Source: an uncultured virus (IMG/VR IMGVR_UViG_3300025296_001443)
Lineage: Duplodnaviria > Heunggongvirae > Uroviricota > Caudoviricetes
Direction: 5' to 3' (one strand)
IMG/VR virus record: IMGVR_UViG_3300025296_001443
Length of the DNA: 64,000 nucleotides
In this document: in pieces, positions 1-64,000 of the stretch
Layout of the letters: the number at the start of each line of letters is the position of its first letter
Numbering within the stretch: the stretch's first letter is position 1
Notes under the pieces: model-generated
The model's input: the letters and a program-made list of their open reading frames with translations, nothing else
The model's database searches: none
What the model was told of the DNA's origin: nothing
Position numbers and translations under genes: made by a program

Positions 1-1791
1 TTTTATTTCTTTAATTAATTTATTATTTTCTATAACATCATGGATATTAAAATTAAAATATCTATGAATAGGATATTCTTTAAAAGGATGATGTAAACGA
101 GCTTTTTGATAATTAATAATATCTCTTACAATAAATTCCTCTGTATCATATTTATTTTCTAAATATTGAGAAATTTCATTATAAAATATATCTTTATTTT
201 CTACTAATCGAATACAAGAGGCTTCATCTACTTCCCAATTTATATCTCCTACATTAGGAATGACATCACCCCAATGTCTTTCATTTTTTAAAATTTTAGT
301 TAAATTATTTTTAATAATTAAATATTCTTTTCCTATATAAGTGTGAGGATTTTTTTCACTAAAAGATAATAGATCAGTATAAAAATCTTTATAATTAATT
401 TTATATATTTTTTTCATACCCCTAGATATAAATTGTAATGGACCTAGGTAATGACCAAATATAACTAACCATCTAAATTGATGACCCTTGATCCAATCTT
501 CATGGGAACAAGTTCTTGTTGCTGTTACAAAAGAAACTAAATCATCTACTAACTTTTCAGGATTTGATCTATGAGAAAATCTAGGTTGCGCATCCACTGA
601 TTCAATTCCAAATTTATCTTTATAACCAGGTTCATTTATAGGAGCATTAGGAAGTAACATCATTAAATGTACATCTAAATAAGTATGATATCCTTCTTCC
701 ATTATATAAGTTACTCCATCAATAAAAGAATTAAGTGTTTCTTCTGGAAGTCCCCAAATTAATTCTACATAACTAGCTATATTTTCTTTTTCATACATAT
801 CAATAAACTCTTTTAGTTTACCACTATGAACATTCTTTCTTTTAATAGCTTTTAAAGCATCTGGATTAAAAGATTGTAAAGCAATAGTCATACCTTTTTG
901 AATATCATACTTTTCAAAGAGCTTTGCTATTTTTAAAACTTTATCAGCTTGTCCTTTAGCCCATGTAACTCTAAAAGCTTGTGGATATCCTGTTTTCTCT
1001 TTTACTTTAACTACATACTCAGCTAAATCATAATCAGTATCAAATAAAATACCAAAATTAGAATTAGCATCAGTTACATATTCTATTTTATTTTTAGCAA
1101 TCCAATCTATTTCTCTTTTAGTTTTTTCATAACTTGTTTTAATTTTTTGATAATACTTGTCTCCTATTTCACAAAAGGCACAACTGAAAGGACAACCTCT
1201 AGCTGATTCTACAGTAGCGTGAAAACTATAATTCTTTTCTTTTTTATTCTTTTCTATAACTAAATCGTAACTACCATCTAGAAAAGGACTAGGATTATCA
1301 TGTATACCTTCTAATCTCACTCTAGGAGGGTTTATTACTTCTTTATTATCTACATTATAAGTAATTCCTTTAACTTCTTTTAAATCTTTATTAAGTAATA
1401 TTTCTTTTATAGTTTCTTCACCTTCAGTATGAATAAGTATATCTACATAAGAATGTTCTTCAAAAAAACCTTTAGCTCTATCAGCCAGCGGTTGATGTTG
1501 ACCTCCATATATTATTTTACAATGAGGATATTTTTCTTTTATAGTTTTAGCTATTTGACAATTTAAATTCCAATTCCACATGAAACAACTGAATAGTAAT
1601 ATGTCTGGATCTTTAATTTTGGTTATAATATCTTCTGCTTCTTCTCTAGCATAAAACCAATCTTTTAAAATATAGTTTTCTTTTATTTCTTTTATATTTT
1701 TAACATATGACCATATTACACCCGAGCTATATGGTAAATAAACTTGGTCAGCGAATACATCACTTAATTCAAATAAGTATATATTTTTCAT
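1..1791 (-). CDS. Cobalamin-binding radical SAM enzyme (class B methyltransferase-like), partial; runs off the window edge
   Basis: Not in ORF track (no stop inside window). Hand translation from ATG at 1791: MKNIYLFELSDVFADQVYLPYSSG...DILLFSCFMWNW...KIIYGGQH...EGEETI (B12-binding domain), then ESARGCPFSCAFCE (CxxxCxxC), DANSNFG, ELIWGLPEET. Confidence 0.85.
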   Translation of the reverse strand, partial: MKNIYLFELSDVFADQVYLPYSSGVIWSYVKNIKEIKENYILKDWFYAREEAEDIITKIKDPDILLFSCFMWNWNLNCQIAKTIKEKYPHCKIIYGGQHQPLADRAKGFFEEHSYVDILIHTEGEETIKEILLNKDLKEVKGITYNVDNKEVINPPRVRLEGIHDNPSPFLDGSYDLVIEKNKKEKNYSFHATVESARGCPFSCAFCEIGDKYYQKIKTSYEKTKREIDWIAKNKIEYVTDANSNFGILFDTDYDLAEYVVKVKEKTGYPQAFRVTWAKGQADKVLKIAKLFEKYDIQKGMTIALQSFNPDALKAIKRKNVHSGKLKEFIDMYEKENIASYVELIWGLPEETLNSFIDGVTYIMEEGYHTYLDVHLMMLLPNAPINEPGYKDKFGIESVDAQPRFSHRSNPEKLVDDLVSFVTATRTCSHEDWIKGHQFRWLVIFGHYLGPLQFISRGMKKIYKINYKDFYTDLLSFSEKNPHTYIGKEYLIIKNNLTKILKNERHWGDVIPNVGDINWEVDEASCIRLVENKDIFYNEISQYLENKYDTEEFIVRDIINYQKARLHHPFKEYPIHRYFNFNIHDVIENNKLIKEIK

Positions 1792-1792
1792 G

Positions 1793-3355
1793 TTAAAATT
1801 TCTTGTTATAACCTAGTGTAAACTGTCTATCTTCACCTGTAAAGCCGTGTGGCATTTCATATGATTGATTTAATAAATTATTAATATTTAAAGTAAAGCC
1901 ATTCTTTTCTATTCCAAAATTAATTAGATGTAATTCTTTCATTTTAATAGTAGACCAATTGCTATTATGAATATCATAACTTTCTCCTATAAAACTATAA
2001 TCAGTAATTAGATTAAATTTATTAATATTAAAAAAATGATTAAAACCAGCTTTCCATTTTGGTCGTCTTAATTGAACTATTTCATTCTTTTTGCTATTTA
2101 AATGAGAAGCAAATATATTAAAATTGTCTTTTTTATAAGATACTTCTACTCCATCTTGATTTTGTATTCCAGTATCTGATTCAAAAAGAGATAAAGTAAG
2201 GTTATTATAATCTAAACTTACTTCATTAGTTTTACTATCTTCTTCATTAGTCCATAGTGTTTTCTTTTTATATCCAGTTGAATGATTAGCTCTTATATCT
2301 AATTTATCTGTTAAACTTTTAAATAAACCTAAACTATAAGTTTCATTATCAGAATCCTTCCTTGCACCTAAAGAAAATATATTATAATTATAATTAGCAA
2401 ATAAACTTATATTATCATCATCTTGAGTTAGTGATTCGTCATATTTATAATCTAATCCTAGACCATAAGTATTAGCTTGATGACCTATTTTAAAAAAGTA
2501 ATTACTAGATTTATATTGATCATTTTCATATTGCCTATCATAAGTATGAGTATGTAAAGTTATATAATTAGTATAGTTTTTAGTTTTATAATCTAATCCA
2601 GATTGAAAAGCATAAAAGTTATTATTACTAAATCCATCTTGAATATCTAAAGAATGACCATCAATATTTGCAAAAGTATTTCTAGAAAATAAAGTAGTTC
2701 TAAAATTAATATTATCAAACCATCTATTAATATTTATAGCTACTGATTTATTATTAACACTATCTTTATCAGTTCCTCCACTTAAAGCTGATTTATCTTT
2801 ATCTTTATAGCCACCGCCTTGAATACTAATATTCCAATTATTTATATTTTTATAATAATTACCACTAACACTTTTATCAGTAGTTGCTATATTGTTTTGA
2901 TAATTAACAAAAGTAATAATATTAATAGCTCCGCCTATCGCATCAGCACCAAATTTACTTGCTGAAGCACCTTTATAAATTTGGATCATTGACACATTAT
3001 ACATAAAATCTTGACCAAAATCAAATTGACCTGTAGGAGAAGAAAAATCATTTATAGGAATTCCATTAAGTAATACTAATGTATGATTACTATTAGTTCC
3101 TCTTAAAAATAAAGATGAAGTTTGACCAATAGGTCCTGATTGAACTGCGTTAGTTCCATTAACAAAATTTAATACTTTATTTAAAGTAATTAAATTAAAT
3201 GTTTTTATTTCTTTTTGTGTAATAGTATTAGTAGGTTGTATTCTAAAATCTAATTTATTAGAATTAGGATAAATAGTTACACATGGAATATTATCTTTCC
3301 AATTACAAGCTGTGGCTGATGTTGTTACTAATAAAAATATTATAAACCATCTCAT
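1793..3355 (-). CDS. btuB: TonB-dependent outer-membrane receptor, BtuB (vitamin B12)-like
   Basis: Signal peptide; plug motif GQTSSLFLRGTNSNHTLVLLNGIPIND resembling E. coli BtuB; IQIYKGASASKFGADAIGGAINIIT; C-terminal NNLLNQSY...GEDRQFTLGYNKKF ending in Phe. Substrate is inferred. Confidence 0.8.
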   Translation of the reverse strand: MRWFIIFLLVTTSATACNWKDNIPCVTIYPNSNKLDFRIQPTNTITQKEIKTFNLITLNKVLNFVNGTNAVQSGPIGQTSSLFLRGTNSNHTLVLLNGIPINDFSSPTGQFDFGQDFMYNVSMIQIYKGASASKFGADAIGGAINIITFVNYQNNIATTDKSVSGNYYKNINNWNISIQGGGYKDKDKSALSGGTDKDSVNNKSVAININRWFDNINFRTTLFSRNTFANIDGHSLDIQDGFSNNNFYAFQSGLDYKTKNYTNYITLHTHTYDRQYENDQYKSSNYFFKIGHQANTYGLGLDYKYDESLTQDDDNISLFANYNYNIFSLGARKDSDNETYSLGLFKSLTDKLDIRANHSTGYKKKTLWTNEEDSKTNEVSLDYNNLTLSLFESDTGIQNQDGVEVSYKKDNFNIFASHLNSKKNEIVQLRRPKWKAGFNHFFNINKFNLITDYSFIGESYDIHNSNWSTIKMKELHLINFGIEKNGFTLNINNLLNQSYEMPHGFTGEDRQFTLGYNKKF

Positions 3356-3465
3356 CAGGTAATTTATAATAACTAATTAGTTATCAAAACAATTTTATGA
3401 TTTATTTCCACATTTACAACGTTTTCCAAAAAGTTTATCTATAAGTTTTTCAAATAATTTTTTTA

Positions 3466-3855
3466 TCATTTTTTCTTAATTATATCGGCTCCTTTTAATC
3501 CGTATATTGCTGATACTACTCCAATAAATAAAGCTTGATACCAGAATGGCATATTATTAAATTGTTCAAAAAACTTTTCTAATTTAATCATAATTTCCGG
3601 GTCATCAGAAAATATAGACCAAATTAATAACATCACTGGGGCTGACACCAATATCAGCACGAACTCATCTTTCCATCCTTGATTATTATTAGTTATTATT
3701 GCTTTTTTATATTCTAGTTCACCAGAAGCCATACGTTCAGCATGTTTCATTTCTGCAACTGATTCTAATTCTTTACTTCTTCGTCTATTTGATGCTATAC
3801 TCATTCCAGTTTTAATGATCCCAGGTACAAGTTTAGCTGCAATATTAAGCCACAT
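3466..3855 (-). CDS. Putative holin
   Basis: Two hydrophobic segments, WKDEF motif, basic C-terminus; overlaps the endolysin stop. Confidence 0.6.
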   Translation of the reverse strand: MWLNIAAKLVPGIIKTGMSIASNRRRSKELESVAEMKHAERMASGELEYKKAIITNNNQGWKDEFVLILVSAPVMLLIWSIFSDDPEIMIKLEKFFEQFNNMPFWYQALFIGVVSAIYGLKGADIIKKK

Positions 3856-4288
3856 TTATATCCTCCTTAATTAACCATTCTTTTAAATTAAACCCAGGAC
3901 AATTTGGTTTATTCGCTTGTACATCACAATGTCCTACTATTTCTACGATATTAGGATTAGTCATTTTAATTTTTTTAATTAAATCTTTTAATGATAAAAA
4001 TTGTTCTAAGGTAAAATTATTTTCAGCATCACCATCTTCTGCCATACCACCTACTAAACAAATAGCTATACTTTTAGAATTTACAGAAGGAGCGTGTGCT
4101 CCTTGAAAAGCTTCAGCTCTAGCTACTTCTACAGTACCATCACGTTTTATGATATAATGATAACCTACATCATCCCAACCATTATCTTCTACGTGCCATT
4201 TACGAATTTCAGTTCTTCCAATATCCATAGATGGTTTAGTTGCAGCACAATGTACTACGATCATTTCTGTTTTTTTTCTTAACTCCAT
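3845..4288 (-). CDS. Endolysin, N-acetylmuramoyl-L-alanine amidase (T7 lysozyme-like)
   Basis: IVVHCAAT, GWDDVGYHYII, GAHA, IVGHCD..KPNCPGF zinc-amidase motifs. Confidence 0.92.
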   Translation of the reverse strand: MELRKKTEMIVVHCAATKPSMDIGRTEIRKWHVEDNGWDDVGYHYIIKRDGTVEVARAEAFQGAHAPSVNSKSIAICLVGGMAEDGDAENNFTLEQFLSLKDLIKKIKMTNPNIVEIVGHCDVQANKPNCPGFNLKEWLIKEDINVA

Positions 4289-4575
4289 GTAGCTTTCCTT
4301 TTTTGAACTATTCTACATTTTTTATTAATTAAGTCTACCGATAAAATATGTATACGTTTGTCTTTAATTCTAGGTGAACGAGCTATTAAACTTCCATCTT
4401 TTCTACGAGCAATATGTTTTACATCAAAAAATTTATGTTCTAATGTTTTTGGATCCACGGCAATTAAATCAATAGCACAATGTGTTTGACTTCCTTTAAA
4501 CACATAATAACCTTGTTCTTGTAACCAACACACTGCTAGATTTTCACAAAGACAACCCTTATTTTTAGCCAGCAT
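4279..4575 (-). CDS. Small PD-(D/E)XK endonuclease-like protein
   Basis: KG..CE.LA..WL...GY.VF, IDLIA, FFDVK. Confidence 0.6.
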   Translation of the reverse strand: MLAKNKGCLCENLAVCWLQEQGYYVFKGSQTHCAIDLIAVDPKTLEHKFFDVKHIARRKDGSLIARSPRIKDKRIHILSVDLINKKCRIVQKRKATWS

Positions 4576-7500
4576 TATTGAGCAAGTTCTTTCTCAAATT
4601 TTTCTTCTTTAATATCTCTTTTTTCTTCTTTGCCAGCACTTATTATAGCTTCTTCAGCAGCTTTATAACTTTTAACTGGAAGATCAACAAATACTGCTTT
4701 AAGAGCTTTGATTGCATACTTTGCGCCAACATCTACAGGAAAAAACATGTCAGCATCACCTTGCATTCTATCATCACCTTTCATTTCTGAAAATTTATCT
4801 TCTAAATATTCTTTTTGAACCATAGGATTTTTTAAAGGTGCTGTCCAATTTCCTTTTCTAGGAATTAAATTAAACGATTGTCTTAAACCAGCTCCTCTAT
4901 TGAATCCTAAATTTACGAAATCAATAAAATTATCTCTAGTAAGATATTTAGAAGCAAGTTTACCGAGTGTTGTATCTTCCATTTTTATATATTTTAATGC
5001 TTTATCTATAAAAGTTATTCTTTCTTTTTCAGGAAGTTTTCCAATCCAAGCTGGAAAGTTACCAGCTAAAAAATTTTTCTTTGCAGCTTCTGTAAACATT
5101 GCATAGTCTGTAAATAAAAATATATTATCAGTATTCATTTTAGTTTTATCTAATAATCGTGCAAATCTATTAAGAATTAATCTTTTATGATTTAGTGGTC
5201 CGTAAATCATATCAATAAATAAAGCTGCATTTTCTGTAGCGTCTTTAACACTCATCTGAGCAGCTTTAGCAAGATTTTTAGGAACTTGTAACATTTCTAA
5301 AACATCTCCCATTGCTCTCATTGTTTGAAAAAAAGAAGGATCATATAATTGTAAAATAACTGATCTATTACTATTTAAAAAAGCATTCATCTTAAAACCA
5401 TTAATAGTTGTTGTTGATGAAACACCTCCGACAGTTGTTTGAATACCTTTATGTAATATATTAGGAGTAAAAGTTCCGTCTGTTACTTCTTTCATCATTC
5501 TACTTAAATAAATTTCACGAATTTGTAATACTGTTTTGGTAGGTAAAGCATTTAATAATTTTGTAAGATTAGTAGTTTTTACAAAGGCGTCAGAAAGTAT
5601 ATGTTCTACTATTTCACCCGGACCTGCATTACTTAAAGCACTCCAGTTTTTTATTCCTGGTAAAAATTTAGCAACAGTTGAATTTATATCAGCAACTGCT
5701 GCATAAGCATTATCAAAAGCATCTATTACTTTTTGTGTATTATAAAGTTTTTTGTATTGGTTAGTTCCTAATATAGCTTCATAGTTTTTACCAAATTTTG
5801 AAAAAAACTCTTTATGAGACATTAAAGCTTTTCCTGTCGCTGGATCAGGAATTACTTTATTAAGATAATTTCTATATAAAGTGGTTTTTATAACATTTGA
5901 AGTTGCATTAGGAATAGTTTTATTTGCCATTAAAGTTCCTAAATGTGATGCTTCAATAAGAGATTGATCTGTAGTATTAATAATTTTATTAAATAATTTC
6001 TGTGAAGAAAATTCTAAATTTTTCATTCCAGTACCATAAACAGTAGCATGACCAAACTCTTTATTAAAATTATTAAAAAAAGAATTTCTTTTGGCTTCTA
6101 ATAAAGCATGACGTTCTAATACTTGTTTAGCAAGTTCTTTATTATTACCTTTAATTAATACCTCAAAAATATCTTTATTAATTTTTGTAGCTAATAATAT
6201 AAATTGACCTTGAGTTGTACCTTCTGTTATATTAGTCATTAGTTGAAGAGAATTTTTTAAAGCATAAGCATCTTTTAAAGTTATATTTTTTTTACCTATT
6301 TCTCCCATACCTTCATAGACTATTTTCATTTCTTTGCCAATTTGAGTAAAGCCTCCTTTTTCTAAAAGTTTATAAACTCTAAATAATTTATTATTTCTTT
6401 CGAGATTTAGTTTTTGTTTAAGAGTAAGAGGTTTTTTACCTTTCGTTATTAATTTACTAGGAAATAATCCTTTTGAAAATTTAAATCCTTTCATCTCTTT
6501 ATTAATTATTTTAAGAGCATCTTTTAAATTAAGTTTCATTAAATCTGTATTTTTTGAAATACCAGCTGAAATGTTATCATCTAAAGCTGATAAACGAGCT
6601 GTAATACTTTTATAAGCATCATCTAAAGTAACTCCAAAGTTTTCCATATATTTCATGGATAGATCATCTATAAAAGTTCCTTCTAATTTAGTTAGTTGTG
6701 TTGTATTTTTAAGTAAAGCCAGTTCAGCTTGTTTTATTCCAACTTCAGCTTGATTTGTTATTTGTTTTTGAATATTCATAATAATATCATCAGCTGCTTT
6801 ATTTCCTACTTCTCCTACTTGAGTTGTTTTTAATAAAATTTTCTTTTCAAGGTCTTTAAATTTAGACATATTTTCTAATCTCATTACTTCATCAGATAAT
6901 AAAGCTCGTTGCGCAGCACTTCCTTTTTTAATTAATTGATCAGAGTGAAGAATAGCCTTTCCTAATGATACAGCAAAATAATTATCTACTTCTGTCTGTG
7001 TAAAGTTAAATTCTTTTTTTATCATTGCTTTAACTTTATTTACTTCTGTAAATAATCCCTTATTAACTTTACCTTCCGTTTCTATAAATTCTTTAATAGT
7101 GCTCGTACTTAATTGAGATTTACCTAAAATAGTAGGAAGAAGTAATTTAGCGCCTGCTAAAAATACTCCTGTTGCTGCAGCATCAATCGCAGCGTATTTT
7201 ATAGCTGCATTTTTAGCAACTTCCCAAAATTCTTCAGGATCTTCATATATGTCGTTTTGTAAACCTAAGTGATGGTAACCATACATTAACCTTGCTAATT
7301 CTGAAAATCCAGCAGAAACTGCAGAGCCTGCAACTGTACCCATAGGACCCAAGGTACTTCCAAAAGTAGCCCCTACTATCGAAGCAACGATAGGACCACT
7401 ATCAGCTACAGCATCAGAAAGGTCTGCCATACCTATTTCAGGAGAATCAACTGCTGCAAACATATTAGTTCCACCTAGTTCTTTAGGAATTCTATAAACT

Positions 7501-8183
7501 AATCCTTTTTTTTCTTGACCTTTAAAATTTAATGAAACAGTTTTAACTTCTATTTTATCTAAATAGTTTTTAAGAGTTTCTTTATCATATTCTCCACTAT
7601 CGCTTATTCTTTTAATAAGTAAATTTTTAATATTATTTTCTTTAAACTGCGCTCCATCTAAACCAAATCCTAAATCAAATCTAATACTACCTTTTATTTC
7701 ACTCTCTTTATCAGCTTTATATCCATTAACTTCATATAATAATTTAGCTGAGATATAATTATCTGCTACTTGCAGTCCTACATCATCAACAACCACTGCT
7801 TCTGATTTTTTAAGAGCTTCAGGTTTAGTTTTTATAATTAAATCTAAATCTATTCCATCTTTAGCTAAAAATTCTTTATCACCTTCGTACTCTGATTTAC
7901 CTTCATAATCAATCGTTTTAGTATCTCCTTCTTTATATGTTCCTGATACTATTTTTTTAGCTTCTTCAAGAGATACATCTGCTTCAAGTAATTCATTAAT
8001 ATCTTTTTGCTGGTCTTCAGTAAATTTAACTTCAGCAACTTTTATATTTTCAGGTTCTTCTATTTTTATTTCTTCTTTTATAATTTCGTTATCAGGTTCT
8101 TCTATTTTTACTTCGTCAGTTTTAGATAAGATATTATCTGGAAGTTTAATATTTTCTTTAATAATTTTTTCGTTTTCAAGCAT
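4575..8183 (-). CDS. Large internal virion/ejection protein (putative)
   Basis: 1202 aa, helical, Ala/Gly-rich hydrophobic patch; sits at the end of the morphogenesis operon before lysis genes. Confidence 0.55.
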   Translation of the reverse strand: MLENEKIIKENIKLPDNILSKTDEVKIEEPDNEIIKEEIKIEEPENIKVAEVKFTEDQQKDINELLEADVSLEEAKKIVSGTYKEGDTKTIDYEGKSEYEGDKEFLAKDGIDLDLIIKTKPEALKKSEAVVVDDVGLQVADNYISAKLLYEVNGYKADKESEIKGSIRFDLGFGLDGAQFKENNIKNLLIKRISDSGEYDKETLKNYLDKIEVKTVSLNFKGQEKKGLVYRIPKELGGTNMFAAVDSPEIGMADLSDAVADSGPIVASIVGATFGSTLGPMGTVAGSAVSAGFSELARLMYGYHHLGLQNDIYEDPEEFWEVAKNAAIKYAAIDAAATGVFLAGAKLLLPTILGKSQLSTSTIKEFIETEGKVNKGLFTEVNKVKAMIKKEFNFTQTEVDNYFAVSLGKAILHSDQLIKKGSAAQRALLSDEVMRLENMSKFKDLEKKILLKTTQVGEVGNKAADDIIMNIQKQITNQAEVGIKQAELALLKNTTQLTKLEGTFIDDLSMKYMENFGVTLDDAYKSITARLSALDDNISAGISKNTDLMKLNLKDALKIINKEMKGFKFSKGLFPSKLITKGKKPLTLKQKLNLERNNKLFRVYKLLEKGGFTQIGKEMKIVYEGMGEIGKKNITLKDAYALKNSLQLMTNITEGTTQGQFILLATKINKDIFEVLIKGNNKELAKQVLERHALLEAKRNSFFNNFNKEFGHATVYGTGMKNLEFSSQKLFNKIINTTDQSLIEASHLGTLMANKTIPNATSNVIKTTLYRNYLNKVIPDPATGKALMSHKEFFSKFGKNYEAILGTNQYKKLYNTQKVIDAFDNAYAAVADINSTVAKFLPGIKNWSALSNAGPGEIVEHILSDAFVKTTNLTKLLNALPTKTVLQIREIYLSRMMKEVTDGTFTPNILHKGIQTTVGGVSSTTTINGFKMNAFLNSNRSVILQLYDPSFFQTMRAMGDVLEMLQVPKNLAKAAQMSVKDATENAALFIDMIYGPLNHKRLILNRFARLLDKTKMNTDNIFLFTDYAMFTEAAKKNFLAGNFPAWIGKLPEKERITFIDKALKYIKMEDTTLGKLASKYLTRDNFIDFVNLGFNRGAGLRQSFNLIPRKGNWTAPLKNPMVQKEYLEDKFSEMKGDDRMQGDADMFFPVDVGAKYAIKALKAVFVDLPVKSYKAAEEAIISAGKEEKRDIKEEKFEKELAQ

Positions 8184-8194
8184 ATCATTTTACT

Positions 8195-9658
8195 TTATTG
8201 TTGGTATTTTTCAATTTTCTTTTTTTTAATATCTTCTTTTTTCTTTTCAGCAGTTACAAAAATTGTATAAGGATCATCTTCTAGTTCTGATTCTTTAACT
8301 TTCATTGTTTGATAGTAATAAGCTGAAATATAACCAGCATCAGTTACATCATCTTTACTTCCAAATAATGTTTCTAAAGTTTCATCAGTTACTATATTTT
8401 CTTTTCTTAATTTATCAGAAATCATTTTTTCTGCCATGTGAATAGATTTACTTTCAAATTGAGGATCCTCTAATCTAAAGAATTCATATGCAAACTTTTC
8501 ACTTCCTAATGATATTTCTCTGGCTGCCATTTGTGCAGCTATTAATCTTCTTAAAGCTTCAGGTTTAGAACCTATATCACCTTTCGCTTTTAATAAAGTT
8601 TCAATATCTTTATTAGATACTGGATATAATTCTTTAACTTCTTTAACAACTTGTGCATAAGTTGCAGCTTGAAATAAATCATTAAATATAACTTGTTCAT
8701 CTAATCCCATTTTATTTCCATGTTCTTTAATATAATCTTCATCTGAGAATGTTTTAAGTAAGTTATTATATATTTCTTGTCCACCTGGAACTTCTGATAA
8801 AACTGCTTTTAAGTTTGAAAATGTTTTATTAAGTACACCAGTAGGAAGTTCTTTTCCATCTAATGCAATATTTTTAGCTAAATTATATTTATGAGCAACC
8901 GCAGTTGCTTTTTTACTATCTCTTATTCTTTCTTTCCAACCTTCGAAATCGGAATAAATAGCTTTTTCACCAATGGATTCATATCTTCTCATTGGATTCA
9001 TAGCTTTATATTTCGCTAAATCTTCAGCAGCAAATTGTTTTTCAGCTTTAATAACTCCACTTGAAATCATACCTAATGGAGATTTAGCTTGACCTAGTGG
9101 TTTAATACCAGATGATTCATTTATTATATTTAAACCCATTAAAAACATTCTTTTTCTATCTTTATCCTTCCATACTTCTTCCATTTTCTTAGGTAAGGCT
9201 GTAGCAATATTTTCAAAAGCTGATCCGACATTTTCTGTAAACTTAGCAAAACCAGTTTTCTCTTTCTCTGGTTTTGGCTTTGGTAAAATAATTTTATCAC
9301 TTAAAGCAGCTCCGCCCTTAATTTCTATTTTTTTATCATCTACTACTATTTCATCATTATCATCTACTACTATTTCATCATTATCATCTACTACTTCATC
9401 TACTTTATCTTTATCAAAGATAAATTTACCTTCTTCATTTAAGCTACCATAATCTCTCTTTCCTTCTTTATTTTCTATATATCCCCAATTTAAATTTTTC
9501 TTATGTCTATAATCAGGATGACTCTCTATATCTTCAGTAGAACTTCGATTCATTTTATAATTTTTTTCAGGCTTTAAATGCTTTTCTAAACTTTCTAGTT
9601 TTTTTTCATTTTCTTTTAATTTTTCTACTTCATCTATAATATAATCAAGATTAGCCAT
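8195..9658 (-). CDS. Internal virion protein (putative)
   Basis: Position among ejection proteins; charged helical sequence. Confidence 0.5.
   Translation of the reverse strand: MANLDYIIDEVEKLKENEKKLESLEKHLKPEKNYKMNRSSTEDIESHPDYRHKKNLNWGYIENKEGKRDYGSLNEEGKFIFDKDKVDEVVDDNDEIVVDDNDEIVVDDKKIEIKGGAALSDKIILPKPKPEKEKTGFAKFTENVGSAFENIATALPKKMEEVWKDKDRKRMFLMGLNIINESSGIKPLGQAKSPLGMISSGVIKAEKQFAAEDLAKYKAMNPMRRYESIGEKAIYSDFEGWKERIRDSKKATAVAHKYNLAKNIALDGKELPTGVLNKTFSNLKAVLSEVPGGQEIYNNLLKTFSDEDYIKEHGNKMGLDEQVIFNDLFQAATYAQVVKEVKELYPVSNKDIETLLKAKGDIGSKPEALRRLIAAQMAAREISLGSEKFAYEFFRLEDPQFESKSIHMAEKMISDKLRKENIVTDETLETLFGSKDDVTDAGYISAYYYQTMKVKESELEDDPYTIFVTAEKKKEDIKKKKIEKYQQ
9333..9395. repeat. 24-bp in-frame tandem repeat (about 2.6 copies; DEIVVDDN)
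   Basis: ttatcatctactactatttcatca at 9333 and 9357, partial copy at 9381. Confidence 0.9.
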
Positions 9659-10731
9659 TAAACCTCCTTGAAGTCTACATCAAGTTTAGAGTAATCTACC
9701 ATTAAGTATCCATTAGCATCTACTTCTGCAGCTTGAGGTACTTGATGAGCCATTACACCTTGATATTTTTTATCATCACCTTTATATCTAAAAGTATAAA
9801 CATTAATTCCCATAGGAGATTTTCCTACTAATGTAATATCTTCTTTCATTCTTATATCAGACATTGCATAAGCTGATAATCCTGCACCTGCTACTTGACC
9901 AAAGATACTCGGGCCAGCTACTGGTGTACCTACTGATCCTGATCTTTCTTCTCCATAACTTCTTATAGGAGCACCTGATAAAGCTCCAACCATTTGTCTT
10001 ATTTGTCCAGCAGGATATTCTCTTGCTTCTATAAAGTCACGATATCCTTCTGCTAATTTAGCTTGTTCTATACCACGTGCTTGTGCACCAAAAGCTTGAA
10101 GACCTTGCGCACCTGATTGTAAAGCTCCTATCTGAGTAGTTGCAGCACCTAGTTGTTGCCCTAGTCCTCCCATTTGTGCAGCTCTATCTTGAGCAAATCT
10201 ACTTGCACCTGATTCAAAACCTGCTTGTCTTAATCTTGCTGTTGTATCAGCTACTGAATCTAAATATCTTTCTTGTCCTAATACGTTTTCTATACCTTGT
10301 CTTGATCCACCAAAAGCACCTGCCCCTACAGCAGAAGCATCCATAGCTCTACTACTTTGTCCATAAGCTTCTCCTAAATCTGTTAATGCTCCTGAAATAA
10401 CTTGATTCTCATAAGGATTAGCATAAGCTTGAGCTGTTGCAGTATCATAAGTTTGAGCACCAGCATTTGCTATTTGTTGACCTATACCAGCTAATTGACC
10501 AGCTTGAGGAACTACTTGTTGAGAATATACATTTTCAGCTGCAATTTCTTGCGGATAAAGGGAAGCTATACGTTGACCTTGATACGCTGTATAAGGTTGA
10601 CTAAAAACATTCTCTGCTGTTCTTAAAGTTCGTTCTTGAATTTCTTTAAAGTATTCAGGTATATCATAGCTAGTCGATGACTGCGATGGTGCCTGTACTA
10701 CTGTTGTGCTTGGTTTGAATATACTACCCAT
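9658..10731 (-). CDS. DNA-transfer/ejection protein with C-terminal intramolecular-chaperone (peptidase S74-like) domain
   Basis: Gln/Ala/Gly-rich body with NPYENQV and GAFGGSRQG; C-terminal SDIRMKEDI...YTFRYK...GVMAHQV...YLMVDYSKL. Confidence 0.65.
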   Translation of the reverse strand: MGSIFKPSTTVVQAPSQSSTSYDIPEYFKEIQERTLRTAENVFSQPYTAYQGQRIASLYPQEIAAENVYSQQVVPQAGQLAGIGQQIANAGAQTYDTATAQAYANPYENQVISGALTDLGEAYGQSSRAMDASAVGAGAFGGSRQGIENVLGQERYLDSVADTTARLRQAGFESGASRFAQDRAAQMGGLGQQLGAATTQIGALQSGAQGLQAFGAQARGIEQAKLAEGYRDFIEAREYPAGQIRQMVGALSGAPIRSYGEERSGSVGTPVAGPSIFGQVAGAGLSAYAMSDIRMKEDITLVGKSPMGINVYTFRYKGDDKKYQGVMAHQVPQAAEVDANGYLMVDYSKLDVDFKEV

Positions 10732-11179
10732 TGACTATAAAAGTTCCTCCTATAACTTTAAAACCTAATTTAATAAAGGCATTGTTTTTTCTCTCAACAT
10801 CTTTACCTTGAAATATCTCACATATAGCAGTAACTTTATTAGCTAATGCATATTCCTTAAATACTATCATTAAAGAACGAAAAATGCTGAATCTTCGATG
10901 TTGTGGATTTACATGTAACCATAAAGTTCTCATAAACTTTTTATCACTATACCATGTTTCATCGACTGTTGCAGCTAATGTTCCTACAATAATATTTTCA
11001 TATTCTACTACTATAACAAAACTATTCTTAATGTAAAATACTATATTTTCTAATGCTTTTTTATTATTGGTGTTTCCAAAGTTAAAAGGAGCCTCTATTA
11101 ACCATGTTTTTAATAGTTCTCTTATTCGAACAGCATCCGAAATCTGTGCTTTTCGTATTTTATATTTATCTTTTTCCAT
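10724..11179 (-). CDS. GNAT-family acetyltransferase
   Basis: IRKAQISD, IVGTL, LHVNPQHRR, KLGFK motifs. Confidence 0.7.
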   Translation of the reverse strand: MEKDKYKIRKAQISDAVRIRELLKTWLIEAPFNFGNTNNKKALENIVFYIKNSFVIVVEYENIIVGTLAATVDETWYSDKKFMRTLWLHVNPQHRRFSIFRSLMIVFKEYALANKVTAICEIFQGKDVERKNNAFIKLGFKVIGGTFIVNG

Positions 11180-13010
11180 CAGCTCTTAAATTAACTCTTA
11201 AAGTTCCAAATCTCCAATTGTCTCCAATTGCTGTATTTTCAATTTTTACATTAGATTGTCTACCACGAATCCTTGTATTAACAAAAGCTGTAGTATTACT
11301 GACAGTTAAAGTTTCACCAGTTTGGCTATTACCATAAGGATAATCTCTAGTAGTTAAAGTAATTATAGCATTTCCTGTCTGATTTTGAAAATCAGGTATT
11401 ACTTTGTTTATAAACATAAATTGTTCTCCATCAGCTAAATCTCCATCACCAGATTGAATATAAGAAGTCAAAGCTGATCCATCATCATCTACTCCATCTT
11501 CCATTCTATAAATTAAACTTCTTCCCGCTGTTAAACCATTAATTTGAGAAAAAGTATTAGCTGTAGCATTAGCTGTATAATCACTAGCTAAAGGATTAAA
11601 TTCAACTCCATTATCTTGATATGTACTTCTATTCATAGTACCAAAATACCAAGAATTTTCTAAATAATTATACATTACATATCTATCATTTTGATCTGAG
11701 GAACTAGAACAATAATACCATATTACTTCAGAGAAATTAGAGTTCTGCGCAGCATAAACTTGAGGATATTGAACTTTATTTATATCATCAAATACATGAT
11801 TTAATACAGGACAAGGTATTTCTTGAACAGCTCCCGCATATCTAAAGAATTGTCCATCGGACATCCAGTAAGCTATATCATCTATTACTATTGCAGCATT
11901 CATACCGACAGCTCCACAATCATTACCTAGTTGTCTAAAACCAAATATAAAAGGTGGACCTATAAAAGACATTGATTGCATAGTAGTATCAGTCCATACT
12001 AGAATAGTTCCTTTAGCAGCTTTTGCACTTCTTATTTCACTTCCACCTGCTATTCTTTGTGATCCCGCTGAATTAGTTACATTAGGACTCCATTGATTAT
12101 AATTTTCTTGATCAGACCAACGAATAAACATTTTATCTTGAGTTGCGGTATCTCCAATAGTTGTTTCTGTACCCAATAAAACTACGTGTCTAGTTTCTGT
12201 TGATATCATTGATAAAGTAGAATTAGTAGGAGCATTAGCAATTAATGTAGCTCTATTACCACTCATTCCACCTGTTAAATCCCATTCGTAAGTAGGACCA
12301 TCTTTTTGAGTAATAATTAAATCTTCTCCCCAATTATTTATAGACCACATTCTCATATCTAAAGTTACAATAGAAATACTCCGAGGAGTTCCCCATGTAC
12401 TTGTACTCCAAGTTCCTGCTCCCCAACCATATCCTAATGTTTGAAGACTAGGACCTGTATTTATTTGATAAGTAGCTGTACAATTTCCTGTTGGACCAGC
12501 TGTTGAAGTAGCTGTAGCATTACTTTGAACTATATAAGCATCAACATTAGTAATAGATAAAATTTCATATTCAGCATCTAAAGTTGCAGCTGGAATTCCT
12601 CCAACTGAAGTACTAGCATTAGTTAAAGTTACAAAATCTCCAAGTATAGCTCCATGTGAAATATCTGAAATAGTTACATTAGCACTTGTATTAGTAGTAG
12701 TAAAAGCATTTACTAAACTAGCTGTTTCTCTTATAGGAGTAATATCTTGATTATCACCTGAAGCATAAGTATATACTTTTCTATCAGTTCCTAAAGCTTC
12801 ATATCTAGCTCCATTTAAAGCAAACCATTGTTCTAAAGCTCTTCCTACTCCTACATAATAAGCTGTACTAAATTTATTCCAACCTCCTAATTTTTGAGGA
12901 AGTCCTTTACGAAATCTGATCTTATCTCCGTCAATCCATCTACCTTCTGCGCCGGTTTCTGTATTTTCAGTATCTAATCCAGGTTGAAAATTCAATTTTG
13001 TTAATGGCAT
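11166..13010 (-). CDS. Tail/head-stabilisation (nozzle-like) structural protein
   Basis: 614 aa beta-rich; FIRWSDQEN, AGSQRI, EVIWYY, C-terminal LRADGKR as in podovirus stabilisation proteins. Confidence 0.65.
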   Translation of the reverse strand: MPLTKLNFQPGLDTENTETGAEGRWIDGDKIRFRKGLPQKLGGWNKFSTAYYVGVGRALEQWFALNGARYEALGTDRKVYTYASGDNQDITPIRETASLVNAFTTTNTSANVTISDISHGAILGDFVTLTNASTSVGGIPAATLDAEYEILSITNVDAYIVQSNATATSTAGPTGNCTATYQINTGPSLQTLGYGWGAGTWSTSTWGTPRSISIVTLDMRMWSINNWGEDLIITQKDGPTYEWDLTGGMSGNRATLIANAPTNSTLSMISTETRHVVLLGTETTIGDTATQDKMFIRWSDQENYNQWSPNVTNSAGSQRIAGGSEIRSAKAAKGTILVWTDTTMQSMSFIGPPFIFGFRQLGNDCGAVGMNAAIVIDDIAYWMSDGQFFRYAGAVQEIPCPVLNHVFDDINKVQYPQVYAAQNSNFSEVIWYYCSSSSDQNDRYVMYNYLENSWYFGTMNRSTYQDNGVEFNPLASDYTANATANTFSQINGLTAGRSLIYRMEDGVDDDGSALTSYIQSGDGDLADGEQFMFINKVIPDFQNQTGNAIITLTTRDYPYGNSQTGETLTVSNTTAFVNTRIRGRQSNVKIENTAIGDNWRFGTLRVNLRADGKR

Positions 13011-13028
13011 AATAACAAAAAGTATATA

Positions 13029-13628
13029 TTATCTAATGGATTTTTCTAGTTTTTTATGTAACCAAGATGGTCCATAAATACGACCTTCATTATCTCGTTT
13101 TCCAGGATATAATTTAAAATTATCATTAAATATTTTATTTACAGCATTTCCTACTCCAATAATATATCTAAAATTAGGATTTAAAAAAGATACATAATCA
13201 TGTCCTCCTATAAAACCTCCTATTTTAAGTTTGGGATACCATACTTCTATTTCTTTAGTAGCATATTCTTCAGTATGTTCACTATCAAAAAATATAAAAT
13301 CTATTGATTTATCTTTATATAATCGAGTAGCTTCTACACTATCTTTATATATAGGATGGATAAATTTAAAAGGTTCTATATTTTTTTTAAATTCTTTAGG
13401 TACATTTTTATTATGTTTATATTCTTCTGTTAAATAAGAGTAGTTATCAATAGTATCTAACTGTATATTTTTATTTTGATTTATAATCTCAACAGCTAAA
13501 AAACAAGTAGATTTTCCTTTCCAAACTCCTACTTCAACAAAGTGAGCATTATCATGAATAGACACCATTTCTGTATATAATTCTTGGAAATCAAACCAAC
13601 CTTGAATTTCTTTATAGAAATGTTTCAT
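13029..13628 (-). CDS. Class I SAM-dependent methyltransferase
   Basis: FVEVGVWKGKS, IDFIFFDSEH, LKIGGFIGGHDY. Confidence 0.85.
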   Translation of the reverse strand: MKHFYKEIQGWFDFQELYTEMVSIHDNAHFVEVGVWKGKSTCFLAVEIINQNKNIQLDTIDNYSYLTEEYKHNKNVPKEFKKNIEPFKFIHPIYKDSVEATRLYKDKSIDFIFFDSEHTEEYATKEIEVWYPKLKIGGFIGGHDYVSFLNPNFRYIIGVGNAVNKIFNDNFKLYPGKRDNEGRIYGPSWLHKKLEKSIR

Positions 13629-14287
13629 TATCTAAATAAAGGTATCACAACGTTTTTCTCTAAAAATTTTTGATTAGCAAAACTCTTATCATAATAAATA
13701 TCCATTGCAATAGTAATTCTAATATCAGGGCCTATATGAGGATCAGTAAAATGAGGTAAATATCCAGGAAAAAAATTTAAAAGACCTGGTTCATTTTTAA
13801 TAATTAATAAAGGTTGGTCACAGATACTATTATAATATGTATTAGTATTATTAGCACTAATACATAAATGTCCACTTATAAATGATTCTTCGCCATTTAA
13901 CAGAGTGTAGTGTCTATGTTTATGTATAATTTCTCCTTCTCTTAAAACATTAAACCAACACATAATGTAAAAATCTTTTATTTCAATACCTGTTCTTTGA
14001 CATAACTGTTTTACATTATCTTGAATAAATTTTTTAATCTTATTAGTATAGTTATGATTAAAATTAAATAAATTAAATTGATTTGATCTAGCAGTAATTC
14101 CGTCAGGTAGATGAGTTAAACCATCATGTTCTGATGGTAATTTTAAAATTTCTTTTTCTTTCTCCAAAAGAAAATTTTTAGTATTAATTAAATCTAAATC
14201 TTTTATTTTATTTTTCCATATCCAAGTAGCTTTATTTAAACCTAAAGGTGTTTTCCATTTAGATTTAAATTCAATTATTTCAAACAT
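13628..14287 (-). CDS. Putative 2OG-Fe(II) oxygenase
   Basis: WFNV...HKHRH, ISGH, FFPGYLPH, RITIAMD. Confidence 0.75.
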   Translation of the reverse strand: MFEIIEFKSKWKTPLGLNKATWIWKNKIKDLDLINTKNFLLEKEKEILKLPSEHDGLTHLPDGITARSNQFNLFNFNHNYTNKIKKFIQDNVKQLCQRTGIEIKDFYIMCWFNVLREGEIIHKHRHYTLLNGEESFISGHLCISANNTNTYYNSICDQPLLIIKNEPGLLNFFPGYLPHFTDPHIGPDIRITIAMDIYYDKSFANQKFLEKNVVIPLFR

Positions 14288-14858
14288 ATTCTATCCACCC
14301 TGTTAAAATATATTTATTATTAGAGATAGGACTATTGCCTCTGTGAGTATGTGTAAACTGCGCAGGCCATATTAATAGTTTACCTTCTTCAGGTTTAATT
14401 TTTATATTTTGATATAAAAATTCAGTTTTTCCTCCTTCTTCTACATCATTTAAATATAACATAAAAGCACATACTCTATCTTTACGTGCAGTATGATCAT
14501 TTTCACAATGCCATTTATGATAACCCTCACCAGGTTTTGTTTTTTGAAGAAGAACATTCCTAATAGAATGCGAATGTAATTCATTTAAAATAGAATATTT
14601 ATTTCTGTAATGAATATAACAATTATCAAACATTTTTTTTAAAAAATTTCCAAGATTTGCATTTAGAGGAAATGAACTATCGTAATATTTTTCCCCTATT
14701 ATATCCACTGTCATATCTTTTGTTTTATAATTATTTCTTTGATGGACATATTTTAAATCTTCTAATATTTTAAAGTATTCTATAAAATTATTACAAAACT
14801 CTTTATCAAAAGCTTGATAAAAAATTCCAATATGATTATCTAAAATTTCTATTTTCAT
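14280..14858 (-). CDS. 2OG-Fe(II) oxygenase, prolyl-4-hydroxylase-like
   Basis: WHCE, MLYLNDVEEGGKTEF, WPAQFTHTHRG, KYILTGW. Confidence 0.9.
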   Translation of the reverse strand: MKIEILDNHIGIFYQAFDKEFCNNFIEYFKILEDLKYVHQRNNYKTKDMTVDIIGEKYYDSSFPLNANLGNFLKKMFDNCYIHYRNKYSILNELHSHSIRNVLLQKTKPGEGYHKWHCENDHTARKDRVCAFMLYLNDVEEGGKTEFLYQNIKIKPEEGKLLIWPAQFTHTHRGNSPISNNKYILTGWIEYV

Positions 14859-15480
14859 TTAATCCAAACAGTAATGTATAACTTATTCTACGCTTATTTA
14901 ATTGTTTTTTAACAGCTATTTTATCTGACTTATGTAAATACATCCCATTAAAAAATACAGCTCTATTATTCTTATAATTAACTTTAACTGGTTCAATTTT
15001 TTTATCTTCTAAATATTTTAGAACTTTTTCATGATTACCATTCCAATCTTTTCGCTCCCAACCTGAAGGTGGAAAAATTTCGTAAATAATTAATCCATTT
15101 AATTTTGGATCTGTAGATATATCGTCATCTGATACCCACACATTTAAATTAATAAGTGAAGGATCTGAATGTAATCTTACTCCATTACTGTTATTTGCAT
15201 ATATAAAACTCCATCCTCTTTTAAATTCTGGTAATATTTTTATTTTTTGTTTTAAATTTTTAACAATTAAATCAGTAATAGAATCAGTCTCAGGAAGATA
15301 GTTTATAGCTTGATATTTTTTTTCTCCATAGTAATCATGAAATTTTGATTCATAAAGCATTCTGTTTTTTAAAGTAAATAATGTAGCTTGAGTAAAGAAA
15401 TTATCAACTACAGTTATTTGATTATTTTCTAAAGATTTATTAATTATATCCCAATCATTTCTAGATTTTAAAGCGTTCAT
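14836..15480 (-). CDS. 2OG-Fe(II) oxygenase-like protein
   Basis: HSD, NRAVFF...LHKSD, RRISYTLLF. Confidence 0.7.
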   Translation of the reverse strand: MNALKSRNDWDIINKSLENNQITVVDNFFTQATLFTLKNRMLYESKFHDYYGEKKYQAINYLPETDSITDLIVKNLKQKIKILPEFKRGWSFIYANNSNGVRLHSDPSLINLNVWVSDDDISTDPKLNGLIIYEIFPPSGWERKDWNGNHEKVLKYLEDKKIEPVKVNYKNNRAVFFNGMYLHKSDKIAVKKQLNKRRISYTLLFGLNENRNFR

Positions 15481-16124
15481 TTTCCTTCTTTAAAGTCTGA
15501 AGGAAGTCCTAAATGAGGTCGAGTATCATATTTATTTGTTTCAGAATCAGGGGTATTAACATTATTGTAATGTAAAAAAACTTGTCCACAATGTTCTCCT
15601 TCAAATGCTTCCCTCCAATGCTCCAATAATTCTCCTTTATAGATCAACATATCTCCCGGGTTTAATTCTATTTTAATACCAGGATTATTTCCAGGTTTAT
15701 ATTCCCCTTCTCCTGCCAAACCTGGGTTGGGGTCTAAATAAATAGCCCATAATTCACCTCCAAGATTCATAGTAGTTGATATCTCACAACTAAATCTGTC
15801 TTTGTGTCTTTTTAATATATCACCTTTTTTATATATTCTTGCATAAGAATAAGTAGGTATTAATTCTAATTCAGTTTCTTTTTTCATAATAGGTAACATT
15901 CTTTCTAATAATGTTTCCATAGCAATATCAGCATAATAAGAATATGTTTCTGGAACTTGTTGATCATTCCATACTCCCCAATCAGTATTATAAGGAGATA
16001 TATATTTAGTATCATAAAAGGTTCTAGCAACCTGTCTTTTCATTAAAAAATATTTATAAATAAAATCTGCTAATTCTGGAGAAATAGCTTGTTTTAATAC
16101 TTTATAATTTTTTTCTTTAAACAT
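15477..16124 (-). CDS. 2OG-Fe(II) oxygenase-like protein
   Basis: PTYSYARIY..GDILKRHKDRFSCEIS, EHWRE, QVFLHYN. Confidence 0.8.
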   Translation of the reverse strand: MFKEKNYKVLKQAISPELADFIYKYFLMKRQVARTFYDTKYISPYNTDWGVWNDQQVPETYSYYADIAMETLLERMLPIMKKETELELIPTYSYARIYKKGDILKRHKDRFSCEISTTMNLGGELWAIYLDPNPGLAGEGEYKPGNNPGIKIELNPGDMLIYKGELLEHWREAFEGEHCGQVFLHYNNVNTPDSETNKYDTRPHLGLPSDFKEGK

Positions 16125-16759
16125 TATTTAAAAGGTTCTCCTAAATGCCATACAACCAAAGAATATCTATTTCCCGAAGTTACTGGTTTAACTCTATGCC
16201 AAATAAAAGAAGGAAAAACAATTATAGTTCCTCTCTTTTCAGTATGAGGACATATATCTGAAGGATTTGGATCATCTTTATTTCTATATTGAAATTCAAG
16301 TTCTCCTCCTTCATAATCTGATTTATCAGAAAGTACACAAATAGTGGATAATTTTCTTATTTTTCCCCTCATCTCTTTTTGTTTATCAGAAGGATAAGGA
16401 ACATTCCAACTATCAGTATGCCAATCATAATATTGATTAAGTTTATATTTAGTAAATTGTGCTGCTTCTGAAAAATTCCATTCAAAATTCCAATGTGCAT
16501 TCATATTGGCTATATGTATATAAGGATGTATTTCTTTATAAATCCATCTTTCATTTAACCATACTATATTTGAATCTCTTTTCTTTTTTAAATGTTTTAA
16601 ATCAGCTTCATTTAAAGGAATTCCTTTATTTGCTTTCTCACTTACTCCACCAATTAAACCAAGACTTTCTTGTTGTAAATTTCCATACTTAATAATATCA
16701 TCACACAATTTAGGAGATAAAGCATTTTCAAAATACCAGTAATAATTAAATAGGTTCAT
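16124..16759 (-). CDS. 2OG-Fe(II) oxygenase (PKHD-type hydroxylase-like)
   Basis: YDWHTD, RKLS, YEGGEL, VFPSFIWHRVKPVTSGNRYSLV. Confidence 0.9.
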   Translation of the reverse strand: MNLFNYYWYFENALSPKLCDDIIKYGNLQQESLGLIGGVSEKANKGIPLNEADLKHLKKKRDSNIVWLNERWIYKEIHPYIHIANMNAHWNFEWNFSEAAQFTKYKLNQYYDWHTDSWNVPYPSDKQKEMRGKIRKLSTICVLSDKSDYEGGELEFQYRNKDDPNPSDICPHTEKRGTIIVFPSFIWHRVKPVTSGNRYSLVVWHLGEPFK

Positions 16760-16825
16760 AAATTATAATATAATTTATACCTTTATATCAAAACAAAAAA
16801 ATTAAAAATTGATCTAAATCAATTA

Positions 16826-17287
16826 CTATACTACTTCACTCCACGAGTTTCCATCATGGAAATATAAACCACCTTCTTTAGTTCCTTCCCATCTTCCTAA
16901 ATCTTCATTCCAACTTTTGTGATACTCTTCCTCTGTAGGTTTAGCTACTGGTGCTTCCCACTCCCATTTATTATCTTCTAAAACCCAAGAAGGAAAAGGT
17001 TTTATTCTAACAAATACATCATTGACTGAATCATATTCTCCACCTGTGTGGGCATATCCTCCTCTAAATGCATTGCTGTATGAAGTTTGTTTCCAATAAG
17101 TCGCTGGATAAGTTCCACCAAGCTCCTCTTTAATATTTTCACATGGATTAATATTATCAGTTACCCAAGTTTCAGCTTGTGCGGATAACTCTCCACCATT
17201 ATTGTCTACATCATTATCTGATATAACAACAATTCTTAAAATTTCATCATTATCTGATCTCATTTCTGCAAATGATGCCATTACCAA
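16826..17287 (-). CDS. Tail-fibre-associated hypothetical protein
   Basis: WKQTSY..FR..YA..G..YD...DVF...KPFPSW..W.APV pattern; follows the Gly-rich fibre gene. Confidence 0.5.
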   Translation of the reverse strand: MVMASFAEMRSDNDEILRIVVISDNDVDNNGGELSAQAETWVTDNINPCENIKEELGGTYPATYWKQTSYSNAFRGGYAHTGGEYDSVNDVFVRIKPFPSWVLEDNKWEWEAPVAKPTEEEYHKSWNEDLGRWEGTKEGGLYFHDGNSWSEVV

Positions 17288-18141
17288 TTACCTGCCATTC
17301 TAGCTTCATATTGAGTGCTTAATTTCCAAACACCTGAAGCTACTAAACCACCTGCTCCTGTTTCAGCTACAATTACAACTCCACTAGCTCCCGGACCTGG
17401 TCCTTCTCCAACTGCTCCATTACCTGTGTTTGCCATTGGGGTTGCTCCTGCCCAGTCACTTGGATTTGCTCTTACTGGATATCCTGCATTTTGCATTGCA
17501 GGTGATGGTATTGGTCCTTTTGGATGACATCCACCTGTTGCATACCATAAGTCTGTTCCTGTAATATCATTAGGTGTTCCTTGTCCACCTCTTGCCCAAT
17601 AAGCAGGGTTTCCATCTGGTGTTCCATCAACTAGTGCTCCTGGAGTTGCTGACCCGCCACCTGCTCCTGGAGTTTCTCCTTGATTTGCACCTGGTGATGC
17701 TCCTGAACCTGGATTACCTTCTGGGGGTGTATAACCTCCAGAGTTTCCTGATCCACCGGATCCACCTCCACCTGGAAAGTGATCAGCTGCTCCTCCACCT
17801 GATCCGCCAGGAATTCCATTTGAGCCTCTACCTCCAGCACCGTTTCCGCCTGCTGATGAAGTATATCCCATTGCACTACTTGTAGAGGATGCTCCTCCAA
17901 CAGTTAAGGGATAAGGGTTTCCACCTGTAACTGGTTGAGTTGCAAAATATCTATAACCGCCTGCTCCTCCACCTCCAGCTTGTCCTCCGGAATTAGCGTT
18001 TCCGCCTCCTCCTACAATTAAAAGTTTAACTACGCTTGTGCCTGGTTGAACTGCAAAACTTGGATTAGAAGAAGTTGCATTTGTAATTAAATCTTCAATT
18101 ACTGGATTATTGTCTGGTCCTATAATTCCACCGTTAGCCAT
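17281..18141 (-). CDS. Glycine-rich tail fibre/receptor-binding protein
   Basis: VGGGG, GGGGAGG, GGSGGG repeats, ANTGNG, GASGVVIV. Confidence 0.65.
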   Translation of the reverse strand: MANGGIIGPDNNPVIEDLITNATSSNPSFAVQPGTSVVKLLIVGGGGNANSGGQAGGGGAGGYRYFATQPVTGGNPYPLTVGGASSTSSAMGYTSSAGGNGAGGRGSNGIPGGSGGGAADHFPGGGGSGGSGNSGGYTPPEGNPGSGASPGANQGETPGAGGGSATPGALVDGTPDGNPAYWARGGQGTPNDITGTDLWYATGGCHPKGPIPSPAMQNAGYPVRANPSDWAGATPMANTGNGAVGEGPGPGASGVVIVAETGAGGLVASGVWKLSTQYEARMAGNW

Positions 18142-18156
18142 AAATTATATAACCTC

Positions 18157-18513
18157 CTAATCTGCAATTACATCATATGATACTAAACATTCTAAATCTG
18201 AGTTAGCGCCTGCGAATGCTTGAACAATATCTGTTTCTTCAAGATAGAACGAACTATTTTTATCAACCACTTGCAAAGTAGCTTGTGCAGGTACAGAAAT
18301 TATATTTGCAATAGCTCTACTATTAGAACCATCATAATAATTTACTGTAACATTAGCTGCATTAGTACCATCTATATTTGATATCATAATAGAATTTATT
18401 TTAAAAACAGTATTCGCTGTAGCTGTTACTAAATTAGCACTTGTTGTAGTTAATGCAAATACATCCGTTTTTCCATTGATAGTTGCAACATTAACTATAT
18501 TTGGGTTTGCCAT
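18157..18513 (-). CDS. Small beta-rich virion protein
   Basis: MANPNIVNV start, Thr/Ala/Asn-rich, in the tail module. Confidence 0.55.
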   Translation of the reverse strand: MANPNIVNVATINGKTDVFALTTTSANLVTATANTVFKINSIMISNIDGTNAANVTVNYYDGSNSRAIANIISVPAQATLQVVDKNSSFYLEETDIVQAFAGANSDLECLVSYDVIAD

Positions 18514-18528
18514 ATTATTATTCTCCTA

Positions 18529-19143
18529 TTAACCAAAAACCATCGCCATAGCGATAGCTTTTCCTGTTGTTATTCCTGCTGTAGCAAAAGATAAAACTTT
18601 ATTTCCATCAGTTGTTAAAGCTTGTCCACTTGTACCATCAGAAGCTGGTAATGTAAAGTAATTTGATGACCCTGCATTACCAATTCCAGTAACATTTAAA
18701 TCACCTAAATCAGCCATTATATCTGCAATCGTAGATCCATCTGAATATACTAATGTTTTTGTTCCTTGTTTAAGAGCTACTCCATTTGCAGCATGACCTG
18801 TATTTGCAAAAGTTAAAGTATATGAACCTGATGTATTATTAAATAAAGTATATTTTGTTTCTTCTGCATCTGTAAAAACATGAATATTTGCTGTTAAGGC
18901 ACCTGTAAATTCTAATACTGCATTATGAACTTGATCATCAGTAGAAGTATCATTTGTGTTAGTTGTAGAATTAGCAGAGGTTAAAGTTACATTTGCATTT
19001 CCTGCAACGTTTGCTGCTTGATAACCTTTTACTGAACAATCAACTCTATTAAAAACATAGTTAACAAGATTACCCCAATTACCTGAGTTTTCTCCTGAAG
19101 CTTGACGTTCTAATTTTAATCGTGCTGTATAACTTGAAGCCAT
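18529..19143 (-). CDS. Tail fibre proximal protein
   Basis: GENSGNWG..N N-terminus; TLPASDGTSGQALTTDG; TGKAIAMAMVFG C-terminus. Confidence 0.6.
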   Translation of the reverse strand: MASSYTARLKLERQASGENSGNWGNLVNYVFNRVDCSVKGYQAANVAGNANVTLTSANSTTNTNDTSTDDQVHNAVLEFTGALTANIHVFTDAEETKYTLFNNTSGSYTLTFANTGHAANGVALKQGTKTLVYSDGSTIADIMADLGDLNVTGIGNAGSSNYFTLPASDGTSGQALTTDGNKVLSFATAGITTGKAIAMAMVFG

Positions 19144-19204
19144 AATTATTTATACCTTATAAGTTTATTTTTGTAAATAATATATATTTGTATTAAATTG
19201 TACA

Positions 19205-20092
19205 CTAAATATTTGTCCATGTATAGGTATTTGAATCATTAATATCGTCCCAAAATCTTAAATTTACAGGAGTAACATTAGCTTGTATTCCAGTCATTTC
19301 TAAAAAGTTATTAGAATCAGGTATAATTGTAGCTAAAGATATAGTCATTCCTTGACCTGTTATATCTAATATTTGTCCTGTACTTATTATAAATGAACTG
19401 ACATTAGCATTAGCATTTATTCCAGTTATAGGAATAATGTTTTCAGTAGTAGTTGTAATAGTAGCTAAATAAGAAGTTAGTTCTTGACCAACTATCTCCA
19501 TTGAGTTAGCAGTTCCAGTTGCAGTAATTCCTAAATTTGCTTCTAAATCAAAACCAGGTGTTACAATAGTTATAGTCCCATGTGCTGCAATAGAATAAGT
19601 TCCTATATGTGTATTTGCTAATAATCCAGTAATAGTACCTGTATTAGCATTTGCAGTAACTGTACTTGATCCTACATTTGCATTAGCAAATTGACCTGAT
19701 AGAGTTATTCCTGCATTTCCAATTATTGCTGAAACAGAATTAATAGCAGTATTAACTTGTTGACCTGTAATTGAAAATAAACTACCATTTCCTGTTAGAA
19801 TATAACCACCAGGAGTGTTCCATCCATCAGAACTCCAAGCTTGTCTACCCCAACCTAAACCTAAATCTATTTCAACAGTTGCTTGTGAACCAGTTACAGT
19901 AACAAAAGCACTAGGTGCAGCATTCCATGTTGCTGAATTCCAAGTTGATCTACCCCAACCAGTATTTATTTGTGCATCTACTGTTATTGAATTTAATGCG
20001 GTATTTGCTAATAAACCTGTAATAGCAGAACCTGAAGCTGAATCACTCCATGAACCTAAATTCCATTGGCCACTATTCCATGTACTTGCCAT
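19205..20092 (-). CDS. Virion structural protein with WG/WN and TG repeats
   Basis: Repeating GWGR..W motifs and ITG spacers; tail module. Confidence 0.5.
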   Translation of the reverse strand: MASTWNSGQWNLGSWSDSASGSAITGLLANTALNSITVDAQINTGWGRSTWNSATWNAAPSAFVTVTGSQATVEIDLGLGWGRQAWSSDGWNTPGGYILTGNGSLFSITGQQVNTAINSVSAIIGNAGITLSGQFANANVGSSTVTANANTGTITGLLANTHIGTYSIAAHGTITIVTPGFDLEANLGITATGTANSMEIVGQELTSYLATITTTTENIIPITGINANANVSSFIISTGQILDITGQGMTISLATIIPDSNNFLEMTGIQANVTPVNLRFWDDINDSNTYTWTNI

Positions 20093-20105
20093 AAGGAGTT
20101 TCTCC

Positions 20106-20531
20106 TTATGCTATTCTAATTAAGCCAGCAGATGAGTTTGCAGTTGGAAACTGTAATTCAAAAGTTCCATTTGTAGAAGTTTTAACTCCTCCAAAATCTA
20201 AAACCGCAATTGCAGAGTTACTGTTATTTGCATTATATAAAAGTGCAGCTTGAGCAGAAATTGTTGCATTTGCAAATGTAACATTATCAGCATCAAAAAT
20301 TGCAGTAGTTCCATCTACAGTAATTGCTACATTAGTTAATGCATTTCCACCTGTAGTATAATTAGTTCCAGATGATGAAATTTCATTCGCAGTAGCATAA
20401 GCAGTTGTGTTTGCTGCTAAAGATGCAGTGTTATCATACAAAGCACATTTCAAAGTAAGTGCTGCAAGGTTTCCACCAGGCGACATTAAGTCTTGTTTGA
20501 ATACAGTAGCTATCGCTTGTGTTATTGCCAT
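20106..20531 (-). CDS. Virion structural protein
   Basis: MAITQAI...YTTGGNAL...ALLYN...VLDFGG...F.LQFP. Confidence 0.55.
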   Translation of the reverse strand: MAITQAIATVFKQDLMSPGGNLAALTLKCALYDNTASLAANTTAYATANEISSSGTNYTTGGNALTNVAITVDGTTAIFDADNVTFANATISAQAALLYNANNSNSAIAVLDFGGVKTSTNGTFELQFPTANSSAGLIRIA

Positions 20532-20533
20532 AT

Positions 20534-21193
20534 TTATTGTCCTCCAGTTAATGTGTTTGTACCAAGAGGGCTACCAGGAAACTTATAATCTGTTCTTCTT
20601 CTTCTACGAGCTTCATTATTTATAGTAGCTACTTGTTCTTTATACAAATTTTTGTATATAGTATAGTCTTCCATGTTCTTTGTAAAGAGATTTGCTTCAG
20701 CTAAACAAGCATAAGTTAATGTACTTGGTATATTTTCAGTATACCAATTTGTAGTATTAGTATTAGATAAAGGATTAATTTTACCTTGATATCCTAATTT
20801 AACTGTATATGCTTGATCTGGAGTGGGAGCTAAATAAACTCGATCATCATCAAAATTAGAAAAATATTTAGGTTGGCCTTGAATTGATATATCAGGCCAA
20901 TATTCTTGACAATATGCTAAAGTTTTCATTTCTAAATAACTTACATTAGAACCTACAGTTATTGATAAATAATTAAATAACATAGGTTCAATAGCAGTAG
21001 GAAGGTTTACCATTCTATCTCCCGCTATTGTAGTTGTAGTTACATTTTCATTAAATCCAATAGGGTCTATATCTCTTGATAAACTTTCAAAAGCATTTTG
21101 AATAAAATTTCCTACTTGATTAGTAAAATCAGTTCCTGTATTTTCAGCCCAAACTTTAATATCATTTTGAAGACTGCTGTATGTCATTGCCAT
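20534..21193 (-). CDS. Head-tail adaptor/tail tubular-like protein
   Basis: GQPKYF, LAPTPD, LTYACLAEA pattern of adaptor proteins. Confidence 0.55.
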   Translation of the reverse strand: MAMTYSSLQNDIKVWAENTGTDFTNQVGNFIQNAFESLSRDIDPIGFNENVTTTTIAGDRMVNLPTAIEPMLFNYLSITVGSNVSYLEMKTLAYCQEYWPDISIQGQPKYFSNFDDDRVYLAPTPDQAYTVKLGYQGKINPLSNTNTTNWYTENIPSTLTYACLAEANLFTKNMEDYTIYKNLYKEQVATINNEARRRRRTDYKFPGSPLGTNTLTGGQ

Positions 21194-22016
21194 CTTTTTT
21201 TATCTCCTCGTCAACTTTAATTTTAGTACCATCTTTTTTTATTATCTCATCAACTTTAAATTTAGTCCATACGTGTCCTGCAAATGGATAAGTTCCATAA
21301 TGCGTTAAAGGACTTTGAAGATCAGCATATATCTTACCGCCTATTTTTTGCCATAATCTACAAAAAGCATAATCTTCACTTAAATATCTATTACTTTTTT
21401 CATCAATAATACAGTCAAAAAATGCATAACAATTTTTACTAGAATATCTATTATTATTAATAATTTGATCACTAGTATATTTAAGATTAGGATAAGCTTC
21501 TTTCATTTTATAAAAAACTTCTTTTTTTATACACATAAATCCAGTTGCAGCATCTAAAACTTCAGTAAATCCTTTTTCTACTTTTATATTTCTAGGATTA
21601 GCAAAATTTAAATTATAACCATAAGCTTTTTGTTCAAGATTTTTTGGATCTTCTTTTACAAAACCTGGAATACCTTTCCAATCAATAGATTTTCTAGGAT
21701 ATATTCCACATGCTATATCATAATCTGATTGTATCAATCGAGTTACAGCTTCTCCATTAAATCCGATATCTGCATCTATAAACATTAAATGAGTAAAAGA
21801 TTTATCATCTTTTTCACAATAATCTAAAAATTGACTTACTAATGTATTTCTAGCTCTAGTAACTAAACTTTCATTACCCATTGTATTTAAATGAACTTTA
21901 AATTTATTTTTAGCTGCAAATTGAGTTAGACTTAATATCCCATGTAAATATCCTTCTGATAAAAGACCGCCATAACAAGGTGTGGCAACCATAACACCAA
22001 TTTTTTTTTCACTCAT
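21162..22016 (-). CDS. Glycosyltransferase (GT-A fold)
   Basis: ATPCYGG, ESLVTRARN, LMFIDADI (DxD), ATGFM, YLSEDYAFC, LTHYG. Confidence 0.8.
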   Translation of the reverse strand: MSEKKIGVMVATPCYGGLLSEGYLHGILSLTQFAAKNKFKVHLNTMGNESLVTRARNTLVSQFLDYCEKDDKSFTHLMFIDADIGFNGEAVTRLIQSDYDIACGIYPRKSIDWKGIPGFVKEDPKNLEQKAYGYNLNFANPRNIKVEKGFTEVLDAATGFMCIKKEVFYKMKEAYPNLKYTSDQIINNNRYSSKNCYAFFDCIIDEKSNRYLSEDYAFCRLWQKIGGKIYADLQSPLTHYGTYPFAGHVWTKFKVDEIIKKDGTKIKVDEEIKKDGNDIQQSSK

Positions 22017-22465
22017 AATATTACAACTGTAACATTTCCGAGTGCAGTTTGTAACAAATTTGTGTTAGCTGTATACCAAGTTGTTGGTAAAGTAGCTACT
22101 CCTACATATAAAGGTTGACCTGATGTATTTTCATAACCAGGAATTGCAGTAAATTGATTAGGAACTCCACCAGTAGAAGAACCTGCAACTCCTCCTCCAG
22201 TTCGTGCTGCTTTAGTAGCAGAAATATTAGCTTGAAGTCTTGCATTTTGTAAAGCGGTTGCATCAGTAAAATATGTTAAATCTAATTGTGGTTGTTTAGG
22301 TTCCCACTCTGAAGTATGAACTAACATACCTGTCCATTCATATAACATTTCTTGATAAGGAAATTTTAATCCTGATCTATCAGAAATTGCATAAGCATAT
22401 TTTCCAGCTGCAAATTTATTTGAAGGTGCTCTATGTGGTCTTGTGGAAGCAGGAATTCTTGGCAT
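22013..22465 (-). CDS. Conserved phage virion-associated protein
   Basis: AISDRSGLKFPY...EW.G.LVH.SEWEPKQPQL motif; morphogenesis context. Confidence 0.5.
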   Translation of the reverse strand: MPRIPASTRPHRAPSNKFAAGKYAYAISDRSGLKFPYQEMLYEWTGMLVHTSEWEPKQPQLDLTYFTDATALQNARLQANISATKAARTGGGVAGSSTGGVPNQFTAIPGYENTSGQPLYVGVATLPTTWYTANTNLLQTALGNVTVVIL

Positions 22466-23154
22466 TATTGATAAAATCTATTAGCTGTTGCTGGTAAAAT
22501 TCTAGTAGAAGGAGTATCATCTCCTGCTATTAATCTTTCAAAAGCTTGTTCATAATCTATTCGTAAAACTTCTTGAGTTGCACCAGGTATACCCGGTCTT
22601 TTTTTAGAAAGATAATAAGCAAGTCCTGCGCACATACATTCAAAAGCTCTAAAAGGTACATCAACATTTTGTTCTACTCCACTTACAGTTGAAGCTGTTA
22701 TATCTTCAATTCTTCTCATTCGATAATATGTAATTGTATAAGATTGATCAGGTGCAGGATAAACTTTTAAAATAGGAGTAATTAATCTTTGCAAATAATA
22801 TTGAGTAGGTCTAGATTCAGTAGTTTTATTTGAAATAACAGCATAATCATTAAGACCTAAACGTGTCATTGCATATTCTGTGCCATCACTTAATTGAATA
22901 TTAGCATTTATAATATCTACAGTATCACTATCTAAATTATAATCAGTAGTACCTTGAGTTACAGCTTGAGTTTTATATTCTACAGTCCATTGATTATAAC
23001 CACGATTAGCCCAATCACTAAACATAATATTTAAACTACGTCTAGCTGATCGTACATCATAACCTAAAATAGGATCTCCTCCTAATCTATCATAGGCTTC
23101 TTGTATTACATCATTTACTGTTAAAGTAAAAGTGGAAGTTCCTGATAATGCCAT
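22465..23154 (-). CDS. Head-tail connector/tail tubular protein A-like
   Basis: ARRSLNIMFSDWANRG, RPTQYY, VYPAPD, GLAYYLS. Confidence 0.6.
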   Translation of the reverse strand: MALSGTSTFTLTVNDVIQEAYDRLGGDPILGYDVRSARRSLNIMFSDWANRGYNQWTVEYKTQAVTQGTTDYNLDSDTVDIINANIQLSDGTEYAMTRLGLNDYAVISNKTTESRPTQYYLQRLITPILKVYPAPDQSYTITYYRMRRIEDITASTVSGVEQNVDVPFRAFECMCAGLAYYLSKKRPGIPGATQEVLRIDYEQAFERLIAGDDTPSTRILPATANRFYQ

Positions 23155-23163
23155 AGTTCTCCC

Positions 23164-23499
23164 TTACGCATAAAATGCTGTTACACCATTAATAGTTGCT
23201 ACATTAGCGCCAACAAGTGAAGATGAAACTTGTATACTTGTACCAAATTTAATACCTTCTGATGGTAAATTCATTTGAACTGTTGAAGCTCCTGCTGCTG
23301 CATTACCTGTTTCAATCTCAAATATGTCTGTTCCACCATCTTTCCAAGTAAGAACACCTGGAGAATCAGAAGGTTCAATAATAAAACCTTTTAATCTCAT
23401 TGGTCCTCCAAATAAAGTAACAGTAGTGGCAACATTTGAAGATGTATTAGATAACCCTGCTTTATTTACACTAGCTGCAAATATATCTGATCCTGCCAT
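23164..23499 (-). CDS. Small virion protein
   Basis: Beta-rich, LPSEGIKF; located after capsid genes. Confidence 0.45.
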   Translation of the reverse strand: MAGSDIFAASVNKAGLSNTSSNVATTVTLFGGPMRLKGFIIEPSDSPGVLTWKDGGTDIFEIETGNAAAGASTVQMNLPSEGIKFGTSIQVSSSLVGANVATINGVTAFYA

Positions 23500-23507
23500 A
23501 ATTTCTC

Positions 23508-24011
23508 CTATATTAAATTATATTTTTTTAAGTTCTCATATAGTAAAGCAATTCTGTCATCATGAACAGTGCTTGGTTTTAAGTATTCTGCTTGATAAGC
23601 TTTAGCTTGAGTAGTTCCTAAATCTAATGGTTGTTGATTTAGATTTACACTTGGTGCTTGTCCTATAGATTGACCACTATCTATTACTGTAGCTCCTCCA
23701 CTAAATGTCTCTATTACTTTTTCTATATTTTGTAATTTTTCTTCTAATGATTCTTCGTCATCTTTTTCTTTTTCTTTTTCTTTATCTTTTGTAGTAATAA
23801 CTCCTTCATCTTTTTGATGAATTCTTTCAGCCTCTCTAGCATCACCACCTGTTTCTAATACTGCTTTTGTTGCTATATCAGTTTCTTTATCATCATCTTT
23901 TAATTCAGTTACTTCTGTATCTTTAACTTTAATTAATTCATCATCTTTATCATCAAAAACATTTTTTAAAGCTTTAGCTGGTTCATATAAAAAATCTAAA
24001 TTTAATTCCAT
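23508..24011 (-). CDS. Acidic hypothetical protein
   Basis: ORF with GGAGG RBS; no family recognised. Confidence 0.5.
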   Translation of the reverse strand: MELNLDFLYEPAKALKNVFDDKDDELIKVKDTEVTELKDDDKETDIATKAVLETGGDAREAERIHQKDEGVITTKDKEKEKEKDDEESLEEKLQNIEKVIETFSGGATVIDSGQSIGQAPSVNLNQQPLDLGTTQAKAYQAEYLKPSTVHDDRIALLYENLKKYNLI

Positions 24012-24021
24012 AATCCTCCAA

Positions 24022-24045
24022 TAAAAGGAGGCCCGAAGGCCCCCT
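24022..24045 (-). terminator. Rho-independent terminator
   Basis: Minus strand AGGGGGCC-TTCG-GGCCTCCT then TTTATT. Confidence 0.8.
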
Positions 24046-24054
24046 AAATTATTA

Positions 24055-24531
24055 TTAAGCTATTGTAAATGTTCTTTGTAAGCCATTATCTTGAAGATAA
24101 GTCACAGAAGTTGTTATAGCTCCTGTATTACCATCGCCATCTGTACCAGTAAATACACCTACTACTTTAATATCAGAAGCTCCAACGTTTGCCATTAAAC
24201 CTAAAGCTGCAGAAGATTGTGATGTTCTTCCTAAAGCTTTACAGTTTGCAGCAGCAGTGAATGCTGTAGCATTCGAAGCATTTCCAACTGAAAAAGTTGC
24301 AGCATTTGTATCATTTGATACTTCAGTAACATCTACATGCACAAATAAAATTTGTGAATTAGCTGGAATTACAGCAACATTTGTATTTGCTGTTGCTCCA
24401 GTAATTGTAACATCTTTACCTTGTGCCATTGTTACATAGCCAGTGTTTTTTACATTCGAGCCTAAAGTGCTACCAGTAGTTTCATTAATACTACCAGCTA
24501 ATACCGGACCCGAAAATGTTGTTTTTCCCAT
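24055..24531 (-). CDS. Capsid decoration/minor capsid protein (putative)
   Basis: MGKTTFSGPV start, Thr/Ala-rich, directly after the major capsid gene. Confidence 0.55.
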   Translation of the reverse strand: MGKTTFSGPVLAGSINETTGSTLGSNVKNTGYVTMAQGKDVTITGATANTNVAVIPANSQILFVHVDVTEVSNDTNAATFSVGNASNATAFTAAANCKALGRTSQSSAALGLMANVGASDIKVVGVFTGTDGDGNTGAITTSVTYLQDNGLQRTFTIA

Positions 24532-24557
24532 AAGTCTATCCTCCTTTAAAAAATAGT

Positions 24558-24606
24558 CTGCTTGCGCAGTCGTTTGGGTTGTTACTAGGCGCCGAAGCGC
24601 CTAGTA
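24558..24606 (-). promoter_or_regulatory. Two hairpins after the major capsid gene (UUCG and GCAA tetraloops)
   Basis: TACTAGGCGC-TTCG-GCGCCTAGTA (24583-24606, no U-tract) then CTGC-GCAA-GCAG; probably mRNA stabilisation or processing. Confidence 0.55.
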
Positions 24607-24617
24607 TTGATTAGTTA

Positions 24618-25526
24618 TTACGCAGCTCCTTCGGAACCGTATACACCTCTCCAGTCAGTAAAACCGAAAGAATATCTTTCTCTAACTTTGTATCTTAAAT
24701 TACCAGTTTCAAAATCGCCTTCTACAGCTTTTTTGATTGGTGATCTAAGGAAGTGTTTCATTCCATCTGGGCAATCAGTTAATATGAAGTATTGATCAGG
24801 GTCAGTAAATCTTTGATTTACTACAACACCTTCAGGGATCATACCCATATTTCTAAGTGCATTGATGTCATTATCAGCAGTTCCCGGTCTTAAATTAGAC
24901 TTAAGGATTCTTTCTGCAATAAACACCAATTGAGGTGGAACCGCAAGTTTTCTTCCTGATAAAGCAACAGGTATACTTCTGTCATCAACAGCTGTTGAGA
25001 TTTGAACTAAAAGTGTCTCTAAGGACGTTTCAGATAAATCTGCAGGTGTTGCTAATATGTTAGAAGCAGTACCGCCACCACCTAGTGGATGAGAACCATT
25101 TAATAATGCTACTCCGTCTCCACCAACCGATGTGCCAGTTGCGTTATTGAAAACATTTGCGCCTTTTATTTCTTTAGTTTGTTGCATTGATCTTGCTAGT
25201 GCTCTTGCGTATTTAGCGCCTAGAGAACCGTACAAGCCATCTTCTTCAGCTTCTTCAGTTATTGCGAATGCTAAAGCGACAGTTTCATGCACATACCTAG
25301 AAACAAAGCCTTCTCGACCAGAATCATAATTGATCATAGCCCCTTCAGCTTTTGTTGGTGCAGCTCCGAAGCCGATCATTTGTACATCTTCTTCGAATGC
25401 TTTCATTGATTGCTCTGTAGAATATAAAGCTCTCCATTGTTCTGGATATCTATCATATTCCATACCAAACACGGTATTTAAACCTAGATTGAGCTGTTTG
25501 GTAAAAAGTGCTCTATTTAAAGCCAT
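24618..25526 (-). CDS. Major capsid protein
   Basis: GLNTVFGMEY, AFEE, HETVALAFAITEEAEED, ARSMQQTK, GDFETGNLRYKVRERYSFG. Confidence 0.88.
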   Translation of the reverse strand: MALNRALFTKQLNLGLNTVFGMEYDRYPEQWRALYSTEQSMKAFEEDVQMIGFGAAPTKAEGAMINYDSGREGFVSRYVHETVALAFAITEEAEEDGLYGSLGAKYARALARSMQQTKEIKGANVFNNATGTSVGGDGVALLNGSHPLGGGGTASNILATPADLSETSLETLLVQISTAVDDRSIPVALSGRKLAVPPQLVFIAERILKSNLRPGTADNDINALRNMGMIPEGVVVNQRFTDPDQYFILTDCPDGMKHFLRSPIKKAVEGDFETGNLRYKVRERYSFGFTDWRGVYGSEGAA

Positions 25527-25548
25527 TTTTTAACTCCTATTGTTAAGG

Positions 25549-26115
25549 TTAAATACCAGCTTGACGAGTACCATATAGAGATAGATTAATTACTACTTCT
25601 ACATCAGCATCAGCGCCAACTGCATTTTTAGGATAATCAATTAAACGAAGGATTCTCAATGATTTTGCAGTTGCTGCAAGAGTTGAGATATCCAATTCGT
25701 CAGTTGAATGTCCGTAGGTTGAATTAAAAGTTCCAATAGTAATATTTGCTAATTCGCCAACATTTGCGTTTGCGAAAGTTCCATTACATTGAATCTTGTA
25801 TGTTATATTTGGATCATCATACACATATGCTTTAATCGGGTCACCCGATTTAGCAGTTGTTGCATTGTTCCAAACTTTCTTAAATTTAACATCGCCTGTG
25901 TCATTCTCGATGTATTCAACACCATAAAAAACTCCGAGCACTACTCCGCCCGCTGTTCCTCTGATAATTGTACCATCGGTATGAAGTGCAACAATATCGC
26001 CACTTGCAAGATTAGCTGCATAGCTGTTTGCAATAGCATATTCATTAGCACGAATAACACCGCCTGTTAAATGTCTTAACGGTGTAAAACCGTTAGGTGC
26101 ATCTACGTTTGCCAT
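25549..26115 (-). CDS. Capsid-associated (decoration/cement) protein
   Basis: MANVDAPNGFTP, GVFYGVEY, VYDDPN; immediately upstream of the major capsid gene. Confidence 0.6.
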   Translation of the reverse strand: MANVDAPNGFTPLRHLTGGVIRANEYAIANSYAANLASGDIVALHTDGTIIRGTAGGVVLGVFYGVEYIENDTGDVKFKKVWNNATTAKSGDPIKAYVYDDPNITYKIQCNGTFANANVGELANITIGTFNSTYGHSTDELDISTLAATAKSLRILRLIDYPKNAVGADADVEVVINLSLYGTRQAGI

Positions 26116-26141
26116 AGTTATTTGTCTCCATAGTTAGTTTG

Positions 26142-26597
26142 TTACTCTTTAAAGCCGCCTCTAGTAACAGAACTTTTATAAGACCTTTGTATGGGTTGTC
26201 CGGGTGATTCTACTCTATTCATATCTTGAGCAACTGAAGTCATTAAACTTTCAGTCATTTTTGCGTAATATTCATTACGTTCATTTACCATTTCTTCTGG
26301 CATTTCACAGAGTACCATTCCTTCTATACCTATATATCCCGCAAATTTGCCATGTTCTATCGTAGGAAAATGTTGGCCATCTTTGACAGTTTTAATGTCT
26401 CTTGGTTGCCAACCTTCTCTCAATCGTTTAGCTACATTTGTCGGCGTTTCCTGTCCCAAGACCATAGTGGCAATCCATCTTTGTTTCATGCCAGGTCTTG
26501 CTTCAGGCGCTTCTAATAAGTTACTAGGTCGCCATTTTGAAACTGTTGCAGATTTTTCTACTCTAGTTTCATTGTTTATTTTATTTGTTTTATTCAT
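26142..26597 (-). CDS. Conserved head-module hypothetical protein
   Basis: WRP..LL.APE...G...RWI, NV.KRLREGW, G.VLCEMP. Confidence 0.55.
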   Translation of the reverse strand: MNKTNKINNETRVEKSATVSKWRPSNLLEAPEARPGMKQRWIATMVLGQETPTNVAKRLREGWQPRDIKTVKDGQHFPTIEHGKFAGYIGIEGMVLCEMPEEMVNERNEYYAKMTESLMTSVAQDMNRVESPGQPIQRSYKSSVTRGGFKE

Positions 26598-26608
26598 GTC
26601 AGGCTCCT

Positions 26609-27613
26609 TTACCGTGTTCCTGTATTTGAATCACTAAAGTCTTTTACTTCTTTAGCAAATCGTTTTAGTGCTGCATCATCGTTAATGTTAATACCAAAGG
26701 TTTTAGCAGTGGCAAGATCATCACCTGTGAGCTTAACTCTATTACTACTGGTTCCTTTTTTACGAGAAACTCCAGCAACCGGAGATTGCACTCTGTTAGT
26801 TTTTTGTACTACATTTTGATTACTTTTGGAAGTGTTTTCTTCTGTTTTATTAAAATAATTAAGACCACTTGCTTTTAATCTTTTAGTTATCTCATCATAA
26901 TAACCAGGATCATGCACATCCCAACCTTCTTCAGTTAATTCAGCATCAATTCCATAAGCCATTGCAGTTTCTTTTCTGTAACCCGGTTTATTAAACCATT
27001 GTGAATTTTCTTTTACCCATTCAGAAGCTAAAGGTGGAGCTTTATCTTTTTTCTCCTTAACTTTAGGTACTCTAGCAGCATAATCTTCAGTTTTTGTTAT
27101 TTGACTTCTAATTTCAGCAAGATTTTCATACAATTTTACTTGTTTATCTGTATTTCCTTCTTCAATTGCTGATTTAAGTTCATTTGATACTGCAGTAGCT
27201 TGATTAGAAAGTGATTTATTAGCCATATCAAAAGTTCTTTTTTCCATAGAATTTATTTTTTGTTCTAAATCAACTATTCTTTGTTCAGCATCTGCTCTTT
27301 TTGCTACTTCTTTCTGAATTCTTTTACGAACTTTAACAGAATAAGGTAGATCCTCTGAATATGAAGGTGTTTTTTCAATAGGTTTAGTTTCTACATCATA
27401 TTTTACTTCATTTTCATAAGATATATCAGTTCCATGATCTTTTTCTTTTTTATATGTTCGTTTATCTTCTTCTTTTTCACTTTCATTAGAAGGTTTTTCT
27501 TGTTCTTGTTGTAACTTTTCTAATGGATTTAAAGGTACCTCTACCTCTTGTCCTTCTACAACATCATCAAGTTTTACTTCTAATTCTTTTTTTTCTTTTT
27601 CATTCTCTGGCAT
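26609..27613 (-). CDS. Capsid scaffolding protein (putative)
   Basis: Acidic N-terminus, coiled coil, W...N.WF; lies between portal and capsid genes. Confidence 0.65.
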   Translation of the reverse strand: MPENEKEKKELEVKLDDVVEGQEVEVPLNPLEKLQQEQEKPSNESEKEEDKRTYKKEKDHGTDISYENEVKYDVETKPIEKTPSYSEDLPYSVKVRKRIQKEVAKRADAEQRIVDLEQKINSMEKRTFDMANKSLSNQATAVSNELKSAIEEGNTDKQVKLYENLAEIRSQITKTEDYAARVPKVKEKKDKAPPLASEWVKENSQWFNKPGYRKETAMAYGIDAELTEEGWDVHDPGYYDEITKRLKASGLNYFNKTEENTSKSNQNVVQKTNRVQSPVAGVSRKKGTSSNRVKLTGDDLATAKTFGININDDAALKRFAKEVKDFSDSNTGTR

Positions 27614-27652
27614 AGTATCTCCTATGTTGGCATTAACTTATGTTAATGTTTA

Positions 27653-28021
27653 TTATAATTGTTGAGTTATTATATCTGGATTTTCCAGAGTTGCAATAAT
27701 CTCATCATCATTTAATAACAGCATTTTGACCTTTTGTACAGAAATTCTTGCACCCGCATATCTACCAAAAATAACCCAATCATCTACTTTACACCAGGGT
27801 TGTTTTCTATCACTATAACATTCTGATCCCATTGCTATTATTTGACCTACACTATTTAAATAAGATTGATTATCTTTATTCGAATCAGTCAATATAATAC
27901 CACCTTTTGTTTTTTCTATTACTCCTCTAGGTCTGATTAATATTCTATAACCTACTGGTTGAGGTATTTTTTCTGGTGTAGGTATATCATTATCAGTTGC
28001 CCATATATCATTATGTATCAT
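27653..28021 (-). CDS. groES: Co-chaperonin GroES-like
   Basis: PVGYRILI, KTKGGIIL mobile loop, FGRYAG, LLNDDEIIA. Confidence 0.85.
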   Translation of the reverse strand: MIHNDIWATDNDIPTPEKIPQPVGYRILIRPRGVIEKTKGGIILTDSNKDNQSYLNSVGQIIAMGSECYSDRKQPWCKVDDWVIFGRYAGARISVQKVKMLLLNDDEIIATLENPDIITQQL

Positions 28022-28214
28022 CTTCTATTTCTCCTGTTTTATATTTTTCAATTAATTCATTAATTATTTGTAATGATTTATCTAAACCTTGTCCATATCC
28101 ATAGACACGTTTAAATTCAGGTAAATTTTCTACACCTTTAGATAATAGATTATTACTTAATTCTTGTTTATGATCTTTTAGTTTTTGTTTGATCGCTTGT
28201 AGTAGACGTTCCAT
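28011..28214 (-). CDS. Hypothetical protein
   Basis: Translationally coupled ORF in the head operon. Confidence 0.5.
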   Translation of the reverse strand: MERLLQAIKQKLKDHKQELSNNLLSKGVENLPEFKRVYGYGQGLDKSLQIINELIEKYKTGEIEDDT

Positions 28215-28371
28215 TACTTCCTTTCACAAAAAAATCTAAGGTTGCTTCAAAATTTTTTTTTAATCCATTTGAAGCAATAGCAAATAAATGTGGTTTAACT
28301 TTTTTAATAGAAATTTTTTTATTTTCTAAAAATTTTTTAGCTTGTCTTATTTCGTCTGCTTTCGCTCCCAT
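28168..28371 (-). CDS. Hypothetical protein
   Basis: Coupled to the portal stop codon. Confidence 0.45.
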   Translation of the reverse strand: MGAKADEIRQAKKFLENKKISIKKVKPHLFAIASNGLKKNFEATLDFFVKGSNGTSTTSDQTKTKRS

Positions 28372-30686
28372 TATTTTCTTTTATCTTTTCTAGCAACTTT
28401 AGAAGCTGTCTCTACTATTTTAGCTTTAGTCTCAGCATCTTTTCTAGCCTCTTGTTTTTCACTTTGTTTTACACCTTGCATAAATCTTGCTTTTCTGATT
28501 TGAAGTTCTTCAGCTTTTAATTGAATGTTAGCTTGTTTTTCTTTATCTTCCATTTGTTGTTTTTGTTCTTCAGGAGAAGGAGGCATACTGCCCATTAACT
28601 GCTGTGCAGCTTGTGCAGCATTTGCTGCTATTCTATTTTCTTCTTCTATACTTATTTCTTTTGATGGCTCATTATCTAATTCTCTATTAAAATCTCCAGA
28701 AGAAATAGGATTACCTGGAGGAACTGATGCTTGCATTTGTTGTTGATATAAATATGCCATATGTTGACCTATATGAGCTAACATTGCTGGATATAATCTT
28801 TCTTTAGCTTCAGGATTTCCACCAAATCTAGGATCATTCATAAATTGAGAATGAACTTGCATATGAGCTTGATGATCTTGATCTTCAAATACTTGAATAG
28901 GCATAGTATTAAGTATAGCCATATTCTCTGATACTGGATCACGTCTAGGAGTATCTTCATCTTCTATTATTAAATCCATATAATCAGGAATACTTAAAGC
29001 TTGTAAAAATCTTCTTGTTGCTTCTTTTACATCTACTACATCAGGAGTTTCTCTTGCTAATTGTAAACCAGTTTGAGCTAAAGCTATTCTTTGAGCTTGA
29101 GAAAATATATTAGGATCAGATACAGGAACAACACTAATTGAAGCACTAAAATCTTTTCTTCTAATTTTTTTATTTTCACCTATTACTTCAAAAGAATATT
29201 CATCATCTAAATATTCTCCATTTAATTCATAAATTAATTTAAATTCTCTACCTTGAGCTTGATGTATTCTTTTATGAATAGCGGAAAATACTTTAGAACC
29301 TTGTTCTATTAAAGCAATAGTAGTTCCAACTGGACCTGATCCAGCTGAATCTCCAATCATTGCATCTGCAATAGAAGCAAACCGTCTCCCTGACTCAGTT
29401 AAAACTCCAAGTAATTGAAGTAATGTTGGTGATGGTTCTTTAAAGGGAAGAGGGATAAAAGATTTACGCAAGTCATCACCATATGCTTCTACTTCAACCC
29501 ATTCTCCAGGAGAGATAGTAATATCTCCTCCTTCTATTCTGGCTCCTTTAGCTCTAAAACCTCCATTAAGATTTGCAAAGGCAGCTGAATCTAGTAGTGC
29601 TCTTAAAGCACCAGTGCTTGCGTGTTGAAGTCCACCTATCATTTGTATAAGACCAAAGCCGTAAAAGCCCAAGCCAGGAAGATATTTATAATGAATAAAA
29701 TAAGTTCTTTTTCTTTTTAATGAATCTTCTTCTTTCCAGTTTCTTCTAATAGATAAAACTCTTTGTGATTCATAATCTATTGTTATAATATAAGGTAAAG
29801 CTAATTCATCTTCATCTTCACCTAAATCTATATTGGTATGTACTTCTAAAAGAGTATGAATTTTACTAGCCATACTTGGTGTCATACCTTCTAATCTTTG
29901 TAAAGTTTGTTCAACCATATCTCCGCTAGTAGCACCAGTATTAGGATCAGATTTAGTTAATGGAATATCTTTATAATAACCTGAAATTTGATGTTTTCTT
30001 ATTTCAGTTCTTGTTAATTTCATTACTTGAGTATATCTATCAGCAGTTTCTAAATCTGTATTTTCCATAGAGATTACAAACTCTTCAGCGGGTACAAATT
30101 TAGAGCAAATTCTATCTAATGTATTATCAAAATATATTTTTTTAAAAGCACTTCCTGCAAGAGCTAAATAAAATAACATTTGATCTAGTTCATTAAAGTA
30201 ATCAGGGATTTCTTGAGTAACTTGAAAGTTCATAAAGTCTTGAACTCTTTGTGCTTGTTCTAATTTTTTATCTGTAGTTTTTCCAATGATTTGTGTTTTA
30301 ACAGGACCACCTGCCGGAAACATTTCTGCGATAGCACGAGCTTGAAACTGTGTTGCTGCTTCTGCAAGTAAAGGATGATGAACACCAGAAGCTCCTGGAA
30401 AAGGATCTTGTCTATCTTCAACTATTACTCCTAACATTCGTAGACCTTTAGAATATTGATCTTCCCAATTTTTCCTAGAACTTTTATCATCTTCATAAGC
30501 TCTAACTAAATCTTTTCCTACTTTAGCAACTTCTCTTTCGTCTAATTCTTCTGCTAAATTTGCATAATGATTTCTTTCAAAAACTTCTTCATCTTTTTCA
30601 GTTTGATCTTGATCTATATCAACTCTAACTTTTTCACCTTTATCATTAGTGAATTGTAATTTTTTTTTATCTAGTTCAACTTCCAT
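28371..30686 (-). CDS. Portal protein
   Basis: PFPGASGVHHPLLAEAATQFQA, GSAFKKIY, FLPGLGFYGFGL-like segment, PVGTTIALIE; 771 aa. Confidence 0.85.
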   Translation of the reverse strand: MEVELDKKKLQFTNDKGEKVRVDIDQDQTEKDEEVFERNHYANLAEELDEREVAKVGKDLVRAYEDDKSSRKNWEDQYSKGLRMLGVIVEDRQDPFPGASGVHHPLLAEAATQFQARAIAEMFPAGGPVKTQIIGKTTDKKLEQAQRVQDFMNFQVTQEIPDYFNELDQMLFYLALAGSAFKKIYFDNTLDRICSKFVPAEEFVISMENTDLETADRYTQVMKLTRTEIRKHQISGYYKDIPLTKSDPNTGATSGDMVEQTLQRLEGMTPSMASKIHTLLEVHTNIDLGEDEDELALPYIITIDYESQRVLSIRRNWKEEDSLKRKRTYFIHYKYLPGLGFYGFGLIQMIGGLQHASTGALRALLDSAAFANLNGGFRAKGARIEGGDITISPGEWVEVEAYGDDLRKSFIPLPFKEPSPTLLQLLGVLTESGRRFASIADAMIGDSAGSGPVGTTIALIEQGSKVFSAIHKRIHQAQGREFKLIYELNGEYLDDEYSFEVIGENKKIRRKDFSASISVVPVSDPNIFSQAQRIALAQTGLQLARETPDVVDVKEATRRFLQALSIPDYMDLIIEDEDTPRRDPVSENMAILNTMPIQVFEDQDHQAHMQVHSQFMNDPRFGGNPEAKERLYPAMLAHIGQHMAYLYQQQMQASVPPGNPISSGDFNRELDNEPSKEISIEEENRIAANAAQAAQQLMGSMPPSPEEQKQQMEDKEKQANIQLKAEELQIRKARFMQGVKQSEKQEARKDAETKAKIVETASKVARKDKRK

Positions 30687-30802
30687 TATGTTTTTTTCTT
30701 TTTTTTAATTATTTTACTTCCATATCTTTTTGACCATTTTTTTGCAATCTTTGGTTTATTAATGTGCATCCATTTTTTTTGTTTTTCTGATCTAAAAGGC
30801 AT
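30686..30802 (-). CDS. Lys-rich micro-protein (38 aa)
   Basis: Hand translation MPFRSEKQKKWMHINKPKIAKKWSKRYGSKIIKKKKKT; start and stop overlap neighbouring genes. Confidence 0.6.
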   Translation of the reverse strand: MPFRSEKQKKWMHINKPKIAKKWSKRYGSKIIKKKKKT

Positions 30803-30909
30803 TATGATTTTTTATATTTAACTTTAATACCTTTTTTCTTTGCAGCCATTTTAGCTTTTTTCATTCCCGCTTTACTATATGCAAATTTCTTTTTTCCGAC
30901 TGTGGGCAT
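30802..30909 (-). CDS. Lys-rich micro-protein (35 aa)
   Basis: MPTVGKKKFAYSKAGMKKAKMAAKKKGIKVKYKKS with AGGAG RBS. Confidence 0.6.
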   Translation of the reverse strand: MPTVGKKKFAYSKAGMKKAKMAAKKKGIKVKYKKS

Positions 30910-30998
30910 AATTTCTCCTATGTTTTTTTTAATAGAGTGAGCTTTAGTATTAAAACTCAAGTTATTCATATATAACTAAAGCCTCCTCTATTAATGAT

Positions 30999-31151
30999 TT
31001 ACTTTTTTTTAAAACCGTAAGTGCCTTTAGGTTTACGAGTAGCTTTAGCTACTTTTCGTCTGCCGGCCATAGACATTTTTTTGCCAGATTGTTTTCCTCT
31101 AGTCATTCCTAGTTGTTCATCTTTTCTAGCATTGTATCCTTGTTTTTTCAT
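30999..31151 (-). CDS. Basic micro-protein (50 aa)
   Basis: MKKQGYNARKDEQLGMTRGKQSGKKMSMAGRRKVAKATRKPKGTYGFKKK with AGGAGG RBS. Confidence 0.6.
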   Translation of the reverse strand: MKKQGYNARKDEQLGMTRGKQSGKKMSMAGRRKVAKATRKPKGTYGFKKK

Positions 31152-31225
31152 ATTAGTATACCTCCTGGTTCATACCATACTTTCCTATTAGTAGATATAA
31201 AACAAAAATATTGAGATTGAAAGCT

Positions 31226-31330
31226 TTAAATTTTGGATAATTTTTTTCGATTGTACTTTTTTTTATTACGAACTATCTTTTGTTTAAAATGTCTTAATTG
31301 TTTCGCAACAGGATTGCGCTTTTTATTCAC
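31226..31330 (-). CDS. Basic micro-protein (34 aa), weakly ArfA-like
   Basis: GTG start after AGGA; MNKKRNPVAKQLRHFKQKIVRNKKKYNRKKLSKI. Confidence 0.45.
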   Translation of the reverse strand: MNKKRNPVAKQLRHFKQKIVRNKKKYNRKKLSKI

Positions 31331-31338
31331 TTTCCTGT

Positions 31339-31545
31339 TTAACCTTTTTGTAGATTAACCGCAGAAGAACCTTTTGTGCCTTCTTCAACTTCAAATGTTA
31401 TTACTTCACCTTCAGCTAAACCGCTTAAACCAGCGTTCTTTACTGCTGAGGAATGTACAAAAACATCTTTAGCATCATCATCTCGTGCAATGAATCCGTA
31501 CCCTTTGGTAGGATTAAACCACTTAACTTTACCTTTTATAGTCAT
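31339..31545 (-). CDS. cspA: Cold-shock protein
   Basis: GKVKWFN..KGYGFI (RNP1), DVFVH (RNP2), AVNL. Confidence 0.95.
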   Translation of the reverse strand: MTIKGKVKWFNPTKGYGFIARDDDAKDVFVHSSAVKNAGLSGLAEGEVITFEVEEGTKGSSAVNLQKG

Positions 31546-31572
31546 ACTGTTTCCTTTTATAATAAATTTATT

Positions 31573-31851
31573 TTAATATCTACTTCCTGAATCATAGTTT
31601 CCATCTGTATAATCATGTTTTAATACTTCTATTATTCTAATACGCCCAGTTGTTTCACCTTTTTCTTCAATATATTCTACTTTTGCTTTTATATCTTTAC
31701 CACAAGCAAACTGAACTCGTTCAGGCTGAATAGTTCTTTCTGCCACTCTTTTATTTTTTAAACATTCTGCCATAGAAGATTGATAAGTGTGTTCTACTAA
31801 CTTACCCTCCATAAACATGCAAAGTGCTACGCATAAAATTACTTCTTCCAT
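31573..31851 (-). CDS. Hypothetical protein
   Basis: Coupled ORF; CLKNKRVAER motif. Confidence 0.5.
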   Translation of the reverse strand: MEEVILCVALCMFMEGKLVEHTYQSSMAECLKNKRVAERTIQPERVQFACGKDIKAKVEYIEEKGETTGRIRIIEVLKHDYTDGNYDSGSRY

Positions 31852-32258
31852 TAGTGAGTACCTCCATTACTAAATTCTCTTTGTTTATCCTTTAGTTTTT
31901 CTACATCATTTTGTAGTTTTTCAACAGCTTTATCTAAAGCTTTTATATTAACATCATTATGGAGCATACCATCAACTCTTAGTTGTAGCTTATCTGTTTG
32001 TTTATATAATTCCTCAATCAACATGAATTGTTCTGAGTCAGCCGGAAGACTTCCTAAAAGTCCACGAGGCCATTTTATTCTGAACTCTGAATTCATTTCG
32101 AGATCCTTCTCCATAATTTGTAGTTTAGTTGCGTGTGTATTTAATTTTTCTTGAATGCCAAAAAAAGCCCAAGTTCCTATTGCAACAAGTGCAATGAGGG
32201 ACGCTACCGTTTTCATCGGCATTTGAACTCGTGCTTCATCTGAAATTTTAAGTGCCAT
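31851..32258 (-). CDS. Membrane-anchored coiled-coil protein
   Basis: One TM segment followed by heptad repeats. Confidence 0.5.
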   Translation of the reverse strand: MALKISDEARVQMPMKTVASLIALVAIGTWAFFGIQEKLNTHATKLQIMEKDLEMNSEFRIKWPRGLLGSLPADSEQFMLIEELYKQTDKLQLRVDGMLHNDVNIKALDKAVEKLQNDVEKLKDKQREFSNGGTH

Positions 32259-32266
32259 TAATTTTT

Positions 32267-32500
32267 TTACTTAAATTGAAAAAAGCCAATACAAGCTGCT
32301 ATAATAGTTCCTATACCAATTAATACCGCAACTGCTCCTTTACCTCTTGATACATCATCTGAAAGTTTAGATACTTTTTTATTTAATTCATCTATGGCTT
32401 TAATTAATTGTTTCATTCTTTCAGCACATAACTTTTCATGAGAAGAAAGTCTAATACCTAAAGAAGTATTTACTATTGAAGCAGATGATTTTTTTGCCAT
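32267..32500 (-). CDS. Small coiled-coil protein with C-terminal TM
   Basis: HEKLCAER motif, hydrophobic C-terminus. Confidence 0.5.
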   Translation of the reverse strand: MAKKSSASIVNTSLGIRLSSHEKLCAERMKQLIKAIDELNKKVSKLSDDVSRGKGAVAVLIGIGTIIAACIGFFQFK

Positions 32501-32570
32501 AAATTACCTTTTTTTGTAAAAGTTATATAACAAAAATTATAAAATTAAAAGAATTACAAGTAAGCCTTTT

Positions 32571-33383
32571 TTAACGACCAAATGGATTACCGCTTCCTTT
32601 GCCTGCAAAACTTCCACTTGTGTCTGTTCCATGTGGTCCATCAAATCCAGCATCAGAAGTAACTCCTTGATCTTGATTAGTACCTCTCCAATCTGGTTTA
32701 TCTTTATGAATATTAAATCCCTCATCTCCTGGTTGCGGAGCATTATAAGTCATCATATCTATAGTATTAATATCACCTTGTTTATCCTTATTAGTTATAT
32801 TTTCTATTCTTTCTCTTTCAGCTTTATTAATAGCTCCTCCTGCAAAAATTGGAAGAAGCCAAGGCGCTACTGCTGTTACTAAACCAGAACCTCCTGCTAA
32901 TGCTGCTGCACTTCCTCCTATTCTCATTGCAGTTTGAGCACTTGAGGGTATTCCTAAATTATTTTCTATCCAACCATTATATGCAGATATATTATTATTT
33001 ACTGTATTTTTATAATTATCAATTTTATTTTCTTTATCAAAGTTCCATTCAAATTTTCCTTTTTTTTCTTTTCCTAAATCAGGAAAATAATCTGATTCTC
33101 CTTCTAAATCTTTTAATACTTTATCTCGTTTTACTTTCTCTTCCCAATCTCTAATTTTTTTTTTATCTTCAGGATCATCTTTAGAAGTTTCTATAATTTC
33201 TTTAGTAAGTTTAGAAGTATCTACACTATCAGGTTGTTGTGCTACTTGACAAATACCATTTACTGACATTCTTCCATCTGAACATACAAATTCATTACCT
33301 TCTTGATAGTTATATAATAAATCGTTAATAGTTCCCATATCATTTACCTTGTCTATTATATTTCTTATACGACCTTTTTTCAC
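32571..33383 (-). CDS. Hypothetical protein
   Basis: 270-aa ORF with Gly/Ala hydrophobic patch; start codon uncertain. Confidence 0.5.
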   Translation of the reverse strand: MKKGRIRNIIDKVNDMGTINDLLYNYQEGNEFVCSDGRMSVNGICQVAQQPDSVDTSKLTKEIIETSKDDPEDKKKIRDWEEKVKRDKVLKDLEGESDYFPDLGKEKKGKFEWNFDKENKIDNYKNTVNNNISAYNGWIENNLGIPSSAQTAMRIGGSAAALAGGSGLVTAVAPWLLPIFAGGAINKAERERIENITNKDKQGDINTIDMMTYNAPQPGDEGFNIHKDKPDWRGTNQDQGVTSDAGFDGPHGTDTSGSFAGKGSGNPFGR

Positions 33384-33467
33384 TTTTGTTAAGATTTTTT
33401 TTATGTCGTCTAGGTCTTTTGGGAGGTTTATCTCGAGGAATAAAGCTTGTATACTTTATCCGAGCCA

Positions 33468-34676
33468 TTATTTATTCTTATATTTGTTCCACTTTTTTCT
33501 TCCAACTGTATCAAAAATTCTTTTATTTAATAATTTTGATTTTCTTATATTTCCGCCTGTATCTTCAAGTTTTTTAAGTAATAATTTATCATCTATTTTT
33601 ATTACTTTAGCAACTTGAATATTGCCATCATCATCAAAAGTCTTTTCAGCTTTCGTTGCTACAAAATTATCTTTTTCGTTTCTTGACATTTTTCTTTACT
33701 TTTTTTTTAATCTTTTTAGGTGCTGACATTCTAGAGTTTTGTAATCTTCCTTCTCCTGATCCTGCACCGGCAGTCATTTTCATAATTAAGCCTTTAATTT
33801 TTTAATTGCAGCTTGATTATCTTTAGCATAAGAATTAGTACGTTCTTCTTTTGATTTTTTTTTCTCATTAGCTTTTACTTGTGTATCAAGCGCACCCACT
33901 GATTGTTGAATATCCTGCCATTCATCAGAACCTAAAGAACCTGTCGATTCAAGAAGAGGTGGATTACGTTTTGTCATAATTAATCCTTTTTTAAAGCACT
34001 AATCATTTTCTTATTATATGAAGAATAAGAATTAGTTCCAGATTCAACTGTCTTTTTTAAATCTTTAACAGCATCAAGTTCACCTTTGTGAGAAGGTTCT
34101 TTATCCAGTAAAGTTTTTATATCTTTCTTTGAAACCGGATATAGCTTTTTAGCTTCCGATTTAATTTTTTCTTTAGTAGACATAATTAACTTCTTTTAAT
34201 TTTTTTAATAAAAGATTTATTATCAGAGTTAAAATTTGAATTTCTTTTTAGTTTAGATATAAAAGCTCTGTTATCACCATTGTAATCAGAGTTGCCTTTA
34301 GTCTTGTCTTGAATAGTTTTTTCAGCAGCTGCATCCATATGTGGTGGATGAGCTTGTGGTCCAAAACCTGCAGCAGCTCCACTTGAATTGTACTGAACAG
34401 GTGTTCTAGTAGTTTTCTGTGTAGTTGTCATTAGTAGATTCCTCCAGTTATATTTAGTTTTTTCATGAAGTCTTTTTCTTCTGCTTCACGTCTTGTTTGT
34501 TGTTTTACTACTTCATCGTCCGGATTCTGCATAGCTTTCTTAATCATCGCTGCAGGTTCAATAGCATCAGGATTTTTTTCGTAAAATCTAGCATTAGCCT
34601 TTTTAACATCTTTTACACTAAAGTTTTCTGTAGTGTAATTAGGTTCTTTGCCTCGTCTAGTAAATGGGTTACTCAT
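33468..34676 (-). other. Run of small coupled hypothetical genes (33468-33689, 33667-33783, 33786-33977, 33980-34183, 34186-34431, 34431-34676)
   Basis: Abutting ORFs; 33667-33783 is a hand translation (MKMTAGAGSGEGRLQNSRM...). Confidence 0.5.
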
Positions 34677-35037
34677 TTAAGTCCTCCGTTGTACTTAATT
34701 TTTTATTTAGTATACCTTGAAAACATGACTGTGTAAAGGTCGGAAGTAACATTTCGCTAATAGGATTTTTATTATGGCCAGTAGACCATGATAGACAGGG
34801 AGTTCCCCTCTCATCCCATGCTACTAGAGCATATCCTTTAATATCCATTTTATCAGTTATCTTGATACATGCCTCATGAAAAGCATTAATTACTTGATCA
34901 TTTTGTGCTTTTTCGATTTGTTTAGGACTAGGAGGCTTTTGTTTAATAGGTCTATACCTATTAAGAGTAATAATGTTTGTTTTTATAGCTGCGTTTCCGT
35001 TGTTTCCTCTGTTCATAATCTTCATCTTCGGGATCAT
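34669..35037 (-). CDS. Hypothetical protein
   Basis: Overlaps the terL end; real start may be the later Met (MNRG). Confidence 0.45.
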   Translation of the reverse strand: MIPKMKIMNRGNNGNAAIKTNIITLNRYRPIKQKPPSPKQIEKAQNDQVINAFHEACIKITDKMDIKGYALVAWDERGTPCLSWSTGHNKNPISEMLLPTFTQSCFQGILNKKLSTTEDLNE

Positions 35038-36472
35038 CAGGATGAGCGACTAAAAAGCCATCACGAATACGCAATAAAGCTTGTACACACGTATCATGAA
35101 CATCATCAAATTTTCCATAAGGAAAAGCTGCTGATTCCTCTATGACACTTTTAGTCCAATCTTTATCTAAAGTAAACACTAATCCGCCTTCGAACATTGA
35201 AGCTACCGAGTGCGTTCTAGATACCTTATCTCTATCTGGACTATAAGTAATTACAGGAACTCCTGATCTTCTCATATCTTGTATTAAACTCTGGCCACTA
35301 GCTCTTTTTTCTATTAATACTTGATCAGGATACCATTTCTCATAAGCCTCTTGTGATCTTTTTCTTAAATCGGGATATTCTAATCTTTCTTTCCATGCGT
35401 CTAATAATAAACATGCAGCATAAGGTTTATTTTCTTTATCTCTTTCTGTATAAACTCCCCAGGTAGTACATGCAGAGAAGTCAGCACTATCTTTTGTAGA
35501 GAAGGCAGTATCATAAGATTGAAGAACATATGATAAAGTTGGAATTTTATCTTCTGGATATATATTCCACCAATCTCTTTTAATAATGGATCCTTCATCA
35601 CCTGAAGGTTGCTGTTGATAAAGAGCTGACCATACTCGTTCTCCTACTGTACTTTTAATTTTTTCTAAAGCTTCTTTAGGATAAGCTTCAGGCCATAACG
35701 CATTTCCTTTTGAATCAATAGCAGGTAAATCTAAAATTTTCCAATCTTCTTTACTTTCATTTAAAATATGACCAGCTAAATCATCTTGGTGCCATCTAGT
35801 TTGAATTATAATTATTTTTCCACCTGGCTGTAATCTAGTATAAGCGACTGACTTATACCATTCGATTAAATTTTTTCTTTGAACTTCTGACTCAGCGTCC
35901 TCTCTTCCTTTTATAGGGTCATCTATAATTAATAAATGCGCACCTCTACCTGTAATTGCTCCTCCTGCACCGACAGCTGAATAAGTTCCACCTTGCATTG
36001 TATGGAATCTTTTAACAGAAGTTGAATCTGCTCGAAGGCCCACGTGTGGAAATACATTATTAAAGTCTGGACTAATAATTTGATTACGAACCTTTCGTCC
36101 AAAGTCATCTGCTAGTTCTTGAGCATAAGTAGCCTGTATAACAAATTCATTAGGATTATTTCCTAGATACCAAGCTGGAAAGAACTCTGAGCATAACATT
36201 GACTTTCCATGTCTTGGTGGCATAAAAACTGCTAGTCTAGTTATTTCTCCTTTTTCTAAAAGTTCTAGATTTTGAGCAATTAATCTTATATGAGCAGGGT
36301 CCTTATATTGAGGATATATATGTGTAGCATATTGTAATAAAGTTTTACGAGCTTGAGAAGTAGATAGTATCTTATTTAAATGTTCTACTACTTCACCCGC
36401 ACGTTTATCTTTAGTTTTTTTGTATATCTGAATAGCTGACTTTAACTGTTCCTTGATCTGGAGTTCTTGCAT
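34961..36472 (-). CDS. terL: Terminase large subunit
   Basis: MPPRHGKS Walker A, LLIIDDP Walker B, QTRWHQDDL, YQQQP, SYDTA, IEKRASG, DDVHD nuclease residues. Confidence 0.95.
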   Translation of the reverse strand: MQELQIKEQLKSAIQIYKKTKDKRAGEVVEHLNKILSTSQARKTLLQYATHIYPQYKDPAHIRLIAQNLELLEKGEITRLAVFMPPRHGKSMLCSEFFPAWYLGNNPNEFVIQATYAQELADDFGRKVRNQIISPDFNNVFPHVGLRADSTSVKRFHTMQGGTYSAVGAGGAITGRGAHLLIIDDPIKGREDAESEVQRKNLIEWYKSVAYTRLQPGGKIIIIQTRWHQDDLAGHILNESKEDWKILDLPAIDSKGNALWPEAYPKEALEKIKSTVGERVWSALYQQQPSGDEGSIIKRDWWNIYPEDKIPTLSYVLQSYDTAFSTKDSADFSACTTWGVYTERDKENKPYAACLLLDAWKERLEYPDLRKRSQEAYEKWYPDQVLIEKRASGQSLIQDMRRSGVPVITYSPDRDKVSRTHSVASMFEGGLVFTLDKDWTKSVIEESAAFPYGKFDDVHDTCVQALLRIRDGFLVAHPDDPEDEDYEQRKQRKRSYKNKHYYS

Positions 36473-37262
36473 TTTGTAATCCTTGTCCTACTGCTCCTTT
36501 ATTTCTATAAGCTTCAAATCTATCTGCTAATTTAGTAAATGGCTCTACTTCTTTTCGTACAATTTTTTGCCAGTGTAAAGAAGATTGTCCTATCTTATCT
36601 AAATACCAAGCTAATTTAGAAGCATCAGCAAATCTTAAATTGATCATTTTTTGATGATGAAGGTCTCCTTCTTCTTTTGGGTTCCCTTCTTTATACACTC
36701 TACTTTTAAAAATTTCGTCATCATTATTTCCTGTAATGTCAGCTCTATCATGTAAAACTTTAACTCCTACATCTTGCATGATATCTAACATGTAAGCAAT
36801 CTCTGAGAGCCATGCATCATTTTGTCCATGTAAACTTAAATGATCTAGACATCTAAACCAATCCCAGGGTACAATAGGAAAGATACTGTAAGGATGACCA
36901 GTGGATTCCTCAATCCGGAGCAACTTAAACTGGCCATCAAACTTTCCTATCTCTGAATCCCAATCTTTAGTTTGCATTATAGCATCATCATTAAAGATCA
37001 TGATCCATGTACCTTGAGCGTATACAGAGAGGGCATTATTGTATCTGTGTAAATTTTCGTAACCTAATCTTTTAAACTTAATTACTGATCTAGCAGGATG
37101 TTTAATATCTTTTAAAAAATCTATACTTTCTTGATCATCTTCATCTACTCCATAAAGTAGTTGAATTTTACTAGGATCTTTAGCATTATCTAATAATGAT
37201 TCTGTACATTTCTTAATTAAAGGAATTCTTTTACGAGTAGGAAGTAAAACTGATATAGACAT
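36411..37262 (-). CDS. Glycosyltransferase family 2-like
   Basis: ISVLLPTRKR, YGVDEDD, IFNDD (DxD-like), NDAWL; overlaps the terL start. Confidence 0.75.
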   Translation of the reverse strand: MSISVLLPTRKRIPLIKKCTESLLDNAKDPSKIQLLYGVDEDDQESIDFLKDIKHPARSVIKFKRLGYENLHRYNNALSVYAQGTWIMIFNDDAIMQTKDWDSEIGKFDGQFKLLRIEESTGHPYSIFPIVPWDWFRCLDHLSLHGQNDAWLSEIAYMLDIMQDVGVKVLHDRADITGNNDDEIFKSRVYKEGNPKEEGDLHHQKMINLRFADASKLAWYLDKIGQSSLHWQKIVRKEVEPFTKLADRFEAYRNKGAVGQGLQNARTPDQGTVKVSYSDIQKN

Positions 37263-37381
37263 ACCTCACCTTATTTTGTTTATGATACTAAATAAACAAA
37301 AATATTTGCCCACCGTCCTCCCTGTTTCAAGTAAGTCTCCCTACCATTTAGTGAAACAACCCCTAAATTACTGAATAGAAA

Positions 37382-37594
37382 TTACTTTTTCTTTCGTAGT
37401 GAAACTATTAAAGTTCCGTAATATCCAGTAATAAGGTTCAGCGACAAAATTATTTTTTCTAATATCCAAGATATTAATAAACTTGCATATCTAAACAATT
37501 TTAGTATAAGCTGCACTATATAAATGGGAGTTAAAGTTACTCCCATTAACAATAAGCATATACTCACTGTTATAAAATCTAAAGTTTTTTCCAA
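37382..37594 (-). CDS. Hydrophobic small protein (uncertain)
   Basis: TM-like ORF with TTG start. Confidence 0.3.
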   Translation of the reverse strand: MEKTLDFITVSICLLLMGVTLTPIYIVQLILKLFRYASLLISWILEKIILSLNLITGYYGTLIVSLRKKK

Positions 37595-37612
37595 TAATTT
37601 AATTCGTTAAGT

Positions 37613-37801
37613 TTAAGAAAGAAAAATGATTAATATTATAAGAACAGCTAGTGCTATACCACAGCTCCAGCTAGTTGATTTACACACAGGACACATTCCG
37701 TCTTTCCATAATTTTGAAGAAAAAGGTATATATTGACACATATTAAAAGATTTAAGCCAAGACATTAAACTTTTAATTTTATTTGTTATTTTTAAAATCA
37801 T
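37613..37801 (-). CDS. Small membrane protein (start revised to MILKITNK)
   Basis: AAGGAG precedes the ATG at 37801; CPVC motif and C-terminal TM. Confidence 0.45.
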   Translation of the reverse strand: MILKITNKIKSLMSWLKSFNMCQYIPFSSKLWKDGMCPVCKSTSWSCGIALAVLIILIIFLS

Positions 37802-38061
37802 AAGATACTCCTTATATTTTTTCAGTAGGCTACTATTTAAAAAGCAAAATGTACAGCTATAAAATTTATATACATTTAATTCATTCATCACTCTTTCTCT
37901 ATCTTTCTCCCTAGAAAGAGTCAAATCGCTTTTTAAACTTAATACGATTTTTTTTAATTAAACTTAATACGATTTTTAAATACTATCTATTTAAGATTAG
38001 CTTTTTATTTTAAGATTAGTTTTTTTTAATTAGTCTTTAAGAAAAAAAAAAAGAATAAAAA

Positions 38062-38095
38062 AAAACGCGTACTTAAATTAATAAGTACGCGTTTT
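38062..38095 (-). terminator. Rho-independent terminator after the desert gene
   Basis: AAAACGCGTACTTA-6 nt-TAAGTACGCGTTTT inverted repeat followed on the minus strand by long T runs. Confidence 0.75.
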
Positions 38096-38111
38096 AATTC
38101 GAATAAATAAC

Positions 38112-38504
38112 TTATAAGTTATTTATTCTAGTTTCGAAAAATTTAATATTCTCTAATATTTCGTTAGATACTTTATTAGTTTTTACGTATTCTTTATTAG
38201 AATTTAATAAGTCTAAATATAGATTTTTTTTATTTTTATCTAAATAGCTATTTAAATCGATTAATAAATTAACTTTTTTAAAACGATTATTTTTCGTAGT
38301 ATCGTACTCTATATCGATCTTACGATAATCGTTATTAAAAGCTTTCTCTATATTAGTCGAAAATTTAGATTTTTCGTAAATAAAAAAAGACTTCGTTTTA
38401 TCTCTTTTATTATTAAATAATCTAAATAAAATTTTCTTATTAGCGTATTCTCTAAAAGATAACGCGATTTTATTTTCGATTATTTTATTTTCTATTTTTT
38501 TCGT
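38112..38504 (-). CDS. Unannotated 130-codon paralogue of 39024-39404 with probable ACG start
   Basis: Hand translation (T/M)KKIENKIIENKIALSFREYANKKILFRLFNNKRDKTKSFFIYEK...AFNNDYRKIDIEYDTT...ETRINNL-stop; ungapped similarity to 39024-39404; no ATG/GTG/TTG in the frame. Confidence 0.85.
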   Translation of the reverse strand, partial: TKKIENKIIENKIALSFREYANKKILFRLFNNKRDKTKSFFIYEKSKFSTNIEKAFNNDYRKIDIEYDTTKNNRFKKVNLLIDLNSYLDKNKKNLYLDLLNSNKEYVKTNKVSNEILENIKFFETRINNL

Positions 38505-38693
38505 ATAGTCTATCTCTCTCGCTTTCTAATTATTCTTAAAATATTTAAAAAAATATTTCTTTTTAAATAATTAATAGAATATTAGTTTATTTTTAAAGAA
38601 ATTAAAAGAAAAAAAACGTTTAATTCTCGTATAAGTAGAAACTTTTTTATACTCGTTTCGTTCTCGTTTCGTTCTTATTATTCTCGTTTTAGT

Positions 38694-38768
38694 TTAAATC
38701 GTAATATAAGAATAAAGTAATATTAAAAATATCGTAAATATTAAATTTCTAAAATAGTATAAAAGCAT
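38694..38768 (-). CDS. 24-aa hydrophobic micro-protein
   Basis: MLLYYFRNLIFTIFLILLYSYITI after GAAAGTAAAA; its ATG is the only TG/CA between 37924 and 38856. Confidence 0.5.
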   Translation of the reverse strand: MLLYYFRNLIFTIFLILLYSYITI

Positions 38769-38895
38769 TTTTTACTTTCGTTAATTAATTTAATTAATTT
38801 ATTTATAATTATTTTTTTATACTAAAAAACGTTTTTATTATTTTATCGTAAGAAATTGTTTAGAGCTTTTTCTAGTAATTTTTTTTTATTTTTCT

Positions 38896-38990
38896 TGATC
38901 CCTGCTGATCCCTCTTGCGCCTTTCCTCCTTGATCACCGTTGATCAAGCACACTTCAACAAGCAACTAGCATCAAGCCACATTTCAACAA
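38896..38990. repeat. Repeat block 1: phased TGATC and TTCAACAAG motifs
   Basis: TGATC at 38896, 38906, 38931, 38941; TTCAACAAG twice. Confidence 0.8.
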
Positions 38991-39011
38991 GGGAGCGATT
39001 TCTCGCTCCCT
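38990..39011 (-). terminator. Hairpin/terminator after 39024-39404
   Basis: AGGGAGCGA-GAAA-TCGCTCCCT on the minus strand, weak U-tract. Confidence 0.6.
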
Positions 39012-39023
39012 AATTTAGGATTA

Positions 39024-39404
39024 TTATAACTGTGATATAATTTGCTCGAAGTATTTTTGATTGTCTATAATACTTTGAGGTACTTTATTTTTTTTGATAA
39101 ACTCTCTGTTAGATGAAAGCATTTCCTCATAGAGCTTCTTTTTAGATTTATTGATATACTGAGGCACATCTACTAACACATTAGCTTTTTTAAATCTAAG
39201 GTTAGCGGTTGTATCGTACTCGATATCCACTTTTCTATAGTCATTATCGAAGGCTTGCTTGATAGTTGAACTAAGTCTAGCTTTTTCATAAATGTTGAAA
39301 GACTTAGATTTATTTCTTTTAGGATTGAACAATCTAAAAAGAACTCTTTTGTCTGCTATTCCTCTAAACGATAGAGGTATTTTGTTTTCTACTAACTTTG
39401 TCAT
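39024..39404 (-). CDS. Basic hypothetical protein with NPKR...YE...DIEYD motif
   Basis: ORF track; own promoter-like element and terminator; paralogue at 38112-38504. Confidence 0.75.
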   Translation of the reverse strand: MTKLVENKIPLSFRGIADKRVLFRLFNPKRNKSKSFNIYEKARLSSTIKQAFDNDYRKVDIEYDTTANLRFKKANVLVDVPQYINKSKKKLYEEMLSSNREFIKKNKVPQSIIDNQKYFEQIISQL

Positions 39405-39439
39405 ATATTTCTACTTTCTGTTTTAGTTAATATCTGTAC

Positions 39440-39470
39440 AGTATATATATTTTTCTACACAATTAAACAA
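39440..39470 (-). promoter_or_regulatory. Sigma70-like promoter (TTGTTT-17-TATATA)
   Basis: Same element recurs upstream of several early genes. Confidence 0.5.
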
Positions 39471-39505
39471 AATAATTATTATATTGTTGTTGATATATAT
39501 ACTCC

Positions 39506-39607
39506 TGATCCCTGCTGATCACTCTTGATCCTATAATCTTTTGATCCCTGCTGATCACTCGGGCTCAAGCACATTTCAACAAGCCAATTTCAACAGCCTT
39601 CAACAAG
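39506..39607. repeat. Repeat block 2: phased TGATC and TTCAACA motifs
   Basis: TGATC at 39506, 39516, 39526, 39542, 39552; TGATCCCTGCTGATC shared with block 1; TTCAACA at 39575, 39589, 39599. Confidence 0.8.
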
Positions 39608-39620
39608 GCCGGGTTGCTTG

Positions 39621-40070
39621 CTACTGAATGTTGTGGTCCTTTGCAATCTTGTCTAGGTATGAGGACATCTCATCAGCGTTCATAGCATCAAGTGTTGAGT
39701 GTTGTACTTCTTTCTTCTCAATCAAAAACCCTAATAACTGCGACTTCAATCTTATCGCATTGACTGCGGCTGAATACTGCTTCTTGCCACAAGCATCAGC
39801 ATACACTTTGTCAAGCTTTTCAACCTCTTGTGACACAGACTCACTTGTCAAGCGCCTAGCATCAACCCTCAATCTATCGATGTACTGGATAAGTTTATCC
39901 TTCTTTAAGTTGCGGGCAGCTTGTACGTGAGCTGAAGTTTCAGAATAACCTGCGTCAACAGCAGCGTTTCTCTTACCTTTTCCACTAGCTATACCCTCAC
40001 AGAACTTCTTTTCCATGTGGGTTAAGGTTGCCTCATTTGTTTGATGTAATTGGTTAATAGTTATCGCCAT
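39621..40070 (-). CDS. terS: Terminase small subunit
   Basis: LT..EKKFC, AAVDAGYSE.SA.V.A.RNLK HTH, AAVNAIRLK.QLLG. Confidence 0.8.
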   Translation of the reverse strand: MAITINQLHQTNEATLTHMEKKFCEGIASGKGKRNAAVDAGYSETSAHVQAARNLKKDKLIQYIDRLRVDARRLTSESVSQEVEKLDKVYADACGKKQYSAAVNAIRLKSQLLGFLIEKKEVQHSTLDAMNADEMSSYLDKIAKDHNIQ

Positions 40071-40363
40071 ATTTATCCTAATATAGCGATTATTTCAACA
40101 ATGTAAATTAAAGATTACAAGCCTTAATTATATCTTTATCTTCGAAGTAGTGATCATGAAATTCTCTTCCCTCATTCATAATATATAAATAATAACTACC
40201 AAGGTTACTATCGTGATTTAATTCGAAAGTCCCTACCTTTTTATTATTATAATAGATATTACCTTTTTCTTCATCGTAAGAAGTTTTATCTACCACTCCA
40301 CCTTTTTTATTTTTAAGTATAAACATTTTATTCTCCTTTTTAGTTATTTTTAATTAATTTAAA

Positions 40364-40392
40364 AATATAGAATAGATAACAATATTAAACAA
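40364..40392 (-). promoter_or_regulatory. Sigma70-like promoter
   Basis: TTGTTT-17 bp-TATATT. Confidence 0.65.
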
Positions 40393-40693
40393 TATTAAAA
40401 AGTTTCTATTATAAAATAAGTATGATAAAATACTATTTCATCTGGGTTTAATTTAGTTTTAAAAGCAATAGTAGTCCAATATTTATTATCGTAAAATTCT
40501 GAAATAGTTATATTTTTAGATTCATCGTAATAAATAGTTAAAATAGTATCGTCTATATTGTTATTATATATTGCTATCTTATTTTTTTCGTTATAAGTGG
40601 CGTCAAATGTCTCTCCTAGGCATTTTTCTTCCAAGGACTCTATATATTTTTTAGTATTCATAAGTTCTCCTTTCTATATTTATTTATTTTAAA

Positions 40694-40722
40694 TATATAG
40701 AAAGAAGAACAATATTAAACAA
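40694..40722 (-). promoter_or_regulatory. Sigma70-like promoter
   Basis: TTGTTT-17 bp-TATATA; shares TTGTTTAATATTGTT with the 40364-40392 element. Confidence 0.6.
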
Positions 40723-41488
40723 CTATCGTTTTATTTTGACTTGTGCGTCTACTCTTTGAATGTTAGTATTTATTTGCTTTTGTAACTCTCTATGCATATT
40801 ATCGATATGCTCCATAGCTTTATATCTCTTTCCTGCTTCATCAGTATTACTTTTCTCTCTATGGATAAGAGCATCAGCAAGTATTATATCGAAACCTTCA
40901 GCAGTAAAGTAAACATCGTAACCTCTATAAATAGCCCGATGAGTAATTACTCTTAAACCATATTTAGTTAAGTCTTGAGGTTTTTCATTATAATCAGCCT
41001 TATAGATGATATAGTTTTTTCCAAAGTCTTCAAGATACTTTTTCAATTCATCATCTGTAATACTCCCTTCTTCATTCCTTGTTTCTTCTCGTTGTAACCA
41101 AGATAAAGCTACAACATCAGAGATACTATTTTTTGGCATTTAAACCCTCCATTCTAGCCGGTATCACGACTTCGTTATCACATTTATTACAACATACTCC
41201 ACTCTCTTTTACTGGTTGTGGATTAGCCCCAAACTCAGTAAAAAGTTTATTACATATAACACAAGTCTTTTCGTCAAGATTGATTTTATTCTCTTTACAG
41301 AATTTATCAATCAATTCTTCTATCGACCAAGGACTTATATCATCTTCACGAGCCATACGAGATAACATCGAAGTATCTCCCCAACTCCCTTCCATGTAAT
41401 CAGTTTGATATTTAATATCCTTAAATAACATTTTAAGTTTATCTATATCCATAACTTTCTCCTTTTTATTAATTTAACTTAATTTAAA

Positions 41489-41517
41489 AATATAAGAGTA
41501 AAAATCAAGTTAAACAA
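41489..41517 (-). promoter_or_regulatory. Sigma70-like promoter
   Basis: TTGTTT-17 bp-TATATT. Confidence 0.65.
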
Positions 41518-41913
41518 TATTATTCTTTTCTAGCAACATATTTAGACCACATCTCGTATATATTACCTGTATCCATTCGTTTTTCATTATAGAAATCTAC
41601 ATGCCAGATTGTTACCATTAAGTCATTATCTTGAAACCAAATATCATAACGATAATCTAAATCACCATGTCTATGTGGTCCTTCAGTTAACCTTGCTCCG
41701 CCACGTTTTCCATCTTTGGCAATGCAACAAAAAGCTGCAGCATATTCGTCAGCTTCAAATCGTGGAAATTCCCAAGCTGCCTCTTTGGCTTTACTAATCA
41801 TTTTTAAAGCATTCGAAGGATATCCATCATGATGATAATAAATACTATATGCACCTTCTTTGTCTTTAAATGTATAACATGCTCTAGTTGACATAACTTT
41901 CTCCTTTCTTTAA

Positions 41914-42084
41914 GGGGGTTTGCCCTACTTATCAATTTCGGGTTCCCGCATATTAGTTGCCACCCCCAAAGCTTCCTTTCTAGTTTAGCAGTAGATACCT
42001 GGCAGAACTCCTCTAGGGTTTTATACTGGCGTCAACAGTATCTACCTATAATAGCCACAGAGATTATAACGAAGTCTGTGGCTA
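41914..42084 (-). ncRNA. Candidate structured RNA/leader (three stem-closed domains)
   Basis: GC-rich intergenic DNA with stems 41914-41919/41962-41967, 41991-41998/42038-42045, 42052-42061/42075-42084. Confidence 0.35.
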
Positions 42085-42131
42085 CTACTACTATTATTAT
42101 AATAATTAAAAATTATCATAATAAAACAAGT

Positions 42132-42494
42132 TTAACTTTTTAATGTGTATGTAGATTTTTCAGATTTTCCACCAGCACCCGGAGCATCAATAACTTCTAC
42201 TGCGATAAAGCCTCTTTCTCTATCCCAATCTAAATCAATTGTCTTTCCCCCTGCTGAAAGGAAATCTCTAATCTTCATGCCATTTTTGTATAAGTTAAAT
42301 CTTCTCCAGCCACCTGATCCTTCTCTTTTAGGATTTTTAGGTACACAGAGTTGAATTTTAGCATCTCTGTCATACTTATAAGTTCCTTTAAAAGTCTTAG
42401 GATCCATAGCTTTAACTTTTGCTTTAGGCTTCACTACTTCAGACTTTTTAGTCTTTAGTGTTACCTTTGGCTTAACAGCTAAATTGATAGACAT
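42132..42494 (-). CDS. Basic protein with Lys-rich N-terminus and NPKR-motif domain
   Basis: KNPKREGSGGWRRFNLYK..M.I.DFLSAGG..IDLDWD...GFI. Confidence 0.7.
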   Translation of the reverse strand: MSINLAVKPKVTLKTKKSEVVKPKAKVKAMDPKTFKGTYKYDRDAKIQLCVPKNPKREGSGGWRRFNLYKNGMKIRDFLSAGGKTIDLDWDRERGFIAVEVIDAPGAGGKSEKSTYTLKS

Positions 42495-42606
42495 ATTTCT
42501 CCTTTCTTTTTTTTATTTATTATCTTAACTTTAACTTGCTAAATATACTATATATACAATAAAATTAAACAATATACATTAAAATTAAGTTCTCACGGCA
42601 GCCTCG

Positions 42607-42880
42607 GGTATTGGTGGTATTGGCATAAAGTAAGCTCCAATACCAGTTATTATCATTGGTATAATTGAAGAGTAGTCGAAAAGGTATTGGTATTGGCTCT
42701 TTTTATATTTTTTCATTTTATTTTTTTCAAAAATATTTTCTATATAGTAAGAATGATATAAAGAATGATTAAAAATATTGCTAAAATTAATTTCCTAAAA
42801 AACCAGAATAACACTTGAATTTCCTTATAATTAGATTAAGTAATTCTTATATATTATAAATTTAGTCTAAATACAAGTAT
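42607..42880. other. Candidate replication origin (iteron-like repeats plus AT-rich tract)
   Basis: GGTATTGG at 42607, 42616, 42683, 42689; inverted CCAATACC at 42637; AT-rich non-coding DNA follows. Confidence 0.4.
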
Positions 42881-42882
42881 CG

Positions 42883-43209
42883 TTATTGCTCGTTCCTATT
42901 TATTTCTAGTACAGATAGAACTCCAGAAATAACATTAGCAGTTCCTGCACTAATAGAAAGAGTTTGGGACTCCTCCAGGATCAAAGGTCCTTTCAACATG
43001 TTTACAGCAGTATTAGTCACTACATCTTCAATCGCTGCATTATAACTTGTGGTCGTATTATTAGCACTTAATGTTACAACAGTATTCGCTCCATTATTAG
43101 TAGTTTGTAAAGTTTTAATAATAGCACGTGTATCAGCAGGTACAGTATATAATAAATTTGTACCAGTATTAGCTAAAGCGAACATTTCATTTTTATAAAT
43201 ATTAGCCAT
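42883..43209 (-). CDS. Small beta-rich virion-type protein (resembles 18157-18513)
   Basis: MANIYKN..FAL..T...LYTVP, PLILEE...L, SVLEI. Confidence 0.6.
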   Translation of the reverse strand: MANIYKNEMFALANTGTNLLYTVPADTRAIIKTLQTTNNGANTVVTLSANNTTTSYNAAIEDVVTNTAVNMLKGPLILEESQTLSISAGTANVISGVLSVLEINRNEQ

Positions 43210-43380
43210 CTAATTTCCTAATAACCACACTTGTCTTTCTCTCTCATCGTTCTGATCTTTAGGGTAAGTAGAGTTTAATATCTTAATCATGTCTTGTAAG
43301 TCTTCAATTAATTGGTTAAAATCATTTTGTTTATACTCTACAGGAGCAGAATTTAATCGTGATGTAGGTATCTTTGCCAT
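43210..43380 (-). CDS. 56-aa virion-type protein
   Basis: Hand translation MAKIPTSRLNSAPVEYKQNDFNQLIEDLQDMIKILNSTYPKDQNDERERQVWLLGN; abuts the next ATG. Confidence 0.55.
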   Translation of the reverse strand: MAKIPTSRLNSAPVEYKQNDFNQLIEDLQDMIKILNSTYPKDQNDERERQVWLLGN

Positions 43381-43529
43381 ATTACTATGGTATTTTAATT
43401 ATCTAATAATGTACAGCGAACTATGTTTTAGTGGTATCGCTATCGTTTGTTAATTCCTGTTCTAGTTTCTTTACCTCTCTTGAGATATTAACCATTTCAA
43501 CAGTAACTGCGCCATTCGCTAGAAATTCA

Positions 43530-46500
43530 CTAGCCCATTTGGCTTCCAAATTTCTTTTCTGGTTCAGTTTTTCTATCAGAGCTACGCTCATATTTATACT
43601 CCTCTATAGTTAGTGAGTTGGCATCTTCGGGAATATAATTTAATTCAGGTTCCCATTTAAATGTGCCCACATGCTCAGACCAGAGAGCCTTTTCAGCTAC
43701 CTCTAAATTGTCAGCCTCGATAAGCCCTTTAGCGTAATAACCACAACGCCTGAACTGAAAATACACTAACATTTAAATTAGGGTTAGCACATTTTATCGT
43801 CTTTGTAAAGTCTATTTATCTAATAAAGGTCGCTCACGAACGTGAGCTTAAAAAATTTTACTTAACAGTGCTAGTGAGCTTAATTTAAAAAAGATGACAA
43901 AAGTGAAGTCTTTTCTTACTTTTTAGAAGGTCTACTACCTATATTATAAGCTATATATAAGCCAATAATAGTGATGAACGATCCTAAAAAAAATAGTAAT
44001 ATTCCGTACCCTATCGTCATTTTAGAGTTTTTATATACTTAATTGCTTTTTCTTTATTAGGAAAAAGTTGAGATTGAAAAAGAGTTTCATTAATTTTTTT
44101 TATTAATCTGGATACTTTTACTTTTCTTGGTTTTTTAGAACCACTTTTAACTTGCCAAATATAATTCATTTTTGATTTTTATATATCTCAAAGAGTCCTT
44201 TTACTCTTACATCTATATCATTAACTTTAGAGTAAAGAGCAACAGGATATTTATTCTTAATGGATTCTAATTTTAATTCATGTATTCTTTCTAACACTTT
44301 ATTAAACTTTAATGAAGTCTTTAAAGATGTTTTCTTATTCAATGCCATGTTTATCTTTCAATTCTTTTGTTGCTAGAACTTCAGAATAATATTCGTCATT
44401 TAATATCTCGCTATATATATCCAAGTCTTGATCTGGTACTACTCCTACATCTTCTTTAAGTACCGCTGAATCTATCGCTTCAACAGCAAAGTCATGAAAT
44501 CTTCGACTTTCTTGAGTCATAAAAGCAGATATTGTTTCTTTTCTTACAGTATCAATATTTATATCTTTTACAAAATACTTTTCTTTTATCTGATCATAAG
44601 TAAGTTTAGGTCCTTCTTCTTTCTTTTCTTCATACTTAACATCGTAAGATTTAATAGTTCCTAATAAACCTAAGCTAGTATCCATTGATAAATCATCAAG
44701 AGCTATATCATCTTCTATCTCCATTTCAGCAGTAACTTTTATTTTTTGTGTCATGTATCTACTCCTGTTCCTTTACACATTTCGCACTCTTCACTTTTAG
44801 TATATGCAACTTTAGTTATATCATTTAAATCATATACATCGCTTTGTATTTTACCTTCTCCATTACAAAAACTACACTCTTCAATTGCAAATAAATCGTG
44901 TGTTATTGGTTTATTTATTATAGGTTTATTCTTCGTCATTATTCTCTAACCAATCTACAAATACCCATAGTCCTATACCTCCACCTATAAAAATTATACC
45001 AGTAGTTACTAACACAGTTATTATTATTATATCATTCATTTTCTTCTTTCTTTTTATTTTTTTCGTACTCAGGGTCGTAATAAGATATTAAATATTTTTT
45101 ATCAATAGTTAAACAATAAATCGCTCCTACTTTATTCCCTTCAAAATATCTATATATCCAAACTTGTCCATTACCTGGTTTATAGTTTTCATTTTCTTTA
45201 TAATAAGAAAATTCCTCAGCTTTATCACTACAAAACTCATAAGGTTTAAGTTCAGTTTCAACTATACCTTTTTCTCCATTAAGGAAAAGAAATACAATTA
45301 AGATTTTTATACTCATTACTGTTGTTGAGAATGATGATAAAGATGTTTTATTATAGTAGAAAAAGGATTTACATCTAAATCCCTAGCACATCCTGTTAAT
45401 AATAAAACTATAATTATTACTCTCATAATGTTACTAACATATATAAAGATAATAAAATGATTAAACTTAGCAATGTAAAAGTAAAGATAAATATAAATTT
45501 CATAAAACTACATTCCAGATTTTCTCATCTGATCTATTTGATCTTCTATTTGGCGAGATAATTTTCTGTTGTCTTCTCTTAATTCACAAATTTCTTTTTT
45601 TAATTCGTAATTCTTTTGTTGTAAAGCTTTCATCTCTGGAGAATTTTGACCTATACCTTTTATAATAGTTAATTCACCTTCAGCCTCTTCTCTTTTCTTT
45701 TTTTCATCTCTCCACATTTCTAGTAAAGTTTCATAACTAGTAGTCATTATTTAATTCTAATCCATAGTTCATTAATTTCTTTCATAATTCCTTTACGATC
45801 AACTATAATATAAGCTATCAATAAAATAAAAAGTATTAACCAGATCATTGAATTGAATACTTAATTCTTTTTCGTTTAATAACAGGATAGCCGTTATTTC
45901 TACACCATTGGTCTTGAATCTTCTCGATCATCTTGGATTCTTCCTGTGCTCCTCCATGTTTATTCTTTTTTTCTTTTAATCTTCGTTCTATTGCTTGTCT
46001 TTTTGATTCTTGATAAGATTCCTCTAATTCTTTTTTCTCCTTCTGTGCTTCATCTAAAAAATCTTTTAGAGTTGAATCTGAATTCAATTTTTCGAATATC
46101 ATTTTTCCTTTAATAATTCATTTATCTCATCTCTTATCTTTCTTAATGCACAATCTCTTTTCCAATCTCTTTCAAAGAAAAACTGTGGATTATTAATATC
46201 TTTTATTTTTTGATCAATGTACACTGAATATCTTTCTGCATACTTTAGTGGAATATAACTTTGATTTCCATGTATCTTTCTTGATCCCCGACCCTTTAGT
46301 CTTATACTATATCTTCCTTTATGTAGATACTTCTTCATTGTTCGAATGAATATCCATCCTTCTATCGAATTAGGAATATCAGTCATAAAGTGTAGACATT
46401 CTCTTTCTCTTTTTTTACGAAGTTGCAACTTAATGTTCGGTGATCTAGGTTCCGAAACTAACCTTAATGCTGCAACAACTTCTGCTTTATTATTATATAT

Positions 46501-48041
46501 AGTCATATCGCTCCTATAAGTAATAATATAATTAATACTTCCATTTTTATACCTTTCTATTTTATAAGTATGGTTGTTTAATTAAAACTACATTTCCCCA
46601 TATATTTCTTCTATTTATATCAGTTTCACTACGAGCATCTTTTGGTACTTCTTGATTATACCAATGCCAATAAGCCCTATAAGCCATCGTTGCTTTTTGA
46701 TTTAATTGAACATTATTTTTACTTAATGCGTTCTCGTCACAAAGCATTTCGTAGTTTTCTCCATCCCATCTAGCTTGAGCTACTTCCACAGTTTTATCGT
46801 GAATTATAGCTCTTACATGCTCCCATTCTATAGGTTTAGCATGCATAAAACTAAAATGGAATCCAGTTTTTAATATTACTATATGTTTAATTATAGACAA
46901 TCGGTTTTACCTCCTCCTCTAATTTAAGTTTTAGTTTTTCGTAAATGGTATTAGGTATATCTAATTGATATAACTCTCCATTCGCATGTTCGAAAAGAAT
47001 ACGCCAACAATCCTCTCTCATCTTAATCGAGAAATGAATTGGCCACTCTTGTCTCTTATCGAATTTTGTAATATCTTCAAAGTCATGACTTTTAAAATGT
47101 CTAGGCCAATTTTTAGTTCTAGCTATTGTATTTGAAAAAATTAAATCACTTCGTTTAATTACTAGATGGCTCATGTATTACTATCCAGTATATCTCTTAA
47201 TTCATCTATATCAGAACCGTCATCGCTAAAATCAGAGACCTCTAAATCGACAGATGCAGCGACTTCTTTATCAGTCATAACCTTATCTTCTTTTTTCCAA
47301 CCATCTGGTGGAGTATTTTCTTTATTAACATCTTTGATTATTTTACTTAACTTTTCTTTCGTCATAATTTTCCTTTCTATTTTTTACTTTATATATTTTT
47401 TTATATTAAAAATATTCCTTAAAAACAAGAAAAAATACTACGATAGATAGTATATAAAAGAGTACAACCTGCTCTATAAAGCTCTCTAAATCACACTATT
47501 TTAGTGGATTGTATACTCTTTCTCTATATCTACTTGATAACGAAGAATTTCATTTTTATATTCAATTACTTCATAATCTAAAAAATTAAACATTTTCATT
47601 TTTCTTATACAGAATTCATAGAACCTATTTACTCTAGGAAAATAAGGTTCACTATCATATTGTGGAAACTCTAATAGTAATTTTTTTTCAGGATTTAATT
47701 TACTTGTATATTTAAATTTAACCCAATAATTTTTTGTGGGTAAACACATTAGTTCAGTAATTAGACTATGATGAGCTTCTTTAAACATCATCTCCTTTTG
47801 GTTTTTCTTTTGGAAAAATAATCTTTTCATCTATACACATAAACTTAATTATAGTTCCATATTTATTAACTTCTTTAGGTCCTATCTCTTTGGCTTTTTT
47901 AATAGCTTCTTCATATCCTGCAATCATACACTCATAGTGAGAATTATATAATTCAGGTAAATGATGAGGAGGTAAACAGCTATTATAGACTGAACTACAC
48001 ATTATCATACTTAATATAAATTTCATTATTCTTTTAAACAC
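43530..48041 (-). other. Cluster of small hypothetical genes (including CxxCxGxG zinc-finger ORF 44751-44939 and DUF3846-like 46562-46900)
   Basis: Densely packed, coupled minus-strand ORFs in the track; CSFCNGEG...CEMCKGTG; MLCDEN...N.KAT...IWGNVVL. Confidence 0.5.
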
Positions 48042-48325
48042 CTCATTATTAAATTTTTAAGAACAGGATTACTTTTAAATATAGTATAATATTGTTCTGT
48101 TAAAGTTGCTACTTTTTCTTCACCATGCAGGCCTACTTCAAAGTCATTTAAAGCCATAATTATATGGAATAATTCATGAAATAAAGTCTTACCAAGTAAT
48201 TGTTTAGTAAGTCCTTTTCGAATAGTTAATGTATTAGTATTGTAAGTATATAAAGCATAGTCATCTATCTTTTTAAAGATGACTTTAGTAATAGTATTTT
48301 TGTATTTAATTTTGGTTAGTTTCAT
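48026..48325 (-). CDS. HEXXH metallopeptidase-like protein
   Basis: TLFHELFH...EE.VA. Confidence 0.6.
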   Translation of the reverse strand: MKLTKIKYKNTITKVIFKKIDDYALYTYNTNTLTIRKGLTKQLLGKTLFHELFHIIMALNDFEVGLHGEEKVATLTEQYYTIFKSNPVLKNLIMRCLKE

Positions 48326-48355
48326 GGGGCCAATCTCCTGGCCCCATTATAACAT

Positions 48356-49099
48356 TTATCTCCCAAGCATTCTACTTTTTGTTTGAGCATTTACTTGAGT
48401 ATTTAGCCCTATTCCATTAGCTTTTGACTGTCCACGGCTATAAGCTACCCTATCTCGAATACTCATTCTAGATTTAGCACTTGTTAAACGAATACCCTTC
48501 TGCTCTAGCCATTTAGTAATAGCCATTTGCTCGTTCTTATAAAGAACTGGTAAACCATCAGGATTACCTTGAGGTATATATGCAGGAACAATCTCATTAT
48601 ACTTATCATTTAATCTCTTTGATAATCTACTAGCTGCTCCTTGTTTAAACGCATGAGACATCTTATTAATACTAGCACGACTACCTGGAACTGCTTTAAA
48701 TTCTTCTGCAGTTAATCGTTCTATTGTATTAATAAAGTATTTACACATTTCTGTAGCTACCAATCTATTAGATTTTCTACCTACAAAAGTAATAACTTTA
48801 ACTTTCCTATAGTGTTTATCTAATTTCATTGTAGTGTAAGTCTTACAGAAATATAGTTTGGCTGTAGAATTTCTTATATAGCCTTTCCATAAATCTCTAT
48901 CGACCTCTACATCTTCGCTATCCATAGGTTCTACTTGATCTTCATCTTTCAAATCGCTAATAGATAGATTGTGTTCTTGAAGTAACTTTTGAGCTTTATC
49001 TGCAGCAAGCATTGCTTCGTTCTCAGAAGCTCCGTTTTCTATAGACATTTTCAAAAGCTTTTGTATTCGCTTTAGAATACTCTCTTTTTCTTCGGGCAT
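48356..49099 (-). CDS. DUF2786-domain protein
   Basis: ILKRIQKLL...SENEAMLAADKAQKLLQEHNLS; F..G...RL; AY.RG...A. Confidence 0.75.
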   Translation of the reverse strand: MPEEKESILKRIQKLLKMSIENGASENEAMLAADKAQKLLQEHNLSISDLKDEDQVEPMDSEDVEVDRDLWKGYIRNSTAKLYFCKTYTTMKLDKHYRKVKVITFVGRKSNRLVATEMCKYFINTIERLTAEEFKAVPGSRASINKMSHAFKQGAASRLSKRLNDKYNEIVPAYIPQGNPDGLPVLYKNEQMAITKWLEQKGIRLTSAKSRMSIRDRVAYSRGQSKANGIGLNTQVNAQTKSRMLGR

Positions 49100-49145
49100 A
49101 TTTCTCCTTTCTTATTATTAGTTGTTATTCTTACTTTATATTATT

Positions 49146-49538
49146 TTAATTCTTATTCGACAAGATTTTCTTTATTGTGTTCCAATCTTTCGCTAGAGCT
49201 TTTTCTTCCCATTCTTCCCGAGTTATACCTTTTGCTAAATCTTCTCCATCACAGCTGTCAAATAAATAAATTTCTTTATCCTTTTTCACAATTATATAGA
49301 CAAGACCTCCATGATAGGTATAAGACTTGTGCCATGCGATTTGCTCTATACTCAGTTTTAGTTTTAATTTGGTTTTTTCTCTTTTGGGGGACCGCAAATA
49401 CTTTCCTTCCAACCAACCAGTTTGACCGTATGAGCAGTAGTGCACATCAGGAATTCCTCGTTCAATCTGTGTCTCAATTCTCTGAATAAAAAAATCGTTT
49501 AATTTTAATCTAATCGTTTGCCAGATTTTCTTTTCCAT
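49146..49538 (-). CDS. Holliday junction resolvase/VRR-NUC-like nuclease
   Basis: EKKIW, RIE....GIPDV, WLEGK, LSIEQIAWH. Confidence 0.7.
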   Translation of the reverse strand: MEKKIWQTIRLKLNDFFIQRIETQIERGIPDVHYCSYGQTGWLEGKYLRSPKREKTKLKLKLSIEQIAWHKSYTYHGGLVYIIVKKDKEIYLFDSCDGEDLAKGITREEWEEKALAKDWNTIKKILSNKN

Positions 49539-50286
49539 TAAACTTACATACCGGGATTGGTTTCATTTTATGTAAATTCTTCTTTCTTATTTTTAAATAT
49601 TTTTGATAATCAGGCTCTATTGGATTATTCATTAAGTATTCTATTTCTGAATAAGACATACCTAATTGATCTACATCTTTTCTTCCGTCATTCCATAAAC
49701 CATCAGTTGGTTGAGCGTTAATAATTTCATCTAATATTTTTAACTCTACAGCCATTTCCCATACTTGAGTTTTAGTACAATCAGCTAGTGGAGAAATATC
49801 AACACCTCCATCTCCATATTTTGTAAAAAAACCTACACCAAAGTCTTCAATTTTATTCCCTGTGCCTATCACAATTCCTTTGGTACTAGCGGATATTTGA
49901 TATAAACACATCATTCTCATTCTTGCTCTTGAATTAGCTAATCCCATTTTATCTGTAAATTTCATATCTATCATTTGATTTTCAAAAGCTAAAAAAGTAT
50001 GTGTTAAATCTATTTCAACACCATAACAATTTTGAAATTTAGTAGTTAACCAATTTTTATGTTTAATAGATAAGTCATGATCTTCGGGCCTTTGAGAAAT
50101 AGGCATTGATGCCACAAGTGTTTTAATTCCAGTTAGTCCACAAATAGTGCTTACTACTGATGAATCAACACCTCCTGATATTCCTATTACTAAACAATTA
50201 GCAGGAGTATCCATACTTTCTACATAATCAATAAGCCATTTTCTAATAAAATTTATTCGCTCAAATGGAGTCATTATTTTTTCCAA
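49510..50286 (-). CDS. nadE: NH3-dependent NAD synthetase-like amidoligase
   Basis: GISGGVDSS, NSRARMRM, GTGNKIE..VGFFTKYGDGGVD, PTDGLW, DQLGMSY, HKM. Confidence 0.88.
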   Translation of the reverse strand: MEKIMTPFERINFIRKWLIDYVESMDTPANCLVIGISGGVDSSVVSTICGLTGIKTLVASMPISQRPEDHDLSIKHKNWLTTKFQNCYGVEIDLTHTFLAFENQMIDMKFTDKMGLANSRARMRMMCLYQISASTKGIVIGTGNKIEDFGVGFFTKYGDGGVDISPLADCTKTQVWEMAVELKILDEIINAQPTDGLWNDGRKDVDQLGMSYSEIEYLMNNPIEPDYQKYLKIRKKNLHKMKPIPVCKFNGKENLAND

Positions 50287-51532
50287 TCGGTATATATTTT
50301 ACAGTATCTTTAACTTTTAAATATCTAAATGGATCAATAACTACAGAGCCCGGCATAAAATAAAATTCTTTCCAAGCTTCATGTTTAGTTCCTATAAAAA
50401 ATAATTGAGGTTCTTTATCCCATTTATAAGTATCCTTTACTTTCATAATATCATTATCGTCTACCCAAGGATCCCACATAGTAACTTCTTTACCTTTTTC
50501 TTTTAAAATATTTTTCAACAATATGGAAGGACTTCCTACTGTTAAATTAGTTTCAGGTTTAAAACATTTACCTAGAATATTTATTTTTTTATCTTCAGCA
50601 TATTTTATACATAAGTCAGCTAACCATTCAGTTTGAACTTCTCTTTGTTTCATTATATTATCATACCAATTATAGGATAAATTTAATTTTTGAGCTAAAT
50701 AACTCAGAGCTATATTATCTCTAGGATGACAACCCCCTCCATCTCCCATTCCACCTGTTAAATATTTAGGACTTATAATTCTATCAGTGCATAAAGAAAG
50801 AGCTTTTGTTACATCATCAACATCAGTATTAGGTAAGTAATGACAAGTTTCCATAATAGTATTGATCATTGCTATCTTCGTTGAAATAAAAGTATTATAA
50901 ACTACTTTTATTAATTCAGCATTTTCTAAAGTAGTTTCATGAAATGGAGCATCATTTATAGTTCTATAAAATTCTTTAGCTTTTTCGGCAGCATTTTTAT
51001 TATCTACTCCAAATAAAATAACTTCACTATTTAAAAAATCAGGAATAGTAGTACCCATTGCTATAAAGAAAGGATTATAACAAAGTTTTAAATGTTTTCC
51101 TAATATTGGTTTAATAAGTTTTGTAATAGTACCAGGAAGAACAGTAGATATAATAACCACAACTTTATCTTTTCCCTGTTTTTCGATTTCTTCATTTAAA
51201 TCTTTTATTCCTTTTACTAAATAATCATAATTAAAGTCTGCTCTTTCTTTAGGTATTCTTGTTATACCTTCATATTTTTCTTCATGAGGAGTTTGAATTG
51301 GAACAAATATAATATCACTTTCTTCAACAATATTATTTATAGGTTTTAATTGTAGTTTAGATTTTTGTAATAACTCAATAGCATCTTCTTCTTTATATGT
51401 TAAAGTTTTAAATCTAATATCACGAAGTGTACGATCATTAATATCTGTTCCTATAACAGTATGACCTTTACTTTCACATGCTAAAGCTACTGGTAGACCA
51501 AGTTTTCCTAAACCAATAAAACCTATTTTCAT
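50261..51532 (-). CDS. ugd: UDP-glucose/GDP-mannose dehydrogenase family
   Basis: IGLGKLG, QTP, STVLPGT, YNPFF, AELIK..YN, GGGCHPRD, FKPET. Confidence 0.9.
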   Translation of the reverse strand: MKIGFIGLGKLGLPVALACESKGHTVIGTDINDRTLRDIRFKTLTYKEEDAIELLQKSKLQLKPINNIVEESDIIFVPIQTPHEEKYEGITRIPKERADFNYDYLVKGIKDLNEEIEKQGKDKVVVIISTVLPGTITKLIKPILGKHLKLCYNPFFIAMGTTIPDFLNSEVILFGVDNKNAAEKAKEFYRTINDAPFHETTLENAELIKVVYNTFISTKIAMINTIMETCHYLPNTDVDDVTKALSLCTDRIISPKYLTGGMGDGGGCHPRDNIALSYLAQKLNLSYNWYDNIMKQREVQTEWLADLCIKYAEDKKINILGKCFKPETNLTVGSPSILLKNILKEKGKEVTMWDPWVDDNDIMKVKDTYKWDKEPQLFFIGTKHEAWKEFYFMPGSVVIDPFRYLKVKDTVKYIPIGKNNDSI

Positions 51533-53374
51533 TTATTTTGCGTTACCCCAATTGTCTCCTTTCTCGACATCCACCTTAAGAGGCACTTTCAACTTTACGC
51601 AAGTTTTCATGATTTGTAAAGCTTCTTCAAAACATTTTTGTTTATTCCAAGGAATTGAAAAATCTAATTCATCGTGAATAGTTAATTTTAAATCAATCTC
51701 ATCTAATAAACCTGCTTCATATATTTTTATCATTGCAGATTTTGTAATATCTGCTGATGAACCTTGAATTAAAGCATTTAATGCAGTATGAGTATAAGCT
51801 CTTTTAAGTTCTTGTTTAGGATAATGGGAATAGGCTTCTGATAAAGAATAGGCTCTTTCTCCCCAACTATCTCTAGGTTCCCATAAATCAAATCTTCTTT
51901 TTCTTCCTAATAAAGTTTTAATGTAACCTCTACTCCCTGCTATATGCGATACTTGTCTTGATAGTTCTCTAACAAAAGGTACTCTACTATGATATTGATT
52001 AAATAATTCATAAGCTTGATCTTGTTCTAATCCTAATTGTGCTGCTAATTTTTTATTTCCCATACCATAAAATAATCCTAAATTAATAGTCTTGGCTTGC
52101 TTTCTTTCTATACCTGCCATATTAGCTACCATTTGATGAAAGTCTGTTTTATCATTTCTACAAAATTCTTTTTGGACTTGTAAAGCACTCTTCATATCTT
52201 TAAGACAAGCATAATGTATTAATACTCTAGGTTCTTGTTGAGAATAATCAGCACAATGCCATTCTGAATCTTCTTCAGGTATAAATAAACTTCTGATCAT
52301 CGGACCAAGTTCAGGGTCTCTAGCTGGTACTTGTTGAAGATTAGGATATTGAGAACTAAATCTTCCTGTAACTGTACCCATTGGATTAAAACTACAATGT
52401 ATACGACCATTAACAGATTTATCAATAATCATATTTTTAATAAATGTATTTCGTATCTTGTCTAATTTACGAATATTTAAAATACTTTGACTAACATCGT
52501 CCACTTGAGTTTCCAACCAAGCTGCAGTGAAAGATGGAGTACCTTTTGCGGTGTAGTTATATTTAATGTTATTTTTATCATATGCTTCCTTTAAGGAGGC
52601 GTTTGCCCATACATTAACTATGGTTCCTCCTAAAGTATTTAGTCGTGATTGCATATGAATTTGTTTTTTTTCTAATTCGTTATATAATTTATGTGCTTTA
52701 TCAACATCAACTCTTACTCCTTTTTTTCTCATATGAAATAGAACAGGTATAAGTCTTGATTCAAATTTAATTATATCTTCAACACCTTCTCTCTTTATTC
52801 TTTCTTGTTGTTTTTGATATATCTGTAAAGTAAGTAAAGCATCTTCTTTAGCATATTCACTTACTTCATTAGCATGTAATCTCCATAAATTTTCTTTTAC
52901 TTTAGCACGTTTACCAAACTTATATAAGACAGCTTGTTCGAGTTCAACTTCGTATTTAGATTTTCTTAAATAAAACTTTGCTAAAGAGTTTAATGAATAC
53001 TTTAATTTATTTTCATCAAGTAGATGTTCTATGGAAAGTACATCTAAAATCTCGTGACTACGAGTAAGGGTAAGTCGCTTATCCAGTGAATAAAGCCACT
53101 CTACGTCATACATTGCGTTAGCAAATATAAGCTTTTTCTTCTTTGAGTAAATATATAATAAAAAACTAATTACTTTTTCTTTATTTAAATTTCCACCGCC
53201 TTGATGTTTAATTGGAAAATATTCATTATATCCACTATCAGTTGCAATAGAAATACTTGCTATAAAACCATCTTTTCTAAAACCACCTGGTCCCATTGTT
53301 TTAAGATTAGGATCACAGGTCTCTGTATCTATTGCTATTAAATTTGCTTCATCTATTTTATTTACATTAAACAT
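51533..53374 (-). CDS. polA: DNA polymerase family A (3'-5' exo + pol; Leu at the 762-equivalent)
   Basis: IDTET, TGRFSSQYPNLQQVP, DYSQQEPR, AKTINLGLFYGMG, NALIQGSSAD, TIHDEL. Confidence 0.95.
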   Translation of the reverse strand: MFNVNKIDEANLIAIDTETCDPNLKTMGPGGFRKDGFIASISIATDSGYNEYFPIKHQGGGNLNKEKVISFLLYIYSKKKKLIFANAMYDVEWLYSLDKRLTLTRSHEILDVLSIEHLLDENKLKYSLNSLAKFYLRKSKYEVELEQAVLYKFGKRAKVKENLWRLHANEVSEYAKEDALLTLQIYQKQQERIKREGVEDIIKFESRLIPVLFHMRKKGVRVDVDKAHKLYNELEKKQIHMQSRLNTLGGTIVNVWANASLKEAYDKNNIKYNYTAKGTPSFTAAWLETQVDDVSQSILNIRKLDKIRNTFIKNMIIDKSVNGRIHCSFNPMGTVTGRFSSQYPNLQQVPARDPELGPMIRSLFIPEEDSEWHCADYSQQEPRVLIHYACLKDMKSALQVQKEFCRNDKTDFHQMVANMAGIERKQAKTINLGLFYGMGNKKLAAQLGLEQDQAYELFNQYHSRVPFVRELSRQVSHIAGSRGYIKTLLGRKRRFDLWEPRDSWGERAYSLSEAYSHYPKQELKRAYTHTALNALIQGSSADITKSAMIKIYEAGLLDEIDLKLTIHDELDFSIPWNKQKCFEEALQIMKTCVKLKVPLKVDVEKGDNWGNAK

Positions 53375-53838
53375 TAATTTAATTTTCCTAAAATAAAATT
53401 AATATTTATATAAGCCCAATCTCTATCTGTCATACACCATAATCTTTCAGCATCTTTATGAATATACTTTTCTCCAAATACAATATTTTTAGCTGAAGTA
53501 TTTAAAAGTAATTTAACACAATGAATACAAGGACTCACTGTAAGATAAACAGTATGAATATCATACACATCTTTACATTGAAGTAATGCGTTTTGCTCAG
53601 CATGTATTGCTTCGCATTTATCTAAATCTTTTCCACTTGTGGAATTTGCTCCTTTACAAGGATTATCTAAACAATGAGAAAATCCACTAGGATTTCCATT
53701 ATATCCAGTTGCTAATACATGATTTTTTTTATTTACTAAAATACAACCAACTTTTCTTCTGACACAAGTTCCTCTTTCTGAGACTAATAAAGCCATTCTT
53801 AAAAAATAAAAATCAGCTGGTTGTCTATAATTAGCCAT
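53374..53838 (-). CDS. dCMP deaminase
   Basis: C.RRKVGC, TGYNG, HAEQNA, SPCIHC. Confidence 0.92.
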   Translation of the reverse strand: MANYRQPADFYFLRMALLVSERGTCVRRKVGCILVNKKNHVLATGYNGNPSGFSHCLDNPCKGANSTSGKDLDKCEAIHAEQNALLQCKDVYDIHTVYLTVSPCIHCVKLLLNTSAKNIVFGEKYIHKDAERLWCMTDRDWAYININFILGKLN

Positions 53839-54664
53839 ATATTAAATAATCTAATCTTTCTGAAAGTAATCCATTAGGTCTTAATTCGTTACCTGTTACA
53901 TCTGCCATTTCCCATAAAATATCAATAAATTTAGTAGGAGTTTTTTTATACTTTTCAATAAGATTATTTAAATTAAAATCTTTATCATCATAATTACTTT
54001 TAAATATATTATCTAATTTACTAAAATCATTTTCATAGACATGTCTACTTCCTGCTTGTATATTTAATTCACCTAATTTACATTTTAATCCACGTAAATT
54101 TAACCAACAAATTATATAAAAAGAGATTGCACTAAAGTTAAAAGTATCATAAGGAGTACCTAACCAGCCGTCATTACTTCTCATACTAGCAATCGTATGT
54201 AACCATAACTCATCACTTGCTTCTCTTAATAAAAATTGTAAAGATAAAGTACAAGGAATATCTTTACTTGATCTAGGATTCTCTCTCCATATATTTATAA
54301 CAGCTTGTCTACTATCATTATCTTTTATTAAAGTATCAATTATATATGAAGTTTGAGTAATGATTTTAGGACCATAAGCTCCAAAAAAAGTTACACCATC
54401 ATCACTAAATCTTTTAACTCCATCAACATATTTAGATACACTTGCAACATCATTTCTACCGCTTAACATCCATGCTGCTTCACCAAACATAAAACTATAA
54501 GATAATTTTCTTTCAGGTATAGTTATAATAGGGTCTTCCATACCTATTTTAAAAGAGTGATTAATTTTTTCTTTTATATTTAATCCTCTAGGTTTACACA
54601 TAAACTCAGAACGATTATAAATATCCTCTAACATTTTTTTATATCTAATATTGGTTTCTTTCAT
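53831..54664 (-). CDS. Thymidylate synthase homologue, predicted dCMP hydroxymethylase/methylase
   Basis: AYGP, DSRQAV, DIPCT catalytic Cys, MRSNDGWLGTPYD with Asp at the dUMP(Asn)/dCMP(Asp) specificity position, HVYE. Confidence 0.8.
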   Translation of the reverse strand: MKETNIRYKKMLEDIYNRSEFMCKPRGLNIKEKINHSFKIGMEDPIITIPERKLSYSFMFGEAAWMLSGRNDVASVSKYVDGVKRFSDDGVTFFGAYGPKIITQTSYIIDTLIKDNDSRQAVINIWRENPRSSKDIPCTLSLQFLLREASDELWLHTIASMRSNDGWLGTPYDTFNFSAISFYIICWLNLRGLKCKLGELNIQAGSRHVYENDFSKLDNIFKSNYDDKDFNLNNLIEKYKKTPTKFIDILWEMADVTGNELRPNGLLSERLDYLIYG

Positions 54665-54666
54665 AT

Positions 54667-54873
54667 TTATTTTTGATCCTTTTCATCTAAATAAGATTTA
54701 ACTAATATTTTTATTAATTTAGACATTGAAAATCCTCTTTTCATACAATGTTTTTTTAATCTAGCGTGTAGTTCAGCTCCTAAACATAAACCCATAACTC
54801 CATATCTTCTTGTTGGACTTATAAGTTTTGGTTTTTTTGGCTCTACCAGTTTATCTATTTCATTTATATTCAT
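54667..54873 (-). CDS. Ribbon-helix-helix DNA-binding protein
   Basis: Short beta strand then ELHARLKKHC..RG.SMSKLIK.LV..YL. Confidence 0.55.
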   Translation of the reverse strand: MNINEIDKLVEPKKPKLISPTRRYGVMGLCLGAELHARLKKHCMKRGFSMSKLIKILVKSYLDEKDQK

Positions 54874-55062
54874 TTAATATTTCACTTTAATTTTATTAGT
54901 ATCTATCCATTTTGCTAAATTATTTCCTTTTTTATTTTTATACATACATAAAACATTCATTTTAGGAAATTTAAGAACTAAAGATTGTAACATTTTTTTA
55001 AAAGACATTGCCTCTATCGTTTCTTCTTTATCTTTAGTTTTAATTTTATAAGTGTATCGCAT
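54874..55062 (-). CDS. Hypothetical protein
   Basis: EAMSFKK, YKNKKGN; coupled ORF. Confidence 0.45.
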   Translation of the reverse strand: MRYTYKIKTKDKEETIEAMSFKKMLQSLVLKFPKMNVLCMYKNKKGNNLAKWIDTNKIKVKY

Positions 55063-55618
55063 AATTTTTCATAATTTTATTAGTGAATTCATCTAATTTG
55101 TATCCATCTTTAAACATATCATATCTCATAAAATCTTTTCTGTCACGCAGAGGCGATAGCGTGGATAAAAAATTACTTCGATCAGGTTTACCGAACCAAT
55201 GATAGTAATAATAATCTACTACTTTATCAATATTATGATATTCTTCATGTCTTAATTCTCTATTAATTCTATGATTTTCTTTTACTCTTTCAATATCTTC
55301 TGGAATACACCATACATAAAAAGTTTTTTGATCTTTTAATCTATTATATAAAAACCTAGGATTATAACTAGGTCCATTTCTATAAATATAAGCATAGCAT
55401 TGTTCACTTGGCCAATGTCTATCTAATAAAACTAATTTTCCTTCTAATTTTTTTCTAATAGCATATCTAGCACTAGCTGTATGCCACAATTTCATATTCT
55501 TATGAACTCTTAAATGCATATAATAAGAGTTTTTATATTTCTTTTTTATATGATTAATTAAAGTAGTTTTACCTACACCATCTGGTCCATCAAAAATTAT
55601 TATTCCATTAGTAGACAT
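55046..55618 (-). CDS. P-loop nucleotide monophosphate kinase (thymidylate kinase-like)
   Basis: IIFDGPDGVGKTT, LLDRHWPSE..Y. Confidence 0.85.
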   Translation of the reverse strand: MSTNGIIIFDGPDGVGKTTLINHIKKKYKNSYYMHLRVHKNMKLWHTASARYAIRKKLEGKLVLLDRHWPSEQCYAYIYRNGPSYNPRFLYNRLKDQKTFYVWCIPEDIERVKENHRINRELRHEEYHNIDKVVDYYYYHWFGKPDRSNFLSTLSPLRDRKDFMRYDMFKDGYKLDEFTNKIMKNYAIHL

Positions 55619-56652
55619 TTAAAAAATTCTTTCGTTCTTTCTTTCGACCAAAATTTATTTCTTAAAATTTCAGCTTGATTATTAAATACTTTAATTAACT
55701 CATCACTGCTACAATTTTCTAACTTTTCAAGATCATGATAAAAACCTAATACTTTAGTTTCTTCAGGATGACCATAAATAATACAACCAGCATCTAATGC
55801 CATTTTATATCTTACTCTCCACCAACCACTCCCTTGTAAAGTATGATAATGTGGTGGACTTATTATTCCCCATATTTTACAGTACTCGGCAAATAATTCA
55901 TGTTCTTTTAATCTTATCTGTCCTTCTTTTATATTTCCATAAGTTTTCACAGGCCAATTAAAATATTGATGTTTTAACCAGTTTTGTTTACTTACTAAAC
56001 TAGCACAAGCCCATTCTTTTTTTCTTTCGTGAGATTGACTTGAAAATAAATTTATTAAATCAGGATGATCTAAATGTAAATCACAATAAATTGAAGGATC
56101 CCAATTTATAATTTCTTTAGCCCTCATTCCTAAAGTTTCATAATTACCACCATCATATGCTGGAATTAAAAGTTTATAAGGCCATTCTTCAAAAGCGAAT
56201 GTATCTACAAAATCTTCTATTTCTTTTTTATAAGCTTGAGCCTCATCCCAATTAACTTTTCCTACTGGATTTCCTGCTTTACTTAATTTTTTCCATATTC
56301 TCCAATGACCTCTACTAAAAGTTCCAAAACCACTTACTGAATCTTTAGTTTGCCAATCATCTATTGATACAATAGCATCGGGTCTTTTAATTAAAGTATA
56401 TGCTGCACCATACCAGAAACGTGCTGATAAACTATTAGGACCAAATACAAATACAAAAACTTTATCATATTGAGAAACATTTTCTCCCGGGACGATTGCT
56501 TTTTGAGTTACATCATGCCCTAAATCTTTTAAAACTTTTGGTAATATTCTAGCTGATGTAGATATATTTAATGTACTTCTTGCTGTACCTACAGCTAATG
56601 CATTAAAGCCTGTTATTAATATTTTCATTTTGTTCTTTCTCTTCCTCAACAA
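55600..56652 (-). CDS. GT-B glycosyltransferase, T4 beta-glucosyltransferase-like (putative DNA glycosyltransferase)
   Basis: Likely start MKILITG; L..LGHDV, YDKVFV, SIDDW acidic motif, GWWRVRY..ALDAGC; lies inside the nucleotide-modification cluster. Confidence 0.6.
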   Translation of the reverse strand: MLRKRKNKMKILITGFNALAVGTARSTLNISTSARILPKVLKDLGHDVTQKAIVPGENVSQYDKVFVFVFGPNSLSARFWYGAAYTLIKRPDAIVSIDDWQTKDSVSGFGTFSRGHWRIWKKLSKAGNPVGKVNWDEAQAYKKEIEDFVDTFAFEEWPYKLLIPAYDGGNYETLGMRAKEIINWDPSIYCDLHLDHPDLINLFSSQSHERKKEWACASLVSKQNWLKHQYFNWPVKTYGNIKEGQIRLKEHELFAEYCKIWGIISPPHYHTLQGSGWWRVRYKMALDAGCIIYGHPEETKVLGFYHDLEKLENCSSDELIKVFNNQAEILRNKFWSKERTKEFFKCLLME

Positions 56653-57049
56653 TTTGATCTATATTAGGAGCTTGCCAACCTTTAGGTTTAATTACATCAA
56701 ATGCTGTTCCTCGTTTTTTTGATTTACTTTTAGCTCTTACTTTTTTCATATTAGCTGTTTGTACTGCTTTCCAAGCTTTTTCAAAAGGTAAATTAAATAA
56801 CCAGGCAGTACCTAAAGCTATATAAACTATATCAATAAGAGCATCTAATGCTGCAGCATCGTCTTTTTTAGTTATAGCTTGAGTATATTCAGCTAATTCT
56901 TCCATTAAAAAAGAAGTTCTAAAATTAACTAATTCAGAATCATCGGGTATTCCTACTTTTTCATTCTTTTTAAAACCAAATTTATTATGAAATCTATTTA
57001 TATCTCCTAATAAATCTTCGTGTAAATTAAAAATATCTGAATTTTTCAT
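56603..57049 (-). CDS. MazG/PRA-PH-like nucleotide pyrophosphohydrolase
   Basis: FH.KF, LMEELAEY, DALIDIVY.ALG, VQTANMKK, KPKGW. Confidence 0.85.
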   Translation of the reverse strand: MKNSDIFNLHEDLLGDINRFHNKFGFKKNEKVGIPDDSELVNFRTSFLMEELAEYTQAITKKDDAAALDALIDIVYIALGTAWLFNLPFEKAWKAVQTANMKKVRAKSKSKKRGTAFDVIKPKGWQAPNIDQIVEEEKEQNENINNRL

Positions 57050-57211
57050 TTAACACTCTTACTATTTTGCCAAATGTTATTATTAAATACTTTAATCAAC
57101 CGGCTAAGTTCTACATTATATTCTTTACCTTGTTTATTGGTAAACATCACCGTACAGTCGTCATGACACGGTAATTTATTTCCCTTCCAAACTAATGTTA
57201 CTTTATCTTTA

Positions 57212-57406
57212 TCATTCATATTTTTTAAATGCCATTCTCCAAAGCCATGATCTTGTAATAGATACTCCTGTAAATATTAAAGCAATTCCAATACTATCCA
57301 TAATGGTTGGATATAATCCAAAAAATGGAAAAATATAAAGCTGTATTAATATAGCTAAAATAAATCCTGATCCCACATCTATAAAACTTTCTATAAAACT
57401 TCTCAT
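57212..57406 (-). CDS. Small two-TM membrane protein
   Basis: SFIES..DVGSGF, FT.VSI.RS..WR..F. Confidence 0.55.
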   Translation of the reverse strand: MRSFIESFIDVGSGFILAILIQLYIFPFFGLYPTIMDSIGIALIFTGVSITRSWLWRMAFKKYE

Positions 57407-58461
57407 AATAAACTTTCTTGTGTCGGTGCCTTTCTAAAATCTATAATTTGTAAATCTTCTTCTTTTTTATTCTTCTCTTTAATACTACTTTTTATTATTC
57501 TCGATACATATTCAGCGACAGGTGGCATTACTCCTCTTGCAATTTGTGATCCTATACTAGAAGCTGGTCCTTCCCATTTATAATCTACTGGAAAACCTGC
57601 CATATAAGCTAATTCTTTATGACCAAATAATCTATCTTGAGTAGGATGTATATAAAATCCTCCTGCTATAACTGGTATATGTGCATTTTCTTTTAATCTC
57701 CATTTCATAAATTGAGGTCTCCCTTTTACTCCTCCACGCATTCCTCCTCTCACCCAAGTTTCAGGTGGATTATACCTTTCCCATGTTACTCTTAAACTTT
57801 CTCCTTGTTTACAATATTTAAGATAAGGTTTTTCATTTTCTCCTAACTTCATTAAATGTCCTACATCTGATCCGTGTTCCTTTTTAAATTGAGCTAAAAC
57901 TTCTCCAGTTGTAGGTAATGGTTGAAAATTTAAAGAACGTGCATTTAATCCATATTTAGTTGCTATAAAGAAAAATCTTTTTCTACTATGATTTAAACCA
58001 GTAAAGCCTCCATCAATTAATAAGTGAGTAACTTGATAATTTAATTTATTTGCTTCTTTAGTTAATTCCATAATCATTGGATATCCTCCATTTTTAGAGT
58101 AAATTCGAGGAACTGATTCAATAGCTAAAGCTGTAGGATTTAATTCTTTTAAAAGATTAAAACTATTTCTCCAACACGCAATTCTAGGATCATCTCTCCA
58201 TGCTCCTGCTCCTTTCTGTCCTCCTCCTAAATTAGACCAGGGAGCACAAGGAGGATTACAATAAACAAAATCAATTTTATTTTTAAATTTTTTTCTAGGC
58301 CATTCTTCTTCACCTTCATATACAGGAATATTTGGAAAATTAGCTTTAAAAGTTTTTTTATATAAACCAGGTTTCATTTCAAAATGAGCTTCAACATCAA
58401 AATGTTTACTTACTCCTAAAGTAAATCCACCTGCAAATATGTAACTTCCTAATGCTTTCAT
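57403..58461 (-). CDS. Divergent DNA cytosine-C5 methyltransferase-like enzyme
   Basis: PPCAPWS (motif IV), ESV (VI), HSRKRFF (VIII), E.A..AGFP.DY (IX); motifs I (YIFAGGF) and X (QIARGVMPP) are atypical. Confidence 0.8.
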   Translation of the reverse strand: MKALGSYIFAGGFTLGVSKHFDVEAHFEMKPGLYKKTFKANFPNIPVYEGEEEWPRKKFKNKIDFVYCNPPCAPWSNLGGGQKGAGAWRDDPRIACWRNSFNLLKELNPTALAIESVPRIYSKNGGYPMIMELTKEANKLNYQVTHLLIDGGFTGLNHSRKRFFFIATKYGLNARSLNFQPLPTTGEVLAQFKKEHGSDVGHLMKLGENEKPYLKYCKQGESLRVTWERYNPPETWVRGGMRGGVKGRPQFMKWRLKENAHIPVIAGGFYIHPTQDRLFGHKELAYMAGFPVDYKWEGPASSIGSQIARGVMPPVAEYVSRIIKSSIKEKNKKEEDLQIIDFRKAPTQESLL

Positions 58462-59969
58462 CTTAATTCGTAACTATACTTCGTTTCTGGATGCAGTAAG
58501 AACAAATTTTTTCTAGCTCTAGTAACAGCTACATAAAAAACTCGATGTTCATCATCTGGTTCCGTATTAAATTTTCTCCATGTCTTATAAGAAATATCAG
58601 AGATAACTACTACATTATCACTTTCACCACCTTTTATTCCATGAATAGTTGATAATCTTATTCTTGCTTTATCTTTAAAAATATCTCCTGATCTAATTAA
58701 AGATTCAAACATTAAAATATCTTCAGGATCTAAACCAAAAATAACTTCTTGCCATTCTCCTTGAGCTATTAGTCCTACATTTTCTTTTAAATATTGAAGA
58801 GAAAATTCTATATTTTGATCAATACCTTCTAATTTTTTAAAACCCCTAGTAATTCCAGTTTTACTTTTAATGCATTGATATAATTTTTTTAATTCATCAA
58901 ACGAAATAGTTTCACCTCTATTTAATTTAATCCATGATCTAATAGCAATAACAAATTTATTAGTTTTAAATTCGTGATGACTTTTTTCATAAAACCAACC
59001 CATTCTTTTACAGTATGCTTCAGCTTTAAATAATTGATAACCTGATCGTGCTAATATAAGCCATTCTCCTTCTGACATATCTACATCTTCAATAGAATAA
59101 ATATCAGTTATTGATCCTTGATCCTCCTTGGAAGTCCATTTTTTACTTTGTCTTAAAGAAATTTTATGAGAAATATCACAAGCTAATTTATGAATAGTTT
59201 TTGGTAATCTATAACTTATAGGTAAGACTTTAATATTTCCTTTAATATTTAAAAATCTTTTAACATCAGCTCCTGCCCAACGATAGATAGCTTGATCATC
59301 ATCACCTGCTATATATCTAAATTTACAATACTCATTTATTCTTTCTATTACTTTCCATTGTTTAGTTGTTAAATCTTGAGCTTCATCTACAAAAATAATA
59401 TCTAATTGTGGAATAGTTTCTTCTTTTATAAAAATATCTAACATATCTGTAAAATCTAAAAGATTTTTAGATTTCTTAAAATTCATTAATGCTTTAGAAA
59501 AATATTCTTGTTCTTCCCAAGTATGTTCACATTCTAATTCTTTCCATACTTCTTTTAAATCTCTTTCACTTGACCTTGAAACTTCATCACAGAATAAAAG
59601 TAAATCACCTCTTTTATTTCCTACAGATAATCCTGATGTATCTTCTTCAGATACTCCTGACATTTCTACTCTTGCAATTTCACTAAATTCTTTTACACGT
59701 TCTCCTTTAAAAACTTGACCACTATTTATATTTAAAGTTCGATAACATAAACTATGTATAGTTCTAAAATATTCTAATTCATCTTCTGAAAGATTAAACT
59801 TTTTAATAACTCTACCTCTTGCCTCTCTAATTGCTCTACGAGTAAAAGAAAAAAATCCAATTTTTTCAGGTTTATATCCTTCTGCAATTTTTTCTTCTAA
59901 AAGTTTTAAAAGAGTTGTAGTTTTTCCTGTTCCAGGACTACCAAAAATTTTAATTGTCTTACTTTCCAT
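58458..59969 (-). CDS. UvrD/Rep-family helicase
   Basis: GSPGTGKT, TIHS, VDEAQD, GDDDQAIY.WAGA, SYRLP, TIHGIKGGE, YVAVTRA. Confidence 0.92.
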   Translation of the reverse strand: MESKTIKIFGSPGTGKTTTLLKLLEEKIAEGYKPEKIGFFSFTRRAIREARGRVIKKFNLSEDELEYFRTIHSLCYRTLNINSGQVFKGERVKEFSEIARVEMSGVSEEDTSGLSVGNKRGDLLLFCDEVSRSSERDLKEVWKELECEHTWEEQEYFSKALMNFKKSKNLLDFTDMLDIFIKEETIPQLDIIFVDEAQDLTTKQWKVIERINEYCKFRYIAGDDDQAIYRWAGADVKRFLNIKGNIKVLPISYRLPKTIHKLACDISHKISLRQSKKWTSKEDQGSITDIYSIEDVDMSEGEWLILARSGYQLFKAEAYCKRMGWFYEKSHHEFKTNKFVIAIRSWIKLNRGETISFDELKKLYQCIKSKTGITRGFKKLEGIDQNIEFSLQYLKENVGLIAQGEWQEVIFGLDPEDILMFESLIRSGDIFKDKARIRLSTIHGIKGGESDNVVVISDISYKTWRKFNTEPDDEHRVFYVAVTRARKNLFLLHPETKYSYELR

Positions 59970-60771
59970 TATGTTTTGTATATATTTTTCTTAAAGTAGC
60001 TCGTTGTTTATCTGATAATAAAATATGTTTATCACCATTTTTATTTACTTTTTCAATTACTGATTGACAAAAATTATTTTCCCATTCATTTAATTTATTT
60101 TTATTAATAGTATTTAAAAAATTAATTAAGTTTTGATATTTATCTCCTTCTATTCTATTTAATAATTCTTTAGGAATAGCTTGATGAGTAACTCCTTCAA
60201 TACCTTTTCTTCTCATATGAAAATATAATTCTCTACATAATTGAACATCTAATAAAGCATCGTGATAATTATGAACTCCTCTATGAAAAAAATGTTTAAA
60301 ACATTCTTCTAATTTAGGAAATTTATAATCATTATAATCTGCTTTTAATTTTAATTGATCTTTAGCCATCATCATAGTACAATGTAAGTTTTGTGGCTTT
60401 TTATAAATAAATTTTAAAATTGATAATTCTCGTTCTAATATTTGTAAATCAAAAGCTAAATTATGAGCAATCATTGTATGACATTTACTTATAAAATAAG
60501 TCATTATAGATAAAGGATATTGTAAAGCTATTCCAGTATCTTGTGCTTCTTGAGTAGATATTCCATGAATATCTTCAGCTTCTTTAGGAATAATAAAATC
60601 AGGCATATCTCTAGATTTAGGTTCTATTCTGCTAGAATATTGAGCTATAATTTTTTCTTTATCATCACAAACTTGAAAAGCTATACTTACAAGTCTAGGT
60701 TGATCTTTATGATTAAAAAGTAAATCCCTTCTCCATAATCCATTAGTTTCCGTATCAAAAAATATATACAT
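59959..60771 (-). CDS. DnaQ-like 3'-5' exonuclease (DEDDh)
   Basis: FFDTETNG, IHGI, AHNLAFD, HDALLDV. Confidence 0.9.
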   Translation of the reverse strand: MYIFFDTETNGLWRRDLLFNHKDQPRLVSIAFQVCDDKEKIIAQYSSRIEPKSRDMPDFIIPKEAEDIHGISTQEAQDTGIALQYPLSIMTYFISKCHTMIAHNLAFDLQILERELSILKFIYKKPQNLHCTMMMAKDQLKLKADYNDYKFPKLEECFKHFFHRGVHNYHDALLDVQLCRELYFHMRRKGIEGVTHQAIPKELLNRIEGDKYQNLINFLNTINKNKLNEWENNFCQSVIEKVNKNGDKHILLSDKQRATLRKIYTKHNGK

Positions 60772-60959
60772 TATAATCCTTTCGTTAATTTAAATTCAAG
60801 ACCTTTAATTTCTACTTTTGCGTCTTGTTTATTTTCTTTAAGATAAATTTCCATAAACAAACAAGCTGCTGTTAATGCTTGTACATCAGCTTTGTAATTT
60901 GGATCACTATATTTTTGTGCATGTTTTAGTAAAACATTTATTGCTGCTATCTTATTCAT
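60771..60959 (-). CDS. Hypothetical protein
   Basis: Coupled small ORF. Confidence 0.4.
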   Translation of the reverse strand: MNKIAAINVLLKHAQKYSDPNYKADVQALTAACLFMEIYLKENKQDAKVEIKGLEFKLTKGL

Positions 60960-62457
60960 AAGCCTCCTTTCCTATATTTGGTTGTTTAAATTCTTCAGTT
61001 TGTATTTGAAAACTTGGTATTGACCAAGTATTCGTAAATTTTCCTTTTATCTTTTTTCCGCTATGAGTAGCACCTAAATTTTTAAGATAGGCAGTAATTT
61101 CATGTAGTTTAAATTCTTTAAATCGATGTCTATCTAAAAATTCCATAAAATCATTTATTCTAAATTCTGTTATTTCATCTTGAATAATAGATTTTCCTCT
61201 TAATAAATCTTCTATTTCTGTGGAAGAAGTGGAACCAGTACAAAATCTTTCTAATAGATCAAATAATCTACCTTCATTACTACTATCTTTAGGTGCTTCT
61301 ACAGCAATAACTCTTGACATTAAATCATTAACTGTTTCAGTCCATAATTTATCATCTATTTTAGGAAGAAGTATATCTAAATTTTCAAATACAACTTGTT
61401 TAAAATCTATAAAACTATAAATTTGTTTACTAGATAATGGACCAATTTTTTTTTCACTTAAAGTTAAAAAATATTGTGGTGGATTAGTTAATATTTTAGT
61501 AATACTATTTAATGTTGGCATTGTACCATTATCATTAACTCCATATTCGCATGTAATACATTTAGTTTTATTACACACTGAATTAATTGGTGAATCTTTA
61601 CATTTATAATTATAAGTTTTTTTATCTAAACTTTGTAATACAGTTGTAAATTCTCTAGGTTTAAGTGGTGGATCAATATATTCATCATTATATTCTTCTA
61701 ATTTATCTTGCCAATCTTCTGGAAATCTTTTCCTTAAATAAACTCCAAGATTAAAAAGACCATTATTTCTACTTCCTTCACCTAGTGCTCCTTTAGAAAG
61801 TAACTGTTGGAGACAAGGAGGACCGCCTGGTAAAATTTCGTTGGATTTATTAAGTTTTTTGATAAATTTTAGATCCAGAGATTCAAGTGAATCTAATGAA
61901 AATTTTTCTATCCATTTTATAAAATGTTCTGGCGTTAATACTTGTCCATCATAAAGAGCATATCTATCAGTGGATTCACCACCAAAGTAAGGCATATTAA
62001 GCCAACTACCTACATCTTCTTTATTTAATAATTTAGTTTGTTGAGGTCTTAAATCATATTTTACAAATCCGAATGCTTTAACAATGTCTTTTAATTTATT
62101 AATCATAGAAGAAGCAGATACAAAATTTTTAGTAAAAATAAAAATGTGTGCTCCACCTGATTTTGATCTACATACTATTAAATTCTTTTTAACAAACTGT
62201 TTACTAATTTTTTCTATATCAACAGAATAGTCATCTACATCAAGACAACCCCATTTACATTGATTATTTTCATTAATAGGAATAACACCTAGACCAGTTT
62301 TACCATCTAGGTGTTCTTTCCACAATTGAGCAGTATAACTTTCTCTAATAGTCTTTCCATAGCCATCAAGCTTAGGACCTTTTCTTTCTGTAATAAAGAA
62401 TTGGCCATAAGCCCGAGTTAATCCTGGAAAGACTTTAAAAAAATCTTCAGGCTGCAT
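60952..62457 (-). CDS. AEP-superfamily primase with PriCT-like domain
   Basis: WGCLDVD, RSKSGGAH, LNMPY, PPCL, EGSRNNGLF, Cys cluster. Confidence 0.75.
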   Translation of the reverse strand: MQPEDFFKVFPGLTRAYGQFFITERKGPKLDGYGKTIRESYTAQLWKEHLDGKTGLGVIPINENNQCKWGCLDVDDYSVDIEKISKQFVKKNLIVCRSKSGGAHIFIFTKNFVSASSMINKLKDIVKAFGFVKYDLRPQQTKLLNKEDVGSWLNMPYFGGESTDRYALYDGQVLTPEHFIKWIEKFSLDSLESLDLKFIKKLNKSNEILPGGPPCLQQLLSKGALGEGSRNNGLFNLGVYLRKRFPEDWQDKLEEYNDEYIDPPLKPREFTTVLQSLDKKTYNYKCKDSPINSVCNKTKCITCEYGVNDNGTMPTLNSITKILTNPPQYFLTLSEKKIGPLSSKQIYSFIDFKQVVFENLDILLPKIDDKLWTETVNDLMSRVIAVEAPKDSSNEGRLFDLLERFCTGSTSSTEIEDLLRGKSIIQDEITEFRINDFMEFLDRHRFKEFKLHEITAYLKNLGATHSGKKIKGKFTNTWSIPSFQIQTEEFKQPNIGKEAYE

Positions 62458-62459
62458 AA

Positions 62460-63245
62460 CTAAAATGGTGTTTTAGTATTTGTTTCCTTCGATGAAGATG
62501 AATCAGTATCTACTGGTTCAGAAGCTTTTACTTTACCTTCAGATACTGAATCTGAAAGAGCTTCAGCTTGAGCAAATATTTCTTTCTTCAATACTGTACC
62601 TACTTCTTCTAATTTATATTTAAACCAACTGCCTAAATCATTTTCTGCATTTACAGTTGCTAATTTAAACATATATAAAAATGAAGGTGGTTCTACCATC
62701 TGACCTTTTATATTCATCTTTTTCATTTTAAGAAGTGTATTCCACTTTCTTGAAACTGAAAGATTACTAGATGTCATCGTTAAAACTGCAGGTTCAAACG
62801 ATTTATCTTTTTTAACTAAAACGAAATGTTCAGCTGTATCAACTATTTGATTTTCACCTAACATTGACTTTCTAGTTTTGGGATCAGTTTTAGTTCCTTC
62901 AGGTTTCATATCATGTACTGCTACAAGACCTCCCCCTTTTTCTCTAGGTACCCATTCTACATAGGACTTTCTATATCCACAAGGTATAACTGTAATCGAA
63001 TCACTATGTAATTGATTAGTAACTGTATTAAAGATATTACCTTCTTCAGCACCCTCAATATATTTTTCATCTTTCTTTTTTCTTTGAGGTGAGCCGGCTT
63101 GTACTATTGCTAATCTAGGAATAGTAATATCATCATTAGTGATATTTTCTAAACCACGACCAGCAGCTTGAATAATTAAATCACCTGAAATATCGCCTGT
63201 TGCGATTTCATTTTGTGATTTAACTGCTACTTGTTTATTCGCCAT
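62460..63245 (-). CDS. Putative ssDNA-binding/recombination protein
   Basis: IPRL.IVQ..SP, YVEW, SRKWN, C-terminal tail ending PF; replication context. Confidence 0.5.
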   Translation of the reverse strand: MANKQVAVKSQNEIATGDISGDLIIQAAGRGLENITNDDITIPRLAIVQAGSPQRKKKDEKYIEGAEEGNIFNTVTNQLHSDSITVIPCGYRKSYVEWVPREKGGGLVAVHDMKPEGTKTDPKTRKSMLGENQIVDTAEHFVLVKKDKSFEPAVLTMTSSNLSVSRKWNTLLKMKKMNIKGQMVEPPSFLYMFKLATVNAENDLGSWFKYKLEEVGTVLKKEIFAQAEALSDSVSEGKVKASEPVDTDSSSSKETNTKTPF

Positions 63246-63246
63246 A

Positions 63247-63831
63247 TTATTTCTCCTTTCCGAGTTTAACTTTTGCTATACTGGCTTCGTATACAGAAAA
63301 ATATTCTTCAGGTAATGTTTCACCTAAACTATATCTTTCTTTAGCAAAAGCTTTTAATGTGCCAGCATGAACTGAAGATTTTTCGTCATAAGGTATATTT
63401 TTAAAATTTTTATTTAATACCTTAATTAGTTTATCCGCTTCATCATACTCGCCTTTTGCAAAACTAACTTTAACATCATGTTTAATTAGTTCGCTATGTC
63501 CATTTTTTTCTAACCATGTAAGAGCACCTGCTCTTTTATCTTCTGGTATAGAACAAAATAAATCATCTTTAACTGAAATTTGACTGCCATCGGCTAAATC
63601 AAATCTAGTCATATTATTACATGACGCCATCGCATCAGGTAATTCTTTTTCTTCAATCTCACGAATTTCAACTTTTAATTCTTTAAGTCTTTCTTCTTCC
63701 TTCATAAGATTTTTCTTTTTTTTTATAAGTTTATTTCCAATAGCTGTAACTATTTCTAATCCACCTTTTGGTAAACTTTCTTTCTTCTTGTGTTTTTCGA
63801 CTGAATCGAATATCCAAGTTTCTTTACTCAT
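63247..63831 (-). CDS. Conserved phage replication-module protein (start revised to MSKETW)
   Basis: AGAAAGGAG RBS precedes the ATG at 63831; LPDAM, WL..NGH..LIK, VH..TLKAF. Confidence 0.55.
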   Translation of the reverse strand: MSKETWIFDSVEKHKKKESLPKGGLEIVTAIGNKLIKKKKNLMKEEERLKELKVEIREIEEKELPDAMASCNNMTRFDLADGSQISVKDDLFCSIPEDKRAGALTWLEKNGHSELIKHDVKVSFAKGEYDEADKLIKVLNKNFKNIPYDEKSSVHAGTLKAFAKERYSLGETLPEEYFSVYEASIAKVKLGKEK

Positions 63832-64000
63832 TACTTTCTCCTTTCTGATAAAGATCAATCTTTACATTATAATAACATTTATTTTCTCTATCCCATTTTA
63901 ACATATTTACTTTTCCATTATTAATATCCGAGGCTACCATTGAAGCAATTCCAATAGCAACTGGATCACCCATTGCAAGTAAAAAATCTTTATCATTAAA
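63824..64000 (-). CDS. 3' end of a hypothetical gene (partial)
   Basis: Hand translation ...DFLLAMGDPVAIGIA...LKWDRENKCYY...-stop. Confidence 0.5.
   Translation of the reverse strand, partial: FNDKDFLLAMGDPVAIGIASMVASDINNGKVNMLKWDRENKCYYNVKIDLYQKGESNE

Follow-up and report, generated by a model that had tools for sequence, protein, structure and literature searches.

Why should a working gene and its control DNA be written without CA, TG, CC and GG? This question is raised by a segment located between terS (39621-40070) and terL (34961-36472), directly downstream of terS, in the genome of an uncultured phage. The window, i.e. the whole stretch of DNA that was analysed, comprises 64,000 nt, and all of its genes lie on a single strand. 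All occurrences of the four dinucleotides, referred to as forbidden in the following, were mapped, and the segment was delimited as follows:

37923..38895, no strand: CA/TG/CC/GG-free island with two exceptions only, CA at 38766 and TG at 38857

The first-pass annotation had reported none of the four dinucleotides between 37924 and 38765, which was confirmed by the mapping. They are absent throughout 37923-38766; a gap of 844 bp separates CA at 37922, the last one ahead of the island, from CA at 38766, and the second-longest gap in the 64-kb window measures 60 bp. The single exception noted at first pass up to 38856, an ATG, corresponds to CAT at 38766-38768 and thus to a minus-strand ATG. After it, forbidden dinucleotides resume with TG at 38857 and then TG at 38896. 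They are dense right outside both borders (at 37882-37922 before the island, at 38896 and 38900 after it), so that the edges are indeed sharp. The borders are abrupt and not graded as would be expected of a deaminase footprint, and they coincide with the same functional borders in all relatives.

The segment 37923-38857 (935 nt; A341 C89 G75 T430) contains one forbidden dinucleotide, compared with a mean of 81.2 (sd 6.3, minimum 58) in 2000 mononucleotide shuffles of the same segment. The motif count is far below the prediction from composition; AT-richness is therefore no explanation, as the first-pass annotation had argued, and an origin from composition only is ruled out by the shuffles together with the relatives described below. 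Apart from the single CA, the base after C is T (49 times) or G (39 times), the base before G is always A or C, and TCG and TCT are the commonest contexts of C. CG was counted 39 times with 7.1 expected, an observed/expected ratio of 5.5 against 0.48 in the rest of the window, where CA, TG, CC and GG occur at 0.98-1.10 of expectation; the earlier remark that CG is frequent here and scarce elsewhere was thus correct. In the bulk of the window, 400 nt contain 36.9 ± 9.6 CA/CC and 24.8 ± 8.2 TG/GG. Since the minima in 400-nt windows outside the island are 14 and 6, respectively, the island is unique within the window. Its GC content is 0.16-0.20 compared with ~0.30 for the genome, and the cumulative GC skew has no turning point at the island. 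An assembly artefact, raised at first pass, is ruled out by read runs and by diverged copies in public contigs: 14 marine DNA runs, of which 6 may be the source sample, contain 50% or more of the words sampled from 37300-39500, and diverged copies of the island occur in more than 100 public viral contigs. Contigs breaking at the island (physical ends or low coverage) were considered and rejected, as contig ends show no clear excess there over the adjoining stretches.

The island is a sharply bounded, conserved minus-strand unit with a small ORF, gene X copy B, a hairpin terminator and two unique 15-nt boxes, which agrees with the earlier proposal of a complete transcription unit between terS and terL. 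From the upstream edge onwards, its elements are:

38840..38851, minus strand: conserved TTACGATAAAAT at the upstream edge of the island, sole exact copy in the window
38694..38768, minus strand: small ORF of 24 codons for a hydrophobic peptide, MLLYYFRNLIFTIFLILLYSYITI, whose ATG is the exception at 38766-38768
38652..38675, minus strand: tandem motif GAACGAAACGAG, two copies, in the leader that separates the small ORF from copy B (AT-rich clade)
38514..38530, minus strand: purine stretch AGAAAGCGAGAGAG, written without GG and resembling a ribosome-binding site
38112..38513, minus strand: gene X copy B, 133 codons plus TAA, no forbidden dinucleotide
38062..38095, minus strand: intrinsic terminator hairpin of copy B with a 14-pair stem, then a T run
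37990..38025, minus strand: second direct-repeat pair, 17 nt, core CTAATCTTAAA on the minus strand (family D10)
37933..37977, minus strand: exact 20-nt direct repeat, two copies 25 bp apart, core TCGTATTAAGTTTAA (family D7)

Copy B sits in a 137-codon stop-free frame and starts with ATA (38513-38511), which is aligned with the ATG of relatives; in L008, L016 and L057 a stop codon lies right before the aligned start. The encoded protein is built from just 13 amino acids (K N I L F E D S Y T R V A). All the relatives aligned carry a conserved GAAAG..GAGA 5-10 nt ahead of the start, and the purine stretch is a putative ribosome-binding site. In most relatives TTACGNTAAAAT immediately follows the last forbidden dinucleotide, and TTACGATAAAAT is possibly a -10 region or promoter. 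A scan of the region for sigma-70-like promoter consensus sequences yielded 10 matches and no excess over shuffles (11.6 ± 3.3). A small hydrophobic ORF is found at the matching position in relatives, including G007 (MDLILYILLIAFIAITTTQF), and the GAACGAAACGAG motif is conserved across the AT-rich clade, with the variant GAACAAAACGAG in some relatives. For the terminator of copy B, 0.3 terminators were expected in shuffles, and the terminator stems of relatives comprise at least six different sequences with zero forbidden dinucleotides. RNA folding of the copy B message is unremarkable apart from the terminator (z = -2.34), and an Rfam scan of 37500-39700 gave nothing near any gathering score. 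The TCGTATTAAGTTTAA repeats, two exact copies with no further match in the window at fewer than 3 mismatches, are kept in relatives and even in the distant clade (G007), and the CTAATCTTAAA pair was found in close relatives. Approximately 140 bp past the terminator, including the two boxes, are also clean on both strands, which suggests that the exclusion continues beyond the transcript end at the hairpin.

Directly upstream of the island, a second copy of gene X and two repeat arrays were identified:

39503..39595, no strand: upstream TGATC repeat array, preceding copy A (families D1, D2, D5)
39024..39404, minus strand: gene X copy A, normally composed paralog of 126 aa with ATG start
38990-39011: terminator of copy A's own
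38893..38991, no strand: TGATC(A/C)/GGATCA repeat array, rich in forbidden dinucleotides (families D1, D2, D5)

Copies A and B share 58% identity over 124 aa (E 1e-52), and copy A contains 14 TG/GG and 29 CA/CC. As a normally composed paralog exists alongside, protein X itself does not require the composition of the island. Q, P and H positions have S, N, I, L, A or T as replacements, with one H/Y case, and the comparison with the unmutated paralog revealed no C-to-T/G-to-A spectrum with stop codons or decay. The two arrays are 75-79% identical; the one at 38893..38991 lies just outside the island and is present in all relatives. Metatranscriptome contigs from four runs cover the copy A region (39009-39413). 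From the same four runs, the island is represented by 20-51-nt AT-rich fragments only, mostly in contigs diverging from the window. Additionally, 37953 is linked to 38771 with 2,297 other letters between them in one X15 metatranscriptome contig.

Homologs of gene X form 1486 protein clusters, and the phage group is encountered very often in marine metagenomes. The residues G, P, H, Q, M, C and W do occur in distant members of the family. Searches of Pfam, PHROG and NCBIfam gave no match for the protein. A first AF2 model, built from depleted copies alone, was poor (pLDDT 69.6) and had no PDB match. The second model was confident (pLDDT 92.8) and had no match in the PDB (Foldseek), in a wide VIA search or in BFVD (best E 3.3, Z 3.9 and E 0.45, respectively); a search of the ESM Atlas with protein X returned unnamed viral clusters only. 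A comparison of the island with the DNA of 50,697 phage records gave nothing beyond chance matches in AT-rich sequence, which covered no more than 8% of the query. The nearest cultured relatives by TerL are pelagiphages with ~43% identity. Relatives were placed in two MAG bins, Candidatus Pelagibacter and Marinoscillum, which conflict with each other, composition-based binning being weak.

Among 73 distinct full-length coding sequences of the island gene (29,028 nt), 48 contain none of the four dinucleotides and are clean on both strands. The whole set contains 49 TG/GG and 147 CA/CC, where 2,718 and 1,819, respectively, would be expected at bulk rates. The median dS is 0.66 and dN/dS is 0.21 over 4,040 pairs, and purifying selection on the coding frame is seen in a set of 91 distinct sequences. 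The avoidance is kept by selection despite sequence divergence. Codon choice was counted over the 91 distinct segments that are fully depleted. Where the next base is G, two-fold NNY codons end in C without exception (744:0); where it is A or C, they end in T without exception (2,751:0); ahead of T, both occur (174 C, 889 T). The rule is absent from the normal paralog. As synonymous choice is set strictly by the next base, the exclusion works on dinucleotides and not on codons. The non-coding parts also obey, a median of ~130 bp past the stop codon being free of forbidden dinucleotides, and ATA replaces ATG as start codon in 14 of the 73 alleles, that of the window included. The exclusion thus spans codon borders as well as non-coding DNA, and therefore points to avoidance of an agent acting on DNA, in line with the first-pass annotation. 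CA/TG and CC/GG are mutual reverse complements, which fits duplex DNA as the target.

Both strands are not affected alike in every allele. In nine alleles, 9-26 CA/CC have returned to the sense strand alongside only 0-6 TG/GG, and these sense-biased alleles have at least four origins on the tree, two of them nested within fully depleted clades. The exclusion is therefore strand-graded and strongest for CA/CC of the template strand. Eleven alleles have 1-3 TG/GG and zero CA/CC; therefore, the grading is not absolute. In the distant clade the island is leaky, with 3-9 TG/GG and 3-4 CA/CC.

A candidate source of such an agent is encoded by the phage itself. The cluster of modification genes proposed at first pass was found as a nucleotide- and DNA-modification gene set, in which candidate genes for pre-replicative pyrimidine replacement are encoded together, their enzyme activities being predicted:

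53374-57049: ThyA homolog, dCMP deaminase, P-loop nucleotide kinase and MazG-like dNTP pyrophosphatase
57403-58461: C5 DNA methyltransferase (PF00145, E 1.6e-26)

A GT2 glycosyltransferase and a UDP-glucose dehydrogenase are encoded as well. The methyltransferase is conserved (87% in G003, 57% in G007 and G008); the ThyA homolog is divergent, its best equivalog score being 45.5 bits compared with a cut-off of 327. No Tet_JBP dioxygenase match was obtained among 81 ORFs at E <= 0.001; three 2OG-Fe(II) oxygenases belong to other Pfam families and are located at 13.6-16.8 kb, 40 kb from the methyltransferase. The 350-aa neighbour of the methyltransferase (55600-56652) has no family match. Island and modification genes were compared between clades, as suggested at first pass. 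GT2, UDP-glucose dehydrogenase and a NadE-like gene are confined to the clade whose island is absolute, a comparison of n = 2 clades. The distant clade with the leaky island shares the C5 methyltransferase as well as the ThyA-like, deaminase, kinase and MazG-like genes. A presence/absence link between methyltransferase and island was accordingly rejected. Moreover, the glycosyltransferase accompanies both fully and half-depleted alleles.

Chemistry aimed at single dinucleotide contexts is described for phages in the accessible parts of two sources. These document GpC-context hypermodification by C5-MT/5mYOX/GT pathways (bioRxiv 10.1101/2023.12.21.572611), and TG-context hypermodified thymidine in Pbunavirus F8 and 14-1 as well as GA/GG-context modified guanine in Pa5Oct (PMC12191111). 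Part of this toolkit appears to be encoded in the window (C5-MT, ThyA homolog, kinase, GT and sugar-nucleotide dehydrogenase), but none of the contexts given in those parts matches CA+CC / TG+GG exactly, and, unlike in the C5-MT/5mYOX/GT pathway as presented there, no TET/JBP-type dioxygenase was detected next to the methyltransferase in the window. A modification-free gene or island is not reported in the same parts of bioRxiv 10.1101/2023.12.21.572611 or PMC12191111.

With moderate confidence, we propose that the unit is kept free of the 5′-CM-3′/5′-KG-3′ target sites of an agent acting at the DNA level, probably the phage's own context-specific hypermodification. The protected unit would consist of the promoter region, the small peptide ORF, copy B, the terminator and the two unique boxes. 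Selection would hold it free of the degenerate site 5′-CM-3′ (CA, CC) and its complement 5′-KG-3′ (TG, GG), so that its DNA could be read accurately whatever a site-specific agent does to the remaining genome. The strongest exclusion, that of template CA/CC, would be expected if a changed, removed or nicked template base must be avoided, and in most alleles the protection would extend to both strands. The agent would most likely be the context-specific DNA hypermodification of the phage; an identical footprint would be left by a nuclease, glycosylase or deaminase of the host that shares this context. From this pattern we infer the agent, the modified base and the reason why protein X in particular would need protection. 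An agent acting on DNA is favoured by the absolute depletion, its conservation under divergence, the ATA starts, the strand grading and the paralog. The modification gene set of the phage and, by analogy, the documented dinucleotide-context chemistry of phages would speak for hypermodification, as does the confinement of GT2, UDP-glucose dehydrogenase and the NadE-like gene to the absolute-island clade (n = 2 clades). Against it count the methyltransferase, ThyA-like, deaminase, kinase and MazG-like genes shared with the leaky-island clade, the occurrence of the glycosyltransferase with fully and half-depleted alleles alike, and the lack of a TET/JBP-type dioxygenase match among the 81 ORFs. 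The cytosine modifications studied in most detail, those of T-even phages, are not known to stop host RNA polymerase, which counts against protection of the template. If the T or G of TG/GG, and not C, were the modified base, the asymmetric alleles would be keeping their non-template strand clean, and the argument from the template would no longer stand. More tentatively, the unit might be the first natural modification-proof or damage-proof gene, an essential gene with its terminator and boxes written in a dialect of 12 dinucleotides and 13 amino acids, with a template lacking 5′-CA and 5′-CC.

The message instead of the DNA may be what is protected. In this case, which is considered unlikely, copy B mRNA lacking UG/GG, and mostly CA/CC, would escape a dinucleotide-specific endoribonuclease, possibly a host or phage toxin-antitoxin, abortive-infection or CRISPR-accessory RNase, and X would still be made while other messages are destroyed. 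MazF spares messages lacking ACA, and HEPN RNases have dinucleotide preferences. As in MazF-escaping messages, a single gene free of a short nuclease target would be expressed while others are cut, and several observations agree with this: the exclusion of sense-strand TG/GG is the most persistent, the upstream edge lies at a conserved -10-like motif, the unit has its own terminator, the start codon is sacrificed in 14 of 73 alleles and the normal paralog exists as an unprotected version. However, an RNase predicts neither the equally clean antisense strand in 48 of 73 alleles nor a second forbidden pair that is the exact reverse complement of the first; both strands are clean over the ~140 bp past the terminator, where the two boxes lie, and with all genes on a single strand no antisense transcript is expected. 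MazF-type exclusions concern trinucleotides of the sense strand, whereas here both strands and the untranscribed flanks are clean in most alleles; an exclusion limited to the sense strand and the transcript was not found, nine alleles being sense-biased. It is quite improbable that localised hypermutation shaped the island, with a cytosine deaminase repeatedly converting C to T at CA/CC on one or both strands of a segment that is, for example, often single-stranded, until the gene is mutation-proof while purifying selection preserves the protein. The phage encodes a deaminase-fold protein, the island is AT-richer (GC 0.16-0.20 compared with ~0.30), TCG and TCT lead among the C contexts, CG/CA alternation is seen in the leader motif, and the ATG-to-ATA start (G-to-A) and the one aligned H-to-Y change (C-to-T) have the appropriate direction. 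Vertebrate CpG islands, fungal RIP and APOBEC footprints likewise are local dinucleotide anomalies that mirror an enzyme context, but they are statistical shifts from mutation pressure; here, the exclusion is absolute, razor-sharp at the same functional borders in all relatives, and affects a gene under purifying selection. Every CAA, CAG and TGG would become a stop codon, yet the frame is intact at dN/dS 0.21; the replacements of Q, P and H by S, N, I, L, A and T are not C-to-T products, and the 5.5-fold enrichment of CG indicates that surviving C is actively used. To our knowledge, DNA deaminases read the 5′ neighbour and not the 3′ neighbour, and the asymmetric alleles spare the strand that would be expected to be most exposed in transcription or lagging-strand synthesis.

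Two further explanations were considered. Loss of TG abolishes NTG starts and TTGACA/TGn promoter elements and loss of GG abolishes Shine-Dalgarno-like sites on one or both strands, so that only the intended product would be made; by sequence logic, TG is part of all canonical start codons and GG of all strong Shine-Dalgarno cores, the ribosome-binding stretch is written without GG, and both strands are affected in most alleles. This is regarded as very improbable, as it explains neither the surrender of the unit's own ATG in 14 of 73 alleles, nor the exclusion of seven amino acids and of CC/CA, which have no signal value, nor the restriction to a single unit in the genome, and sigma-70-like matches are not rarer than in shuffles (10 compared with 11.6 ± 3.3). 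That the composition is demanded by a structural or cis-acting element such as a packaging site or replication origin, the ORF being secondary, has hardly any probability. The position directly downstream of terS, the duplicated TGATC arrays as flanks, the unique paired boxes and other direct repeats inside and the strong AT-richness would suit such an element; but the coding frame is under purifying selection in 91 distinct sequences, the stable CG step is enriched, so that easy melting is not the driver, the exclusion tracks the whole gene including the strictly context-dependent codon choice, and no turning point of the cumulative GC skew is located here.

A close precedent for a target-free unit is the avoidance of restriction/modification sites in phages, in which a short motif is likewise far rarer than predicted and remains so as sequences diverge. 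Known avoidance of this kind concerns sites of 4-8 bp, is genome-wide and is statistical. The island differs in that the motif is a degenerate dinucleotide, CM/KG, which accounts for one in four of the dinucleotides, and in that the exclusion is absolute, limited to one transcription unit and strand-graded, at the price of a 13-amino-acid alphabet and a non-AUG start. T4, in which transcription and nucleases respond to cytosine chemistry, is proposed here as a second parallel, since its cytosine replacement with Alc and endonucleases II and IV likewise sets its own DNA apart through cytosine chemistry; of these enzymes, endonuclease IV favours a C that has A as its next base. Unlike T4, which replaces every C without an exempt island, the phage studied here gives no indication of full cytosine replacement. 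In a limited literature search, no earlier dinucleotide-free phage gene or modification-free region was found.

That one in four dinucleotides is banned from a working gene with its control regions, in hundreds of diverged copies, makes the island an unusually clean natural experiment. It demonstrates that 13 amino acids and a non-AUG start are sufficient for a folded protein maintained by purifying selection, and it suggests an agent with CM/KG dinucleotide context in an abundant marine phage group. The tandem normal and depleted paralogs and the alleles relaxed on one strand are ready-made experimental controls. With a host enzyme as the agent, the island would indicate a hitherto unknown defence. 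If instead the hypermodification of the phage is the agent, the island reveals the sequence context without chemistry and suggests that such modifications interfere with the reading of DNA, an open question for hypermodified phages. Should the unit indeed be modification-proof, it would read out the context of an undescribed DNA modification or anti-phage enzyme, and transcription of the remaining genome would depend on, or be gated by, such chemistry.

From 37923 to 38766 not a single CA, TG, CC or GG was found, the next of these forbidden dinucleotides being CA at 38766, TG at 38857 and TG at 38896. The listing of all forbidden positions confirmed the free stretch 37924-38765 reported by the first-pass annotation, and its single exception, an ATG, was found to be the start of a 24-codon ORF. 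The second-longest gap in the 64-kb window measures 60 bp. The 935 nt from 37923 to 38857 are composed of 341 A, 89 C, 75 G and 430 T; here C is followed by T 49 times and by G 39 times, with one CA as the sole exception, in agreement with the earlier statement that C occurs only as CG or CT and that CG is frequent (5.5 times expectation compared to 0.48 in the remaining window). AT-richness had been dismissed as an explanation, and the proposed shuffle check gave the same answer, since 81.2 ± 6.3 forbidden dinucleotides (minimum 58) were expected from 2000 mononucleotide shuffles and 1 was observed. Outside the island the four dinucleotides occur at 0.98-1.10 of expectation, and the minima in sliding 400-nt windows are 14 CA/CC and 6 TG/GG (means 36.9 and 24.8). 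At least half of the words sampled from 37300-39500 were found in 14 marine DNA runs, 6 of which are possibly the source sample. The island unit is organized as follows.

Anatomy of the island, listed 5′ to 3′ on the minus strand
38893-38991: TGATC/GGATCA repeat array preceding the island, rich in forbidden dinucleotides, with an A-tract right after it
38851-38840, minus: conserved TTACGATAAAAT, one exact copy in the window
38768-38694, minus: 24-codon hydrophobic ORF, its ATG the single exception named in the first-pass annotation
38675-38652, minus: GAACGAAACGAG, twice, in the leader
38530-38514, minus: purine-rich, ribosome-binding-like stretch without GG
38525-38112, minus: stop-free frame of 137 codons ending in TAA
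38095-38062, minus: hairpin of 14 pairs, then a T run
37933-37977: direct repeats, two exact 20-nt copies with core TCGTATTAAGTTTAA, unique in the window

The TCGTATTAAGTTTAA-core pair is one of two pairs of direct repeats at the end of the unit, and forbidden dinucleotides return at 37922, just ahead of the ribosome-binding site of the next gene.

A TerL-based scan of viral contigs yielded 79 loci. In 36 of 81 loci, terL is preceded upstream by an island measuring 300-970 bp and containing 0-5 forbidden dinucleotides, most of the others not extending to its position, and one and the same protein of about 130 aa is encoded in all 36. In most relatives the lone forbidden dinucleotide of this gene (gene X; the island gene is termed copy B) is its own ATG. 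At the position aligned with this ATG, ATA is present in the window (38511-38513, minus strand) and in the relatives L008/L009, L010, L016, L057 and L069, with a stop codon immediately before it in L008, L016 and L057. The alignments indicate that copy B is a genuine gene which starts at ATA, probably a natural AUA initiation codon. In a second scan the gene was detected in 121 of 162 loci, giving 73 distinct full-length coding sequences, of which 48 lack all four dinucleotides, 52 lack TG/GG, 57 lack CA/CC and 14 lack an ATG start. Together they hold 49 TG/GG and 147 CA/CC in 29,028 nt, compared to 2,718 and 1,819 expected at the genome's bulk sense-strand rates. The protein family is large, with 1486 clusters at 90% identity, but narrow, as 1.84 billion proteins contain only 41 representatives at 50% identity. 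Among its best 120 matches internal M, W, C and G are absent and six sequences carry one Q each.

Next to the island lies a normally composed paralog, copy A (39404-39024, minus strand; 126 aa, ATG start), which shares 58% identity with the island protein (E 1e-52), contains 14 TG/GG and 29 CA/CC and has its own hairpin (38990-39011). The TGATC array upstream of copy A (39503-39595) is 75-79% identical to that at 38893-38991, so the module, consisting of array and gene, is a tandem duplication. These arrays, directly downstream of terS, consist of TGATC(A/C)/GGATCA and CACATTTCAACAAG repeats and may serve as a packaging site or as binding sites for a regulator. Contigs of four marine metatranscriptome runs span exactly copy A (39009-39413), ending at both its ends, as would fit a separate transcript of about 400 nt, although contigs are no proof of it. 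Both copies occur together in 51 of 166 loci, which overlap on some contigs and are not independent genomes, and wherever a locus of the AT-rich clade has two copies, the downstream one is free of TG/GG and CA/CC. A distant clade with about 62% TerL identity and a GC of 0.35 carries the pair as well; its representatives are G008 and the complete 61-kb record G007. In this clade the composition of the upstream copy is ordinary (27 TG/GG, 30 CA/CC), and the downstream copy has only 4 TG/GG and 4 CA/CC in 381 nt and is accompanied by a rule-obeying terminator, shared boxes and a small hydrophobic ORF at the equivalent upstream position (L207, 13784-13846). Arrays of the TTGATC type flank the pair in G007. 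Family members more distant still make free use of G, P, H, Q, M, C and W, and these comparisons indicate that the odd composition is required by the DNA and not by protein X.

For 91 distinct fully depleted segments, a median dS of 0.66 and dN/dS of 0.21 were obtained (4,040 pairs); much divergence has hence accumulated while the sequences stayed clean. Synonymous choice in these segments is deterministic by the next base. For the two-fold NNY codons (N, D, Y, I, F), NNC and NNT were counted 744 and 0 times before G, 0 and 2,426 times before A, 0 and 325 times before C, and 174 and 889 times before T. The normal paralogs follow no such rule: NNC precedes A in 377 cases and NNT precedes G in 238. 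Terminator stems vary among relatives, with at least six kinds seen and forbidden steps in none, and the free zone reaches past the coding sequence, with a median of 111 bp ahead of the start codon and 130 bp behind the stop codon. By these patterns, the exclusion is due to selection on the dinucleotides themselves.

The two strands are not constrained equally. Nine alleles have normal sense-strand CA/CC (9-26) and just 0-6 TG/GG, for example the following.

Asymmetric alleles of gene X, sense-strand counts
L005: TG/GG 0, CA/CC 26
L047: TG/GG 1, CA/CC 16
L075: TG/GG 2, CA/CC 20
L124: TG/GG 3, CA/CC 10
L151: TG/GG 2, CA/CC 13
L223 (a similar case, in addition to the nine): TG/GG 1, CA/CC 11

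In a quick maximum-likelihood tree they have at least four origins, two of which are nested, with star support, within fully depleted clades. According to codon alignments TCA, ACA, CCN, CAA and NNC-A junctions were regained and TG/GG was not. The TerL of L005 is 97% identical to that of the window, so close relatives exchange alleles. Small leaks of 1-3 TG/GG without CA/CC were seen in 11 alleles; large relaxation is limited to CA/CC, and the persistent rule is therefore a sense strand without TG/GG, i.e. a template without CA/CC.

The confident model of protein X from a diverse alignment (pLDDT 92.8, pTM 0.86) shows a helical hairpin preceded by a small alpha/beta N-terminal part. Searches gave no match for the protein in Pfam, PHROGs or NCBIfam and none for the model in PDB or BFVD. 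Because the gene lies between terS and the structural operon, next to repeat arrays and to boxes that are both conserved and unique, our guess is a DNA-binding regulator or packaging accessory. In one database protein (P0130) the first ~73 residues of family X are joined to the C-terminal part of what, by its motifs, looks like an N4/N6 DNA methyltransferase; this may reflect chimeric assembly or, in some relative, a gene that truly lies next to it.

The window belongs to a marine tailed phage whose called genes all lie on the minus strand, and its nearest cultured relatives by TerL are pelagiphages (~43% identity).

Selected genes of the window
28371-30686 and 20534-21193, minus: SU10-like portal and adaptor
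34961-36472, minus: terL
36411-37262, minus: GT2 glycosyltransferase
39621-40070, minus: terS
49.5-58.5 kb, first part: NadE-like enzyme, UDP-glucose dehydrogenase, DNA polymerase A, dCMP deaminase
49.5-58.5 kb, further: divergent ThyA homolog (45 bits vs equivalog cut-off 327), P-loop kinase, MazG-like pyrophosphatase, C5 cytosine DNA methyltransferase
55600-56652, minus: 350-aa protein without Pfam/NCBIfam match, between kinase and MazG-like gene

The 350-aa protein is kept in both clades at 49-71% and is a candidate member of a nucleotide or DNA-modification pathway. Methyltransferase and nucleotide genes also occur in the distant clade with its leaky island, and the glycosyltransferase was found alongside both allele types, which limits the case for a hypermodification by the phage itself. 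A class-I methyltransferase and three 2OG-Fe(II) oxygenase genes adjoin the tail genes (13029-16759, minus strand) and are mostly missing from the distant clade. A 520-aa ORF (1793-3355, minus strand) has a TonB-dependent receptor plug domain (E 1.3e-18), unusual for a phage, and is 82% conserved in the relative G002. The island relatives L222, L223 and L224 are in MAG bins with conflicting labels (Candidatus Pelagibacter, Marinoscillum), probably due to binning of phage contigs.

The forbidden pairs, being reverse complements, reduce to a single degenerate site, 5′-CM-3′/5′-KG-3′. Together with the clean untranscribed flank and the clean terminator stems, this suggests that selection acts on duplex DNA, and the strand grading points to the template as the strand that matters most. 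We consider it an even chance that the island is kept without CM/KG target sites of a DNA-level agent, probably the phage's own hypermodification. A message made RNase-proof would fit the sense-strand bias and the sacrificed AUG, but is improbable given the reverse-complement symmetry and the clean DNA past the terminator. Local deaminase hypermutation, which fits the AT-richness and the change of ATG to ATA, is rather less probable, as it agrees neither with the sharp edges and the intact frame nor with the CG enrichment and the replacement residues. That the DNA is kept free of signals is very unlikely, since neither the gene's loss of its own ATG nor that of seven amino acids would be explained, and a purely structural element, contradicted by purifying selection and CG enrichment, is the least credible reading.

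An equal footprint would be expected from a host nuclease, glycosylase or deaminase with CM context. If the modified base were T or G instead of C, the clean strand in the asymmetric alleles would be the non-template strand. Target avoidance as a principle is already known; to our knowledge, an absolute, local, strand-graded ban that covers one in four dinucleotides, in a gene paired with a normal paralog, is without precedent. Full-text searching, as far as the retrieved text extends, returned no dinucleotide-free gene or modification-exempt island in a phage.

The phage's own hypermodification is favoured because a suitable gene set is encoded, because only the clade with the absolute island has GT2, UDP-glucose dehydrogenase and the NadE-like gene, and because some published phage modifications have dinucleotide contexts. 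Phage C5 methyltransferases with GpC specificity feed dioxygenase and glycosyltransferase steps (bioRxiv 10.1101/2023.12.21.572611), hypermodified thymidine in TG context is described for Pbunavirus F8 and 14-1 and modified G in GA and/or GG context for Pa5Oct (PMC12191111), and 5-hydroxycytosine made by ThyA homologs can be glycosylated on DNA (PMC13326640). The proposed agent, a context-specific hypermodification by the phage itself, would act on CM/KG sites elsewhere in the genome, and the site-free island would stay correctly readable whatever the agent does there.

Follow-up and report, generated by a model that had tools for sequence, protein, structure and literature searches.

Avoidance of restriction sites or other motifs and CpG depletion in viral genomes are, to our knowledge, genome-wide and statistical, and they leave the amino acid alphabet of the proteins complete. 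Proteins with reduced alphabets have been constructed in the laboratory. Bacterial translation can start at codons other than AUG, as at the AUU of infC, and AUA and ACG are weak starts; the known weak starts are regulatory. Phages T5 and BF23 resist restriction-modification, CRISPR, and Ssp if their first-step-transfer region is without sites, as described in PMC10644984. Conversion involving 5-hmdU takes place in sequence-specific contexts (PMC8989533) and phage T-dioxygenases prefer NTC or NTG neighbors (PMC13229309), so that dinucleotide-level specificity has precedent. Clades of the HTVC023P type carry thymidine-hypermodification clusters (PMC9599517), and the pac site of phage P1 consists of seven TGATCA/G hexamers inside pacA (PMC10028697).

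The DNA analyzed here is a stretch of 64,000 nucleotides (the window) from an uncultured marine virus of the Caudoviricetes (IMG/VR record IMGVR_UViG_3300025296_001443). It contains a zone from which CA, TG, CC, and GG are almost wholly excluded and in which codons, residues, a Shine-Dalgarno-like stretch, and start codons are all recoded. The zone is real, sharp edged, and conserved, and its genes are under purifying selection. A full-text literature search, judged from titles, abstracts, and passages, found no description of such a zone, and we rate a gene zone free of these four dinucleotides as categorically new as a phenomenon.

A zone lacking CA, TG, CC, and GG

The zone (positions 37923 to 38856; 934 bp) extends between a TAAAAT box on one side and the region upstream of the following gene on the other. 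It has a single forbidden step in 933, whereas its own base composition predicts 81, and the rate over the whole window is 15.4%; its GC content is low (0.18 versus 0.30). Step-free runs of >60 bp occur in the window as one pair only (37923 to 38765 and 38767 to 38856), interrupted by the lone forbidden step, and a scan of the whole window found none outside the zone. The zone has sharp edges, defined within tens of bases, and the density of forbidden steps is 0.205 in the adjoining sequence (38857 to 39023) versus 0.001 inside. Outside the zone, observed/expected ratios are 1.00 for CA/TG and 1.13 for CC/GG.

The excluded set is equivalent to 5′-CM-3′ on either strand, i.e., C never stands before A or C. 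By our own count, only 52 of the 1,820 possible sets of four dinucleotides are closed under reverse complement. The exclusion also covers noncoding DNA, codon boundaries, and sequence past the terminator, beyond which the zone extends for ~140 bp. Since the set is closed under reverse complement and valid in noncoding DNA and past the terminator, the likely target of the constraint is duplex DNA, not protein or mRNA. An earlier note on this DNA had attached the constraint to a single gene. The constraint itself was confirmed, but its unit is a zone of ~0.55 to 1.2 kb comprising noncoding DNA and up to three genes. When 26 zones were pooled (20,569 bp), they held 0 CC, 4 GG, 40 CA, and 37 TG steps; CG was enriched 4.4-fold, and a search of the pool for a further trinucleotide constraint found none. 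Rfam and tRNA scans of the region gave zero matches.

Three general explanations were discarded. A codon or tRNA effect does not account for a rule that holds in noncoding DNA and across codon boundaries. An argument from duplex stability or unwinding fails because the two steps that stabilize a duplex most, CG and GC, are permitted and the former is enriched. Avoidance of restriction palindromes in general is contradicted by the presence of GATC, TCGA, ACGCGT, and GTAC inside the zone.

Several elements lie in and beside the zone. A putative promoter (38840 to 38867, minus strand), proposed from the sequence and a comparison of eight loci, consists of an AGCTCT box (38862 to 38867) and a TAAAAT box (38840 to 38845); a simple sigma-70 scan gave matches no more numerous than in shuffled sequences. 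A 24-codon hydrophobic ORF (MLLYYFRNLIFTIFLILLYSYITI; 38694 to 38768, minus strand) supplies, with its ATG, the only forbidden step of the zone. Relatives have ORFs of 18 to 24 codons at this position, and those of L032 and L036 lack ATG. Tandem ACGAGAAC-type repeats upstream of the recoded gene (38652 to 38689, minus strand) are the only exact match to their motif in the window, and a match with one mismatch lies at 41082 to 41093; many relatives have ACGAGAACA at this place, which is among their few tolerated CA exceptions. The exceptions in relatives fall on functional sites, which are the ACGAGAACA repeat and the ATG starts of the main gene, of the hydrophobic ORF, and of mini-ORFs.

Beginning 17 nt past the stop of the recoded gene is a terminator-like hairpin of 14 pairs (5 G-C) with a T run (38062 to 38095, minus strand), composed of allowed steps only; two terminator-like sites were found in 2.2 kb versus 0.4 expected from shuffles. 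Two copies of TCGTATTAAGTTTAA (37933 to 37972, minus strand), which occur in the window only here, lie at the downstream end of the zone, and distant clades conserve CGTAT(T)AAGTTT repeats resembling them. Repeat block b (38893 to 38991), which is rich in forbidden steps and contains TGATCC/TGATCA hexamers and CACATTTCAACAAG repeats, lies just upstream of the zone, and a similar block a (39503 to 39595) lies between the gene for the small terminase subunit (TerS) and a normal-composition paralogue of the recoded gene. Each TGATC block is ~50 bp, both are downstream of TerS, and together they hold nine TGATC hexamers in which the next base is always A or C.

The recoded gene, its start region, and its relatives

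The recoded gene (38112 to 38513, minus strand; TAA stop at 38114 to 38112) has 133 codons from an in-frame ATA at 38513 to 38511 or 130 from an ACG at 38504 to 38502. The frame is intact, as the earlier note had claimed, being open for 137 codons from stop to stop (38112 to 38525, minus strand), and the zone contains no other frame of >50 codons. The protein is composed of A, R, N, D, E, I, L, K, F, S, T, Y, and V only, with Gly, Pro, Met, Trp, Cys, His, and Gln missing. Because TG is missing, the gene in this window is also without ATG, GTG, and TTG. The 13-amino-acid alphabet, first read from this window's translation, extends to 29 distinct recoded coding sequences (3,818 codons), which use the same 13 amino acids in total and never use the codons GCA, GCC, TCA, TCC, ACA, and ACC. 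Forbidden steps at codon boundaries number 5 in the recoded sequences (CA, 1; GG, 2; TG, 2) versus 312 of 2,232 in 18 normal copies.

Gene callers that need ATG, GTG, or TTG overlook real genes in such zones. The expectation that this gene would be missed held for the window, whose ORF list omits it, but ATG-bearing relatives are already in protein databases.

All 37 recoded copies are intact over the homologous span, two of them being cut by contig ends only, and their median dN/dS is 0.234 (range, 0 to 0.587) over 403 pairs restricted to a dS of >0.05; the gene is thus not a pseudogene, in agreement with its first description. Forbidden steps would be created by 42% of all single substitutions and by 55% of synonymous ones, and forbidden-step allele states make up 11 of 593 at 248 variable columns: such steps are continually purged from the recoded gene. 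These counts, with the 13 amino acids shared by 29 genes, uphold the idea of a DNA-level rule that takes precedence over the choice of codons and residues, over the ribosome-binding site, and, in part of the lineages, over the start codon. A protein profile search, in which 7,999 candidates sharing most words were scored, gave at least 1,933 clusters with an E value of <0.001. Among the matches listed, most are ~130 aa, and their sources are ENA, JGI, Tara, NCBI, and Logan. Sixteen runs each contain at least half of the sampled words of positions 36500 to 40500, and 10 of the 16 were not flagged as possible sources.

AlphaFold2 with a diverse alignment predicted the fold of the recoded protein with a pLDDT of 91.7 and a pTM of 0.83; a shallow alignment (A1) gave a pLDDT of only 65.8. 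The protein matched zero Pfam or PHROG families, and no match to its fold was found via Foldseek (PDB and BFVD), VIA-align wide, or ESM Atlas (features only), the best scores being a Foldseek E value of 6.2, a Z score of 4.3, and a BFVD E value of 1.2. Neither DNA nor protein of the region had a match in the INPHARED phage collection.

The start region contains the GG-free ribosome-binding-like stretch AGAAAGCGAGAGAG (38514 to 38527, minus strand), which was found as first described, as was the terminator after the stop. Its AGAAAG ends 8 nt from the ATA, and the ACG follows three codons later. Elsewhere in the window, AGAAAGGAG occurs seven times on the gene strand and 0 times on the other strand, and 33 of 81 ORFs have GGAG in the 22 nt preceding them. 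Recoded copies have 56 distinct start regions, 49 of which retain ATG as the lone exception, and the spacing from AGAAAG to ATG in relatives is mostly 7 to 13 nt. The seven regions without ATG, including that of this window, all have ATA 8 to 9 nt and ACG 17 to 18 nt after AGAAAG; the ATA is a near-cognate in-frame codon and has the canonical spacing to the ribosome-binding element in each. In L010, it comes directly after an in-frame TAG. The choice of ACG as the start codon in the earlier note was not confirmed as stated, since the spacing favors ATA as the better predicted start. ACG remains a candidate, given that the peptide ORF of L032 and L036 reads ACG ATT at the position of the relatives' ATG.

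The normal-composition paralogue (39024 to 39404, minus strand) encodes 126 aa from an ATG start and has 43 forbidden steps. It aligns with the recoded protein without gaps, as noted before, at 58% identity over 124 residues, and its median dN/dS is 0.187 (143 pairs). Normal paralogues form one clade with 100/100 support and a long stem, located within a weakly supported polytomy (80/79) with recoded copies in a tree for which composition bias was flagged. One 404-nt metatranscriptome contig matches the normal paralogue (39009 to 39411, 6 differences), although such libraries may include DNA. Among the assembled RNA contigs, none spans the recoded gene, a result that carries no weight for or against its expression.

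A search of IMG/VR for related loci returned 42, with a zone of the same kind in 38; the remaining 4 end 82 to 272 bp past the normal paralogue. Gene order is constant: TerS, an optional normal paralogue, the recoded gene, optional small ORFs, a glycosyltransferase, and the large terminase subunit (TerL). Both paralogues are present in 18 loci and in this window, and in 13 loci the recoded gene directly follows TerS with no normal paralogue; 5 loci begin in or just before the zone, and 6 are cut before the recoded gene. This window has both copies, but over all loci the normal copy is optional and the recoded copy is therefore the constant gene. As the earlier note proposed, the phage DNA may be modified and the two copies may be expressed at different times.

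More distant relatives include recoded members that follow the same rule. An every-protein profile search returned 42 representatives, and full-length distant homologues range from fully recoded (P0128) to normal in composition (P0135, P0152, and P0155). The normal ones have Pro at “KFP.S” and “NPK,” whereas recoded proteins have Ala, Ser, Asn, or Thr there; the recoded residues are functional stand-ins, with Pro replaced by Ala, Asn, or Thr and Gln by Lys, Asp, or Asn. The same four dinucleotides are excluded in lineages 45 to 53% identical to the distant-homologue query, on zone-bearing contigs with GC contents of 0.28 to 0.38, and zones occupy the same place, from TerS to TerL, in dozens of IMG/VR contigs. 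The clade of L084, L099, and L103 has a tandem arrangement in which unit 1 consists of a TGATC block and a normal paralogue and unit 2 of another such block, a peptide ORF of 20 codons, and a second paralogue. This second paralogue is partly purged; the remaining forbidden steps are confined to the Shine-Dalgarno GG, the ATG, and codons for Gly, Pro, His, and Met, and AAAGGA is kept at the place equivalent to AGAAAGCGAGAGAG. Zones also include further recoded genes, namely, a 61-aa ORF in L038 and an 89-aa ORF in L045, for which a Pfam search found no family. As genes outside the family are also recoded, the rule is attached to the locus and not to one gene family.

Genome context and possible causes of the exclusion

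All long ORFs of the window are on the minus strand, including those for TerS (PF03592; 39621 to 40070) and for TerL with a T4-type N-terminal domain (34961 to 36472), both assigned with PHROGs and Pfam. The zone lies mid-map, between early and late modules. A replication module at 48 to 64 kb (PHROGs and Pfam) encodes an AEP primase, a UvrD-type helicase, a family A DNA polymerase, and a separate exonuclease, and portal, capsid, tail, lysis, and small unassigned genes are also present. TerL shares 43% identity with its counterpart in Pelagibacter phages HTVC027P and HTVC023P, and the scanned sequences of these phages (41 kb and 38.7 kb, respectively) contain neither a zone nor a homologue of the recoded protein.

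A cluster for nucleotide and DNA modification encodes a dCMP deaminase, a divergent ThyA-like protein, a P-loop kinase-like protein, a MazG-like protein, and a C5-cytosine DNA methyltransferase. The methyltransferase (57403 to 58461, minus strand; PF00145, E 1.6e-26, 93.9 bits versus a 22-bit cutoff) has a homologue in five of five zone-bearing records tested, and none was found in the whole HTVC027P record. Its best solved relatives are M.HaeIII and M.HhaI (E 3e-8 or weaker), and none of the 120 homologues listed has a named specificity. The ThyA-like protein (53831 to 54664) scores 45.5 bits versus a 327-bit equivalog cutoff (Pfam E 4.7e-16), and 55046 to 55618 matches through its P-loop only. 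A neighboring gene for 350 aa (55600 to 56652) had no match in Pfam, NCBIfam, and PDB sequence searches, aGPT-Pplase-like families included. CpG depletion is common to the window phage and HTVC027P, the latter of which is without the methyltransferase.

The exclusion is most economically explained by an agent that acts at the DNA level and recognizes a base together with its neighbor. The explanation that we tentatively prefer is that the zone avoids a phage-encoded, neighbor-specific DNA modification at 5′-CM-3′. The cassette between the small-terminase region and the next operon would comprise a promoter, the hydrophobic-peptide ORF, repeats, the gene of 130 to 133 codons, and a terminator, and selection would keep it clear of CM/KG steps on both strands. 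The phage would modify the rest of its chromosome, and the cassette would stay chemically plain DNA. We infer the C5-methyltransferase at 57403 to 58461 to be the candidate agent; this conserved enzyme would act on C before an amino base (A or C), and a thymidine-hypermodification pathway may act alongside it. Plain DNA may be needed because the cassette must be accessible to host proteins that read or transcribe it, irrespective of how the genome is modified.

This modification-based explanation is favored because the rule is constant, because the methyltransferase is found in five of five records versus its absence from HTVC027P, because thymidine-hypermodification clusters are reported for this phage group (PMC9599517), and because context-dependent modification has been published. 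A rule that is constant across divergent lineages is also more readily explained by an agent that the phage inherits than by host restriction systems, which vary. Several observations speak against it. Phylogeny confounds the association between methyltransferase and zone, which compares five records with one, CA/TG and CC/GG are at expectation outside the zone, and a genome-wide deamination footprint of CM methylation was looked for and none was seen. The thymidine pathway is incomplete as detected, and modification of T at TG would leave the absence of CC and GG unaccounted for. That the cassette needs plain DNA is an assumption, and all other genes, including those for replication, tolerate CM/KG steps. 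The fuller scenario, in which an abundant marine phage group modifies CM steps and keeps a plain cassette of ~1 kb, driving the 13-amino-acid alphabet, the GG-free ribosome-binding site, and the loss of AUG in some lineages, is less likely than not. A candidate prompted by the C terminus of P0127, an N4/N6 amino-methyltransferase that would target the second base of CM, was rejected: neither the window nor any of 103 loci has a homologue, and P0127 probably comes from a chimeric contig.

An unlikely alternative is that the phage evades a defense system or a host or phage nuclease with nearest-neighbor specificity; here the zone would be exposed before protection, for example, by entering first as in T5, and its products would then protect the genome. 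As in T5, the zone lacks targets that are frequent elsewhere (1 step in 933 versus 15.4% window-wide), and it is a promoter-to-terminator cassette of small genes with no assigned function, like many anti-defense genes. The tolerance of one or two sites fits nucleases that need two, such as McrBC. The zone also adjoins TGATCA/TGATCC blocks that lie just past TerS and resemble the P1 pac hexamers (PMC10028697), and a packaging end could be here. Its position between early and late modules, however, does not suggest first entry, and the rule is constant over divergent lineages, and presumably hosts, whereas restriction specificities vary. We know of no nuclease with CM/KG dinucleotide specificity, and a TerS of PF03592 together with a T4-type TerL suggests what we take to be headful packaging, hence varying ends.

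Processes that act by mutation or on RNA are less probable still. Targeted hypermutation, in which a deaminase-like process turns CA/CC into TA/TC and TG/GG into TA, AG, or GA while selection keeps function, is improbable. It would be consistent with the AT richness of the zone, its start at a putative promoter, the deaminase-fold protein encoded in the window, and the change of ATG to ATA in seven start regions, which is the predicted G-to-A change. However, the zone is sharply delimited, to tens of bases, and outruns the terminator, ATG and GAACA exceptions are stably kept across lineages, the residue swaps are functional stand-ins and not transition products, and the deaminase is of the ordinary dCMP-deaminase type (PF00383, E 2.6e-21). 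Still more remote is a requirement that the transcript avoid CA, CC, UG, and GG, for example, to escape an endoribonuclease. The zone does begin at a putative −10 box and span the transcribed cassette, and ACA-less messages, which resist MazF, provide a precedent, but closure under reverse complement is found in so few dinucleotide sets, the zone runs on past the terminator, and the region has no Rfam family match. A decaying duplicate or an assembly or sequencing artifact has a negligible chance of being the cause. The frame is without a canonical start in this window, and DNA contigs fragment and drop in depth inside the zone; nevertheless, every copy is open (37 of 37), dN/dS is 0.23, the fold is confidently predicted, and the family is matched by protein clusters from several sources and recurs in runs not flagged as possible sources.

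Comparison with known systems

The zone is like the first-step-transfer DNA of T5 and BF23 (PMC10644984) in being a part of the chromosome without targets common elsewhere, which in those phages encodes small early proteins. Unlike in T5, where the targets are restriction or CRISPR sites of 4 to 8 bp whose absence is partly due to chance, four dinucleotides are here almost wholly excluded over ~1 kb, forcing protein recoding, and first entry of the zone is putative. The clustered, phased TGATC hexamers beside the small-terminase gene resemble P1 pac as described, with nine in two blocks here, but they differ in being TGATCA/TGATCC and in lying downstream of TerS, and no Dam-type enzyme was found in the window.

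Context-specific hypermodification in phages (5-hmdU-derived bases, methyltransferase/TET/glycosyltransferase systems, and T-dioxygenases) is a neighbor-dependent, partial modification of T or C (PMC8989533 and PMC13229309), and relatives of the window phage carry hypermodification clusters (PMC9599517). The relevant passages of these three sources do not describe a modification-free island, and here modification is what we infer. If that reading is true, the neighboring paralogues of normal composition form a built-in control. The zone marks a CM/KG target context of a DNA-level agent in an ocean-abundant phage group and so makes a hidden modification or nuclease specificity testable.

Motif avoidance and CpG depletion in viral genomes share with the zone a DNA-level pressure on oligonucleotides that is independent of coding, but the zone is local and near-absolute and removes seven amino acids. 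Non-AUG initiation has a likely counterpart in the lack of ATG, GTG, and TTG and in the putative ATA start at the canonical distance from a ribosome-binding-like element. Unlike regulatory weak starts, the loss of ATG here looks like the last step of TG purging.

The recoded proteins are like laboratory proteins with reduced alphabets in having ~13 residue types and no Gly, Pro, Met, Trp, Cys, His, or Gln. They would be a natural example of working proteins that lose seven amino acids to a constraint on duplex DNA and not on protein or codon usage. Unlike the laboratory proteins, they form a natural family under purifying selection with unconstrained paralogues for comparison, and the contrasts between recoded and normal paralogues and between full and partial purging are paired natural experiments on reduced-alphabet folding.

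Genes inside the zone and at its edge

The zone of the window that is almost free of CA, TG, CC and GG (37923-38856) ends exactly at TTGAC, just 5' of the next open reading frame (ORF) (37613-37924, minus strand). This ORF encodes a Cys-rich protein of ~91-103 amino acids with a hydrophobic C-terminus, for which no family match was found. Within the zone, a 24-codon hydrophobic ORF (38694-38768, minus strand) has an ATG that is the sole forbidden step, and many relatives, the distant L084 clade among them (L084 4616-4678), have ORFs of 18-24 codons at the equivalent position. The equivalent zones of two related loci each contain an additional gene written in the 13-letter alphabet, of 61 codons (L038 2200-2385) and 89 codons (L045 2416-2685), neither of which has a Pfam family.

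Contigs fragment and depth drops inside the zone (37940-38600) in two independent DNA runs, and depth in the X7 run was 3-4 inside the zone versus 9-19. AT-rich sequencing bias or strain variation may account for both. A metatranscriptome run yielded a 404-nt contig corresponding to 39009-39411, a near-exact span of the normal paralogue. It may reflect a separate, short transcript, although it does not prove transcription.

A probable chimera and possible exchange between paralogues

The protein P0001 contains an internal duplication of 24 residues, and in the protein P0127 the N-terminal ~75 residues of the recoded protein are fused to an N4/N6 methyltransferase C-terminus. P0127 is probably chimeric, as neither the window nor the related loci yielded such a methyltransferase gene. 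Two recoded copies (L024 2920-2921 and L039 4586-4593) carry a AAAGTGGATATCGA patch identical to the sequence of the normal paralogue, suggesting that the tandem copies occasionally undergo gene conversion.

Candidate modification and oxygenase clusters

A minus-strand cluster (53374-58461) encodes a dCMP deaminase, a divergent ThyA-like protein, a P-loop kinase-like protein, a 350-amino-acid protein without assignment, a MazG-like protein and a C5-cytosine methyltransferase. The cluster resembles a module for DNA base modification, although no aGPT-pyrophosphorylase was detected. Elsewhere, a run of five consecutive minus-strand genes (13628-16759) includes four that match PHROG families of 2OG-Fe(II) oxygenases or "ferrochelatase" and one without a match; a class I methyltransferase gene (13029-13628) follows this run.

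Repeat blocks 5' of the paralogues

Two homologous repeat blocks, one 5' of each paralogue, lie at 38893-38991 and 39503-39595. In total they contain nine TGATC hexamers, in which the next base is always A or C, at a spacing of ~10 bp, together with CACATTTCAACAAG repeats. The blocks may act as a packaging site or an operator, and their hexamers are similar to the P1 pac hexamers (PMC10028697).
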